64,000 bases of DNA. Origin: Geosiphon pyriformis uo1 (lineage: Eukaryota; Fungi; Glomeromycota). Every line of letters starts with the position of its first letter. The stretch's first letter is position 1. The translations under genes were made by a program, and so were the position numbers. Positions 1-64,000 of this stretch are shown piece by piece. The notes below the pieces were generated by a model. It ran no database searches. It saw nothing but the letters and a program-made list of their open reading frames with translations, and had not been told where the DNA came from. The stretch covers positions 1,912,576 through 1,976,575 of the forward strand of contig JAAOMT010000664.1 of assembly GCA_016748015.1 (NCBI GenBank), in the 5' to 3' direction.

Positions 1-168
1 GCTGTTCATAGGGTTAGTGTTTTGATAAGTGCATAGTGTTGTCTTGATTGGCTCGAATGGCAGGTCACATGTAGCAAATGCGTGAACCATGTTTAGTTGG
101 CTACTTTTCTTTGTAACTTATTCTAGACTTTGGTTGGACTGCACTTGTTAATAAATAATAAAAAAAAA
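1..168 (+). mobile_element. 3' end of a LINE (ORF2 stop, 3' UTR, A/TAA-rich tail), truncated by the window start
   Basis: Reads ...VSVLISA* (TAG ~34-36), then TAGTGTTGTC..GGTCACATGTAG..TTGGACTGCACTTGT and an AATAAATAATAAAAAAA tail. Colinear with the 3' end of LINE-1 (reverse complement of 10604-10760: VSVHIGV*, TAGTGTTGTT..GGTCACGTGTAG..TTGGACTTCACTCGT, (AAT)n). Confidence 0.8.
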
Positions 169-599
169 CTTCTATATACTTATTAAATTTATTAGTAAAT
201 TTTTTGCTATTTTATATACTTATATAATAAAAATAGTTTATAAACAATTATTTATGATTATTAGAAAATGTTTTTATAATAAAAACTATTTCAAAATTTT
301 TTGTTTGTATTATAATATAATTAAGTTTTCAAATTATGTATTTATATATAGTATTACTAAAAAAATTTCTATTTTTTTTAATGTTATTAATATTAATTAT
401 TGTTAATTTTATTATTTAATAAAAATCAATAAACTTTTAATAAGTTTATTTCTTTTTAAAATATTTTTTTATATTTTAAATTGTATATATTATTAAATTT
501 ATAATAAAATAACCACTTTTATATTAATTATTTTATATAATTACTTTGTTATAAAAGTTAAATTTTTATAAAAATTATATATCTATAAGCTTTTTAATA

Positions 600-1157
600 A
601 TATCTAGTTACTTTGTTATAAAATAGCAGTTTTTTAATTCAGTAATTTAAACAATAATGGTCAAAAATTTGGGTTTTTAAAATAAGTTTTATTGAATTAA
701 TTTGTAGTAATTAATTGTTAATTCTACTTAAGATAAAAAAAAAGATATATTTTCTTAAAAAAAAAGTTTTTTTTATACAATCTATTATAATATTATTTTA
801 TAATTTAATACTTTTTTTTTAATATTTTGACAAACTAAAAATATATTTTGGCAAATTACAAATTATTTTTATAAACTATTAATTATTTTTATTATTTTAA
901 TAATTGTTAATATTTTATTAAATTTTATTATTTTGGCAAATTTTTAATTATTATGTAGTTTAATATATTACATAATTTGATCATTACAATTTAGTTATAT
1001 TTGTGTTCTATATAAATTGGATTATTAATTGAATAATAAATTATTAATAATTTAATAAAATGATAATTAATAATTTAAAATAATAATATATGTTAAATAA
1101 TAATAAAAATTATAAAAATTTTATGTTAATTAATAATTTAAATTTTTGCTAATAATA
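600..1157 (-). mobile_element. Heavily decayed family-A LTR, reverse orientation (left boundary uncertain)
   Basis: Colinear by eye with 40130-40649, e.g. caaactaaaaatatattttggcaaattacaaattatt and aattttatgttaattaat..taata terminus. Confidence 0.55.
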
Positions 1158-2149
1158 ATAAGTTAAATATAGTGTATTACTTAGAAATTTGATAAAACTA
1201 ATTAGTATTTAAGCATTTTTAAAAAATGTTTTTTTGTTATTATTGTTAATTGTTTGATTTTTATTGTCTTGTGTTTTAAATATTAATTTATATATTATTA
1301 TTTATAAAAGTTTTATGTTCAAAAATTAATAAAATAAAATAGTCTTAGTATTTAATAATACTAAAATAGCTGTTGTATTTTTAACTAATTTTGTAAAAAA
1401 GTTGGTTTTATATTATAAAAACAAAATTTAATTATATAAATTTAAATATAAAATTATAATAGAAAAAAATAAATTAGTTAAAAATAATTTTCAGTTTTTT
1501 ACAATTTGCAAAATCTTTTAAGTTTTTTGATAAATTGTTATGTTTACTTAAAATTAATAAAGTTTTAATAATAAGTTTTAAGTATTATTATTTATATTTA
1601 TTTTATTTGAATTTTAGTAATATATATAAATATATAATATAGTTTTAATTGACTTAAGTAGTTAGTTATATATAGTTATATATAAGTTATATTTAGTTGA
1701 ACCTACTTAATTTGGTTTTGTATATTAAATAGTAATAAGGCCATATTCATTAAATATTTAAAAAAAAAATGTTATTTAATTTTAGAAGTAAATATTTAAT
1801 GATTTTATTATAAACTTAATAATATAAATAGTTTAAAGTATAAAAAAATACTTTAAAAATAAATAAATTTATTAGAAATTTAATAATCTTTAATAATACA
1901 GAATTAATAATAATTATATTATAAAATATTTTAAATCATTTAATATTAAAAAGTTTGTCAAATATTTTTAAATAGTATTATAATTATATTTTAACTATAA
2001 AATATAATTATAATACAAATTAATAAAATTTTTATTTAAAAAACTCTAAATCATTTAATTTAAAAAAAAATTTGAAATTTTTATCTGTAAACTAATATTT
2101 TAAAATCAATTAGCTATTAATTTTAGTAAATTAATTAGTTTATTTTAAA

Positions 2150-2177
2150 TCTAAAAAATAGTTTTATTATTTATTTA

Positions 2178-2214
<37 letters not shown>

Positions 2215-2477
2215 AAAAGCCTATGATAAATTTTTTGGTATAAGAATTAAATTTTACTGCAAAGTAACTACCACATATTTTAAAGAGCTTATAGTTAAGA
2301 TTTTTGTAAAAAAGTTGGTATAAAATTAACTATTTAATTATAAGTCTAATATTTTACAGATCAAAAATACTTTGATAAAACCATTATTAGAGATTCAAGT
2401 GCTTTTATTAATATTAAAATGTAGCATGAAACCAGTTTTAATAACAACAAAAATAAGTACCAAAACTTTTAGTAACA
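2150..2477 (+). mobile_element. 3' part of a family-A-like LTR ending TAACA, ~330 bp upstream of the DUF4291 start
   Basis: ttttactgcaaagtaactac..catatttt..gagctt, ttattagagattcaa and accaaaacttttagtaaca match the 3' third of solo LTRs 13787-14772 and 26107-27048. Confidence 0.6.
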
Positions 2478-2806
2478 ATGTAATAGAAAAGAAATAAACA
2501 ATTCTGGTAAGCAAAAAAACCATAATAATATGGCAATAACACAAGATTGCAGACCATGATAATAAGATCGTCGATTATTCAGAATTGATCTTCACTTCAA
2601 ATGATTCTTATCTTGGCATAGTGTTTAACTGAGATTAGTGAACGTTTCAAGAATAAAAGATTTTAAGAGGTTGTTTCTTTTGATTTTAACAGTGAAACCA
2701 GCGATTATTTTGAATTTATATGGTGCATATAAATTGAATAAAAATCTCTTTAACAATGCATGTGCGTTTAAATATTTATATATAAGCAGACTGATATTTG
2801 TAAATC

Positions 2807-3533
2807 ATGGATTTCCCAGCCGAACTCTACCTGTCCCAAATCCAAAGGTGGCCTACAAGTGGACGCCACGTCCTAGCCCAATATGATAGAACTTCCATCC
2901 TCGTCTACCAAGCTTTCAAACCCTCGATTGCCCAATATGCTGTCGAAAATCAAAAATTCGGGGGCCCTGATTTTTCTTTGACCCGGATGACATGGATCAA
3001 AACAAATTTCACGTGGATGATGTATCGATCCGGATGGGCTACAAAAAAAAATCAAGAGCGAATTTTGGCCATTCGCCTGAGTAGATATTCCTTTGAAGAA
3101 ATTTTAAATAAGGCTGTGACAACGAGTTTTGGGCAGTCCCGGTTTTTCGGGACGAGGTTGGATTGGCAGATGGCTGGCGAGACGACAAATGTTCGGTTAC
3201 AGTGGGATCCGGATCATGAACTCAATGGAAATAATTTACAACGAAAAGCAATTCAATTGGGCATACGAGGTGATTTGGCAAAGTTATATGCCACTGAATG
3301 GATTTTGAGTATTAAGGATATCACAGATTTTGTGCAGGAACAGTATCAGTTGGTTCAGTCGGGTGATATTAATTTGGTAAAAACTCCTGTTGAAGGTAAA
3401 TTGCTAATTATTCCAACTTGTGTTAAAAATTATTTTTGCTAATATCACTTTATGATATCATACAGATTTGTACCCAGTTCCTGATCAATTGAAACCTCGT
3501 TTGGGACTTGGTATTGATGAGGAGGAACACTGA
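2807..3533 (+). CDS. DUF4291-family protein, 218 aa; exons 2807-3395 and 3466-3533
   Basis: Motifs AQYD..SILVYQAF, RMTWIKTNFTWMMYRSGWATKKNQERILA and VRLQWDPDH..KAIQLGI are characteristic of DUF4291. Intron 3396-3465 (GTAAAT..GCTAAT..TACAG) restores the C-terminus PVEDLYPVPDQLKPRLGLGIDEEEH*. CpGs are retained. Confidence 0.88.
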
Positions 3534-4419
3534 GATCTTTTTGGGTGGTATTGTGTAAAGTAAATAGCAACAATAAAAAGTTAATCTTTGTTTTTGAGAT
3601 TTTATGCCATATCGTACCATTACATTTAATTTAAAGGTAATATTTTTATTGTTAAAATTAATTTCTCTTACAAATAATAAAGGCGAATTGTATATTAATT
3701 TCTTTTTCATGTTTAATTGGTCATTTATGATCTCTTAATATTTTAAAGCTATTTTGCATCAAAATTTGGTATGTATTTTATTTTTTTATAAATTTTTCAT
3801 ATATTGTTAATAATTAATTTTTTATTAATTATTGATTAATATAACTTTTTTAATTTCATTGTTTAAACCAGATTTTTTGGCTATTTTTTTATAATCCAAA
3901 ATAAATTTAATAAAAAATAAAATTTAAATAGTTTAAAACAATTTAAAATAATAAATATTAACTTAATTTAAACAATTTAATAAAATACAAATTCAAAACA
4001 AAAATTCATTTGTTAAATATAAATGTCTTATCTTATTACTAATATTTAATATTTAATATACATAATAAATATTGAACTTTTTTTTTATATTTTTATGATT
4101 ACAACCAAAGCAATAAGTAAAAAAATTGCAACTATTTTATTTTTGAAAAAACCAATAATATTTTTATTAATTAATATTTACAACTATAAAATTATTTAAT
4201 AGTATTTTGTAAAAATATTTTTCTTAATAAATTAGTTACTAATTAGTTTTTTATTGGTTTTAAAGCACTTTTTTTGGCTTTAAGTAAAAGTTTTTTTTTT
4301 CTAAATTTTTTTTAAAGTGTTTAATTAAAATTAATTTTAATGTAATTGTTATTATTATAAAAATTTTTAGAACTTTAATAGCAAATTAGTAATTAAATTA
4401 TTATTTTTTATTTTTATTT

Positions 4420-5090
4420 TTTTTATTAAACTTTAATAAATATGGTTTAATTACTATTTAGAAATTAAAAACAAACTAAATATTCTAATATTAAATGTAC
4501 TTTATGTATTTTCTACATATAATTAACTATTTAAGTTAGTTCAGATTATATTATGTTGATATTTTAAAAGAAAACTTATTTAAAGAAAACATTTTTTAAA
4601 CAATTTTAAACAATATAATACTATTATTAACCAATTCAACCAGTTATTTAGCTGTTTTTAAGATATTAGTCTTAACACTAATAAGTTTATGTTTTTATAG
4701 TAACATTAAATTAAAAAACATATCATTATTAACTGCAAACAAATTTACATAAAAGCCAAACATATTAATGTTTTTATAGTCATATTCAGTTTTCAAAACA
4801 ATTATTTTTTATTTCAACTTACTAACTACTTTGCTAAAGATATCTATATATACTAAAATCTCATTAATTCTAAGGTTAAATGCACTACTTAAAACTAAAT
4901 TTTTATTAACAAACTGTTTAAACACAACAATCAAAAAATTAACTGGTTTAATAATAGACTCAACCAATACAAAAAACTTGACCAAATTAGATTTCAGAGA
5001 AACTAATCAAAAAAAATCATAAAGTTATCAATTACTATATTAATAGAAAGAACAAAACCAATCAAAAAATTAAAAACTAAAAAAAACACA
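4420..5090 (-). mobile_element. Decayed, internally deleted LINE fragment (3' UTR plus start of RNase H)
   Basis: 4500-4550 (tatgtattttctacatataattaactatttaagttagttcaga) matches LINE-1 3' UTR 10697-10740 with C>T/G>A changes. The reverse strand at ~4835-4862 gives EILVYIDISL, a relic of the RNase H YTDGS motif. Confidence 0.55.
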
Positions 5091-5099
5091 AGTAGAATT

Positions 5100-6950
5100 T
5101 TGATTAAACTAAATCAAACCAAACTAATTTTTCAAAATAGGTTTAATTTGAGTTTGGTATTGAATCTTTTTGACAAATCTAAGTTTGGTTCAAGTTTGAT
5201 TTGAAGTTTACAAACTTGATAAAATTAAAAAATATATATAATTTGTATTATTTGTTCATTATTATTATTTTGTTTAATTACTATAATTAATTAAAAAAGT
5301 ATATAAAACTATGTATATATAATAACTCCACTCTTCAACTTACTAAAATAAATTCATTGTTGGCATTATCTAATATTACCAAAGATTCAAAATCCAAAAT
5401 AATAGAATTTAATAACTTAAAAAGTCTAAATATTAATATATTTGGTAAATATAGTTTTCAAAATAAAGTATAAAACTATTTTAATAAGTTTAAATAAACA
5501 AAAAAAAAACAGCTAAATATACAGTTTTAAAATATGTATATAAACCATTTTCTTATAAAATTATAGGCACTACTAAACCCTTATAACATCATTTAAAGGC
5601 TTTCACTAAACAATATATATTACAATAAAAGAATATTATAAGAAAAGACAAAATGTTTAGAAAAATTATAAGTTAATTAACAGATAAGATTGCTATTTTT
5701 TTTAAAATTTTTGGCCAATCTAACTAGAAAACTGCTTTAGCTTTTTGTAGTAACTGTTATTAATATTGATAATAAAAAACTTTGTAACATAATTACTATT
5801 TAGTTTATTAACTGCCAGTAATTACTTATTATAGTAAAAGATCCTAAATTAATCAAAATATTTTAATATTTAAACCCCATTTCTCAATCTGTTTGTGTTA
5901 ATACAATTAAAAATAAAGTCATAGAACTCTATGTTTTGGATAAACAAAAACTAAAAATAAACACTACCTTTATTATAAAATGTTTTTTTTATTTATACTT
6001 ATAATATAATAAGCATACTTAAGTATTATTAAGTCTAAAATTTTTTTTATATCAAATCTTTAAACATTTTCCAATAATAAAGTTTTTGTTTTTATTATTA
6101 CTTATTATATTAATAACAATTAGAACTTTTAATAAACAATAATTAATTTTGGATTAATAAATAGATAATATAATGAAATAAGTATTACAAATAGATTTTT
6201 TAAAGTAATAAAAGATTATAAAATTACATCAAAGATACATATATATATTTTTACATAAATTTGGATTAGTTAATAACCAATAATAAGATTGACATATTAT
6301 ACAGCATATTAGTATTATCTAAAATTCAAAATTATTATAATGCTTATATTATTAAAAATTGTATTTTTTTAATATTGGCTTAAATTAGTTTCATTATTGC
6401 TCCAGAACTGAATTTTCAGTATTAATATTATTTAAAATTCAGAGTTATTACAAAGCCTATATTATTAAAAATTACATTTTTTCAATATTGGTTTAAGTTG
6501 ATTTTTATTATTATTCTAAAGCTGAAATTTTGGCATTAATATTATCTAAAACTTAGAGTTATTATAGTGCTCATATCATTAAAAACTACATTTTTTTAAT
6601 ATTAGCTTAAGTGGTTTTCATTATTGTCTCAAGCTGAATTTTTAGCCAAAAAAGTTAAGAAAAAAGTTTAAGAAAGAATTATATTTACTTTTTTTTTATA
6701 TGAATTTATTATTAATTTTATTAGTTATAACTTAATTTTTTTTTGATAATTTCTTGTTATTATTCTCAATAATATTGCAAATAATAGTACTTTTATAAAA
6801 GAATTAGTAAGAAAATTAGAAAAAAAAACATTTAATAAAACTCAGAAGATTTTTAATTTTGATACTTTGATCATATTCTAAACTTAATAATACAAGTGAT
6901 TTTAGATAAAATAAAAAATGATGTTTTCAAAATATTTGTTAAAAACCCAA
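5100..6950 (+). pseudogene. hAT DNA transposon relic: subterminal repeats plus BED-finger/DDE transposase pseudogene, interrupted at 6956
   Basis: CpG-decayed AACCG/TTCGG-type subterminal repeats at 5100-5220. BED finger KV*NYFNKF..GTTKPL*HHL (~5465-5600); IVKDPKLIKIF*YLNP..NTIKNKVIELY; relics of SDLWTS..ITAHYIDNNW (~6050-6240) and ITLDNA.NN..FRCFGHILNL (~6755-6900). Confidence 0.75.
6308..6646. repeat. Three diverged tandem copies of a ~113-bp unit inside the hAT relic
   Basis: Units start at 6308, 6421 and 6535: ATTARTATTATYTAAAAYTYARA..TATTAAAAAYTRYATTTTTT.AATATTRG..CTGAA.TTT. Confidence 0.85.
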
Positions 6951-6955
6951 ACCAA

Positions 6956-7601
6956 TATTACCTAAGTAAAAAAACCAATTTAAAAAATATTAGAAAAAAC
7001 ATGATTAAAAATGTGATAACTTAGAAAAACTTAATAATATAAAATAACACAAAATAATATATTATAACTTAAGATAATACAAAATAACACACAATAATAT
7101 AAAATAATTAACTATAATATAAGATAACTAGTTATAATATAAAAAAATAAAGTAACAACAGAAATAGCAAACAATAGCTAGTAATAATAAGTAATTAAAA
7201 ACAATCTTGTAAAACTAAAAATATAAATAAAAATGAGTAGTTTTAGCAAAAAAAAAGACAGACAATCAAATAAAAAGACAGATAGATAGAAAAATATATT
7301 TTTTTACTCATATTTATTAGATTTACTTTACTTATATATTTATATTATTTTAAATAAAGAAAATATTTAAAACTTAAACTTACTTATATATTATTTATGA
7401 ATTTTGTATTTAATCTAAACTAATTATTTTCTTATCTTTATTTGTGGCAAAATGTTTTTAACATAAAACTGCTTTAAACAATAACAACTTAGACCAATTG
7501 TTTTTAATTATGACAATTGGCAAAACTAATTTTCTTTTATTTTTTTTATTTTTATTTTTATTTTTTATTTTATTTTATTTTATTTTTTTTTTGTAAAACA
7601 G
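6956..7601 (+). mobile_element. 5' portion of a family-C LTR
   Basis: Starts TATTACCTAAGTAAAAAAACCAATT (decayed TGTTA); colinear with the reverse complement of 55134-56128. Confidence 0.75.
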
Positions 7602-8060
7602 TATTACAAATAATTATTTAGGGTGTTGAAACAAATAACAAATCCATAACTTGGTATTTAATAGCTAAGAATATTGGTAATTTTTAAAGATTTTGGAGTC
7701 TGAAGGTTTTGGTTAAGTTCTTTGTATAATAAACAAAGATTTAATTAATGGTTTTTTCTGTGAATTTTTTTTTTAGTATGGTAGCCAGTTTATTCTAGCA
7801 GTTATACTTTTCTGATAAGTTATTTTTATGTTTTTTACCCTTGTTTTTGGGTTTTTTACCAAATTATTCTTGACATCAATTATTTAATGCTTAATTTTTT
7901 TAATCAATTAATAAACAACAAAATAAACAAAATAAAATAAAATAAAATAAAATAAAAAGAAAATAAGAAAAAAAATAAAAAATTAATATTCTATTAATAG
8001 CCATGATTAAAAATTATTGGTTCAGTATAGTTAAATATTGAATTCTATTAACATGTAATA
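7602..8060 (-). mobile_element. 3' half of a family-B/D LTR inserted antisense into the family-C LTR
   Basis: Reverse complement ends agctattaaataccaagttatggatttgttatttgtttcaacacc.taaataattatttgtaata, the same as the LTR ends at 27312, 36484 and 58992. Confidence 0.75.
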
Positions 8061-8074
8061 TTTGTTAAAGAAAA

Positions 8075-8890
8075 AAAAAACCCAATTGAAAAAAAATATT
8101 CATTTAATCTCTATTGGTTAATTATTTGACAAAATTAGTATAGATATTGTTGAATTCTTAATAATAACTTCTAATAATAATAAATATATTATTACAGCTA
8201 CTAATTATCTTATAAAATAAGTAGAAAAAAGAGTCACTCTAAACCAAACAGTAATTTGTATAGCTAATTTCATATATAAAAATAGTATTTGTTGTCATAA
8301 TTGCTCTAAAAAACTTTTATTTGATAAAAAAAAAGCTTTTTCTAGTACATTAATTGAAAAACTTTGTAGAAAAATAAGAATATATTATAAACTTTTTTCT
8401 TTTTATTACTTTTAAACAAATAACTTAATAGAATATTTCAATAAAACACTATATGAAACCTTAACCAAAACCAGTAAAAAAACAAATTTATAAAACAAAA
8501 TACTGTTTTTAACTTTGTTTGCTTATAAAACTGTAAATCATAACATAATAAGTTATAAATCTTTTTGTTTGTTTTATAAACAAATAGCAACTTTATTAGT
8601 AGAAACAAACATTGAAACAATACTTTTTAAAAAAAGTAGAATAAAAAATTACAAAAACATTTTACAAAGAAAACTTGATATTATTTTTGACTTTTTGATA
8701 ATAGCATAAATAATTATTTTTGAAAAAATACAACAGTTTCAAGAGAAGTTTAAGAAAAAAAAAACTTATAAAACACTTTTTTTAAGTATTAGTAACTTAG
8801 TTTTAAAATACTGCTTAAACAAAAATAATGTTTATAATAATAAATTTTCTAGCCAATGGAAAAAATTTTTTATAATTAACTAAGTTTTGG
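8075..8890 (+). pseudogene. Decayed Gypsy-type integrase fragment
   Basis: Relics FDKISIDIVEFL, YIITATNYL, QTNNLIEYFNKTL, FAYKTVNHNIISYKSFCLFYKQIATL, and a GPF-module remnant near 8780-8880. Confidence 0.7.
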
Positions 8891-9142
8891 TCTTTTAGAT
8901 ACAAAGCTTATTTTACTTTAGATATTATATATTTTATCTACAAAAAATTTTAATAAACCAGTTAGTTTTGAATTAGATAAAATTTTTTAATTAAATTATC
9001 TTATAAATAGCTTGATTTTACTAAAGCTTAATCTTTTTAAAAAGAATAATATTATGATTAAAAACCATACTTTTTATTAATTATTATATGTATTAGCTAT
9101 TAATAACATATAATTAGTCATCTTATTTTTAGATAGTAATTA

Positions 9143-9231
9143 TTGACTTAATCAATAATCTGATCATTAATTTGACTATTAATCTGATTATTAACTTGAT
9201 TATTAACTTAATCAATAATCTAATTATTGAC
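9143..9231. repeat. ~7 degenerate copies of a 12-bp unit (AAYYTRAYYAWT)
   Basis: aatctgatcatt aatttgactatt aatctgattatt aacttgattatt aacttaatcaat aatctaattatt. Confidence 0.65.
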
Positions 9232-10744
9232 TATTTTTAATAACTATATAAGCAATAAGTTTTTTTGCTATAAAAAAACATAATCAAAATAATAAAATAA
9301 AACTTATTATTAATTACTTTTTCTTATATTGCTTATTCTTTTTTCTTTATTTTCAAGTATCTGAACATCTTAGAATAAAAAATTATTTGTTAGTCTTTAC
9401 ATATCTTATCTTTTTTTTTTGATTTGTATTGTTAGAATTAGTCTGAGAAGTAATTGCTTACTTTTGTGATTTATTAAATAAAAAAACAATTAAAAAGCAT
9501 AACAATATCTGTTATTAATTTTAAAAATCACTAAGTTAAAACATAGAATAATAGCAGTAATATTATCTTATTGACAATTATAAACTATTCTTTTATCTTT
9601 AAATCTTCCAAAAAAATTTACAATTGTGATTTTTATAAGATTGATCATGCATATTAAATTCTTACTTATTTAATTTGCTTCTTTATTATAATTTTCTTTT
9701 TGATTAATTTTATTATTCTACAATTTTGTTTTCTTTTGCTATTTGTTAACTTGTTATTTCAATTTGTAATAATATAATTATTTCTAAATAATAATAAACA
9801 AATAATAATATAAAGTTTATATAAAATAAAAATACAAATTTATTATAAATTTATTTATATAACTAAAAACTATATATAAGTCAAAATATTAAACTAAAAA
9901 AATTTAAATCCAATTAATATTTTTTAACAAATTTTTATTAATAACTTTAATTTTAGATTAAGTTAACAAAACTCCACAAATTATAAGCATTTATACTTAT
10001 TAAAAAAGTATAAAACAGTACTTTATGCACATTTTTGATATTTTATAAAAGCTTATTAATATTAGTTTTAATTATATAAATTAGATTTTTTTTAAAAAAA
10101 TAGATTATTTAAATATTAAGTTATTAGTTTAATTCTAATTATTAAACTTTACAATAGCTTTTTGCTATAATTCTATTAATTATATTTTAAATAATCTAAT
10201 ATTATTATACTTAATAAATGTAGTATATACAATTTTTATAAATGTTTTTACAAAAATTTTTTTAATAATTACTGTTTAATTTGTGTGATTATTTATTGAT
10301 TTTTTAAAATTGATATTTATTATAATATCTTTATTATTAGTTAATTTGAATATATCTATTATTATTTTTTCTAAAATAAACAATATTTAAATAATTTTAC
10401 TGAATTTTAAAAAAGTAGATATTTTTTCAAAATTATTTATATCTAAAAATAATTTTTTAATAGTTTTTAATTTTTTCTAAAAAAAAATTTTATTTATAAT
10501 TAAAAAAATTAATATTTAAAACAATAATTTGTAAACAGATATATTAATTAACAACTTAAAAAAAAAGATTTATTCAAGATATTATTATTATAATTATTAA
10601 TTTTTATTATTATTATTATTATTATTATTTTACGAGTGAAGTCCAAACGCTACTTAGCACTATATATTATACAAATAATCTAAACTAAGTATGAATGATG
10701 TACTTTCTACACGTGACCAGTCACTTGGATCAGTCAGAACAACA

Positions 10745-13700
10745 CTACACACCTATATGCACAGAGACTGTGTCCCCAATACCCGAAAAGAACAAACAAA
10801 GCTTGCAAAACCCAAAACTAACCCCAAAAGCTTCAGCAATACCCAACAGCCTAATCACACCAGCCGAGAATGCCACAGACAAACCAGAAATTGACATAAG
10901 AATGGACCCATCATGTGGGATTAAACCACGCCTCTCCATAAACGCCTAGTATTTGGCGTGGACCAACCAGATGTCATCCCAAAATGCAAGACAAAACTCA
11001 TGCACAAAGCCCACAATCCTTTTAGTACTTTCCTTAGAATCTTTAAAAACTGAGACAGACTCCTAAAACCAGTTATCGAAAACAAAGCCCTTACACAAAG
11101 CAACACCAATTTCAACCTCAGAAATACAAAAAGCCAACACCTGTAAGACACATGAAGAAGAGCAAAATAGACCAGAAAGAGCCTCCCAAGCTGAAGCATG
11201 AGTGTCCAACAAACAAACATGGCCTGCAGCATCTTGAGAACACAAAAAGACGTGATCTGAGATCTCAACATCACCACAGAACAGACAGACCACACTGGGA
11301 TATCTCCTATCATATAAATGCTTGTGCACAACAACAGGAAGCCAATGATGGAAAGCCTTCATAAAGTAAGTACGACAACTTGCCATGCGCATGCTGGTGA
11401 AACTGGAGGCCAAGTGAGAATCAGTGTGCCATATCATAGAAGACTTAAACCAATTGACATCAGCATGGAAACTATTAGCCACAACACAAGAACCAACTCC
11501 AACCTCCCAATGAGCATGATGAACTGATTGGAAAATATTGCGAACAAAGTGTCTAGAATTACCAGAAACCACTGTACCACCAGTGCACAGAAAACATTCA
11601 CTAACTAAATGAGATAGACACCAAGCAGAAAGAGCAGCATCTTTGGCAAGTGTATCAGCATGCTCATTGCCTAAGACACCTGAATGACCTTTTACCTTAA
11701 CCCAATTCATATCCAAATTTTTTTGACAAATAATAGTAGCAATGTGGTAATGCTCGATCCAACAGTGGTTTCTGAAATCCGAACAAACCAGCAAAAATTC
11801 CGATCTACATGCATCCAAAGCAGCTTGGCTATCCGAAAACAAGTCAATTGAATGAGAAAAAGAAACACACTCAAGGGCCAAAGCTATGGCTTGCAGCTCC
11901 GTTAGAGTGGAAGAAACCAAACTGGACACTTCTACCCCCAAACCCAAGTTAATGTTCTCAAAAAAAATGGTAGCACCTGCTTTCACATCAACAGTGCCTA
12001 GACCAGACAGAGACCTATCCATATATACAGAAAGGCAGGCAGCATTAATGGTCAGCAGAGTGTCACAAACCACACCAAAATCATGAGAGAGACAAATATC
12101 TGACACAGCATGACCATCCACCAAAGAAGAACTTGAGGAGAGGGGACTAACACCACCAAGAAAGCGAATGGAGAGATCAAACCAGAAAAAGATTGGGCCA
12201 CAAGGGTCTAGCCTCTTCCAACACTTGAAAGCTTTCCAACTAAAAACATCACCATTACGGTCACAAAGCTGTTCCACAAAAGCAATTCCATAACGTTTGA
12301 GTGAAGAGACACATCTGAGAAAACAGGATTCACCAAGAACCAAAGACATAGGAGTACCATACTGACAGTGAAAAGCACAAGCCAGAAAGCCACCCAAAGA
12401 CAAATTACATCTGGAAAAAATACAAACCACATCAGCCAAAAAATTGTTTGAGGGATTGACACCAATACAAAATGAAAACAGCAAAGGATGACATGGGTGC
12501 CAGCTGAGAACTTGAAGATCATGAGACCTATGAAAAAAAAGACAACCCAAAATACCAGCAGAATTTGTGAAAGTAATAGTGGATGCCAATTTACTCTCAG
12601 CCTAAATCTGCTCAAAAGTCTTTAAATCATACAATGAGGGGTGGTACAGTACATCATTGAGAAAATCATGGGACAACCCAGACTTAAATTTCAAGATCTT
12701 GTGTACTAGAGCATCCTATTTGTTACTAACATTTACAGAAATGAAATTAAACTGAGTTCTATAGCTGATGATAGGAAAAAAAACCATGGACACCAAATAT
12801 GCACACTGCTTATCAGAAACTGTCTTTCTTAAAACTAGATTCACAAAAAACCGCACATCCGCCTGGGCTTTAGCTAAGCTGGACTTTGAAAGACCCTCAG
12901 AAAATAAAAAAATGCCTAGATAACAATGAGATTCCCCTTTCTTGGCAATAAAAATAGGCACACCACTGATAGTCAAATGAGGGTCCAACACCTGGCAATT
13001 GATGGGGATGGTCATTGTTTTGTCATTATTTACAGAAATATCATTAAACTTGAAAAACTCACTAGTAACATCAAAGATGCATTGTGTAGCAGCCTGACTG
13101 CTACCAACCCAAATAGTATCATCAACAAAAGCGCCAGCAGCAAAAAACAAAAACAGCCCAGCTTGAGGATCCACCCAGCCAGTTTTGAATATAAAATAAG
13201 AATTCAACCTGTAGCCATACACACTATTCTGTTTTTTGACTTTACACAAAAGTGAATCATAGAATATATGCCAGAGAAGAGAAGAGAAAACTTCCCCTTG
13301 GTCCAGCCTATCATGAACACAATATCCATCAGTTAGGCCAAAGTCAGTCATCACTCTGTTAACGTGACTATTGTGAATGCTGCCAAAAAATCTAATAAAC
13401 CTCTCACACATCTTAATCCTAACCAGACTTCTCCTAAGATGTTCTCAACTGACTGAGTCATAAGCCTTACGCATGTCTTGTAAAACCAACCAGAGTTCTT
13501 AGTTTTTCTCCAGGGCATCTTTAATCACTGAACCAACAGCAAAAATGGGAGACTGGATTGTTGTACCTTTTATAACTGAAAAATTGTCACTGCGAAGGAC
13601 ATCAAAAGTGCTACAAGCCAAAAAAATCCTATCTGAAAGGATCTTGGAAAGAATCTTGCAGACTGTTTCAATTAAAGCAATATGATGAGTGTTTGTAAGA

Positions 13701-16422
13701 ACTTCTTCCCATTCATATAGTTTAGAGATCATAAAAACCCAAGCTTCTTTCCAAGGTCCAGGAACTGATTCACTAATTAAATACAGTGTTACCAGACAAA
13801 ATTAGAGATATTGTTTAGCATGAAATTACCCTTATAAATCTTATCATTAATTAGCATATATTATTGTTTCAAATTATTACTTATTACATTAGCAAAATGT
13901 CCAAAATTATCATTTAATTAATAATTCAATTTGTACATAACACAAATATAACCTAAGTGCAATGATCAATCATGTAATACCCCAAAATATGTAACATTTA
14001 AAAGTTTACTGAAATTTGTAGAAATTTGCCGAAATAATTGATAGTTTACTGAAATATCTAATAGTTTGCAAAAATAACTTGTAGTTTGCCAAAATGTATC
14101 TTTAGTTTAGCGAAATTGTAAAAAAGAGCAAAGTTCAAGTTCATAGAATAGTATTACAACAAGTTGTATAAAAGAAAAGCTTTTCTCTTCGAGAAAATGT
14201 ATCTTACTTCAGATTTAATAATTAGAATCATCCTTTACATACAAAAACAAAATAAATATCAAATAATTCGAAAAAGCCAAATTCTTAAATTATTTCCCTT
14301 GAAATTAACCAATTCCTACTAACAGTTTGAAATTGATTAGCTACCAATTTCAGTAGACTGTTAAAGCACTTCTAGGCCTGGATCCAAAACAACTTCCATA
14401 AATCATCAGTTTTACTTTTTCTTTTATATTTCTTTTATTTTCTTTCTTTTCTTATTATAAATCATTTGGGTATCTTACAGACAAGAATTCCTGTAGAGGA
14501 GTTGACTTTCACAGCAAAGTAACTACACATTTTTAGTGAGCTTTCAGACAAGCAATTCCTAGGAAAGAGTTGACATTTACTATAATATAATTATACAAAG
14601 TAACTGGCACGGAATTGGCCATTCCACTTATAAGCCCATCAGTTCAAATTATAGGAGATAATTTGAAGATAAATTCAGTTATCAGAGATTCAAACACTTC
14701 TCATAATCGTGAATTAACAGCATTACAACAAACATACAAGAGCTAAGAAGAAACCAAAAACCTCTAATAACAACAGGTTCAAAAGCATCAGAAACATATC
14801 CAAAACTGATTTGTCACAACACTTCCACAATTCATTAGAGATACCAGAGAGACCAGCTGCCTTCCCATCAGGAAAATCCTTGACAACTGCCAACATTTCA
14901 TCAAAACTAATTGGACATATGACACCAGAAAAAGCACCATCAAAAACATACTCTAGAGGCCAATATTGGTGAGCCTAATCTTTGGAGATATTAGAAACCA
15001 CCCTACATTTCCTGGTCCATCCCTTTATGATATTGTCCACCTTCAATTTGACAGAGTCAGGCTCCAAAATCAACTCATTTTTCATAACCAGATGATCCAA
15101 GACCACCTTGCGAAAGGGACACTCCAAAACATTCCTAATGATGTGACCCTTGTCCAGTTCAAAACTTTTTATCCTCTTACTAATAGCCTGTTTGATCGAA
15201 GATTTCTCAGCACGTTTGAATTCCAACAACTTAGAAGCATAGTACAACTTCCTTGCTTTGGCCAGCACAGAATGAATAAGATTGAAACCAGAACCTAAAA
15301 GAAACAGAAACCTCACCACCGATACACCAGGAGAATCAAGCCTGTGCCACATCTTCAACAAAGCAACAAACTCTTCACTAGAAACCAAACATGAAGCCTT
15401 GACCAACTTTAAAACCAGCAATTCTAGCTTATGGAACCTAGAAGACACCTTGGTGAAAATGTCATCAAAACCCTTGAACCACTTTTTTTTAAATGTACTA
15501 TCCGCAAAAAGAATCATGATCTTGTGAACAATGTCTCACATAGCATCCATATCAGAAAATTTCACAGCAGCACCAAATACATCTGAAAACATAAAGGCAT
15601 TAACAGCCAAAGTGTCCTTGAACTCCAACCACTTAGCTCTATTGGCATTCTTGATGTCAAATTTCCAATGATCCCTGGTGATCTGTTTGCGCAACAAAGA
15701 AAACTGCACATCTAACAATCTACCTATATCCACAGATACAGAACAGCCCTATGATCAGTATCAAAAAAGTCATTAACACTAGTCACACTGTGATCCACAA
15801 CTGCATTAATCAAATTAGAGGAAACAAAAACATAGTCAATCATTTTGGCGGCACCACAAAAATTGCACCAAGTTGGAAATTTCACAAACAAACTCCCACC
15901 CAAAGAGTTGACTAAACCCAAATCAAAACACTTTTTGAAACTGGCACATTTATGAGAACCATCCTCATTGAAATCACTATCAAGAATGATAAAGGAAGAT
16001 TCATTCACCATTTTAGCAATGAAGGAGTTGATATCACCAGCCTGAGAGAAACAAACCACCGAGGAAGCGCCAGCATACAGCCCCAAAATCGACACAGAAA
16101 GCTTGTTCTTAAAAAGCAGCCTCACTGACAAGAGCTGACCAGGCACCTCTGAAACCTTGCACACATGTTTTGCTAATGAAAAGTTCAAAATAATAGCAAC
16201 ACCAGATTCCATGTGACCAGAATCCAAACCAGAAGTAAAAACATGAATACCATTAAATCTATCAGCAATCCAAGGGTGAATCTTTCCCTGCAACTTTGTT
16301 TCAATGACAATAGAGACCAGATTGTTCATATCCTTATGTCAACAAACAATGTCCACCTGCTTTGCACAATTGTTCATATCTCTGACATTGTATGTTGCAA
16401 TCTTCCAAATTAAATGAGTTAT
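10745..16422 (-). pseudogene. LINE-1 ORF2: APE endonuclease, RT, RNase H, C-terminal zinc finger; stops and frameshifts
   Basis: APE: WKIATYNVR, ETKL, SDFNE, IDYVFVS, TDH. RT: IALIETVCKILSKIL, QGEVFS, AFVDDT, YLGIF. RNase H: YMDRS(L), ELQAI, DSQAA, WVKVKGHSGVLGNEHAD. Zinc finger: CLFC..DHVFLC. Confidence 0.92.
13787..14772 (+). mobile_element. Solo LTR, family A (986 bp), inside LINE-1 RT; TSD ACAG
   Basis: TGTTA...TAACA termini; ACAG at 13783-86 and 14773-76. Removing it restores LLNLYLISESVPGPWKEAW. TATA-like TATAAAAG at ~14167; ~20-bp AGTTTRCYRAAAT repeats at 14003-14118. Confidence 0.93.
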
Positions 16423-18329
16423 TGAGAAACCATAGGAGCTGACAAACCCAAACCAGAGCACAAAAAATTCAACTTATTCAAAACTGAACCAACTGAAGCT
16501 TCCAAAGCGACCAATTTTGTCTCCAAACTGCCCACCTTGGCAGTAAGAACCTTGGAACTACTAGCGCTGAAATTGACAACAGCATTATCAGTAACAGGGG
16601 AGGTAATATCAGGAAAACCCAAAGTATTGTCCACAATCATATCTGAATCTACCTCAGAACCCAAAGCTGCAAAAGCAACAAAAAAAGAGGCCAGGAAAGA
16701 AGGAACCATACCAAAAGAATTCAACCTAACCAGAATGCCAGAAACACAGTCAGCCAAAAACTCCAAAAAGTGCTCCAAAACTGCCAAACAATCACCCAAA
16801 TGGGAAACAACAGGAAGATCAGAGACAGCTGAAGGAGGAACCAAACCAGAATGCAAACCAGAACCAGAAGAACCAGAAGGAAATGCACAGAAGGGAGTGC
16901 CACTAACAACTTAAGCCCATGTCTTGCCACCAAATGAAACCAGATAGACAATAAAAGCCGATTTCTTCTTATATATACCACTCAGACAAACCCAATTATG
17001 ATCAAAAACCACCTTCTTCTCACATACACCAGAACTTTCACCCACAGAACAGTTGACAGTGATATGACCAAATTGTTTACACTTGGCACAACTAGCCAAA
17101 ACAAGACTAGTCCAATGCAAACTAATACTCTTGAAAATTGAAATAGTACAAACAGCAGCCAATCTGGCAGCTTTATTTTCAAAACAAATGATTGCACACT
17201 GATTGCGGATATATGAACTGGAATTGCGGCCAATGAAACAAGTCTTCCCACCATACGACATCAACAAATCAGACAAATCATGAGCAGAAGTACCCACAGG
17301 CAAAGTATAAAGCATAGCCTGATGTCGATCCCTAGATACCCATGTTTGTTTATTACTAACAGCCAGTGCTATGCGAACTGAATCCTTTTCTACAAGAACA
17401 GACCACTTAGAAGTGACCAAACTGGCAACTTCTAATGACTCAAATTCAATCCAGGTCTTTTGCCAAAGACCAATCAATTGCATCTTAATGGAAATGATCT
17501 TGCCAAATTTAGAAAAAACTGATTCCACAGCCATCTTTGGAAGATCCACTAGGATTTTCTTAATGACCACTTTCTGATTTGAACAAACATTTGCTTTTTT
17601 GAGATCACTATTGACAACAATTTTCTCACAAACTGCCATTTTTCTGGCCTTAATCAAACTAGACTCACTTGTGAAAGTTGAACAAACAACACCAGGAAAT
17701 TTTGAAGGAGTTGAAGCTCCCCCAAAACCATCGATTTTGTAAAAAAAATTTTTGATTGAAATGAGCTTATCACTATTAGTATTTCCAGAAACAGCAAACA
17801 ATTCCACATCCAAAGTGAATAATTTTACTGGCTCAAAGCTTCACTTTTCCATAACATGTGACTTGACAAATGGCATCTGATTGGAGCCATTAAAAATTTT
17901 TGAAGATAGAAGACTTAGTGTATTCTTATTATTACTCATGGAGTCAAATATTAGAGCTTTTGGAGGTTTGCCTAGCACGTAAGTATGGGTCCAGGTTTTT
18001 CTTAGCATAGCCTCATTTATTTCATCATCTTCACCAGATTCTGCATAGCTTGTTTCTTTGGCAATAGTGTTCACCATATTCTCTACATCTAACACCCCAC
18101 TCATGCTTGACTTGTCATTTTCAACTTCACTTCCCCAAAATACCTTATATTTTTCATCACTTAATGAATTCACAACTCTATCAACAACTTCAAGTTTCCT
18201 AGGTTTCTTATACAATGGACTATGAGAGTAGACACTTTCAACTTGTGCCTTTTTTTTGGTGCCAGATTGGATCCCCAACCCAGTCAATCCAGAACTAAAA
18301 CCACCAGCAGACAAACTTGCCAGTTCTAT
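16419..18329 (-). pseudogene. LINE-1 ORF1 (RRM-like region, CCHC knuckle, coiled coil), disrupted
   Basis: Start ATA (ancestral ATG) ELASLSAGG; RRM-like VESVFSKFGKIISIKMQLIGLWQKTWIEFES; knuckle CAKCKQFGHITVNC; C-terminal LTAKVGSLETKLVALEASV. Split over track ORFs 17841-18314, 16911-17813 and 16419-16856. Confidence 0.85.
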
Positions 18330-20094
18330 GGCAACAAAAAGGAGTGTATTAAGAGAAATAACTGAAGTAAAAAAGGGAAAAGGGAAAAAGAAAAGCTATT
18401 CTATCAGCAAAAACTATGCTCTCGTCATGGGCAGAGGATCGACAAGAGAAAAAAGTTTTTGGGTTTTTTAGTGTTTTTTATTAATTACAAAATTAATTTT
18501 GTTAAAAAAAATTTTAAAATTTTTAGCTTTTTTGAAATTATATTAATATTTAAAACTGAATTTATTATTATTATTAAGTTAAAAGCTAGTTTTTTTTACC
18601 AAGTTTTTTTTTTATGTTTATATTATCTAATTTTATAATGTTTTTAGTATTTGAATTAATTATTTTATTAACTAAAAAAGTATTTTGTAATAAAACAACA
18701 TTAATATTAATATTTAATTTTTTAAAATTCTGTTTTTACACTTTTTTTTGGTAATTAAGTCGATAATAATTGAACTAACACCAGATTTTTTTTGTTTTCT
18801 TTTATAATTAAGTTAATAATTCTAATAACAGTTTTATATTTAAAAAAAAAAGTATAAAAATATCTAATTAAAAATAGTAAAATAAAACAAAAAACAGAAA
18901 AACTTTTTTTAAAATATTATTTTTTTAATAAATTTAGAATAAGTAAAAGAAAAAAGTTTTTTATATTATAATAATATATTATTATATTTTAATTAATATT
19001 TACTAAATTTTAAAAAGTTAAATATACAATATTTTAAAAATATTAATAAGAATTTTTTAATAATTATTTTTTAATTTATATACAAATTTGATTTAAGCCA
19101 ATTTAAATATAAATATAAATTAAATAATTTTTTAAAATTTTAAAAAATCAACTTAATAAAAATATTATTATTTTTAATATTATAAAATTTAGATTGTTTA
19201 ATTGGTTTTTTAACAAAAAATTTAATCTGAGTTTTTTGTAAAATTATATTATTTATAATAATGCTGGTTTTTTTAAATATTTTAAATATTTTTTATATTC
19301 AATTTTTTTTGAAATTTTTATAAAAACTATTTATTTTACTGTTTTAAAATACAGACTTCTTAAAAAACATTAAATTTACTAATTTTTATGATTAAATTAT
19401 TAATAAATATTTAAAATACAAATATATTAACTTTAAATTTTTTGGTTTTTTTATTAAATTTGTCAAATTCATAATTTATTATATATTTTTTAATATTAAA
19501 ATAGATTTTTTTTCATTTTTTTATTTAATTATGCTAGTAATAATTGTGTTAACTTTTTAAACAAAAGTGTAATAAAAAAATAACTCAAAAAAAACATAAA
19601 ATATTTTTATTTTGTGTAATTTATATATTTTAATTTTTATAATGTGTTAATTATTGAATTAAATATATACATATTTTATTGTTAAAACAAATACAATTTA
19701 ATCATATATTAATATTAAAAAAATAATTATTGTTTTTTTATATGTTTAATCTTTTTAATTTATTCAATGATGCAAAAAAAAAAATTAATTGATATATATT
19801 TTTTTTGCTTTGACAAAGTAAGGTCTTTTTTACTGACATTATTTATTCAAAAAAATAATTCTTAATTAAGTATGCTTATATAACATATAATTCATTCTAT
19901 GCTTGTAACTAATTATATTTACATAATTCTAAAATTAAAATTAAATTGATGGGCTAACTACGATTACCATTAAAGTTTTTATTGCTAAATAAAGTTAGTA
20001 GCTGTGATTATTTAAAAAATTTCTCGATTCATATCAGGAAAGGTTTCCACGTTGAAGTTGTAGAGGCAATTACAAATCACAATCACCAGTTTGA

Positions 20095-21439
<1,345 letters not shown>

Positions 21440-24400
21440 TGATGAGACGGTTGAAGAGTTAATTTTAATTTAATTTTATTTGTTCGTTTTTAAAAAGAGC
21501 CCAACTTGTAGAATTGTACATTATGTTTTGACTATCAGATTTTATCAATTCCCATATAATGAAATACAAGAAATCTGAACTTTTAAAACTTTATTTTTTA
21601 AACTTAGCCTATTTTATTATATAATTTTTTTTATTAAACAACTAATCAATAAATATTATATCTAATTATTAAAGTTGCTTTTATATATATAAAAATTAAC
21701 AATTTTATATTAACAATCAAATAAAAATTTTTTTTTTAAGAATATTTATTTTTATATACTTAAGTAACATATTATATTTTGTTAAAATGTTTATAATTAT
21801 TATTAATTTAAATAACAGATTATTAAACAGCTATTTATTTACAATAAAGTTTTGTACTTAAACAATAATTTAACCAATTTACAATTATTTAAAAACTTAT
21901 TAATAATAAACAATTTGCTTTTAATCTGTATTTAATTAAAAGTTTTTAAATTAAAAAATAAAAAATAAAAAACTCTTTCTTTTATTTATTTTAAAAATTC
22001 CAAAAAAAAAATTTTCAAGTTTTTTTAATTTTTTTTTGTATTTATATATTATTAAATTAACTTTTTTAAAAAACTGGTATTTTAAATAATTCCGTTAAAA
22101 ATATGGCCAAATAAAATTTAAAAATATTATAATATTAAAAATTTTTTTTTAAATATTAATTTGTTATTTATAAAAAAAGTTTTTAAAAAAATTATAAATA
22201 ATAAAAAAATTGTTTGTATTAATAATTAGTTTTAAAAAATTTTTAAATTAATATTTATTTTTAAATTAAATTTAATTTAAAATATATTTTGGCTAAAAAA
22301 AATTACATAATTTTAAATATTAATTTAAAATATATAAGTACTATTATAAAAGTATTTTCTTAATATAATTAATTTTTTATGAATTTTTTAATTTTTTTAA
22401 TTTGCATTTTATTGAGTAAAGTCTAATTACTATTGAATATATAAAACCAGACTAAGTAACTCAAATTAAATACAATTTATGTACTTACTATATGTAGCTA
22501 GCCATTTAAGCCAGATAAGACAACATTATATACTTATATAAACACATATATTACTATTCAAACCAGAAAAAAAAGATAATTTGCATTTATTAAAACTAAT
22601 TACAAAAGACTTAATAATACTAAGCAACTAAATTATTTCATTTAATAGCATAAACATTATATTATAAGACAATTTTAATATTAAACCACTATTTTTAATT
22701 AATCCAGTCTTTTTCATATCTACTCTATATTTAGATTTTATCAGCCATACTTTAATATGATATAATTTTACCAAATATTTTACATATTCAATAATAGTAA
22801 AAACAGTTTCTTTTTTTTTATCAAAAATTCTAAGTCCATATACCAATGTTTTAACATAAATCTCTTACAAATTAATATATACAGATTTATATCTGAAGAA
22901 TATCCAGAAAGTATATACAAAATAGCAAAGAAAAATAAATTACAAATACCTGTCAATATAACTTATTATGCAAATACTTCAGCCAAAATTTTTTTATAAA
23001 CACTAAAATTTCAGACACAAATAAAGACATGATCAAATAATTTTATTTTATTACATAGCAAATACAATATATCAGAATAATTTTTATCATACAATCTTTT
23101 CCTAACTACTACTGATATCTATTTATGTATAACTTTTATCAAGTACATATACAGATTGACAGATTTTTTACTAATAAACCCAAAAAGCATATGCAAATTA
23201 GGATGCCAAATCTGTACTATAGCCATTCAATTTACTTTTTTAATCAGTACATTTGGAATTATATTATAACTAAGGCCAGTTTTTTATCAAATGTGATAAA
23301 CAGACCTAAATAAATCCTAAACAAAATAACAAGTATTGCCAAACACAGCTGTGTTTTTAGCCATCAAAAAATGTTTATGCATTCTTTTTGACAAAGAAAA
23401 GAAAGAATAAACAGTTTTATCCATAATTACATTAGTATTTATATTGCCAAAAATCTTTGAATGATTTTTAATCTTTACCCAATTTACAGTAATATTTTTA
23501 TTCTAATCAGATTAACAATATGTCTTTTTTCTATTCAGCATTGATTATAAAAATCTGGCACAGCTAATATCACCTTAAATACATATGAATTAATAACAGT
23601 TTGACTGTTTAAATACAAAATAACTGCACAAAAAAATGGAACACACTTTAAAAACAAAGCAACAGTCTGTAATTTAGCCATAATAAAAAACAGAAGTTCA
23701 TGTATTCAAACACTAATATTTATATTTACAACTGGAAAGTAAGCAATAGTTTTATTAGCAATATTAGCAAAACCAGCATTTTTTAAAGACTTATTTGTAT
23801 AAACTTTTATTGAACCAAACCAAATTTTATGCAAATAATTTTATATATTAGAAAACTTTTTTGATTCTAAAATATTCAAGCCAAATAACCAAACTGTTTT
23901 GGCTGAATTAACCAACAAAAAACTTTTATCATGCAAAAATTTTAATATAATCTTAAACCAATAAGGCACAGAATCTTTAAGATCTAATTTTTTCTATTAG
24001 TAAAAAGTTTTTAGTCCATTATATTGTCTTTTTTATCTAAAAGCCTATTAATAAATACAATTCCAAACTGCTTCAGAAAATAAATAGAATTAAAGTACAA
24101 GACTTTCTTTAAAATAACTAATATTGAAAACTTATTAGAACTATACAATACATTGAGCAAATTGTTTATTAAAGACAACTTACAGTCCAAAAAAATCTTT
24201 ATTACTTTGGCCAAAAAATTGTTTATTCAACTAATATATAACTTAATAGAGAACTGCAAAAAATTCAAAAGAGCTTAATTCAAAATCTACAAATTCAAGA
24301 ATTTGTAATTAAATAAATATTCAAGAATACTTAAAGTATTAAAAAAAGTGACTAATACAGCTAATTTTTTTTTAGACTGCACTTGCTCAAATAGTTTCAA

Positions 24401-25889
24401 ATTATACAAAAAAAAATGATACAAAGTCTTATTAAGAAAATTATGTGACAAACAGGCTTTAAACTTAAAGTCTTTTTTAATTATAACATTCTACTTATAA
24501 TATACACTAAATGAGACAAAACTAAATTAAGTTTTATAACTGACTATGGATTACAAAATAGCTAATACCAAATAAGAAAACTGCTTATCTGTAATAATTT
24601 TATTAAGTATCATATTAACAAAAAATCAAACATTAAAATAAATCTTGGCCAGACTTGACTTAAACAACCCTTTGGTAAACAAAAAAATTCTCAGATATTT
24701 GTAAGTTTTACTCTTCTTGGCCATTAAAATTAGTAGACTACTAATACTCAAAAAAGCAATCTTGATACTCTAGTTGATTGGAATAGTTATCATTTTCTTA
24801 TTATTAATAGAAATATTATTGATTGAAAAAAATTTATTAATAATATTTAGAGCATACTGCATAAAAAATTGACAATCTCCAATCCAAATTGTATTGTTTA
24901 TAAATGTGTTAGCAGCAAAAAAAGATAACATCTTATTATTATTCTTTATTCTGTTTGTTTTAACCACAAACTTAGTATTAATACAGTATTTATACAAATA
25001 CTTATGTCTCTTAATCTTACATAAGAGTAAATTATAGAAAATTCTTTAAAGAAAAAATAAAAAAACTTCTTTCTGATTCAATTTATCATGCACTCTATAG
25101 TCATTTGAGAGACCAAAATCAGTTATTACCCTATTGATTCTGTTCTTATATATACTGCCAAAAAACTTAATAAACTGTTCATATATCTTAATTTATTACA
25201 AGCTGGCTTTTAAGTAGTGTTATCTAACTGAATTATAAGTTTTGCATATGTTTTGCAAGACCAACCAGATTTTTTTATTTTTTTTTAGAATATCCTTAAT
25301 CACTAATTTAACAACAAATATAGAGAACCAAGTAAAAGTATTTTTTAAAACCAAAAAATTATTGCCATAAAGAACACCAAACTTGTTACATGTTGTTACT
25401 CATAGGAATTAAGAATATCATAGTTAGAGAAATAGCTAATCAAAAATAGACATAGTAACAGAGAAATTCCAGAATTCTTCTGAAAAAATTGCAGGATTCC
25501 AGAATTCCAGAATTGCAAGATTCCAAGAATTTTATATAATACCAATTATGTATATATAGCAGTAGTATTAGAAGTGAGAAAAGTATTCAAAATTTGGTTC
25601 AGTTTTAATTTAGTATCCCCTTTTTTATCTATTAATTAACTTTTACTTCATGAATAGTTATTATTACCTGAAGTAAATTTATTAATAAATATTAAATAAA
25701 CATACTTATTATTATCTAATTTATGTTATTATTATTTAATTGAGAATTTGAATTATTTTTTTAGTTATTAACACTTTATGTTAATAACATTCAATACTTA
25801 ACTACATTAAAATAATAGTTCTTAATTATGACTATTAATAGAATATTAATTTTTTCTTTCTTTTATTTCTTTTTTTTTTTTTTTTTTTT

Positions 25890-25978
<89 letters not shown>

Positions 25979-26106
25979 TTGCTTCATTAATTTACTAACA
26001 AATTAAAGAGATTAAGCACTAAGTAATTAACATTAAAAGGACTGGTAAAAGACCTAGGAATAAGGGTAAACACTCAGAATTTGAAAATAGCTTACCAAAA
26101 AACCGG

Positions 26107-27048
26107 TGTTACCAATAAAATTTTAGCCATTAATTAGCATAAAATTACTCTTCTAATTTCTAATATTAATTAATATATATTATTATTATTTTAATTATTA
26201 CTTATTAATTAATCAAATTATCAAATATTACTATTCAATTAATAACTTGATTTGTATTATAGAAATTAAGATGATCAAATTACACAATATCCTAATTTAT
26301 TTAATAGTTAAAATTCGCCAAAATTGATAGAAATTGGTCGAAATAATCAATAGTTTATAAAAATAATTTGTAGTTTGCCAAAATATATTTTTAGTTTACT
26401 AAAATTATAGCAAAAAAAAAAGTGCAAGTTTAAAGACTAATACTATAACAAGTTATATATAAAAAAAACTTCTTTTTTTAAGAAAATATATCTTATCTTC
26501 TATTAGAACAAATTATTTTTTACATATTCTTACAAAATCAAATAAAATCAAATATTTGAAAACCAAATTTTTAAATTATTATATTTGAAATTCACAAAAA
26601 CCCAACTAACATTTTGAAATTGATTAGCTACCAATTTCAATAATCTGTTAGTGACTTTAGGCCTGAATAGAAAACGTTTCTCTTAACAGAATTCTATTTT
26701 TTTTATATTTTTTATATTTTATATTTTTATTATTATAATTATTAGAGTAGTCTACAGACAAGATTTTTGTAGAAAAGTTATCTTTTATAGCAAAGTAATT
26801 AAATATTTTAGTGAGCTTTCAAATAAGCAATTCCTAAAAAAGAGTTGATATTTACTACAATATAATTATACAAAGTAACTGATATAAAATTGGCCATTCC
26901 ACTTATAAGTCCAGCAATTCAAATTATAAGAGATAATTTGAAGATAAAATTCAGTTATTAGAGATCCAACTACTTCCAAAAAACATAAATTCATATTCAA
27001 TAGACATTAACAACATTCAAAAAAAAAGACCAAAAACCTCCAGTAACA
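26107..27048 (+). mobile_element. Solo LTR, family A (942 bp), inside the 5' LTR of Gypsy B; TSD CCGG/CTAA
   Basis: TGTTACC...GTAACA termini; homologous to 13787-14772. The empty site is visible in the 3' LTR (taccaaaaaaCCAGccaccaagc, 36211-36233). Confidence 0.92.
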
Positions 27049-27312
27049 CTAACTACCAAGCTGAGAAAAAAATTGATGGAAAAATTTTCTGGGAGACTAC
27101 AAACATCAAAACACACCAACTTAAAAATTGAAAAAGAAACTAGAAATATTACTACAGGATATTACTATTGAATTTCTGTCTATTATACAAAAAACTCAAC
27201 CAAAACTTTTAGATTACCAAAATCTTTAGAGATTACCAATATAATTTAGCTATTGAGCACCAAGTTATGGGTTTGTTATTTATTCCAACCATCCAAATAA
27301 TTATTTGTAATA

Positions 27313-27330
27313 TTTGGTGCTTTCTGTGAG
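27313..27330 (+). promoter_or_regulatory. Primer-binding site TT-TGGTGCTTTCTGTGAG, shared by all Gypsy copies
   Basis: TGG begins 2 nt after the LTR end. Near-identical sites at 38895-38912, 55116-55133 (minus) and 60105-60122. Complementary to a tRNA 3' end ..AGAAAGCACCA; tRNA identity not resolved. Confidence 0.8.
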
Positions 27331-27376
27331 ATATAATCTAACAGAAAATTAGTACTAGCAATAATCATTTAAAACA

Positions 27377-30300
27377 GTGGCAGAATTAAAAATAATAAGA
27401 ACAAATCACTTAAAATTTGCAAAATTTTTATTTCAACAATACCATCAACAATTAGAATTAAACAGCAATTATTGGCCAGTAGAATCAGTTTTCAATTGTT
27501 ATATTAATGACAGAATCACATACTTCTTAAAAAAACCAACTAATACTGAATTAGCAAGAGAAAATTTCTATACCAAATTAATTCAATACATCAACTTACT
27601 ATTAAATTACAACTTTGCTCTTACTATTACTGAAATCAACTAAAGAATTGAAAATTACACTCAACAAAGATTTTTCACCACCTATGCAGACAAAGGCAGA
27701 AGAAAACTACAAATATTAGCAAGAATACCAAGAAATATACAACCACTTACTTAGAAAAAACTAAAAGTAGTTTTACCCATTTATCTGTCTTATTATTACA
27801 TGTCTGGAAATACTATCAATATACCATTAGGAAATGTATTATTATCAGCAAAAACACTATCAGTAAGAATAACATTCCAAAGCCAAAAAGAAAAAGCTGA
27901 TTTATTGGGAACCTATGGTAATTTCTTTGAAGAATTTAAATTGCAATCACCAATGTTATTAGAATTTTGATTATTGCTATCTCAACCCAATTTTGAAGCC
28001 ACTAGTTTTTGAGAAATAACCAATTCAGAAAAGGAGAAAGATAAAGATCAAAAATTTAATTACCAAAATCTGATTCCAGAAAACCTGAAAATACAAACTC
28101 TAATTATTCCAATTCAGTAAAATCAGAACAATCCAAATCTTATTTTTATTGTTCTTTAAAACTCATCTTTAGTAATTATAATCAACTCACTATCAGTTGC
28201 ACCAATCACAGAACCACAACAACAGCCACAACTATCATTACTCCAACAACAACAACTTTAACAACTATAACTGATCATAGCACTAATAGTATATGCTTCT
28301 ATTGCCTAGTTAGAAAAGTTTACTGGTGAAGAAAACAATGTTCAAGTTTAATTCAATGATGTCACTAAAACAATTATTACTAATAATTGGGATGATGTCA
28401 AAGCCTTACAAATCATCTTATACTTCTTGCAAAATATTACCAATTTATAATATTAGAGTTTGATTAACAAACCTATTATCTTTGATGCATTTAAAACCAA
28501 ATTTTTGAAATATTTTAGCAATAACAATAGCATTAATTGCTTGGCAACAGCATTTACTATCATTAAACAAGGTGACACAGAAGCAGTCACTACTTATTTA
28601 AGATATTTCTATAAAAATTTGCACCAGATTCAAGCTATTGACATTAATTATTTCACAATGCCACAAATTTTGAATTAGTTTATCTATGGCCTGTACAGTA
28701 GCTTTTTACAATATGTACATCCATTACATTTACAAACACTTCAAGATACAGTCATGTATGCCAGAGATTTTGAATTGGTTGAATTAAAAGTCAATTATGC
28801 CCAAACTGTAAATCTAGTAATAAACAAATCATCTGACTTGAATTCTAAACTAAAGCAATTCAGTAATTCAATTAATTAGAAATTAGAAGAATACTTAGTT
28901 AATAATTAGACAATTTATTAATCTCCACAATATTATAAAAATTCAGAAAACTCCAATTATGTTCAATAGCAATCACATTTATTATTATCATTAAGTCAAC
29001 AATGACAACTAAAAATACATAATTGCTACCACTATAGTAAACAAAGCCATCTAAAAATAAATTATTACTTCAAAAAAAATAGTCAATAATCAAGAAATCA
29101 ATATTAAAATTCTGATTACAGATTTCAAATCTTAAACTATACCAGTAATCAATTATCTAAACAATACCAATATCAGCTGTATTACTCTTAAATAATACAG
29201 CCAATTTATCAGCCACCAATCTATTAGACTCCAACACTAGTAATTTATTAACTCTCTCAGCTCCAAATTAATTATTAGCCTCAACCAAATCAGAATCAAC
29301 CTCAGAACTTACCTCAAAATAGAAATCAAAGACTGAGAACTACCCAAATTCACCAAAACTAGAAATTAATAATGGTAATGCACTAACTAATTTTTAGTTT
29401 AGCAGTCCAGCAATCTGGATTATAACAAGTTAAATCAAAAACTAACTATACCCAAAACTTAAACACTCAACACTATTTAAGTTTCTTAGTATTTCCAAAA
29501 ATTACCACATCCAACTTATTAGAAACCAACCAAAAACAACTTATATCTACCAGCAATATTTTACCAGCTACTATTACAGAAAACAAATTGCTCACTGCAA
29601 TATTTTTCTTTAAGATTAAAAAACCAGTCCCTGCACTATTATTTAGTAGAACTGTGCTTGAATTAAAACTCATTACTGTTATGTATACAGATATTAAAGT
29701 CAATGGCCAACTGATCAAATTAATTTTGAATAGTAATTTAGCAGACAGTATTATTACATGACCACTTATAGACTAATTAGGTCACCAAATTGATTATATT
29801 GTCTGTGCCAGAATTATCATAGCTAATGGAGCCACCAAAACACTTATTGGAGAGATTGACAACTTTTTTTTAAAGTTAACAACATCATTGTATTCATTAA
29901 AGTATTGGTGATAGAAGTCATCTAGTACTAAGTTTTTATTAGTAATAACTGGCTATTCAAAACTAATGCTATACTTAACTAAAACACCCAGAAGCTATAG
30001 CTCAGCTAAAATGGTTAACATATTAAAGTACCAGCCATGTATGGCCACTTTAAACCAAGCAATACTATTCAAACTTCACTAATTGAATTCGAGAAAAAAA
30101 AACCTATCTGAGAAGCCTACCAAGTATTATAAACCAAGAAAAACCACAACAGTTTACTGTTAGTACTTATCTGGAAAGAAAAGAAAAAAGAAAAAAAACA
30201 AAAAAAAGAAAAACTCCTAAGCAATCATCTTTACATATACACTATACACTATTATCACTCAAAGCCAGTCAAACTATTATCAACTCAAACTAATTTGTGT

Positions 30301-33300
30301 CAATTGCAGTAAGAAATTTTCAACAATGGGTGCATATTGTGGTGATAATAAGAAATGGCCAATAGTGACTAAATACTACTGTCAATTATGTGGTCTTGAA
30401 TGTTTTGGACAACTCAAATAACAAAAAAAATGAGACAATAAATCTTGTTTTACATGTAGAATGATTCTTCCTGACAAAAAAATATGGAACAATATTTCTG
30501 AACAAGAAGGAACATATAACAAAATGTTTTAGTACATAATTCTGATCAACAATTGGATGTGAAAAAAGATTCCAATTGACAACACCTGGAAATGAGCACT
30601 AAGATATCTAAAAAACTACCCATATGATAAACATGAGATCTGGAAAATGACAAGTGCCAAAGTTGAAGGTACTATATTTAGTAAATTACTGAAAATAAAA
30701 AATAACTCATTCACACTCCCTAAACCCAAATATATTCTTATGTTTAATATTATTAATAACATTGAGGATAATTCAAAACAATTTTACAAGCATTACCAGA
30801 ACTTAACACCAACTAAAGAAAAACAAAAACAGAGGCTAAAATAATTAAATACAAGACTATGCAAACACTGCTTGATTTTTAACAATTTTGAATACTGTAA
30901 TAATTGTGATCTTATCTACAATCTACTACCACACATGATCTATGCAATTCTTAAAGAGAAAAAACCAATCAGCAAGTGCATAATAGAATTAAAGTCAAAA
31001 TTTAATTCTGATTCAGACTTTGATGATAATGACAACAATAGTTTCAACTCTGTTTACTACAGCAATAACAACAATGATTCAAACTTTGATTTAAAATCTG
31101 AGCAATATATCACACTTCCAGATCTATTTATAAAGCAGAAAATAAGATAGTTCAGCAATAATAATGAAAATATTATATCAGAATGTACACATAATACTGA
31201 TGCAAAATTTGATCTAAGATATTCAGAAAAATATACCATAATATTGGAGCCCAATACATGTACTTGTATTAATCTGAAAATAGTCTTGGAAATACTGGCA
31301 ACAACAATGGTTCAGTTAGCATTTAGATCTAGTTTAGCAAAAAAAGAGATTAATATCAGAAAAGAAATAATTAATACAGAATATATAAGAAATATCATCA
31401 CAATATTACAAAATAATTCAAAAAAACCATATATAATTAAACCAAATAAAAAGATAGCACAGACAATATTCCTATCTTTGGTAAAAATAGCTCAATTAGT
31501 GTCAATAAGAACAAAAAAAGAATTAGAGATCACAGTCAGAAGAAAAAATAAATTCAGATCTATAAATAAAATATATGTATCAGTCAATATGACAGAGAAA
31601 AAAACAATTAATAAGAGAAAAATTATCTCCACTCATTAATTAGTTTCTATTTCACTATAAAACCAGTACATATTAGTGATAGAAAAAAAATAAAGAATCA
31701 GTCTCAGATTTTTGAAGCAGAACCAACCATTTGTGAATCAAGAAAAATTGGAATCACAAATCTCTATATACTGGCCAAGAACTATAAGCACATCAAAATT
31801 TCTATCTATAATACAATAGGCAACATTATCAAAATACTAAATAAAACTACTATCAGATACTTAAACACTAAAGTTGAGAACCAACCACCAAACACCATTC
31901 TAGATTTTTCACAATTGTGTGGATATGTAAATATTATATTACAAATAATATATGAATGAAAAAAATATTATTTGCTCCAACCAAAACAATTGAACCAAAT
32001 AAACTTGGAAAACTTAGATTTACTTCAACATATACAGCTCAAAATACTACTCAACAACTTCATTGACATCTTTGCCAATAAAAATGAATTTGGCAGAACT
32101 GATATTATTTAATACCAAATCTAAATGGGAGATATAATGCCAATAAAACAATGAGCATACAGAGTACTACCAGCAAGCCATAAGATTATTTGACAAAAAA
32201 TCAACAGAATATTAGATAATAAGTTAATTTAATCATCAATAAATCTATAATTATTACTAATGGTACTAGTTTAAAAGAAAAATAGAAAAATCCACTTTTG
32301 CATAAATTATAGAAAACTTAATAGTGTTACTTGTAAAGACAATTATTCAACTCTACAAATTTAAGAGTTATTTGATGTATTTAGAAAAAAGAAATAGTTT
32401 TTAATATTGGATCTAAACAGTGGTTATTGACAAATAGTCATAAATCCAGCTGACAAAAAAAAACAGCATTTATCATTAGAAAAGGGAACTTTGAATTTGA
32501 TGTTATGCTTTTCAGTTTAATGAATACTCCAACCACTTTTTAATGGCTAATAGAAATTGTCTATATAAAATTACTATAAAAATCAATAGTAGTCTACTTG
32601 GATAACACTAATGTGTTTTCAAAAACATTTGATAATCATCTTTATTATTTTTAGCAAGTGTTTAAGAGACTAAAGAGAACTAAATTGAAATTGATCACAA
32701 CCAAATGCTTCTTTAGTAAAACAAAACTAAAATTTTTAGCATTAAAACAGATCCAGACAAGATTGAGATAGTCAAGAATTTTTCAGTACCAATCAATTTA
32801 ACAGAACTAAAAGCATTCTTGAAATTTGTTGAATACTATTGTTATTTTATCCAAAACTTTTCCAAATTGGCCCAACTACTTCATTAGCTTCAAGCCAAGA
32901 ATATTAAATATAAATAGACTAAAACTCAACAAAAAGCTTTTAACATCTTAAAAAAAAGCTTATTCAAGTCTCAGTACTAATTTATTCAAATTACAACAAG
33001 CCATTTATCATTACCACTGATGTATTAAGTTAAACATTAGAAGCCATATTGTCTTAAAAAGAACCAGATAGAAAAAAACATCTAGTAACATATGTCAGCC
33101 AAAGTTTAAACCTAGTTGAAAAAAATTATAGAATTCCAGTACTAGAATATTTAGCTATCTATTAGGCTGTTATGAAATAAAAAAAATATTTGAGTCAAAA
33201 GTTTGATGTGTACACTAATCACAAAAGATTAACATTAATCCAGAAGCAAAAATTTGCAAATGACCACCACACAAGATGGAAAATAAAATTATCACTATTT

Positions 33301-33376
33301 AATTATACAGTACATTATAAAAAGGGAAAAAAAAATTGAAAATGTTAATAGTTTATCATAAATAAAACAAATTTAA
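27377..33376 (+). pseudogene. Gypsy B gag-PR-Cys-rich domain-dUTPase-RT-RNase H polyprotein (~2000 codons), many stops
   Basis: Capsid LEKFTGEENN..NNWDD..IKQGDTEAVTTY; knuckle ~29025-29070; PR KLILNSNLADSII (=LDSGS); RT VVYLDNTNVFS; RNase H FIITTD..LEAILS..YVSQSL..ending IKQI* at 33374-76. Confidence 0.9.
31175..31560 (+). pseudogene. dUTPase domain within the Gypsy B polyprotein (also 42236-42625 + and 51115-51520 -)
   Basis: All five trimeric dUTPase motifs, in order, in G>A-decayed form: DAKFDL (AGFDL), RSSLAKK, EIINTEY (GIIDAGY), KIAQ, RRKNKFRS / RGIKRFRT (RGxxGFGS). Confidence 0.88.
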
Positions 33377-33396
33377 GAACATTTTAACCCAAAAAT

Positions 33397-34776
33397 ATAA
33401 CAAAAAATGAATACACAAAATATCAATAACTCCAACATTATATTAATACTCAATAGTTTAAGGAGAAACTATTTTAAAAAGAACAAAACCACATAAAACA
33501 ACAATCAAAATATTTTATTACTTATTAAAATATATTATACTGAAAGAACAGAAAATATTCAAATTAGTTACTTAGAGTCATTACAAAACCAGAGAAAGAA
33601 ACAATACTATTTAACATGCATTTCAATTCAACAGCAGGATATTTTCATAAAAAAACAACCATAAAAAGAACCAGAAAAAAATACTATTGGCCATCCATGT
33701 ATTCAGATATCATCTAATATGTTCAAATTTGTAATACTTGTCAAAAAAGAGAAGAAACAAGATTTAATGAACCACTAAAACTAATTAAAGTAAGACAACT
33801 ATTTAATTGAATTGAAATTGACTTAGTTAAACCATTAACAATAACTAGCAGAGACAATTAGTACATAGCAGTAGCTATGGACTATCTTACATAATAGCCA
33901 GAAGCAAAAGCAATCCAAAGAGCAAATATAGAATTCATAGCCAAATTTGTTCATCAAAATTTGATTTGTTAACACAAATGTTCAAAAGAATTATTATCAT
34001 ATTAAAGAACTTATTTTGTAAATAAAATATTAACAGAATTAAGTTAAAGATTTGGAATCAAATGACTATTATCATCACCATATTATTTACAAACAAATAG
34101 CTTAGTAGAAAGATTTAACAGAATATTGTATAAAGCAATAGCAAAAATCAGCCAAAAAAACCAGGATGAATAAAATTTGTTTATGCTATTACTATTTGCT
34201 TATTGGATAATAAAGCAAGATATTATACAAACAACATCATTTGAACTTGTTTATGATAGAACAGCAACATTACTAATTGAGATAAACATTAATATATATT
34301 TAACAAAACTAATAACAGAAGCTAACTTCCAAAGAACATTGCTAAGAAGAACATACAAATTAATAGAAATATTAAAAAACAAAAGACAAAAAGCAGCTGT
34401 TAATATTCAAAAATCATAAAAAAAACGACATAATAACTAATTACCAAATAAACCAGTTAAATTCAAGATTAAAGACAAAGTACTTTTACATTATACCAAA
34501 GCAAAAAAACAATAAAGTAGAAAATTTGATTCCAAATAAGATAGATCATTTTACATTAAAGAAATTCTAGGAAATAGAACTTATAAACTAAGATAGAACA
34601 ACAAAATCTTAGCTAAAGCAGTACATAGAAATTGACTAAAATCATACTACAATATAGCATTATTATCTACCAATAATATTTCACAACTGGAAGTACAAAG
34701 AATATTAATCAAACCAGATAAGATTCTATAAGATTTAGAACTAATTATTATCATTGAAGCAAACACATTGAACTGA
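33397..34776 (+). pseudogene. Gypsy B integrase, separate ORF
   Basis: Start ATA (ancestral ATG). HHCC relic FNMH..YYWPSMY..CNTCQK; core IDLV, AMDYLT, QTNSLVERFNRIL; GPF module; ends LELIIIIEANTLN*. No chromodomain. Confidence 0.88.
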
Positions 34777-34831
34777 TCTATCATAAAAGTATATAAAAAA
34801 CCAGCACATACAACAAAAACAACAAAAAAAG

Positions 34832-35487
34832 ATGGAAATCACTGACAACATCTACTTACTTATACAACAACTATTACAACTGATTCAACAACAGAAATTA
34901 AGTCTGAAAATTACCATCAATAAACACATAATACAATACAAAGACAAAGAGATACTGCAAAAAGACCAAGCCAAAGAACAATATTCCAGATATTATAAGT
35001 CTGAAAATACTGTAGATAAAATAATAAAAAAATAGAAACAACATTAAAAAATCCAAGAATATTAATACCAGAAAAAGAATTGATCTTAAAAAATTAGAAC
35101 TAATAGATACAACAAAATCCAAAGAACTTTTGTTATTATAAATTGGGACAACAGTTAAACATTGAAAACTTATATACTAACAAAACAAAAAGGAAATTTG
35201 ATTCAATTCAATTACAACAAATTAAACAACTTGTTGAAAAGAACAATTTATCTACATATGCAAAAGCCATTTACTGACTATGAATAGAATTTTAAGACAG
35301 ACTAAAAATATTATTACATTCAACAATAAATATTGTAATTATTAATCAATTGGAAAAATTAACCAACACTCAATTTGAAGAATTGCAGATGAAAATAACA
35401 GAAGCAATTTTGGAAAAAGAAGTTATAAAGTTAATCCAAAAAGGAAATTTAGAAAGTTTAAAAGATTTTAATAGAACTCAATATTAA
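34832..35487 (+). pseudogene. Gypsy B ORF3, ~215-aa protein of unknown function (homologs 57409-58048 + and ~46244-46908 -)
   Basis: MEITDNIYLLIQQLLQLIQQQKLSLKITIN..CYYKLGQQL..YAKAIY.L..INQLEKL..FNRTQY*; the stop abuts the PPT. The same blocks occur in the two other copies. Confidence 0.75.
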
Positions 35488-38016
35488 AAAGTAGAGAATA
35501 ATATTACTTATAAGAATTAAAAATATTATAGTTAGAGAAATAGCCAATTAGAAATAGGTATAATAACAGAGAAATTTCAGGATTCCTCTAAAAAAATTGT
35601 AAAATTTCAGAATTCCAGAATTGCAAGATTCTTGGTAAAAAATTACAGGATTCCAGAATTCCAGAATTTCAAAATTTCTCTAAAAAAATTTCAAAATTTC
35701 AGGAATTTTATATAACACTAACTATGTATATATAGCAATAGCATTAAAAATGAGAAAAATATTCAGAATTTGGTTTAGTTCTAGTTTAGTATTTCCTTTC
35801 TTATCTATTAATTAACCCTCATTTCATGGATAATTACTATTATCTAAAGTGAATTTATTAACAAATATCAAATAAACATATTTATTGTTATTCAATCTAT
35901 GTTATTATTGTTTGATTAAGAATCTGAATCACTTTTCCAGTTATTAACACTTTATGTTGATAACATTCAATACTTAACTACACTGAAACAATAGCTCTTG
36001 ATCATGGCTATTAATAGAATACTAATTTTTTCTTTTTTTTATTTCTTTTTTTTTATTTCTTTTTTTTTATTTCTTTTTTTTTATTTTATTTTTTTGTTGT
36101 TTTATTAATTTACTAACTGATTAAAGAGATTAAGCATTGAGTAATTGATATTAAAAGAACTGGTAAAAGACTCAGGAATAAGAGTAAACACTCGAAATTT
36201 GAGAATAGCTTACCAAAAAACCAGCCACCAAGCTAAGAAAAAAATTGACAGAAGAACCTTCTGGAAGGCTATAAACATTAAAACACATCAACTCAAGAAT
36301 TGGGGAAAAAATTAGAAACATTACCATAGGATATTATTATTGAATCTCTGTCCATTATACAAAGGATTCAACCAAAATTTTCAGATCACCAAAATCTTCA
36401 AAGATTACCAACATAATTCAGCTATTGAACATCAAGTTACAGATTTGTTATTTATTTTAACCACTCAAATAATTATTTGTAACAATATAAATGAAATTTA
36501 ATTAGAAAAAATCTTGAAAAAAATCTTCCTGGCTGTCTTAATTAAAGCAATAGGTTAAGTGTTTGTAAGAACTTCATCTTACTTATAAGGCTTAGAAATC
36601 ATTAAGACCCAAGCTTTTTTTTATAAAACAAGAATATTGTCAAAAAACAAATATGTATTTAGCAATTTAAGAAGACATCTTATCATATTATCAGCACTAT
36701 GCTTCCAAAGTTCATTAAAAATGCCAAACAAATTAGCAGTCTTGTTATCAGATAAATTATTAATTACTAAGAACAATTCTTTTATATTGATCTTCTTTAT
36801 TATTTCAGAAAAAGCATTATTATTTACATAACTCAATAATATATATTAACAGACTTAAAATTCAGACATTACCAAAAATATAGTTCATTCTTTTGTCTAA
36901 CTTTTCATAATCCTATTGACACTAAGCTTAACTTTTTTTGATTCCAAAACCAGCTTACTTTTAACAACCAAATAATCCAAAACCACTTTGTAAAAAGACT
37001 TATCCAAAATATTTCTTATTATATTTTCTTTATTAAAACAAAAACTTTCTATGTATTTTTTAATAGCTTTTCTAATAAATGTTTTCTCAGCCAACTTTAA
37101 TTCATAAAACTTAGACCTTCTGTATTTTTTTCAAACCAATAACAAATGCTTAAGAATATTCATTGACTTTTTTTTATTCCAAACTAATTTTATAATTTTA
37201 AAAGCCTCAATACTGTCCAAAGTTAACCATTTCTTAACAAAACAGTTGAATTTAAGCATATTATCTAAACTCAACTTCTTAATAATTTTGGCAATTAGCA
37301 ATTTTAAACCAAAAAACTTAGAAAAATGTCTGTTTCTCAAATATTAAAATACACTGAACCAATATTTAGAAAACGTTTTATTAGCCAAATTTACTACCAT
37401 CTTTCTTAACAATTCTCATATAGCATCTAAATTTGCATCAGCCCTCACTTCTAAAAATTTGTTCACTACTGCTAAAAACTTAACAGAGAAATATCTCTTA
37501 AAACATGTTTATTTAACACTATTTGCATTACTAATTTTAAACTTTCAACAATTCTTGTTAGTTTGCTTGCATATACTGTTCAAACAGACATTCAAAAAAT
37601 TACTTAAACTAATTAAGACTAAGACAACCTTGTAATTAATATTAAAAAGTCAGATATAATTTTAATTTCATAATCAGCAATTACAAATAACAAACTTTTA
37701 CTTACAAACACATAATCTATAATTTTTTTAACACCTCTTAAATTGTTTCAAGTAAGAGCTTTGACCAATAAATGTCTACCCAATAAGTTGATCAAACCTA
37801 AATCCAAACAAAACTTGAAACTTTGACTTTTTTTATCTATTTTTATTGAAGTTACTATTCAAAACCACAAAAATGCTAGAGTTAACTGTCTTAACAATAA
37901 AAAAATCGATTTTTATAGTCTAATCATATTTAATTTCAGCAAAAGCACCAGTATACAATCCTAAAATTATAATTATGAGTTTGTCTTTGAAAAAAAGCTG
38001 TATTAAAATAATATAA

Positions 38017-41000
38017 TATTACTTATAAAAAAAGTACAAGAAAGAAAAATAAAAAAAACAAATAAAAAAATAGACCAATAAGAGAATAATACTTAGCAAG
38101 TAAATACAATGTCAAAAAATTATGACATATTACTTAATAATATACATATTGTCGGTAAATTATGGCACATTGCTTAGCAATAAACACATTATCAGAAAAT
38201 CATGGCATATTGTTTAAAAAAATATGAGATTTTGTATAACAAGAATTATGTATATATAGCAAAAATATTAGAAGCAAAAAAAAACAGAATTAATACCAAC
38301 AATTAGTTAAAACTCATTAATAATTCAATACTTTTCTCTTTAAAAAGTAGTTTTCTACAACTTGAAATGAAATTAAATTATATATTAATAAAATATTAAT
38401 TATTATCTGAATCTATATTATCATTGTTTGATTAAGAGACATTAATTACTTTTAGTCTATCAATACTCTATGTTAATAAAATCCAATACTTAACTATACT
38501 GGACCAATAGTTCTTGATCACAGCTATTAATAAAATGCTAATTTTTTTTTATTTTTATTTTTTTATTTTGTTTTATTTTGTTGTTTACTAATTAATTAAA
38601 AAATTAAGTACTGAATATTTGCCATCAAGAATAGTCTGATAAAAGACTTAAGAATAAGAATAAAAATTTAAAAATAGCTTACCAGAAAAACACAACTGCT
38701 AGATTAAACTGGCCATTATGCTAAAAAAAAATTCATAAAAAAAACCATTAATTAAATCTCTGTTCATTATATAAAAGACTTAACCAAAATTTTCAGACTT
38801 CAAAATCTTCAAAAATTACCAATATTATTAACTATTGAGTACCAAGTTACAAATTTGTTATTTGTTTCAACATACCAAATAATTACTTATAATATTTGGT
38901 ACTTTCTGTGAGATATAATTTAACAAAAAACCAGTATCAACATTAATTAGAAAAATTGAAAGATATTTAGCTAATAATCAAGCAATTTATCAGTCTTTAC
39001 AATATTATAACAATCAAAAAAACTCCAATTATTTTCAAAATCAATCACATCTATTATCCTCATCAACCAATTAATTATAACAGCAAGAGATGTATATTTG
39101 CCACTATTGTGGTAAACAAAGACACTTAAAATTAGACTGCTATATAAGATTAAATAACCAATAATTGAGAAATTAATATTAAAACCCTAATTGCCAGTTT
39201 CAAACTTTAAATTACATCCAGAATTAGGAACCATATTAATCTTATTACACTTCAATAATACAACACTCAATATATTCACCTTTAGTATATCAAACTTTAG
39301 CACCAGTTATCTATTAGCTGTAGCCACAAATTATTTATCAACTCTAACCAATTCAAACACTGCTCCAAAACTTAATGCAAATATCAGCTGGCAACCAAAG
39401 ACCAAGAATTACTTACATATAATAAAATTGGAGATTAGCAATAGTAATGCACCAACTAATTTCCAGTTTATTAAACCAGTCATCAAATCATGCCAGTGGA
39501 GTTTGGAAAGTGGATACATTCAAAACCCAAATTCTTAAAACTATTTAAGTCTTCTAATTATCCCAGAAACTAACTTATTCAATAACTTGAAAAACCTAAA
39601 AACACTATTTACTAGCAACTATTACTAAAGACAAATTATTTACAGCCATTGTTATCAGAAATTTTTGGTCTTTTTTTTTGAATATTGTTACTGCTTGTTT
39701 GCTGTAAATTCATGTTTATTAGAAGTAATTGAACCTCCAATAACTGAATTTATCTTCAAATTATCTTCTATAATTTGAACTGCTAGACTTATAAATGGAA
39801 TAGCCAATTTCATATCAATAATTATATGTAGTTATTTTGTAGTAAAAGTCAACTCTTTTCCAGAAATTGTTTGTCTGAAAGCTTACTAAAATGTGTAATT
39901 ATTTTGCTGTGAAAGTCAACTCTTTTACAGAAATTTTGTTTATAAACTACTTTAATGATTATAATAAAAAAATAAAAAAAAATGTAAAAAATATAAAAGA
40001 AATAAAATTTTATTAAGAAAATCATTTTCTGGTTTAGACTTAAAGTCACTAATAAATTACTGAAATTGGTAGCTAATAAATTATTGAAATTGGTAGTTAA
40101 TAAATTTCAAAACATTAGTTAGGTTTCAGAGAATTATCAAGTATAATAATTAAAAATTGGGTTTTCAAGTATTTATTTTTATTGATTTGTAAAGATGTAT
40201 AAGAAATAAATACTTCTAATTAAATTATCTAAAGTAAGATAAGATAAATTTTTTCAAAGAGAAAAGCTTTTTTTTTATACAACTTGTTATAATACTAGTC
40301 TTTAAACTCAAACTTTTTTTTTTGCTATAATTTTGATAAACTAAATATATATTTTAGTAAACTACAAGTTATTTTAATAAACTATTAACTATTTTGGTAA
40401 ATTATTCATTATTTTGGCAAAATTCTACAAATTTCAGCAAATTTTTGAATGTTAAGTAGTTTAAAATATTGTGTAATTTGATCATTTTTATTTCTATAGT
40501 ACAAATTGAATTATTAATTAAATGATAATATTTGATAATTTTATTAAATAATAAGTAATAATTGAAACAATAATAATATATGCTAATTAATAATAGGAAT
40601 TATAAGAGTAATTTTATGCTAATTAATAGCTAAAATTCTATTGATAACACTATATTTCTTTTCAAAATAGAAAAATCAACAATGCCACTTTTATTTAGTA
40701 GAGTCATTCTCAACACTAAACCAATTACCACTATGTATATCAATGCTAAAATCAATGGCCAATCTATCAAGCTAATCTTTAATAGTGGTTTAGCAGACAG
40801 CATTATTACATAACAACTTATGGACCAATTAAGTTATTAAATTAATCATGTTGTTAATGCCAGAATTATTACTGCTAATAAAGCCACCAAGACTTTTATT
40901 GGCAAAATTGATGACTTTTTGTTTGAAGTTAATGGCATCATGACATTCATCAAAGTTCTTATAATAAAAACCATACAATACCAAGCTTTTATTATTAATT

Positions 41001-44000
41001 AGCTGTTTAAAACCAATGCTATGCTTAACTAAAATATCCAGGAGCTATAGCTAAGTTAAAATGGTCAACAAACTTAAATACTAGCTATCTACAAATACTT
41101 CAAAGCTTTTTTAAGAGAGCAATCATTGATTAAATTAGAGAAAGAAAAAAAAAAACCTATCTGAAAAGCCTATCAAGTTTTGTAAACTAAAAACAAGGAC
41201 AACAAATTACCATCAATACTCTCTTGGAATAATAATAATAATAATAATAATAAAAATAAAACAAAAGCCATTACAGCCACTAAAAAAATAACCAGTAGAT
41301 GGAATTAATCCTATTTTGTAGAGACAAAAAAAAACCACCTTATATTCTATTAAGATGTATTAATTATAAGAAGAAGCTTTTCTTTATAGAAGTCTAAATT
41401 TTGTTAGTTAAAAACTATTGGATATATACTTATTACTACTGCAAACTATAATATTAAAAATATTTTGGTTACTCTAAATAACAAGAAAAATAGAACAATA
41501 AATCATGTTTTACTTGTGAAAAAATGCTATTCAACAAAGAAATATGAAACAATATTTCTGGTCAAAAAAAAATATGTGACACATCATGTCAATATATGAT
41601 TTTTATTAGTAACTAGATGAACTGAAAAATGCTTTTTAATGCCACATAGAACTGAGCACTTTTATGTTTAAATGGTTATCCACATAATAAAAACAAAATT
41701 TGGTAAATGGCAAATGCCAAAGTTGAAAACACTTTGTTTAGAAAAATACTTATGATCAAAAACAACCCACCAAAATTTGTCAAAACTGTTTTTATTCTTA
41801 ATCCAAACATCTTTATTAACATCTTAAGTGATCCAAAACAATTTTACAAATACTACCAAGACTTAGCACCTATTAAAAAAGAGCAAAAGCAGTATTTAAA
41901 ACAATTAAATACTAGATTCTGTAAACATTGCCTAATTCCTAATGACTTTAAATATTGTGACAATTGTGACTTCATTTACAATCTACTACCATGTATGATC
42001 TATTCAATCTCCAAAAAAAAGAACCAATTAGCAAATATGCATCAAAATTGGACTTTAAATTAAATTGCAATTCAAACTCTGATAATAATAACAACAATAG
42101 TTCCAATTTTATTTACAATAGCAATGACAACAATAATAATTTAAACTTTAATTACAATTCCAAATAGTATATTGCACTTCTAGATTTGTCAATAAAGCAG
42201 AAATCTAAATGGTTCAATAATAACAATAAATATATTATGCCAGAATGCACACATAATACTAATACAAAGTTTGATCTTAGATATTCAAAAAAAACTGCTA
42301 TTAGATTAGAACTTTATTTATGAACCAGTATAAATCTGAAAATGACACTAAAAATTCTGGCAACAACAATGATTCAACTAGCTTTTAAATCTAGTTTAGT
42401 AAAAAAAGGAATTAATATCAGAAGAGAAATAATTAATATAAAATATGTAGAAAATATTATTATAATACTACAAAATAACTTAGAAAAAGAATACATAATT
42501 AAACCAAATAAAAAAATAGCACAGACAATATTCCTGCTTTTGGTTAAAATAGTTTAGTTAGTGTTAGTAGAAATAAGAAAAAAGTTAGGAATTACAACAA
42601 GAGGAATAAAAAGATTCAGAACAATAAATAGAATAGATATATCAGTTAATATGGCAGAAGAAAAAACAATTGATAAGAAAAAAATTATTTCCAATTATCA
42701 ATTAATCTTTATTCTATCATATAATTAGTATATAATAATTATAGAAAGAAAGATAAAAGAGCAACCCCAAATTTTTGAAGCTAAAACAAATATTTGTAAA
42801 TCAGAAAAAATTGTTATTACCAATCTCTACATACTAGCCAAGAACAATAAACACATTAAGATTTCAATATATAACACAATTAAAAATCTTATAAAAATAT
42901 TAAGTAGAATTATTATCAGATACTTAAGCATTGAAGTTAAAAACCAATTATCAACCACTATTCTAGACTTTCTACAACTTTATAGATATGTGAATATCAT
43001 ATTACAAATAATCTATAAATAAGAAAAGTATTATTTATTACAACCAAAACAATTGGAGCAAATGAACTTAGAAAATTTGGACCTACTTCAATGTATGTAA
43101 TTTAAAATACTACTCAACAACTTTACTAACATTTTTGTTAGTGAAAATGAATTTGGCAGAGCTGATATTATTCAATACCAGATTAAAATTGGAGATACAA
43201 TACTAATTAAACAAAGAGCATATAAAGTACTATCAGCCAGCCATAAGATTATCCAACAGGAAATTAATAAAATATTGAACAATGAGTTAATTCAATCATT
43301 AATAAGTTCATGTTTATTACCAATAGTACTTGTTCAAAAAAAGAATAAAAAGATCTGCTTTTGTATAGACTATTGAAAACTTAATAGTATTACTTATAAA
43401 GACAGTTATTTAACTTCATGAATTCAAAAATTATTCAATGTTTTCAGAGGAAAAAAATGGTTTTTAATATTAGACTTAGATAATAATTACTAACAAGTAG
43501 CCATGAATTCAACCAACAAAAAAAAGATGGCATTTACAATTAGAGAAAAAAATTTTGAATTTGATGTTATGTCTTTTGGCTTAACCAATACTTCAGCTAC
43601 CTTCTAATAGCTCATGGAAATTATATACACTGAATTACTATGGAAATCAGTAATAGTTTATTTGGATAACACCAATGTGTTCTCTAAAACATTTAATAAC
43701 CATTTCTATTATTTTCAACAAGTGTTTGAAAGATTAAGAAGAACTAGATTGAAATTGAATGCAACTAAATGCTTCTTTAACAAAACTGAATTCAAGTTTT
43801 TGGGACATGTTATAAGCAAAAATAACATTAAAACAGATCCAAACAAAATTGAAATAGTTAAAAACTTTTCAGTACCAACAAACTTAACAGAATTAAGAGC
43901 ATTTTTGGGATTTTCTAGATACTATTACCATTTTATTCAAAACTTCTCCAAATTGGCTCAACTGCTTTACCAGCTTCAAGCAAAAAATATTAAATATAAA

Positions 44001-45215
44001 TAGATTAAAACCCAACAAAAAGCTTTTGACATCTTAAAAAAAAAGCTTATTCAAGCTTTTGTATTAATTTACTTAGATTATAGCAAGCCATTTATTATTA
44101 CTACTAATACATTTAGTCAAGTATTAGGAGCTGTATTGTCACAAAAAAAAACAGATAAATAAGAACATCTAATAACATATGCCAATTGCAGTTTAAGTTT
44201 AGCCAAAAAAAACTATAAAACTCCAGTATTAGAACACTTAATTATTTATTGTGCTGTTATCAAAATAGAAAGAATACTTAAGTTAGAAATTTAATGTATA
44301 TACTAATTATAAAAAATTGACATCAATCCAAAAGCAAAAATTTGGAAACAATTATTATGCAAAATAAAAAATAAAATTATTATTATTTAATTATATCATA
44401 CATTATAAAAAATAAAATAAAATAAAAATGCCAATGGTTTGTCACAAATAAAACAAATTTAAAAACATTTTAATCCAAAAATATAACAAAAGATAAACAC
44501 ACAAAATATTAATAACTCCAACATTATATTAATACTTAACAGTTTAAAGAGAAACTATCTTAAAAAAAACAAAATTACATAAAACAACAATCAAAATATT
44601 TTATTACTTACCAAGATATACTATATCAGAAAAATAGAAAATACTCAGATCAGCCATTCAGAGTAATCACAGAACCAAAAAAAGAAACAATATTGTTTAA
44701 CATATATTCAGATCCAATAACAGAATATTTTCATAAAGAAACAACTATAAAAAAACTAAAAAAAGATACTATTGGCTATCTATGTATCCAAAAATAATCT
44801 AATTTGTTCAAAATTGTAATACTTGTTAGAAAAAAAAAGGAACAAGACCCAGTGAACCACTAAAACCAATCAAAGTAAGACAACTATTTAATTAAATTGG
44901 AATTGACTTAATTAGATTATTAACAATAACTAGCATAAGCGATTAATATATAGTAGTAGTTATAAACTATTTTACAAATAGCCAGAAGTAAAAGCAATTC
45001 AAAGAGCAGATACAGAATTTATAGCCAAATTTGTCTACCAAGATTTAATTTATTAACATAGATATTCAAAAAAATTATTATTAGATCAAAAAACTCATTT
45101 TGTAAACAAAACACTAACAGAATTAAGTTAAAGATTTGAAATTAAAAAATCATTATCATCATCATATCATCCACAAACAAATGATTTAGTCTAAAAATTC
45201 AACAGAACATTGTGT
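38017..45215 (+). mobile_element. Gypsy D-left: 5' LTR 38017-38894, PBS, gag with internal deletion, PR, Cys domain, dUTPase, RT, RH, integrase cut at NRTLC
   Basis: LTR TATTACTT..TATAATA followed by TTTGGTACTTTCTGTGAG. Jumps at ~38942 to the end of the capsid; knuckle CHYCGKQRHLKLDC; RT ORF 43614-44003 (VIVYLDNTNVFS..FLGHVIS). Confidence 0.9.
39650..40649 (-). mobile_element. Solo LTR, family A (1000 bp), antisense in Gypsy D; TSD CCAT/CTAT
   Basis: TGTTATC...GATAACA; reverse-complement homolog of 26107-27048. Removal restores DKLFTAIFLFKIE. Confidence 0.92.
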
Positions 45216-48200
45216 TGTTATAGATAAACTTAGAAATATATAGTAGTAATATTTGGTGCTCAAAATTTGGATTTCTAAGGAGCTTTTGAAGGTTTTTTGT
45301 TAGTAGACTTGTTTAATATGTCAGTATTATTAGTCTTTAAAAATCTTTTTGATTAATATGAATTTACCTGTAGAGTTTTTTGGTTATAACGCACAGAAAA
45401 ATAGTTTTGCAGTATTGTAATTTCGTGTATATAAGCTATCTTTTCTAAGTTAGTCAAGTGCAGTTACTAAAATTTGGTAATATTTTTTTACTCTGTTGAT
45501 AAGCTAATAAGATAATATTAATATTCAATCTTAGGAAGAACTTTTTTTTTTTACCAGATTATCACAAAGTCTATTTTCAGACAATTAATTTTTCTATGTT
45601 GCTGCTTCACAAAAGAAAACAAAATAAAAAATAAAAATAAAAATAAAGAAAAATAAAAGAAGAGAAATTAGTATTATTAATTGTCATAATCAAAAACAAT
45701 TGGTCTAAATTGTACTGATTTAAAACAGTTTTATGCTAAGAGCATCTGATTGGAAACAAAAGTAAAAACAAGATTAATTCAGCTAAAATATATAAGTATA
45801 GAAATTATATAGATGTGGATTTTGGTTTTTTTAATATTTTTTTTATTTTAGTAATATAAAATATAGAATATAGCAAGAAATATATAACAGATATAGGTAA
45901 AAGAAAGTTGATTTTTGTCTATTTGTTTGTCTTTTTATCTTTTATAATTACTATTTTTTATATATTTCTCTTAGTTTTATAAGACTACTTTTAATTGTTT
46001 CATTATTGTTAACTATTGCTTACTATTTCTGTTATTGCTTCATTTCTCTATATTATTACTAGTTATCTTAAGTTTGACTAGTTTTTTTGTATTATATTAC
46101 ATTTTTATATTTTGTATTGTGTTATTATGTATTATTCTGTATTCTTTTACATTATTCTGTATTATTTTATGTTATTATGTTTTAATTATGTTTCTTTATA
46201 ACTTGAATTGGTTTTTTTATTCGTATAACATTATTTCTCTCTTTTAAAATTGAGCTTTTGTAAAATTGTATGCATTTGTAAAACTTTTATTTTTCATATA
46301 ATGTTCAATTGTTGCTTTAATTATTGCTTTTTTTAAGTTATTGAATTTTGTATTCATTATTTGTTCTATATTGTTAATTGTAATGGTCTTTAAGAAACTG
46401 TTTAGCAATATAATTGGGCAGTATTTAAATACTATATATAATTAATATGTTGCTTTGTAGTATAATGTTAAGTTGTTTCTTCTTATGAATACTTTTATTT
46501 GTTTGAAAGCTTTTTTGTTAAATGTTTGTTAATTGAAGTCTTTATATAGTGTTTTTAATTTTATTTGTTTATCAATCTTATAGAACCAAGAAACTAGTAG
46601 AAGTTTTTTTTTCATACTCTGGAGTTTTTAGGTGTTCATTTTTCTGTTATTGGTTTTAATGCTAATCTGTTCAAAACTTTTTTTATTTCTTCAAGCTTGG
46701 CCTAATACATATATCTTTTTTTTTTCTTAATTGTTTATAAAAATGAAAACATTCAGTTCTAGTTGAATTCTTGCTTACACTTTTTTTGCTCTTGTCTTTG
46801 TATTATATCTCTTTTCTATTAATTGTGATTTTTATTTGAGTTGTGAATTGTTAAATTGCCTCAAATAGTTGTTTTGAGAGTTTTAGAATTTGATCTAAAA
46901 GATCTATGTTGAGAGTTCTATTATTTTTTTTGCTGTTTCAGCTGTTATATATACTTAAATTTTCCAATTAAATATTTATATGTTGATGTTTTAATGACAA
47001 TAATTGGTCTCAAATCTTGTGGTATATTTTCTGGTTTGATTAATGAAATCTGTGTTTTTAGTTGCAGTACAAATAACAATGTTTTTTGTTTTGTATAATA
47101 AATTTTCAACCAATTTTTATGTGCTACTTTTTTTAAAGTTTTGTTTTCCAATCTTAATTTGTAAGCTCTATTGTCTAAAACTTTGTGTATGTAAAATAGA
47201 CCATCTCACTTTAGGTTAAACTTTTTACTCTACTGTTTTTTAGCCTTTGTACAATATAATAGTATATGGTTTTCAATTTTGAATTCAATTGGTTGGTCAG
47301 GTAGACAATTATTATGTCTTTTTTTCTGTTGTTTTTAAGCTTTATTGATATTGTTAGCTATTGTTTTATGATTTTTTTCCAATATTTCTATAAGCTGATA
47401 TGTTTTTTAGTATAAAGTATTTTCAAAATTTTTCTTGGTAATTGTGTTTGTTGAAAAAAAAATATTTCTCATTTAATAGGTAGGATAGTTTTTCTTTTAT
47501 AAACTAGTTTAAATGGTGTAAACTAGATAGTATTTTGCTTTAATGTTTAATATACAAATAATACAAAAAGTATAAATAAGTCATATTTTTGTGTATTTTT
47601 GTAACTTATTTTTGCTAATGCTTTATACAATGTTCAGTTAAATTGTTTTACTAGTTTATTTGTTTGTGGGTGATAGAATAACAATAAAAGTTATTTTATT
47701 CTAAATTATTGGCTTAGTTTAGTTAGCATATTATTGACAAAATACATTTCTTAATTAAATAACAATTTTTTTAGACATTTATAGTGGCAAATTAGATCTT
47801 GGTATACAAACTCAGCTACTGTTTTAACATTAGCCACTTGGATTACTCTGGCTTTTGGCCACTTGATAAGATAATCTATAGCTATAGCTATGTAACAATT
47901 TCTTTTAGATATAATTAAAAAAAAACTAACCAAATTAATCTCTATTTTATCAAATGAATTTTTAATTAGAATAAGTCAAAATGGTTCTGTTGTTCTGGCT
48001 TCTTCTTTTTGTTGGCATAAGTTATAGTTGAGGACATATTCAAAGATGTTTTTATATATTATTGGCCAATAGTATAAATTTATGATTCTTTTTAAAGTAA
48101 CATCTTTATTAAAGTGTTTTGTAGTTGGGTTAAAATGCATACTATGCAAAACAGTTTTTTTTTCATTGTCTTTTATAACTCATTATGGAGTAATACAGTT

Positions 48201-51200
48201 TTGGTGTTTTTAATAATATAGTTGGTTGTTCTGAATAAAGTAATTATGAGCTTGTTTCTGTATATTACTTTGTTCTTGTTAAGATAATAGTCCTTTAAAC
48301 TGAAAAGTTGATAAATATTAATGTAATTACTAGTAGGTGATTGTATCTATAGATTCAAGATTAAATTTGCATTATTTTCAACAAACTGTCAGCATTGATG
48401 TTTTTGGATCCTTCTTTATAATAAACTTTATATGAAAATTGTTGTATATAAGTATTCTATCATGGATATTTTTTTTCAGTTGTGGTTTATTAAGTAACTA
48501 AATAAGTTTTTTATGATTAGTATATAGATTAAATAGTTGGCAAAGATAGTATCTCCAATTTTGTACTGTCCAGTAGATGATAAGGCATTCTAAATCTGTC
48601 ATATTATATATTTTCTTTATTGTGCTAGTGCTGTAACTGGCATAAGTAATTAAATACTCTCTATTATTTGGTTTAATTTGTAATAGGATGGCTCCTAGTG
48701 CATTTTTAAGATGTCTGTAATGACAATAAAACATTTATTCAAGTCTGAATAAATTAATATTGATGTTTCTATTAGGCACTGTTTAAGATAATTAAATATC
48801 TTTTGCTGTTCTTTCTTTTATAAATATGAAACATGTTTTAATAGTAAATAATAAAGAAGTTTTGCAATGTTGAAGAAGTTTTTAATAAACTGGCAATAAT
48901 ATTCTGTCAGTTCTAAAAATTTTTATAATTCTCACAGATTGATTAGGGCTGCAAAATTTTTAACTTTCTGAACTTTATTTGGGTTGGGTTTTATTCTATC
49001 TTTGCCTATTATATGTCCCAAAAATTTAAGTTCAGTCTTTCTAAAAAAACATTTATCAGAGTTGTGTTTTAGTTTGGCACTCTGAAGATGATCAAAAATT
49101 TGTTGGAAATAAAGCAAATAGTTATTAAATATTTTAGAAAATACATTGATATTATTATTACAGGTGATTATTTGGAGTGTGAAAACAAATAACAAACCCA
49201 TAACTTGGTGCTCAATAACTGGTATAGTTAATAATATCTAAAGATTTTGTTAATTTAAAGGTTTTGGTTGAGTTTTTTATATAATAGACAGAGATTCAAT
49301 GATTGTTTTAGTATCTTCCCAAAAGTGTATTTCATGAATTTTTTTCTCAGCTTGATGGCCAGTTTCTTCTGATAAACTATTTTCAAATTCTGAGTTTTTA
49401 TTCTTATTCTTGGATTTTTTACCAGTTTTTTTTTAATGTCAATAATTTTATGCATTAATCTTTTAATTAATTAGTAAACACAAACAAAATAAAAAAAAAT
49501 AAAAAATAAAAATAAAAAAAATAAAAAAAAATAAGAAATTAATATCCCATTAATAGCCATAATCAAAAACTATTGGTCCAGTGTAATTAAATATTAGAAT
49601 CTATCAACATAGAGTGTTAATAGAGTGGAAGTAATTGAATATTTCTTAATTAAACAACAATAACATAAATTCAGATAATAATTGATATTTTATTGATATG
49701 TAATTTAATTCCATTTTAAGTTGTAGAAAACTACTTTTTGAAGAGAAAAGTGTTGAATAATTAATTGATTCTAAACTAGGTTCTGGGATAGATTCTGTTT
49801 TTTTTGCTTTTAATATTCTTACTATATATACATATTTCTTTGTTTTATAAGATCTCATATTTTTCTGAGCAATGTGTTTTAATTTACTAATAATGCTTAT
49901 ATTGCTAAGCAGTGTGCTCTAATTTACTGACATTGCTCATATTGCTAAGCAGTATGTTATAATTCACTAGCAATATATTATAATTTTCTAATATTGTGTT
50001 TATGTGTTAAGTATTATTTTTTTATTGATATATTTTCTTATCTGTTTTTTTAGTTTTTTTTCTTTGTATTTTTTTATGAATAATATTGTTCAGATATACT
50101 ATGACTGATTTTCAAAGAATTTTTTATACACAACATCCATAAGACACTAAAAAATAGTAGAAATATTGCAGAGTTTAAAGAGCATTATATTGAATTTGAA
50201 ATTTCTATCTTATGTGATAAATGCTGTTTTTTTTTTGTCTTTAAAGTTTATCTCAACTTGCCAATATCTACTGGCTAAATCTAAGAATAAAAACCATTTT
50301 TTATTTCCCAAATTATTTAGAATTTTTTGAATTAGAAAAGTAGAATAATTATCCTCTTAAATAATGCTATTTAACTTTTGGTAGTCTATGCAAAACTGTA
50401 TTTTCCCATTTTTTTTGGTGATCAATATGACTGGAAAAGACCAAGAGCTTAATGATTTTTTGATCAATTTGTTATCAAACATTTATTGTACTTTTTGTTT
50501 AATCAAATTATCACCTGCTGAGATTACTTAATAGGCCTGTTATTTAATAACTCATGTATTTCCTGTGTCAATCTGGTGTTTTATGATGTCAGTGTATCTG
50601 AATTTATTTTTGCTAGCAAAAACATCAGAATATTGGTTTAAGACAATTTTGAATTGTATTTGTTGCAGTGTATTCAAGTTTTCTAAATTCAGTTTAGCAA
50701 TTTTTTTGGATGTAAACAAGTAACTTTTTTTTGACAGATTTTATACTTGCAAAGTAATATTACAAAATAAAAACAGTTGTGCAAAGTTCAAAATAGGCTG
50801 TGGTTTCTCAGAATTTTGAATGTTAAAGAAAATGAAGCCAACAAGAGTTTTTTGGGAATTTTGATAACATTTTCAGTAAGATTGTAGATAAGAATTTTAA
50901 AATATTTATAAGTCTTAACAAAGATATAGATTAGCAATGTCAGCTAAACAACAAATTTCTGGGTTGGCTTCAAATAATAAGACTTGGTCTTAAATCTTTC
51001 AATCTACTTTGAGAATGTATTGTTAATATGGAGGAATAAAAATAACTGTGTTGGTATAGATAAATTCTATCTTGTTACTGTTTTCTTCTATAAAATTAAT
51101 TGGCATATTCTCTCTTTTACTTAATTTAAACTTATTAATATCTTTGGTAGTAAGACTTAGTTTATTGTATGATGTAATTAAAGTTAATTGTGATATTTTT

Positions 51201-54200
51201 ACAAAGAATAAGAAAATAGCTTAAGCAATTTTTTCTTGTAATTCAATTGTATAAAATTTATTGGAATTGTTTTGTAACATAACAATGATGTTTTTTGTGT
51301 ATTTAGTATTAATAATTTCTTTTTTTACATTAATTTTTTTTTTTGCAAGGCTTGATCATAAGGCAATCTGAACCATAGTATTAATAAAAATTTCTAAAGC
51401 TATTTTAAGATCTATTTTTACAAGAAAGTATGGAACTATAACTACAAAAGATTGTTTAGAGTATTTTAAATCAAATTCAACATCATTTTCGTGTGCTTTT
51501 TTAAGACAAATTTTTTTGTTGTTATTACTATACTATTTTAATTTTAATTCCTTGAAGAGGTTGAAATAAGCAAGATACTGTTTTATTTTAGTAGTGTTAT
51601 TTGGCTCTTGAAATAAAATGTCCTTAGCATTAAACTCATATTTTTTTTTGGTTTTAGTAGTTCAATGATAGGATATAGTGTTCTTGAAAATAGATTAAAT
51701 ATAAGATTACACTTGTCACAGTATTAAAAATGACAAGGAATCAAGCAATGATCACACAATTTTGTATTAAGGTCTGTTAGTATCTGTTTCTGTTCTTCTT
51801 AAATTAAGACCAGTTTTTAGTATTAGTCTTAGAATGTTTTAAAGTCATCCATAAATATGTTGTCTATTTTTTTAATTGTTATTAAAACATTTTTTATAAC
51901 ATATATTTCCTTGATAGTAACTTCTTTCTATTTGGCTGTGGTTATTTTCCAAATTTTTTTTTTATCATAAGGCCATAAATTCAGTTGGTTTATTGTTCAA
52001 CTATATATTGTTACGAATGAGGTGTTTTTTTGGTCTAGTCATTTATTAAGATAATGTATTGACACAATTCATTACATGTTTCTCTTCTGCCTGAAACATC
52101 ATTTTACAATTCTTTATTTGGTTAAATTTCACTATATATAAAGCATAACATATTGTTCTATTTGCCTTGTTGCTTAGATTATCTATATTATTTCAATATA
52201 CAAAATTAGCAGTAATATTTGGTGGTTGTTGGTCATACTTTGTTATCTTTGACACAAGTGTTTATTAAAGACAACTTCTTTCTATAATCAATACAGATTA
52301 ATTTAGGAGATTAATAGAGTTGTTTTCTTTGATTTAAACTTAGATAGATTGGTAGTAATTTGGAAAGTTTTTCATCAACTCTTTTTTTACTTTTTTCTTT
52401 CCAAGTAAGAAGTAATGGTAGCTCTGTTTTGTAATTATTAGCCCATAAAACTTAGTAAGTTTCTAATATTAGTGGTAACACTATTTTTTCAAATTTGATT
52501 AATGGTTGGTTTGAGTTTTGGGTTCTGAAATATCTACACATGATGGGTATTCGAACATATTGTCCATTAAAAGTAATTTGAAGTTCTTGTGTATTCCAAT
52601 TAAGGGTGGCATGAGCTTTTAATAGCCAATTGTTTCCTATAAAGACTTGGTATTAGGTGGCTTCTATGATGAGTATTTTAGTGGGAATTGAAATTCCATT
52701 AATTTTAAAGAAAAAATTATCAATTTTTCTTATTAGAATTTTAATATTCCTATTTACAATAATTATTTGGGCAGTAACAGTACAGTTCACTTAATGACTT
52801 AGTTGGTCTATGAGTTGTTTTATCATAATGCTATCCGCAAATTTACTATTGAGTATTAATTTAATATCTACTTGTTCTACTTTAGTATTGATATATATTG
52901 CTGTAATTGGCTTATTTTGATTAATGGCAGCTTTGCTAAAAAGATCAATAGTGTTCAGATTATCAATGTTAAATAAAAATATAGTGGCAAAGATATTATC
53001 ATCTGTAATTGTGGCAGATAAAATCATATTAATAGACAAATTAATGTTTTGATTAAAAGGATTGCTAATTTTGGTTACATTTTTCTCTTTTAAAGATATA
53101 ATATTACCAAAATCTAGAATTTTGGTAAGACCAAAGTACAAGATCTGGTTAAAATATCCAGTTTGTGCTGCTTGAGATGGTATATTGCCTTAATTTACTG
53201 GTTGAATTGGCTTATTGATAGGTTGTGTCTGATTTTTACTAGTGCTTTGTTATTCTTAATTGTAGTCAATTGTTTAAAATCTGGAATGGCTATATATAAA
53301 AACTTGGTACTAAAGCATTATTTGCACTATTGTTTATAATGACTGATAGTAATTTTGAGGTGGTTGATATGACTACTGTAGTGGCTAATATTGAGGTATG
53401 AAATATTAAAGTCCTATAACTTAAAGATATCTTTGTTGTTGTAAATATTGGTTTTCTTGGTTTTGGTTTGTTATTTTTTTTTAGCAGTTCTGAACAATAT
53501 GTTTGGGTTTTTAACAGTAGTAACAGTTGTGAAAATCTGATTTCTAAGGTTGTTGTTGTTGTTGTCAATTTTGTTAATACTGATATTGATTATTGTTGTC
53601 TCTATATTGTGATGGCTAATAGGTTCTTGTGGTTCTGGTTAAAAATTCCTTATTTTTTAAGTTAATTTCTCACTTAATTGGGTAAGCTTAGTGTTGATAT
53701 CTAAGATTCTATTTATGGCCAAATTAATGACTTGAGTATAATTGGCTTTTTGCTCTGCTAATCCGAAATCACAAGCCAGAATAATAGTGTCTGGTAATGT
53801 GATTAGGTGGTAGAGTTTCATAGATTGTAGAATACTGCTTTTTAATTCTTTAATGAATTTGTTGAGAATCTGTTTTGAGGTATAATATTCTCTTTTAATT
53901 GTCTGTATTTGTTGAAAAACTTAATTAAACTGTCTAAAATAAGTGGTTACTGCTTTGTGGTCTTTTTGTTTTATTATACTGAATTGATTTTGTAGTTGAA
54001 TAAGCATATTGGGATTACAAAAATATTGTAGAAAGACAAGTTTAAAAGCAGCAAAGTCAGTTGGTTTCTTTTTGAGACTTTGGTATCATAAGTTTGCAGT
54101 TCCTACTAAAAAAAAAGGCAGTGCTTGAATAATTCTGGTATTATCTCAATTGTTGGTAATAATTGTTTTTTTAGCTTCTGCTATCTAAGTGTATGTATTA

Positions 54201-56128
54201 TCTTCTTTTCTGAAAAATTTTTCCAGTCTAGCAATATCTTAGTAAACTATTATCTGAGTGACAAAAAATAGTTTACTTGTTGATAATAAGAGATTTAATA
54301 GTAATGTACTATATTGTTCTTCAAATGCTAATATTTATTGTTTCTCTTTATTATTAGGGCCAATAAGTAACAAAATGGCTGCTTTTTTTGTAAAGGTGGT
54401 TGCTAACTCTGTTAATGGCTGTGCTAGTGGTGATGTCTAAAAAAACATGCTTTTACCAAGTTTGCTGACTGTTGAAGTAAGATTGCTAAATAGTAATTCG
54501 TATTCTTTCAGGATTTTTGTTCAAAAATTATTATTATAGCCTTAAAAGTACAGAGTTCTAAGAGTTTTTGAAGTTTTTGTTTGTGCCTTTATGAATTGGT
54601 TGAATAGAATTTTACTTTCTGGTATTTAATAGTATGATAAGATAGTTGCAAAAAAAACCTTGATTTCTTATTAACTGTAAAGCATATTTGTTTTTTTACT
54701 ATTGTTATATTATTGAATTCAGATTCAAATTTTGTAAAATCAGATTTCACTATTTGTTTTTCTTTTAATTGAGAATATTATTTTGCCATGTATTCTTCGA
54801 TTTTTTCATCAATTATATAAAGAGTCTCAGCTATAACTTGAATAGTAGTTTTTGTTAAATATGTTAATAATTTTTGATAAATTTGTTCTTTAAGTTTTTT
54901 TGTATTTGTTGCTTAGCCTAATAAACAGTCAATCTTATTATGTATATATTAACAAAAATCATTCTCTGTAATGATAGTTTCTGATGGTATCCCCAAGTTT
55001 TTTCTAAAGTATTGAAATAAGGCTTTTTTATATAGTGAGTAATCTTTTTCTATTGTTTTAATAGTTACCATTTTTGTAAATTTCTGAGATGTTCTGTCTC
55101 TGTGGATTTTATAATCTTACAGAAAGCACCAAATGTTATGGGCAAACTTGGGAGTATATAATAATAATATTTGGTGCTCAAAATTTGGGTTTTTAGAAAG
55201 CTTTTAAAGAGTTTCTGTTAGTAGACTTGTTTGATGTATCAGTATTATCAGTTTCTAAAGGTTTTTTTGATTGATGTGAATTTACCCATAGAGTTTTTTG
55301 GTTATAAGACACAGAAAAATGGTTTTGCAGTATTATAACTTTGTGTATATAAGCTATCTTCTCTAAGTTAGTTAAATGCAGTTACTAAGATTCAACAGTG
55401 TCTTTTTGCTTTTCTAGTAAGCTAACAAAATAATATTAATATTCAATCCTAAAAGGAGCTTTTTTCTTTTACCAAGCTATTACAAAATCTATTCTTAGAC
55501 AGTCAATTTTTCTATGTTGTCACTTTACAAAAAAAAACAAAATAAAAAAAAATAAAAAAGGAGAAATTAGTATTATTAATTACTGTGTTCAAGAATAATT
55601 AGTTCAAGTTGTACTGGTTTAAAGCAGTTTTATGCTAAGAGTATTTGGCTGGAAATAAAGATAAGAACAAGATTAATTTAGCTAAAATGTGTGAATATGG
55701 AAATTATATAGATGTAAATTTTGGTTTTCCTAATATTTTTTTATTTTAGTAATATAAGATATAGAATATAACAAAAGATATATAACAGATATAGGTAAAA
55801 GAAAGTTAATTTTTGTCTATCTGTTTGTCTTTCTATTTTTTATAACTATTCTCTTTTATATATTTTTTTTAGTTTTACAAGACTGCTTTTGATTGTTTCA
55901 TTATTGTTAATTATTGCTTGCTATTTTTATTATTACTTTATTTCTCTACATTATTACTAGTTATTCTAAGTTTAATTAATTCTTTTGTGCATTTTTGCAT
56001 TTTGTATTGTGTTATTCTAAGTTATTATATGTTATTTTATATTCTTTTGTATTATTCTGTATTATTTTATGTTATCATGTTTTGATCATGTTTTTATAAC
56101 TTAAATTGGTTTTTTTACTTAGATAATA
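45216..56128 (-). mobile_element. Gypsy E (family-C LTRs 55134-56128 and 45216-46230): divergent subfamily with the same domain layout; no matching TSD
   Basis: PBS at 55116-55133; gag ATG at 55071; knuckle CYYC*KPKHIVQNC ~53485-53530; PR ~52600-52900; Cys domain; dUTPase; RT; RH ending IMQI* at 48361; integrase 48350-46945; ORF3; PPT AAAAGAGAGAAATAA at 46231-46245. Confidence 0.92.
49156..50085 (-). mobile_element. Solo LTR, family D-like (930 bp), inserted in the YLDD codons of Gypsy E RT; TSD TTAT/TTGT
   Basis: Reverse complement is colinear with LTR 58061-58992. Removal restores VYLNNINVFS (=VYLDDINVFS). Confidence 0.9.
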
Positions 56129-58992
56129 CCACTTAGAATAATCATAGAATCAGAAAAAAAAACAATACTATTCAACATGTATTTAAATCTAACAACAGAA
56201 TACTTTTATAAAAAAGCAACCATAAAAAAAACCAGGAAGAAATATTATTGGCCATTTATGTATCCAGACATCATACAATATGTTCAAAATTGTAATATTT
56301 GTTAGAAAAGAAAAAAAACAAAACCTAGTAAACCATTAAGACCAATTAAAGTAAAACAATCATTCAATTTAAATTGGAATTGACTTAGTTAGACCATTAA
56401 TAATAACCAGTAAAAACAATTGGTACATAACAGTAGCCATAAATTATTTTACAAAATGGCTAAAAACAAAAGCAATTCAAAGAGCAAATGCAAAATCTAT
56501 AGCTGAATTTGTTCACCAAGATTTAATTTGTCGACATGAATGCCCAAAAAAATTATTATCAGACCAGAGAATTCATTTTGTAAACAGAACATTAATAGAA
56601 TTAAATCAAAGATTTAAAATCAAAAAACTATTATTATCATCATATTATCTACAAACAAATAACTTAGTTAAATGGTTTAACAGAACATTGTGTAAAATAA
56701 TAGCCAAGATTAACCAAAAAAGTCAAAATGAATAAGATTTGTTTATATTATCAGTATTATTTGCTTATTAGACAATAAAACAAAATACTACACAAGCAAT
56801 ACCATTTGAACTTGTCTATAATAAAACAGCAATATTACCAGTTGAGATAAATATCAACACATATTTAGCAAAACTAATAACAGAAGCCAATTTCCAAGAA
56901 AATTTGCTAAAAAAAACATATGACTTAATAGAAACATTAGAAAACAAAAAGCAAAGAGCAGTTAATAATATAAAAAAGTCACAAAAAAAACAAAAAAAAT
57001 AACACAATAACCAATTACCAGATAAACCAGTTGAATTTAAAATTGGAACAAAGTACTTTTACATTATATTAAAGCAAAAAAACAATAAAATAGAAAATTT
57101 GATTCCAAATAGAACAGACTATTTCATATTGAAAAAATTCTAAGAAATAGAGCTTATAAATTAAAATAAAACAACAAAATTTTAGTGAAATCAATACATA
57201 GAAATTAACTAAAACTATATCACAATATAGTATTATTATTTACCAATAATATTCTACAACTAGAAATACAATAAATATTAGTCCAACCAAATAAAATTCC
57301 ACAAGATCTGAAACCAATTATAATTATTAACACAAACATGTCAAATTGATCTACAAAAATAGTATATAAAAAGACATAATATATACAATAAAAGCAACAA
57401 TAAAAAAGATAAAAATCTTAGACCACATTTACACATTAACTCAACAATTATTCCAGACTATAAATCAACAATAATTAAATGTGAAAATTATTATCAATCA
57501 CCAAACAATTTGCTATTAAAACACAAAAAGGAAAAAAAAACAAGAATCACTTTATATTAGTGACCACAAAACCAAACAAAGCACTAATTAGATAAAGTTA
57601 TAAAAAAAGTAAAGAACACTTTTGGAAAAATACTACTAATGATTTCAACAAAAAAGCCAACTAAAAAAAACTAAAAGTTATAAATAGAACAACTTTTAGT
57701 ATTATATTGTTATTATTAGTTAAAACAAATGCTGAATATTTAAAAACTATATATTAATAAATTCAAAAGAATATTTAATCAAAAAATAATAAAACAGATT
57801 GAAAATTTTATTGGAAAGAGAACAAATTCTAAACTATACATTAAAACAATTTACTGACTACACACCATATTTCAAAACTATTCAGAAATATTATTACACC
57901 AAAAAATAGAAACAATAATTATTAACCAGTAAAGAAAAATAAATAACTCTTAATATAAAAAAATAAGAAACAGAATTAAACAAACAGTATTAGAAAAAAA
58001 ATAATAGATTTAATTCAAAATAAAAATTTTAATAGAGTTTAATATTAAAGAAGGAAATAATATTATTTATAAAAAAAGCACAAAAAAAGAAAGTAGAAAA
58101 AACAAATAAAAAAATAGATTAATAGAAAAATAATACTTAGCAAGTAAGTACAAGATCAGAAAATTATGACATATTGCTTAACAATGTGCATATTGTTAGT
58201 AAATTATAGCATATTGCTTAATAATAAACATATTATTAGAAAATCATAGTATATTGTTTAGCAATAAGTGTATTGTTAAAAAAAATAAGACATATTGTTC
58301 AGGAAAATATGAGATTTTATATAACAAGAATTATGTATATATAGTAAGAGTATTAGAAGCAAAAAAAACAAAACTAATATTAATAATCAATTAATTATCT
58401 AATATCCCCCCTTTAAAAAATAGTTTTCTATAACTTAAAGTAGAATTAAATCATATATTAATAAAATATTAATTATTACCTAAATCTATGTTATCATTAT
58501 TTGATTAAGAAATATTAATTACTTTTATTTTATTAACACTCCATATTAATAAAATCTAACACTTAACTACATTAAAACAATAGCTTTTGATCATGGCTAT
58601 TGATAAAATACTAATTTTTTATTTTTTTTTCTTTATTTTTTTTTAAATTTCTTTTGTTTGTTTTTTTGTTGTTTACTAATTGATAAAAAAATTAACACAC
58701 AAAGTTATTGATGTCAAAAAGTATTGATAAAAGATTCATGAAACAAAAATAAAAACTTGGGAATTAAGGATAGTTTATTAGAAAAAACCAGTCATCAAGT
58801 TAAAAAAAAATTTATAAAATACACTTCTGAAAGGATACAGAACACTAATTAAATCTCTATTTATTATATAAATAACTTAATTAAAATCTTCAGATTACAA
58901 AAATCTTTAAATATTACCAATCATATTAACTATTGAGTACCAAGTTATGGGTTTGTTATTTGTTTCAACATTCCAAATAATTATCTGTAACA
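56129..58992 (+). mobile_element. Gypsy D-right: integrase (to 57349), ORF3 (57409-58048), PPT and 3' LTR 58061-58992
   Basis: YYWPFMYPDIIQYVQNCNIC, IGIDLVRPL, LLSDQRIHFVN, QDLKPIIIINTNMSN*; AAAGAAGGAAATAA, then LTR TATTATTT..TGTAACA, homologous to 38017-38894. Confidence 0.9.
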
Positions 58993-59230
58993 ATATATAT
59001 CTGCTACTATTGTGATAAACAAAAACACATAAAAATAGATTATTATACAAGATTAAATAACCAATAATTGAAAAATCAATATCAAAATCCTAATTGCCAG
59101 TTCTAAACTTTGAATTACACTTAGGATCAAGAATCATATTAATCTTATTATACTCTAATAATACAACAACTAATATATTCATCTTCAGTATATCAAACTT
59201 CAACACTAGTTATCTATCAATTATAGTCAT
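58993..59230 (+). pseudogene. Gag zinc-knuckle fragment of a further Gypsy copy, the host of D-right and F
   Basis: ICYYCDKQKHIKID..; colinear with 39090-39325. Confidence 0.8.
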
Positions 59231-62200
59231 TGTTATTCATAAAAAGAAAACAGATATAGAAAATAGTAGACCAATAGGTGAGTAGTAGTTAGCATGTGAG
59301 CACATTGCTCAGCAATGTGGAACAATGTCAGAAATTATAGCACATTGCTCAGCAATATGGAGCAATGTCAGAAATCAAGGCATATTACTCAGCAATGTGG
59401 AGCGATGTCAAGTAAATATAACACATTGCTCAGCAATGTGAGCATTGCTCAAAAAATCATAGCACATTGCTCGGGAATGTGAGCAATCTCATAGAACATC
59501 AATTATGTATATATAGTGGTAGCATTAGAAATAAAAAGGACAGAATTCTTCCATGAGAATTCATCAGTTAGAAACCTTTTACATCACAAATATCAATAAA
59601 TAATTATTCACTATCTCAATTTACTCTTTACTATCAACACTTTATGTTGATAGTAATTGATACTTAACCCCATGGGAACAATAGCTCTTAATTATGACTA
59701 TTGATGAAATACTAACTTGTGCATTGCTTTGGCTCCATTCTTTATTTTATTTTCTTTTATTTTCTTTTCTTTCTTTGATTTTTATTGTTGTATACTAATT
59801 GATTGAGGATTAAAGCGCTGAGATACAGACATTATAGTGACTGGTAAAAGATCTGTGAAACAAGAGTAAAACACTCATAGATTTGAAAATAGCTTACCAG
59901 GAAGATTACTGGCCATCACACTGAAAAAAAAATTTGACAAAACTGAGGTTTTGGGAAGCTACAAATAAACTATCAATTCATTCTCTGTCTATTATACAAA
60001 AAATTCAACAACAAAACCTTCAGATATCAACACCAGAACACCAACCAAGTACCATGTTACGGATTTGTTATTTGATCTAAGACCCCAAATAATCATCTGT
60101 AACATTTGGTGCTTCTTGTATGGTATAATCCTACAAAAAACTAGCACCAACAAATAAATTAACAGTGACAGAATCAGAAAGTATAGAAGCAAACCATTTA
60201 GGATTTGCGAAATTCTTATTTCAACACTATTGTCAACACTTGAGATTGAACCACAATCAGATATTAGCAGAATCAGTCTTCAATTTCTATATCAATGAAA
60301 GAATTGTCTATTTGTTAAGAACACTAGTAAACACTAAATCAGCGAGAGAAACTTTTTACCACGAATTAATTCAAAACACCAGCTTACCAACAAATTATAA
60401 CTTCGCATCCATTATCACTAAGATTAATAAGGAAATTAAACATCATATACAACAAAAATATCTAATCACTTATGCAAGTAAAGACAAAAAAAATTACAAA
60501 CACCAGCAGTAACACCTCAACAGATTCAACTACCTACTTGGAAGAAATACAGAATTGAATCACCTACAAATCCATCATATCATTATACCCCTGGAAGCAC
60601 CATCAATATTGCATCAGCAGGTGTGTCTGCATCAAAAACAACATCAACATTTGGACGAATTTCATTCCAAAATAAACAAAGAAAAAAAGATCTATTAGGA
60701 CCATATGGCGCATACTTCGAGGGATTCAAATTGAGATCACCAATGCCATCAGGAATTTGATCACCACCATTTCAACAAAATTTTGGAATTATTGATCCAT
60801 AAGAACCAACCAAATTGGAAAAAAAACAAGAAGAGGAGGAAGAAGAATCTGAAGATCAAGAATTCACTTACCAGAACCTGATTATTAAGAACCCGGATAT
60901 AGAAACCTCAAATTTTCAGACTCAGCAAGATTAAAATCTAGAAAAGCCAGAAATTGAAACTCTGCCAAATCAGAATGACTGAAACCCCAACTTAATTAAT
61001 CAACAAAACTTATCTCCGAATATCATCATCAATCAGCCCCCAATTGAACCAATTATCGAACCAATTCAACAGTAGAAAATATCTCTTCAACAGCCACCAC
61101 TACAGCAACTTATCCAGCAACTGGTTTAGCAACCACAACAACAACCAATGGCTTATGTTCCAATTGCCAAAATCGAGAAATTTACTGGTGAAGAGGATAA
61201 TGCCCAAGTATGGCTCAATGATGTAGAAAAAGCCATTGCAGCCAATAGATGAAATGACAACAGAGCCCTTCAAGTGATTCCCTATTTTCTACAAGATACT
61301 GCCAACTTGTAGTATCAAAGTTTAGCCATTAAACCTCAAACATTCTAGGAATTCAAAACTGCATTTTTGGAATATTTCAGTAATAACAACAGCATTAATC
61401 GCTTAGCCAACACCTTCACCACAATCAAACAAGGAAAAACTGAAGCAGTTACTACTTACTTGGGATGTTTTCACAGCACCTTAAATTTTAAACCAGTTCA
61501 TTCGTGGACTGTATAGTAGCCTTTTTTAGCGCGTATGTCTAATGCATCCACAAACTTTCCAAATTGCTATCACAAATGCCAGAAATTTTGAATTGGCAGA
61601 ATTTGAAGCAAGCCATGTCCAAGCCATTAATCTAGTAATGAATAGATCATCTGAATTGGATTCCAAATTGAAACAATTCAGTGATTTAATTAATCAGAAA
61701 TTGGAAGAATACTTAGCTGACAATTGTGCAATTTATCAACCACTACAACAACCCAATAATTCAAAAAACATGAATCATTTCCAAAATCAGTTATGTTTAT
61801 CATCATCTCCAAATCAGTCATGGCAACAAGAAACATGTGTCTGCCATAACTGTGGTAAACAAAGCCACATTAGAGCCGACTGCTGATTTTATAATAATAA
61901 CCAATGATCAAGAAATTAATATTGAAACCCTGATTGCTGGTTCCCAACTCCAAGTTACCAATCTAACCCAGCATTATATCAACCAACTTACCTACTAATG
62001 ACGCAATAGCCAATGTATCAACCACCCATATATCAACCTCCAGTTTATCAACTGCAGCCACCAATAATATATCAACCACCGCAGTCACACATAATTTATC
62101 AGACACCCACAGTTCAAACACTGCCAGCAAATCCAGCTCAAATGACATCAGGAAACTTTAGATCGAAAGTCATCCAGAACTGAAGATCAGCAATGGTTGT

Positions 62201-64000
62201 TTACCAACTGATTCCCAGTTCATCTAACCAGTCATCAGAACCATGACAGCAGAGTTTAGAAATGGGATATATGCAAAACCTGGGTTTCCAAAACTATTTA
62301 AGTCTTCTGGTTATTCCAGAAGACACCCAACCCAATAATCAAGAAACCAACCAAAAACAATTACTTGCCAACAACATACCTCCAGCCATTGTCACCAACA
62401 ATAAATCACTAATAGTGATTTTTCCATTCAAACTCAAGGAAACCACACCAGTCCTATTATTTAGTGAAGCTGCTCTTGATACCAAACCAATTACTGTCAT
62501 GTACACTGATGCCAAAGTTAATGGCCATGCCATCAAACTGATCCTAGATAGTAGATTAGCTGGCAGTATCATCACATGACAACTCATGGACCAATTAGGT
62601 TGCCGAGTTGATTGCACAGCTAGTGCATGCATAATCATTGCTGATGGAGTGACTAAAATTCCAATTGGCGAAATTGACAACTTCTCTTTCAAAGTTAATA
62701 GCATTATTATGTCCATCAAAGTTTTAGTGATGAAAGCAACCCAAATATTAAACATTGGTAAACAATGATTGGTTATCCAAAACTAATGCTATACTTTGGA
62801 CCACTCAAGAATTACAACTCAGTTAAAATAGATGACACACATGTGTACCAGCCACATGTGGCCACTTCAAAACCACCAACTCGACAACACCACTCATTGA
62901 GTTTAAGGAAGAAGAGAGAAAACCTACTTGGAAAGCCTATCAAGTATCATGGACTGAAGCAGATCACAACAAGCTGCCACCAATACTATCATGGAACGAA
63001 CCAGAAAAAAGAAAACAAAGAGAAGAACTCATTTGGGAAACTGAAGATCTGACATGGACCAACAATGACAACAACAAACTGACATTAAATTGGGAGTAGA
63101 AAAAAGATAAAAGAAAAGACAAAAGGAAAGGGAAAGAAAAAGACACCACCCAAGCCAACAACACTTATATCCCAGCCACTTACGCTCTATCACAACAGTC
63201 TACCTACTGCTGACCCAAATTAATATGCACCAATTGCAGCAAGAAATTGTTGTCAATAGGCATATGCTGTGGCAACGATGAGGAATACCAAATGGTGACC
63301 AAATTTTACTACTGCATATGTGTTATAGAACACTTTGGATGACCAAAAAAGCAAGGAAAATGGAACAACAAACCTTGTCTAGCTTGTGGAGAAATCTTAC
63401 TCAATGAAGGAATGTGGAACAACATTCCTAGTCGAGAAGGAACATGTGATGCTTTGTGCCAGTACACGATCCTCATCAGCAACTGGATTAAGAAAGGGAC
63501 TCCAATAAAAGCCGCCTGGAGAAAAGCTGTACAGCAATTAGACAGTTGTCTATATGACAATAACAAGATCTGGAGAATGATGATGGCCAAGATAGAAGGA
63601 GCATCACCTGAAAAAATCAGAGAAATCAAAAACAACCCACCAGAACCCATAGAACTTGACTGGAACCCAGAACCAATCATAAACCTCCTAGATCCAGAAC
63701 AATTCTATGAACATTATCAAAAGCTAGCACCTACGAGAGAAGAGCAGAAACAATGCTTGGAAGAAATAAATACAAAACTATGTAACTATTGTTTAATTCC
63801 ATGTGACTTCTAATATTGTAATGAGTGTAATCTTATTTACAATCTACCATCATGCATGATCTACATGATCCCAAAAGAAAAAAAACCAATCAGCAGCTGC
63901 GCATCAAAATTGGAACCAACTTTTAATCCTGATTCAAACTCCGACAATGATGACAATAAAAACAATGGTTTTAGCTTCACTCCAATTAGCAACAAAAATT
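59231..64000 (+). mobile_element. Gypsy F: least decayed copy; 5' LTR 59231-60104, PBS, gag, PR, Cys-rich domain; runs off the window
   Basis: TGTTATTC..TGTAACA then TTTGGTGCTTC. MAYVPIAKIEKFTGEEDNAQVWLNDVEKAI; CHNCGKQSHIRADC; KLILDSRLAGSII. Gag end and PR are in the same frame (61542 and 62262). Confidence 0.92.
59299..59485. repeat. Five ~40-bp tandem units in LTR U3, each with the palindrome CACATTGCT-C-AGCAATGTG
   Basis: Palindromes start at 59301, 59341, 59381, 59422 and 59463. Decayed equivalents at ~38125-38220, 49860-49990 and 58165-58310. Confidence 0.9.

Follow-up and report, generated by a model that had tools for sequence, protein, structure and literature searches.

Decayed Ty3/Gypsy copies in the window, by which we mean the whole 64,000-nucleotide stretch of Geosiphon pyriformis DNA analysed here, belong to a lineage whose integrase is encoded outside the polyprotein. 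LTR retroelements are taught to package integrase within Gag-Pol; a diverse clade that seems still to be intact and makes the enzyme separately needs another route for dosing it and loading it into particles. The split layout, an ATG of integrase's own and the clade itself are all seen in intact relatives, as are three features that are new here: an RNA element with covarying pairs (33 of 60 relatives), depletion of AUG in short spacers, and a TATA-like box 5' of ORF3. A dUTPase between protease (PR) and reverse transcriptase (RT), on the other hand, is already described.

Layout and decay of the window copies

The window copies are laid out as LTR-PBS-[gag-PR-Cys-dUTPase-RT-RH]-stop-integrase-ORF3-PPT-LTR (Table 1). 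Element B runs from 25394 to 36484, the span given by the initial annotation, opening with TGTTAC and closing with GTAACA; what needs correcting is that its 5' LTR hosts a solo LTR of a foreign family. Its flanks, ATGT and ATAT, differ by a single G/A change, and 4-bp flanks match at three insertions once C/T and G/A decay is allowed for. Pfam recovers Retrotrans_gag, dUTPase, RVT_1, RT_RNaseH and Integrase_H2C2 from B in that order; the protease was found there by homology, and in copy F by Pfam only below the cut-off. No tRNA gene was found in the window.

Table 1. Positions of element B, its parts and the other copies in the window
Feature	Position	Strand	Remarks
5' LTR of B	25394..27312	+	broken up by an expanded poly(T) stretch and by a solo LTR; three blocks 76-88% identical to 3' LTR; starts TGTTAC
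Solo LTR of another family, within 5' LTR of B	26107..27048		TG...CA ends; flanks CCGG/CTAA; 74-78% identity with 39650-40649 and 13779-14773
Primer-binding-site-like sequence	27313..27330	+	common to B, D, E, F; similar in intact loci L005, L032
Decayed ORF1 of B	27377..33376	+	N-terminal extension, gag, zinc knuckle, protease, Cys domain, dUTPase, RT, RNase H; stop TAA 33374-33376
Cys-rich domain of B	30284..30988	+	~230 aa with several CxxC pairs; unmatched in Pfam
dUTPase domain of B	31187..31531	+	PF00692, E 2.6e-11; also in D and E
Stand-alone integrase ORF of B	33397..34774	+	decayed; end 34774 or 34845
TATA-like box of B	34790..34797	+	42 nt 5' of ORF3 ATG; equal position in D2, E and intact relatives
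ORF3 of B	34832..35487	+	~218 codons with a single frameshift; nothing above the Pfam cut-off
Polypurine tract of B	35488..35499	+	immediately 3' of ORF3 stop; arrangement shared with intact loci L005, L061, L072
3' LTR of B	35502..36484	+	ends GTAACA
Copy D	38013..45215	+	LTR, partial gag, PR, Cys, dUTPase, RT-RH, 5' part of integrase; solo LTR inserted 39650-40649
Copy E	45216..56117	-	second subfamily; unrelated LTRs 45216-46230 and 55134-56117; B-family solo LTR in its RT, 49148-50090
Copy D2	56116..59001	+	integrase, ORF3, 3' LTR; ~575 nt overlap with integrase of D
Copy F	59631..64000	+	least decayed; LTR end, PBS, gag, PR, Cys domain up to window edge

The copies fall into at least two subfamilies with unrelated LTRs, as had been proposed: the LTRs of B, D and F are 66-76% alike and those of E share only a patch of 70-100 nt, and the PBS is common to both subfamilies. 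Copy F does match up to the Cys domain, its gag, PR and Cys reaching the window edge. D was described as lying in two pieces; the pieces are there, but the split is not clean, the overlapping ~575 nt being 79.6% identical, and the 5' LTR of E is truncated at the D/D2 joint.

All window copies are dead, with many stops and frameshifts (about seven frame changes and many stops in B), and in none is the integrase start codon intact and in frame; for B the candidates are an in-frame ATA at 33397, in the register of the ATG of relative L080, and an out-of-frame ATG at 33407. The single ORF of ~2000 codons that had been described is open in no copy and so has to be reconstructed. This reconstruction is nevertheless well supported, because for every junction some copy preserves the frame, namely for gag-PR F (as first noted) and B, for PR-Cys E, for Cys-dUTPase B, for dUTPase-RT D and E, and for RT-RH D, and because the query protein has Q, R, W or E at each of the 12 positions where at least two copies have a stop. 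The stop after RNase H is indeed conserved, as TAA in B, D and E, with integrase in a different frame.

Integrase as a separate gene in intact relatives

Integrase starts at its own ATG (model position 1) in 65 of the 65 metagenome loci that hold that start, with an in-frame stop 0-53 codons upstream in every one, keeping in mind that these loci include near-copies and are not independent. The ATG at position 1 is partly built in, because the integrase profile was made from gene-called proteins that begin with Met; the upstream stop is not. None of 38 junctions between RNase H and integrase is fused, and the relative frame of integrase varies across them (0, 1 and 2 in 9, 13 and 16 junctions). 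The open ORF1s, of 1,400-1,850 codons, stop before integrase, many relatives having 200-400 additional residues past RNase H, and in most subclades gag and RT occupy one frame. Likewise, integrase is part of 0 of 26 gag-pol proteins of the lineage versus 92 of 94 other top RT hits. The variable frame and variable gap rule out a programmed frameshift or readthrough into integrase. Such a layout explains mis-annotation, both as orphan 'bacterial' or 'archaeal' integrase genes in MAGs and as fused gene models in fungal genomes. IMG/VR yielded no integrase relative, and none of 47 pattern matches there was confirmed.

In the integrase tree, 46 split rows sit on one branch (SH-aLRT 100), and two window copies are included in this clade. 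The RT tree supports the lineage at 91 with one long-branch intruder, and a test of one clade is not rejected (p-AU 0.55); outgroups comprised 31 rows (RT) and 17 rows (integrase). The distinct lineage with stand-alone integrase and third ORF that the initial annotation proposed thus stands in intact relatives, where it is monophyletic for integrase, except that the cargo domains do not define it and three ORFs are not universal.

The lineage belongs to Ty3/Gypsy (Metaviridae) by its LTRs with TG...CA ends, PBS, PPT and short target duplication, and it keeps the order PR-RT-RH-IN, all as in elements such as yeast Ty3. Ty3 is also the best solved match for RT-RH of intact relatives (297 bits, next 208) and for their integrase (155 bits, next 98), both being nearer Ty3 than retro- or caulimoviruses. 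Unlike in Ty3, integrase lies outside the polyprotein, gag and RT are mostly in one frame, and ORF3 is small and unmatched to env. Canonical Ty3/Gypsy organisation, with integrase as a domain of the pol polyprotein (excerpt of PMC2774666), is ruled out for the relatives by this separation. Membership in the chromoviruses, whose integrases carry a C-terminal chromodomain, is not supported either, with no chromodomain on the L010 integrase (Pfam) or among the precomputed domains of 28 matches. Ginger/Polinton-type DNA transposons carry a Gypsy-like integrase without RT and are not bounded by LTRs; here integrase comes after RT-RH within LTR elements, which rules them out. The layout is undescribed in the full-text literature searched, a search that did not reach subscription papers, Repbase Reports, GyDB or REXdb.

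The spacer and the expression of integrase

Just 5' of the integrase AUG, 33 of 60 relatives carry a covarying RNA structure of ~40 nt. In its alignment 97.9% of cells are paired and 8 of 12 pairs show two-sided change (slid controls, at most 3), and the pattern matches on the sense strand only, 1-33 nt 5' of the integrase ATG; a held-out locus, L134, scores 54.9 bits. The element carries invariant unpaired bases and two invariant AGs behind a U-rich tract. It is missing from the other 27 relatives and from the window copies, and requires 8 gains or losses on the tree, and is therefore not essential. The 52 viral matches to the pattern reach at most 19.6 bits and represent chance.

Short spacers are also depleted of AUG: 23 short-gap loci hold 5 ATGs versus 21.4 in dinucleotide shuffles, and none of 500 shuffles gave so few. 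In six long-gap loci depletion is absent (33 versus 30.3), so that scanning from the ORF1 stop cannot explain their spacers. Integrase starts have a purine at -3 in 33 of 35 loci and G at +4 in 30 of 35, and ORF1 and integrase overlap stop to start in 6 of 35, which rules out universal stop-start coupling for the sample.

How integrase is expressed and packaged we infer from these patterns. Three soil metatranscriptomes from the study behind locus L023 gave no matches, a result that carries no evidence about expression. The reading that we favour, with about an even chance of being right, is that this Ty3/Gypsy lineage, dead in B, D, E and F, would translate gag-PR-RT-RH up to the stop after RNase H, and integrase from its own AUG on the full-length RNA, by reinitiation or internal initiation, with a cis-element in the spacer helping ribosomes to start; ORF3 would come from a short subgenomic mRNA begun at an internal TATA promoter. 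Subclades may solve the coupling differently, through the structured element, a stop-start overlap, a second conserved leader or, in the window copies, a short AU-rich leader. Because Gag and RT share one frame, uncoupling might serve to keep integrase scarcer than Gag, and integrase could then reach the particle by binding RNA or Gag in cis.

Translational coupling has precedents in calicivirus TURBS, SART1 and LINE-1, which likewise have a downstream ORF on one RNA (excerpt of PMC5972666); the lineage has stop-start overlaps in some loci and LINE-1-sized spacers in most others. TURBS lie upstream of the stop and have a UGGGA core (same excerpt), whereas the RNA element lies between stop and AUG and lacks this core. 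By position and core the element itself is thus not a TURBS-type signal. It offers a small, testable handle on cap-independent or reinitiating translation in fungi. A bolder reading, tentative and in our judgement somewhat unlikely, is that a widespread clade of Gypsy elements in arbuscular mycorrhizal fungi follows a polycistronic programme like that of viruses. In it the undescribed ~40-nt element would be a minimal ribosome-entry signal or a new self-cleaving ribozyme through which integrase is produced free, and the helical protein of unmatched fold, transcribed separately, would be an accessory factor.

Several alternatives would account for the spacer otherwise. The one that fares best, although we consider it unlikely, has integrase made from its own capped subgenomic mRNA, through an internal promoter or leader splicing in the style of foamy-virus Pol (excerpt of PMC7828637), with the structured element tuning its translation. 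AUG depletion fits the leader of such an mRNA equally well, as does the strong start context; the two AGs behind the U-rich tract, the AUG-rich long spacers and the similar route that ORF3 appears to use would all be accommodated. Against this, no TATA is conserved 5' of integrase (strict pattern in only 1 of 55 loci; the loose one mildly enriched, 10 of 55 versus 4.0, antisense 11), stop-start overlaps suggest coupling, and the L072 spacer has no AG at all, which also rules out a universal splice acceptor. Foamy viruses resemble the lineage in making an integrase-containing protein apart from Gag that needs its own packaging route, but in them Pol as a whole is separate, translated from a spliced mRNA (same excerpt), whereas here integrase alone is separate and RT is fused to Gag.

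It is improbable that the element is instead a binding site, at which new integrase, ORF3 or Gag would serve to co-package integrase and genome or to hold back additional integrase synthesis, with no structure needed for translation. Enzymes made separately need a packaging route, and foamy-virus Pol uses RNA signals (excerpt of PMC7828637); the element lies right against the AUG (at 4 nt in 19 of 33) and has been lost repeatedly. Yet the tight distance and invariant unpaired bases suit a ribosome-facing role as well, and binding is hypothetical.

We think it very improbable that the element represents an undescribed kind of small self-cleaving ribozyme, one that would free uncapped integrase mRNA from a fraction of the genomic RNA. 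In size, invariant unpaired core and position it resembles the intergenic type I hammerheads of fungal RNA viruses, small structured RNAs that fill the spacer just 5' of an AUG; that of a fusarivirus cuts 7 nt upstream of the ORF2 start, producing a subgenomic RNA (excerpt of PMC13725137). However, a scan of 7 loci against Rfam, ribozymes included, gave no match on the element up to an E of 5 and 2 chance matches elsewhere, the hammerhead core is missing, and cleavage, itself hypothetical, would destroy genomes needed in reverse transcription. Finally, that the split reflects decay or misassembly of an ordinary continuous pol, as the stops and frameshifts of the window copies (some common to three) might suggest, has next to no chance and is refuted for the relatives, whose open ORF1s end before integrase at 38 of 38 junctions, often with the additional residues beyond RNase H.

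ORF3 and the cargo domains

The third ORF runs up to the PPT, as had been noted for the window, and its C-terminal ~120 aa are conserved in one frame among B, D2 and E. In relatives ORF3 is 130-200 aa long and forms a family of 527 clusters at 50% identity, with a confident model that is compact and all-helical; it is a candidate accessory protein. In env-bearing Gypsy elements (errantiviruses) the third ORF is an envelope glycoprotein. The relatives' ORF3 has no Pfam match (10 of 10), Foldseek at E 0.001 finds nothing in PDB or BFVD, Atlas gives no usable match, and the best VIA-align Z is 4.9 among 48,161 chains, which does not imply a new fold. No significant profile match links the window ORF3 to this family: the profile reaches 2.8 bits at best, a larger profile finds nothing significant, and hhalign gives a probability of 2.4% (E 0.02). 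Three ORFs do not hold for the whole lineage: in five loci of one subclade (L038, L040, L051, L053 and L066, with 1.1-3.5 kb past integrase) no ORF of at least 100 aa starts within 900 nt.

Among 24 loci of relatives, 18 have a TATA-like box ahead of ORF3, against a mean of 2.8 in shuffles and 8 in antisense, and the window copies B, D2 and E have one too. ORF3 likely has its own promoter. Of the 18 boxes, 7 fall wholly or partly within the integrase coding region, where the pattern can arise from Tyr-Lys codons.

Two cargo domains between PR and RT are present in the window copies as described, the Cys-rich domain in B, D, E and F and the dUTPase in B, D and E. As a mark of the lineage they fail: neither was found among 80 relatives, which makes them local to the window elements, and a dUTPase in this slot is published for fungal, rotifer and planarian elements, including PosPlaTy3-5 of Postia placenta, Phanerochaete and Tuber elements and planarian Burro (excerpts of PMC2864245 and PMC6431247). 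The same excerpts mention no separate integrase for such dUTPase-bearing elements, and the Cys domain of the window has no match; its AlphaFold model is unusable (pLDDT 51). The dUTPase probably limits uracil in cDNA. One relative, L060, has a NUDIX domain in the slot that dUTPase holds in the window elements.

Integrase in the window copies and in intact relatives

Pfam and homology searches recover the order gag, protease (PR), Cys-rich domain, dUTPase, RT, RNase H (RH) and integrase in B. The single long ORF1 proposed in the initial annotation is open in no copy, although for each of its junctions some copy keeps the reading frame. Stops common to several copies replace Q, R, W or E, conserved RT residues among them, and therefore mark decay hot spots. 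C/T and G/A predominate among inter-copy differences, and CpG is nearly gone from B (observed/expected 0.01). Also proposed were a stop after RNase H with a separate integrase, and a third ORF. Both are found: B, D and E carry TAA with integrase in another frame, and B has a third ORF that ends at the PPT, its final ~120 residues being conserved in one frame in both subfamilies. D, described as the layout in two pieces, bears this out only in part, not being a clean two-part element. Met positions are frequently Ile. The homologue of the integrase start codon in E is ATA, 10 nt downstream of the stop; B and D have an in-frame ATA whose register matches that of the ATG in L080, an intact metagenome relative, and a nearby ATG is one base out of frame.

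With the B integrase as query against proteins of 251-800 aa we obtained 28 matches, 21 of them integrases of 405-432 aa, and alignment of the retrieved integrases led to 388 confirmed metagenome stretches, the best 80 of which were examined. Among these best 80, integrase begins with ATG behind an in-frame stop in all 65 loci holding its N terminus, as expected of the stand-alone integrase ORF that had been claimed, and in the 38 of them that extend back to the end of RNase H, RH is never fused to integrase. Relative to ORF1, integrase lies in frame 0, 1 and 2 in 9, 13 and 16 of these 38 loci, four of which have broken tails. Spacers were compared in 35 loci (leaving out L006, L030, L042 and L074 as near-copies or broken-tailed, including L072, and taking the downstream tail ORF as the starting point for L008 and L013): the two ORFs overlap or abut in 6, and are separated by 44-199 nt in 23 and by 192-506 nt in 6. 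Among the 120 best RT matches, integrase is absent from 26 metagenome proteins of at least 65% identity, some possibly contig-truncated, and present in 92 of the remaining 94. We regard the separate-integrase architecture as very nearly certain; its most testable novelty lies in the relatives, not in the window's own dead copies.

Relationships and hosts

Ty3 is the closest solved structure for both RT-RH and integrase. The integrase tree (63 rows, LG+G4, quick search) unites the 46 separate-integrase rows on one branch (SH-aLRT 100), in which B and E join L070, L076, L078 and L080 (support 98). The RT tree (58 rows, with 31 outgroups picked from 94 and most pseudoscorpion rows omitted) places 27 such rows together at 91 with one long-branch intruder, and a constraint keeping them as one clade is not rejected. 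The suggestion of a distinct retroelement lineage is thereby upheld, with window rows on long branches and of odd composition, and outgroups lacking named reference clades. This lineage is Ty3/Gypsy, new in its layout, of which full-text searches of openly accessible papers gave no description.

For the relatives, what host evidence there is points to fungi and is thin: a Funneliformis geosporum fragment, and a Rhizophagus irregularis gene model in which integrase is joined to an ORF3-family domain. Lineage elements, named as their integrases, are also binned in bacterial/archaeal MAGs (loci L133 and L134; proteins P0003 and P0175), likely by contamination.

Signals upstream of integrase and ORF3

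On the simplest reading, one genomic RNA would yield Gag-PR-RT-RH, integrase would be translated by ribosomes that reinitiate or enter internally at its own AUG, and ORF3 would be made from a short 3' mRNA. Judged from sequence, we hold the chances of this route to be evenly balanced. ATG is depleted in the 23 short spacers (5 versus 21.4 expected) and not in the 6 long ones, bearing in mind that relatedness of loci inflates all counts for pre-integrase signals. Alternatively, integrase may come from a capped or spliced mRNA of its own.

A pattern search found a ~40-nt motif in 33 loci, always on the sense strand and 1-33 nt upstream of the integrase ATG. Its proposed fold, assessed on 28 of the 33 loci, has two helices and an 11-nt conserved bulge, with 97.9% paired cells and two-sided changes in 8/12 pairs, against at most 3 in shifted controls; RNAalifold returned a nearly identical fold. 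A covariance model gave 35 strong and 3 weak matches in the best 80 of 388 loci, finding the element in 33 of 60 with at least 60 nt of upstream sequence and, among held-out loci, in L134 and not L133. No Rfam family matches the element in seven loci scanned, and the model has no match in the window or its four nearest relatives. Near the window's subclade, L076 and L080 share a different conserved leader whose predicted folding is weak. Alternatively, the element might be a protein-binding site or might cleave itself, as described for fungal RNA viruses (PMC13725137).

The short 3' mRNA that would supply ORF3 concerns a family of 527 clusters in the relatives, whose all-helical predicted model is confident (pLDDT 95) and has no structural match in collections including PDB and BFVD. 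In 18/24 loci the 150 nt ahead of ORF3 contain a TATA-like box (2.8 in shuffles), for the most part 41-62 nt away, and 11 of these 18 boxes fall in non-coding spacer; in the window it precedes ORF3 by 42 nt in B, about 46 nt in D2 and about 55-58 nt in E. LTRs carry a box of the same kind. The window's ORF3 exceeds that of the relatives in length, and nothing but position and pattern suggests that it is homologous to this family. One subclade apparently lacks ORF3.

Cargo and surroundings

As a distinguishing mark the dUTPase fails, since passages of PMC2864245 and PMC6431247 already place one between PR and RT. Neither dUTPase nor Cys domain was found in the best 80 of 388 loci, many of which end short of the region. 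Among longer proteins the Cys-dUTPase region of B has 37 matches, every one a Geosiphon pyriformis gene model (31-73% identity), so that G. pyriformis or a near relation of it is the most likely host. Pfam gives no match for the Cys domain, whose predicted model is unusable. In many relatives RNase H is instead followed by a tail rich in Cys/His, for which Pfam has no match either. L060 has a NUDIX hydrolase domain in the dUTPase slot, a second nucleotide-sanitising cargo there. One subclade closes gag-PR with TGA, followed by CTA, in 7/7 loci, with RT in frame behind, an arrangement that we take to resemble a stop-readthrough signal.

The window is eukaryotic, AT-rich and crowded with decayed retroelements; a passage of a published survey puts LTR sequence at 41.2% of the G. 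pyriformis genome (PMC11952901). The integrase stretch duplicated around E is 79.6% identical between copies, close to the 81.7% between the E LTRs, and the first ~11 nt of the E 5' LTR are missing at the joint.

Coordinates of features in the window and in metagenome loci
Feature	Location	Strand	Remark
Element B	25394-36484	+	LTRs, PBS, PPT found
In-frame ATA, B	33397		
ATG out of frame	33407		near integrase start
Third ORF start, B	34832		
Duplicated integrase stretch	44642-45215; 56116-56693		~575 nt, flanks E
Conserved leader	L076:833-871; L080:1949-1994		before integrase ATG
NUDIX domain	L060:452-805		between PR and RT
Post-RNase H tail	L010:4565-5821		200-400 residues, conserved Cys/His motifs; similar in L005, L011, L021, L025, L058, L061, L074
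TGA-CTA sites	L038:5331; L039:869; L040:2497; L042:2881; L043:2744; L045:5038; L048:1514		
L032 oddities	L032:1524-1886; L032:2588-2935		ORF3 of another kind, weak helix-turn-helix matches; extra 116-codon ORF between PBS and gag
Non-LTR-type retroelement	10921-18395	-	less decayed; RT and RNase H
Solo LTR inside it	13779-14773		
Host gene with introns	19990-21300	+	translation resembles, presumably, dolichol-phosphate mannosyltransferase
DUF4291 gene	2804-3442	+	open; Pfam E 7.9e-67
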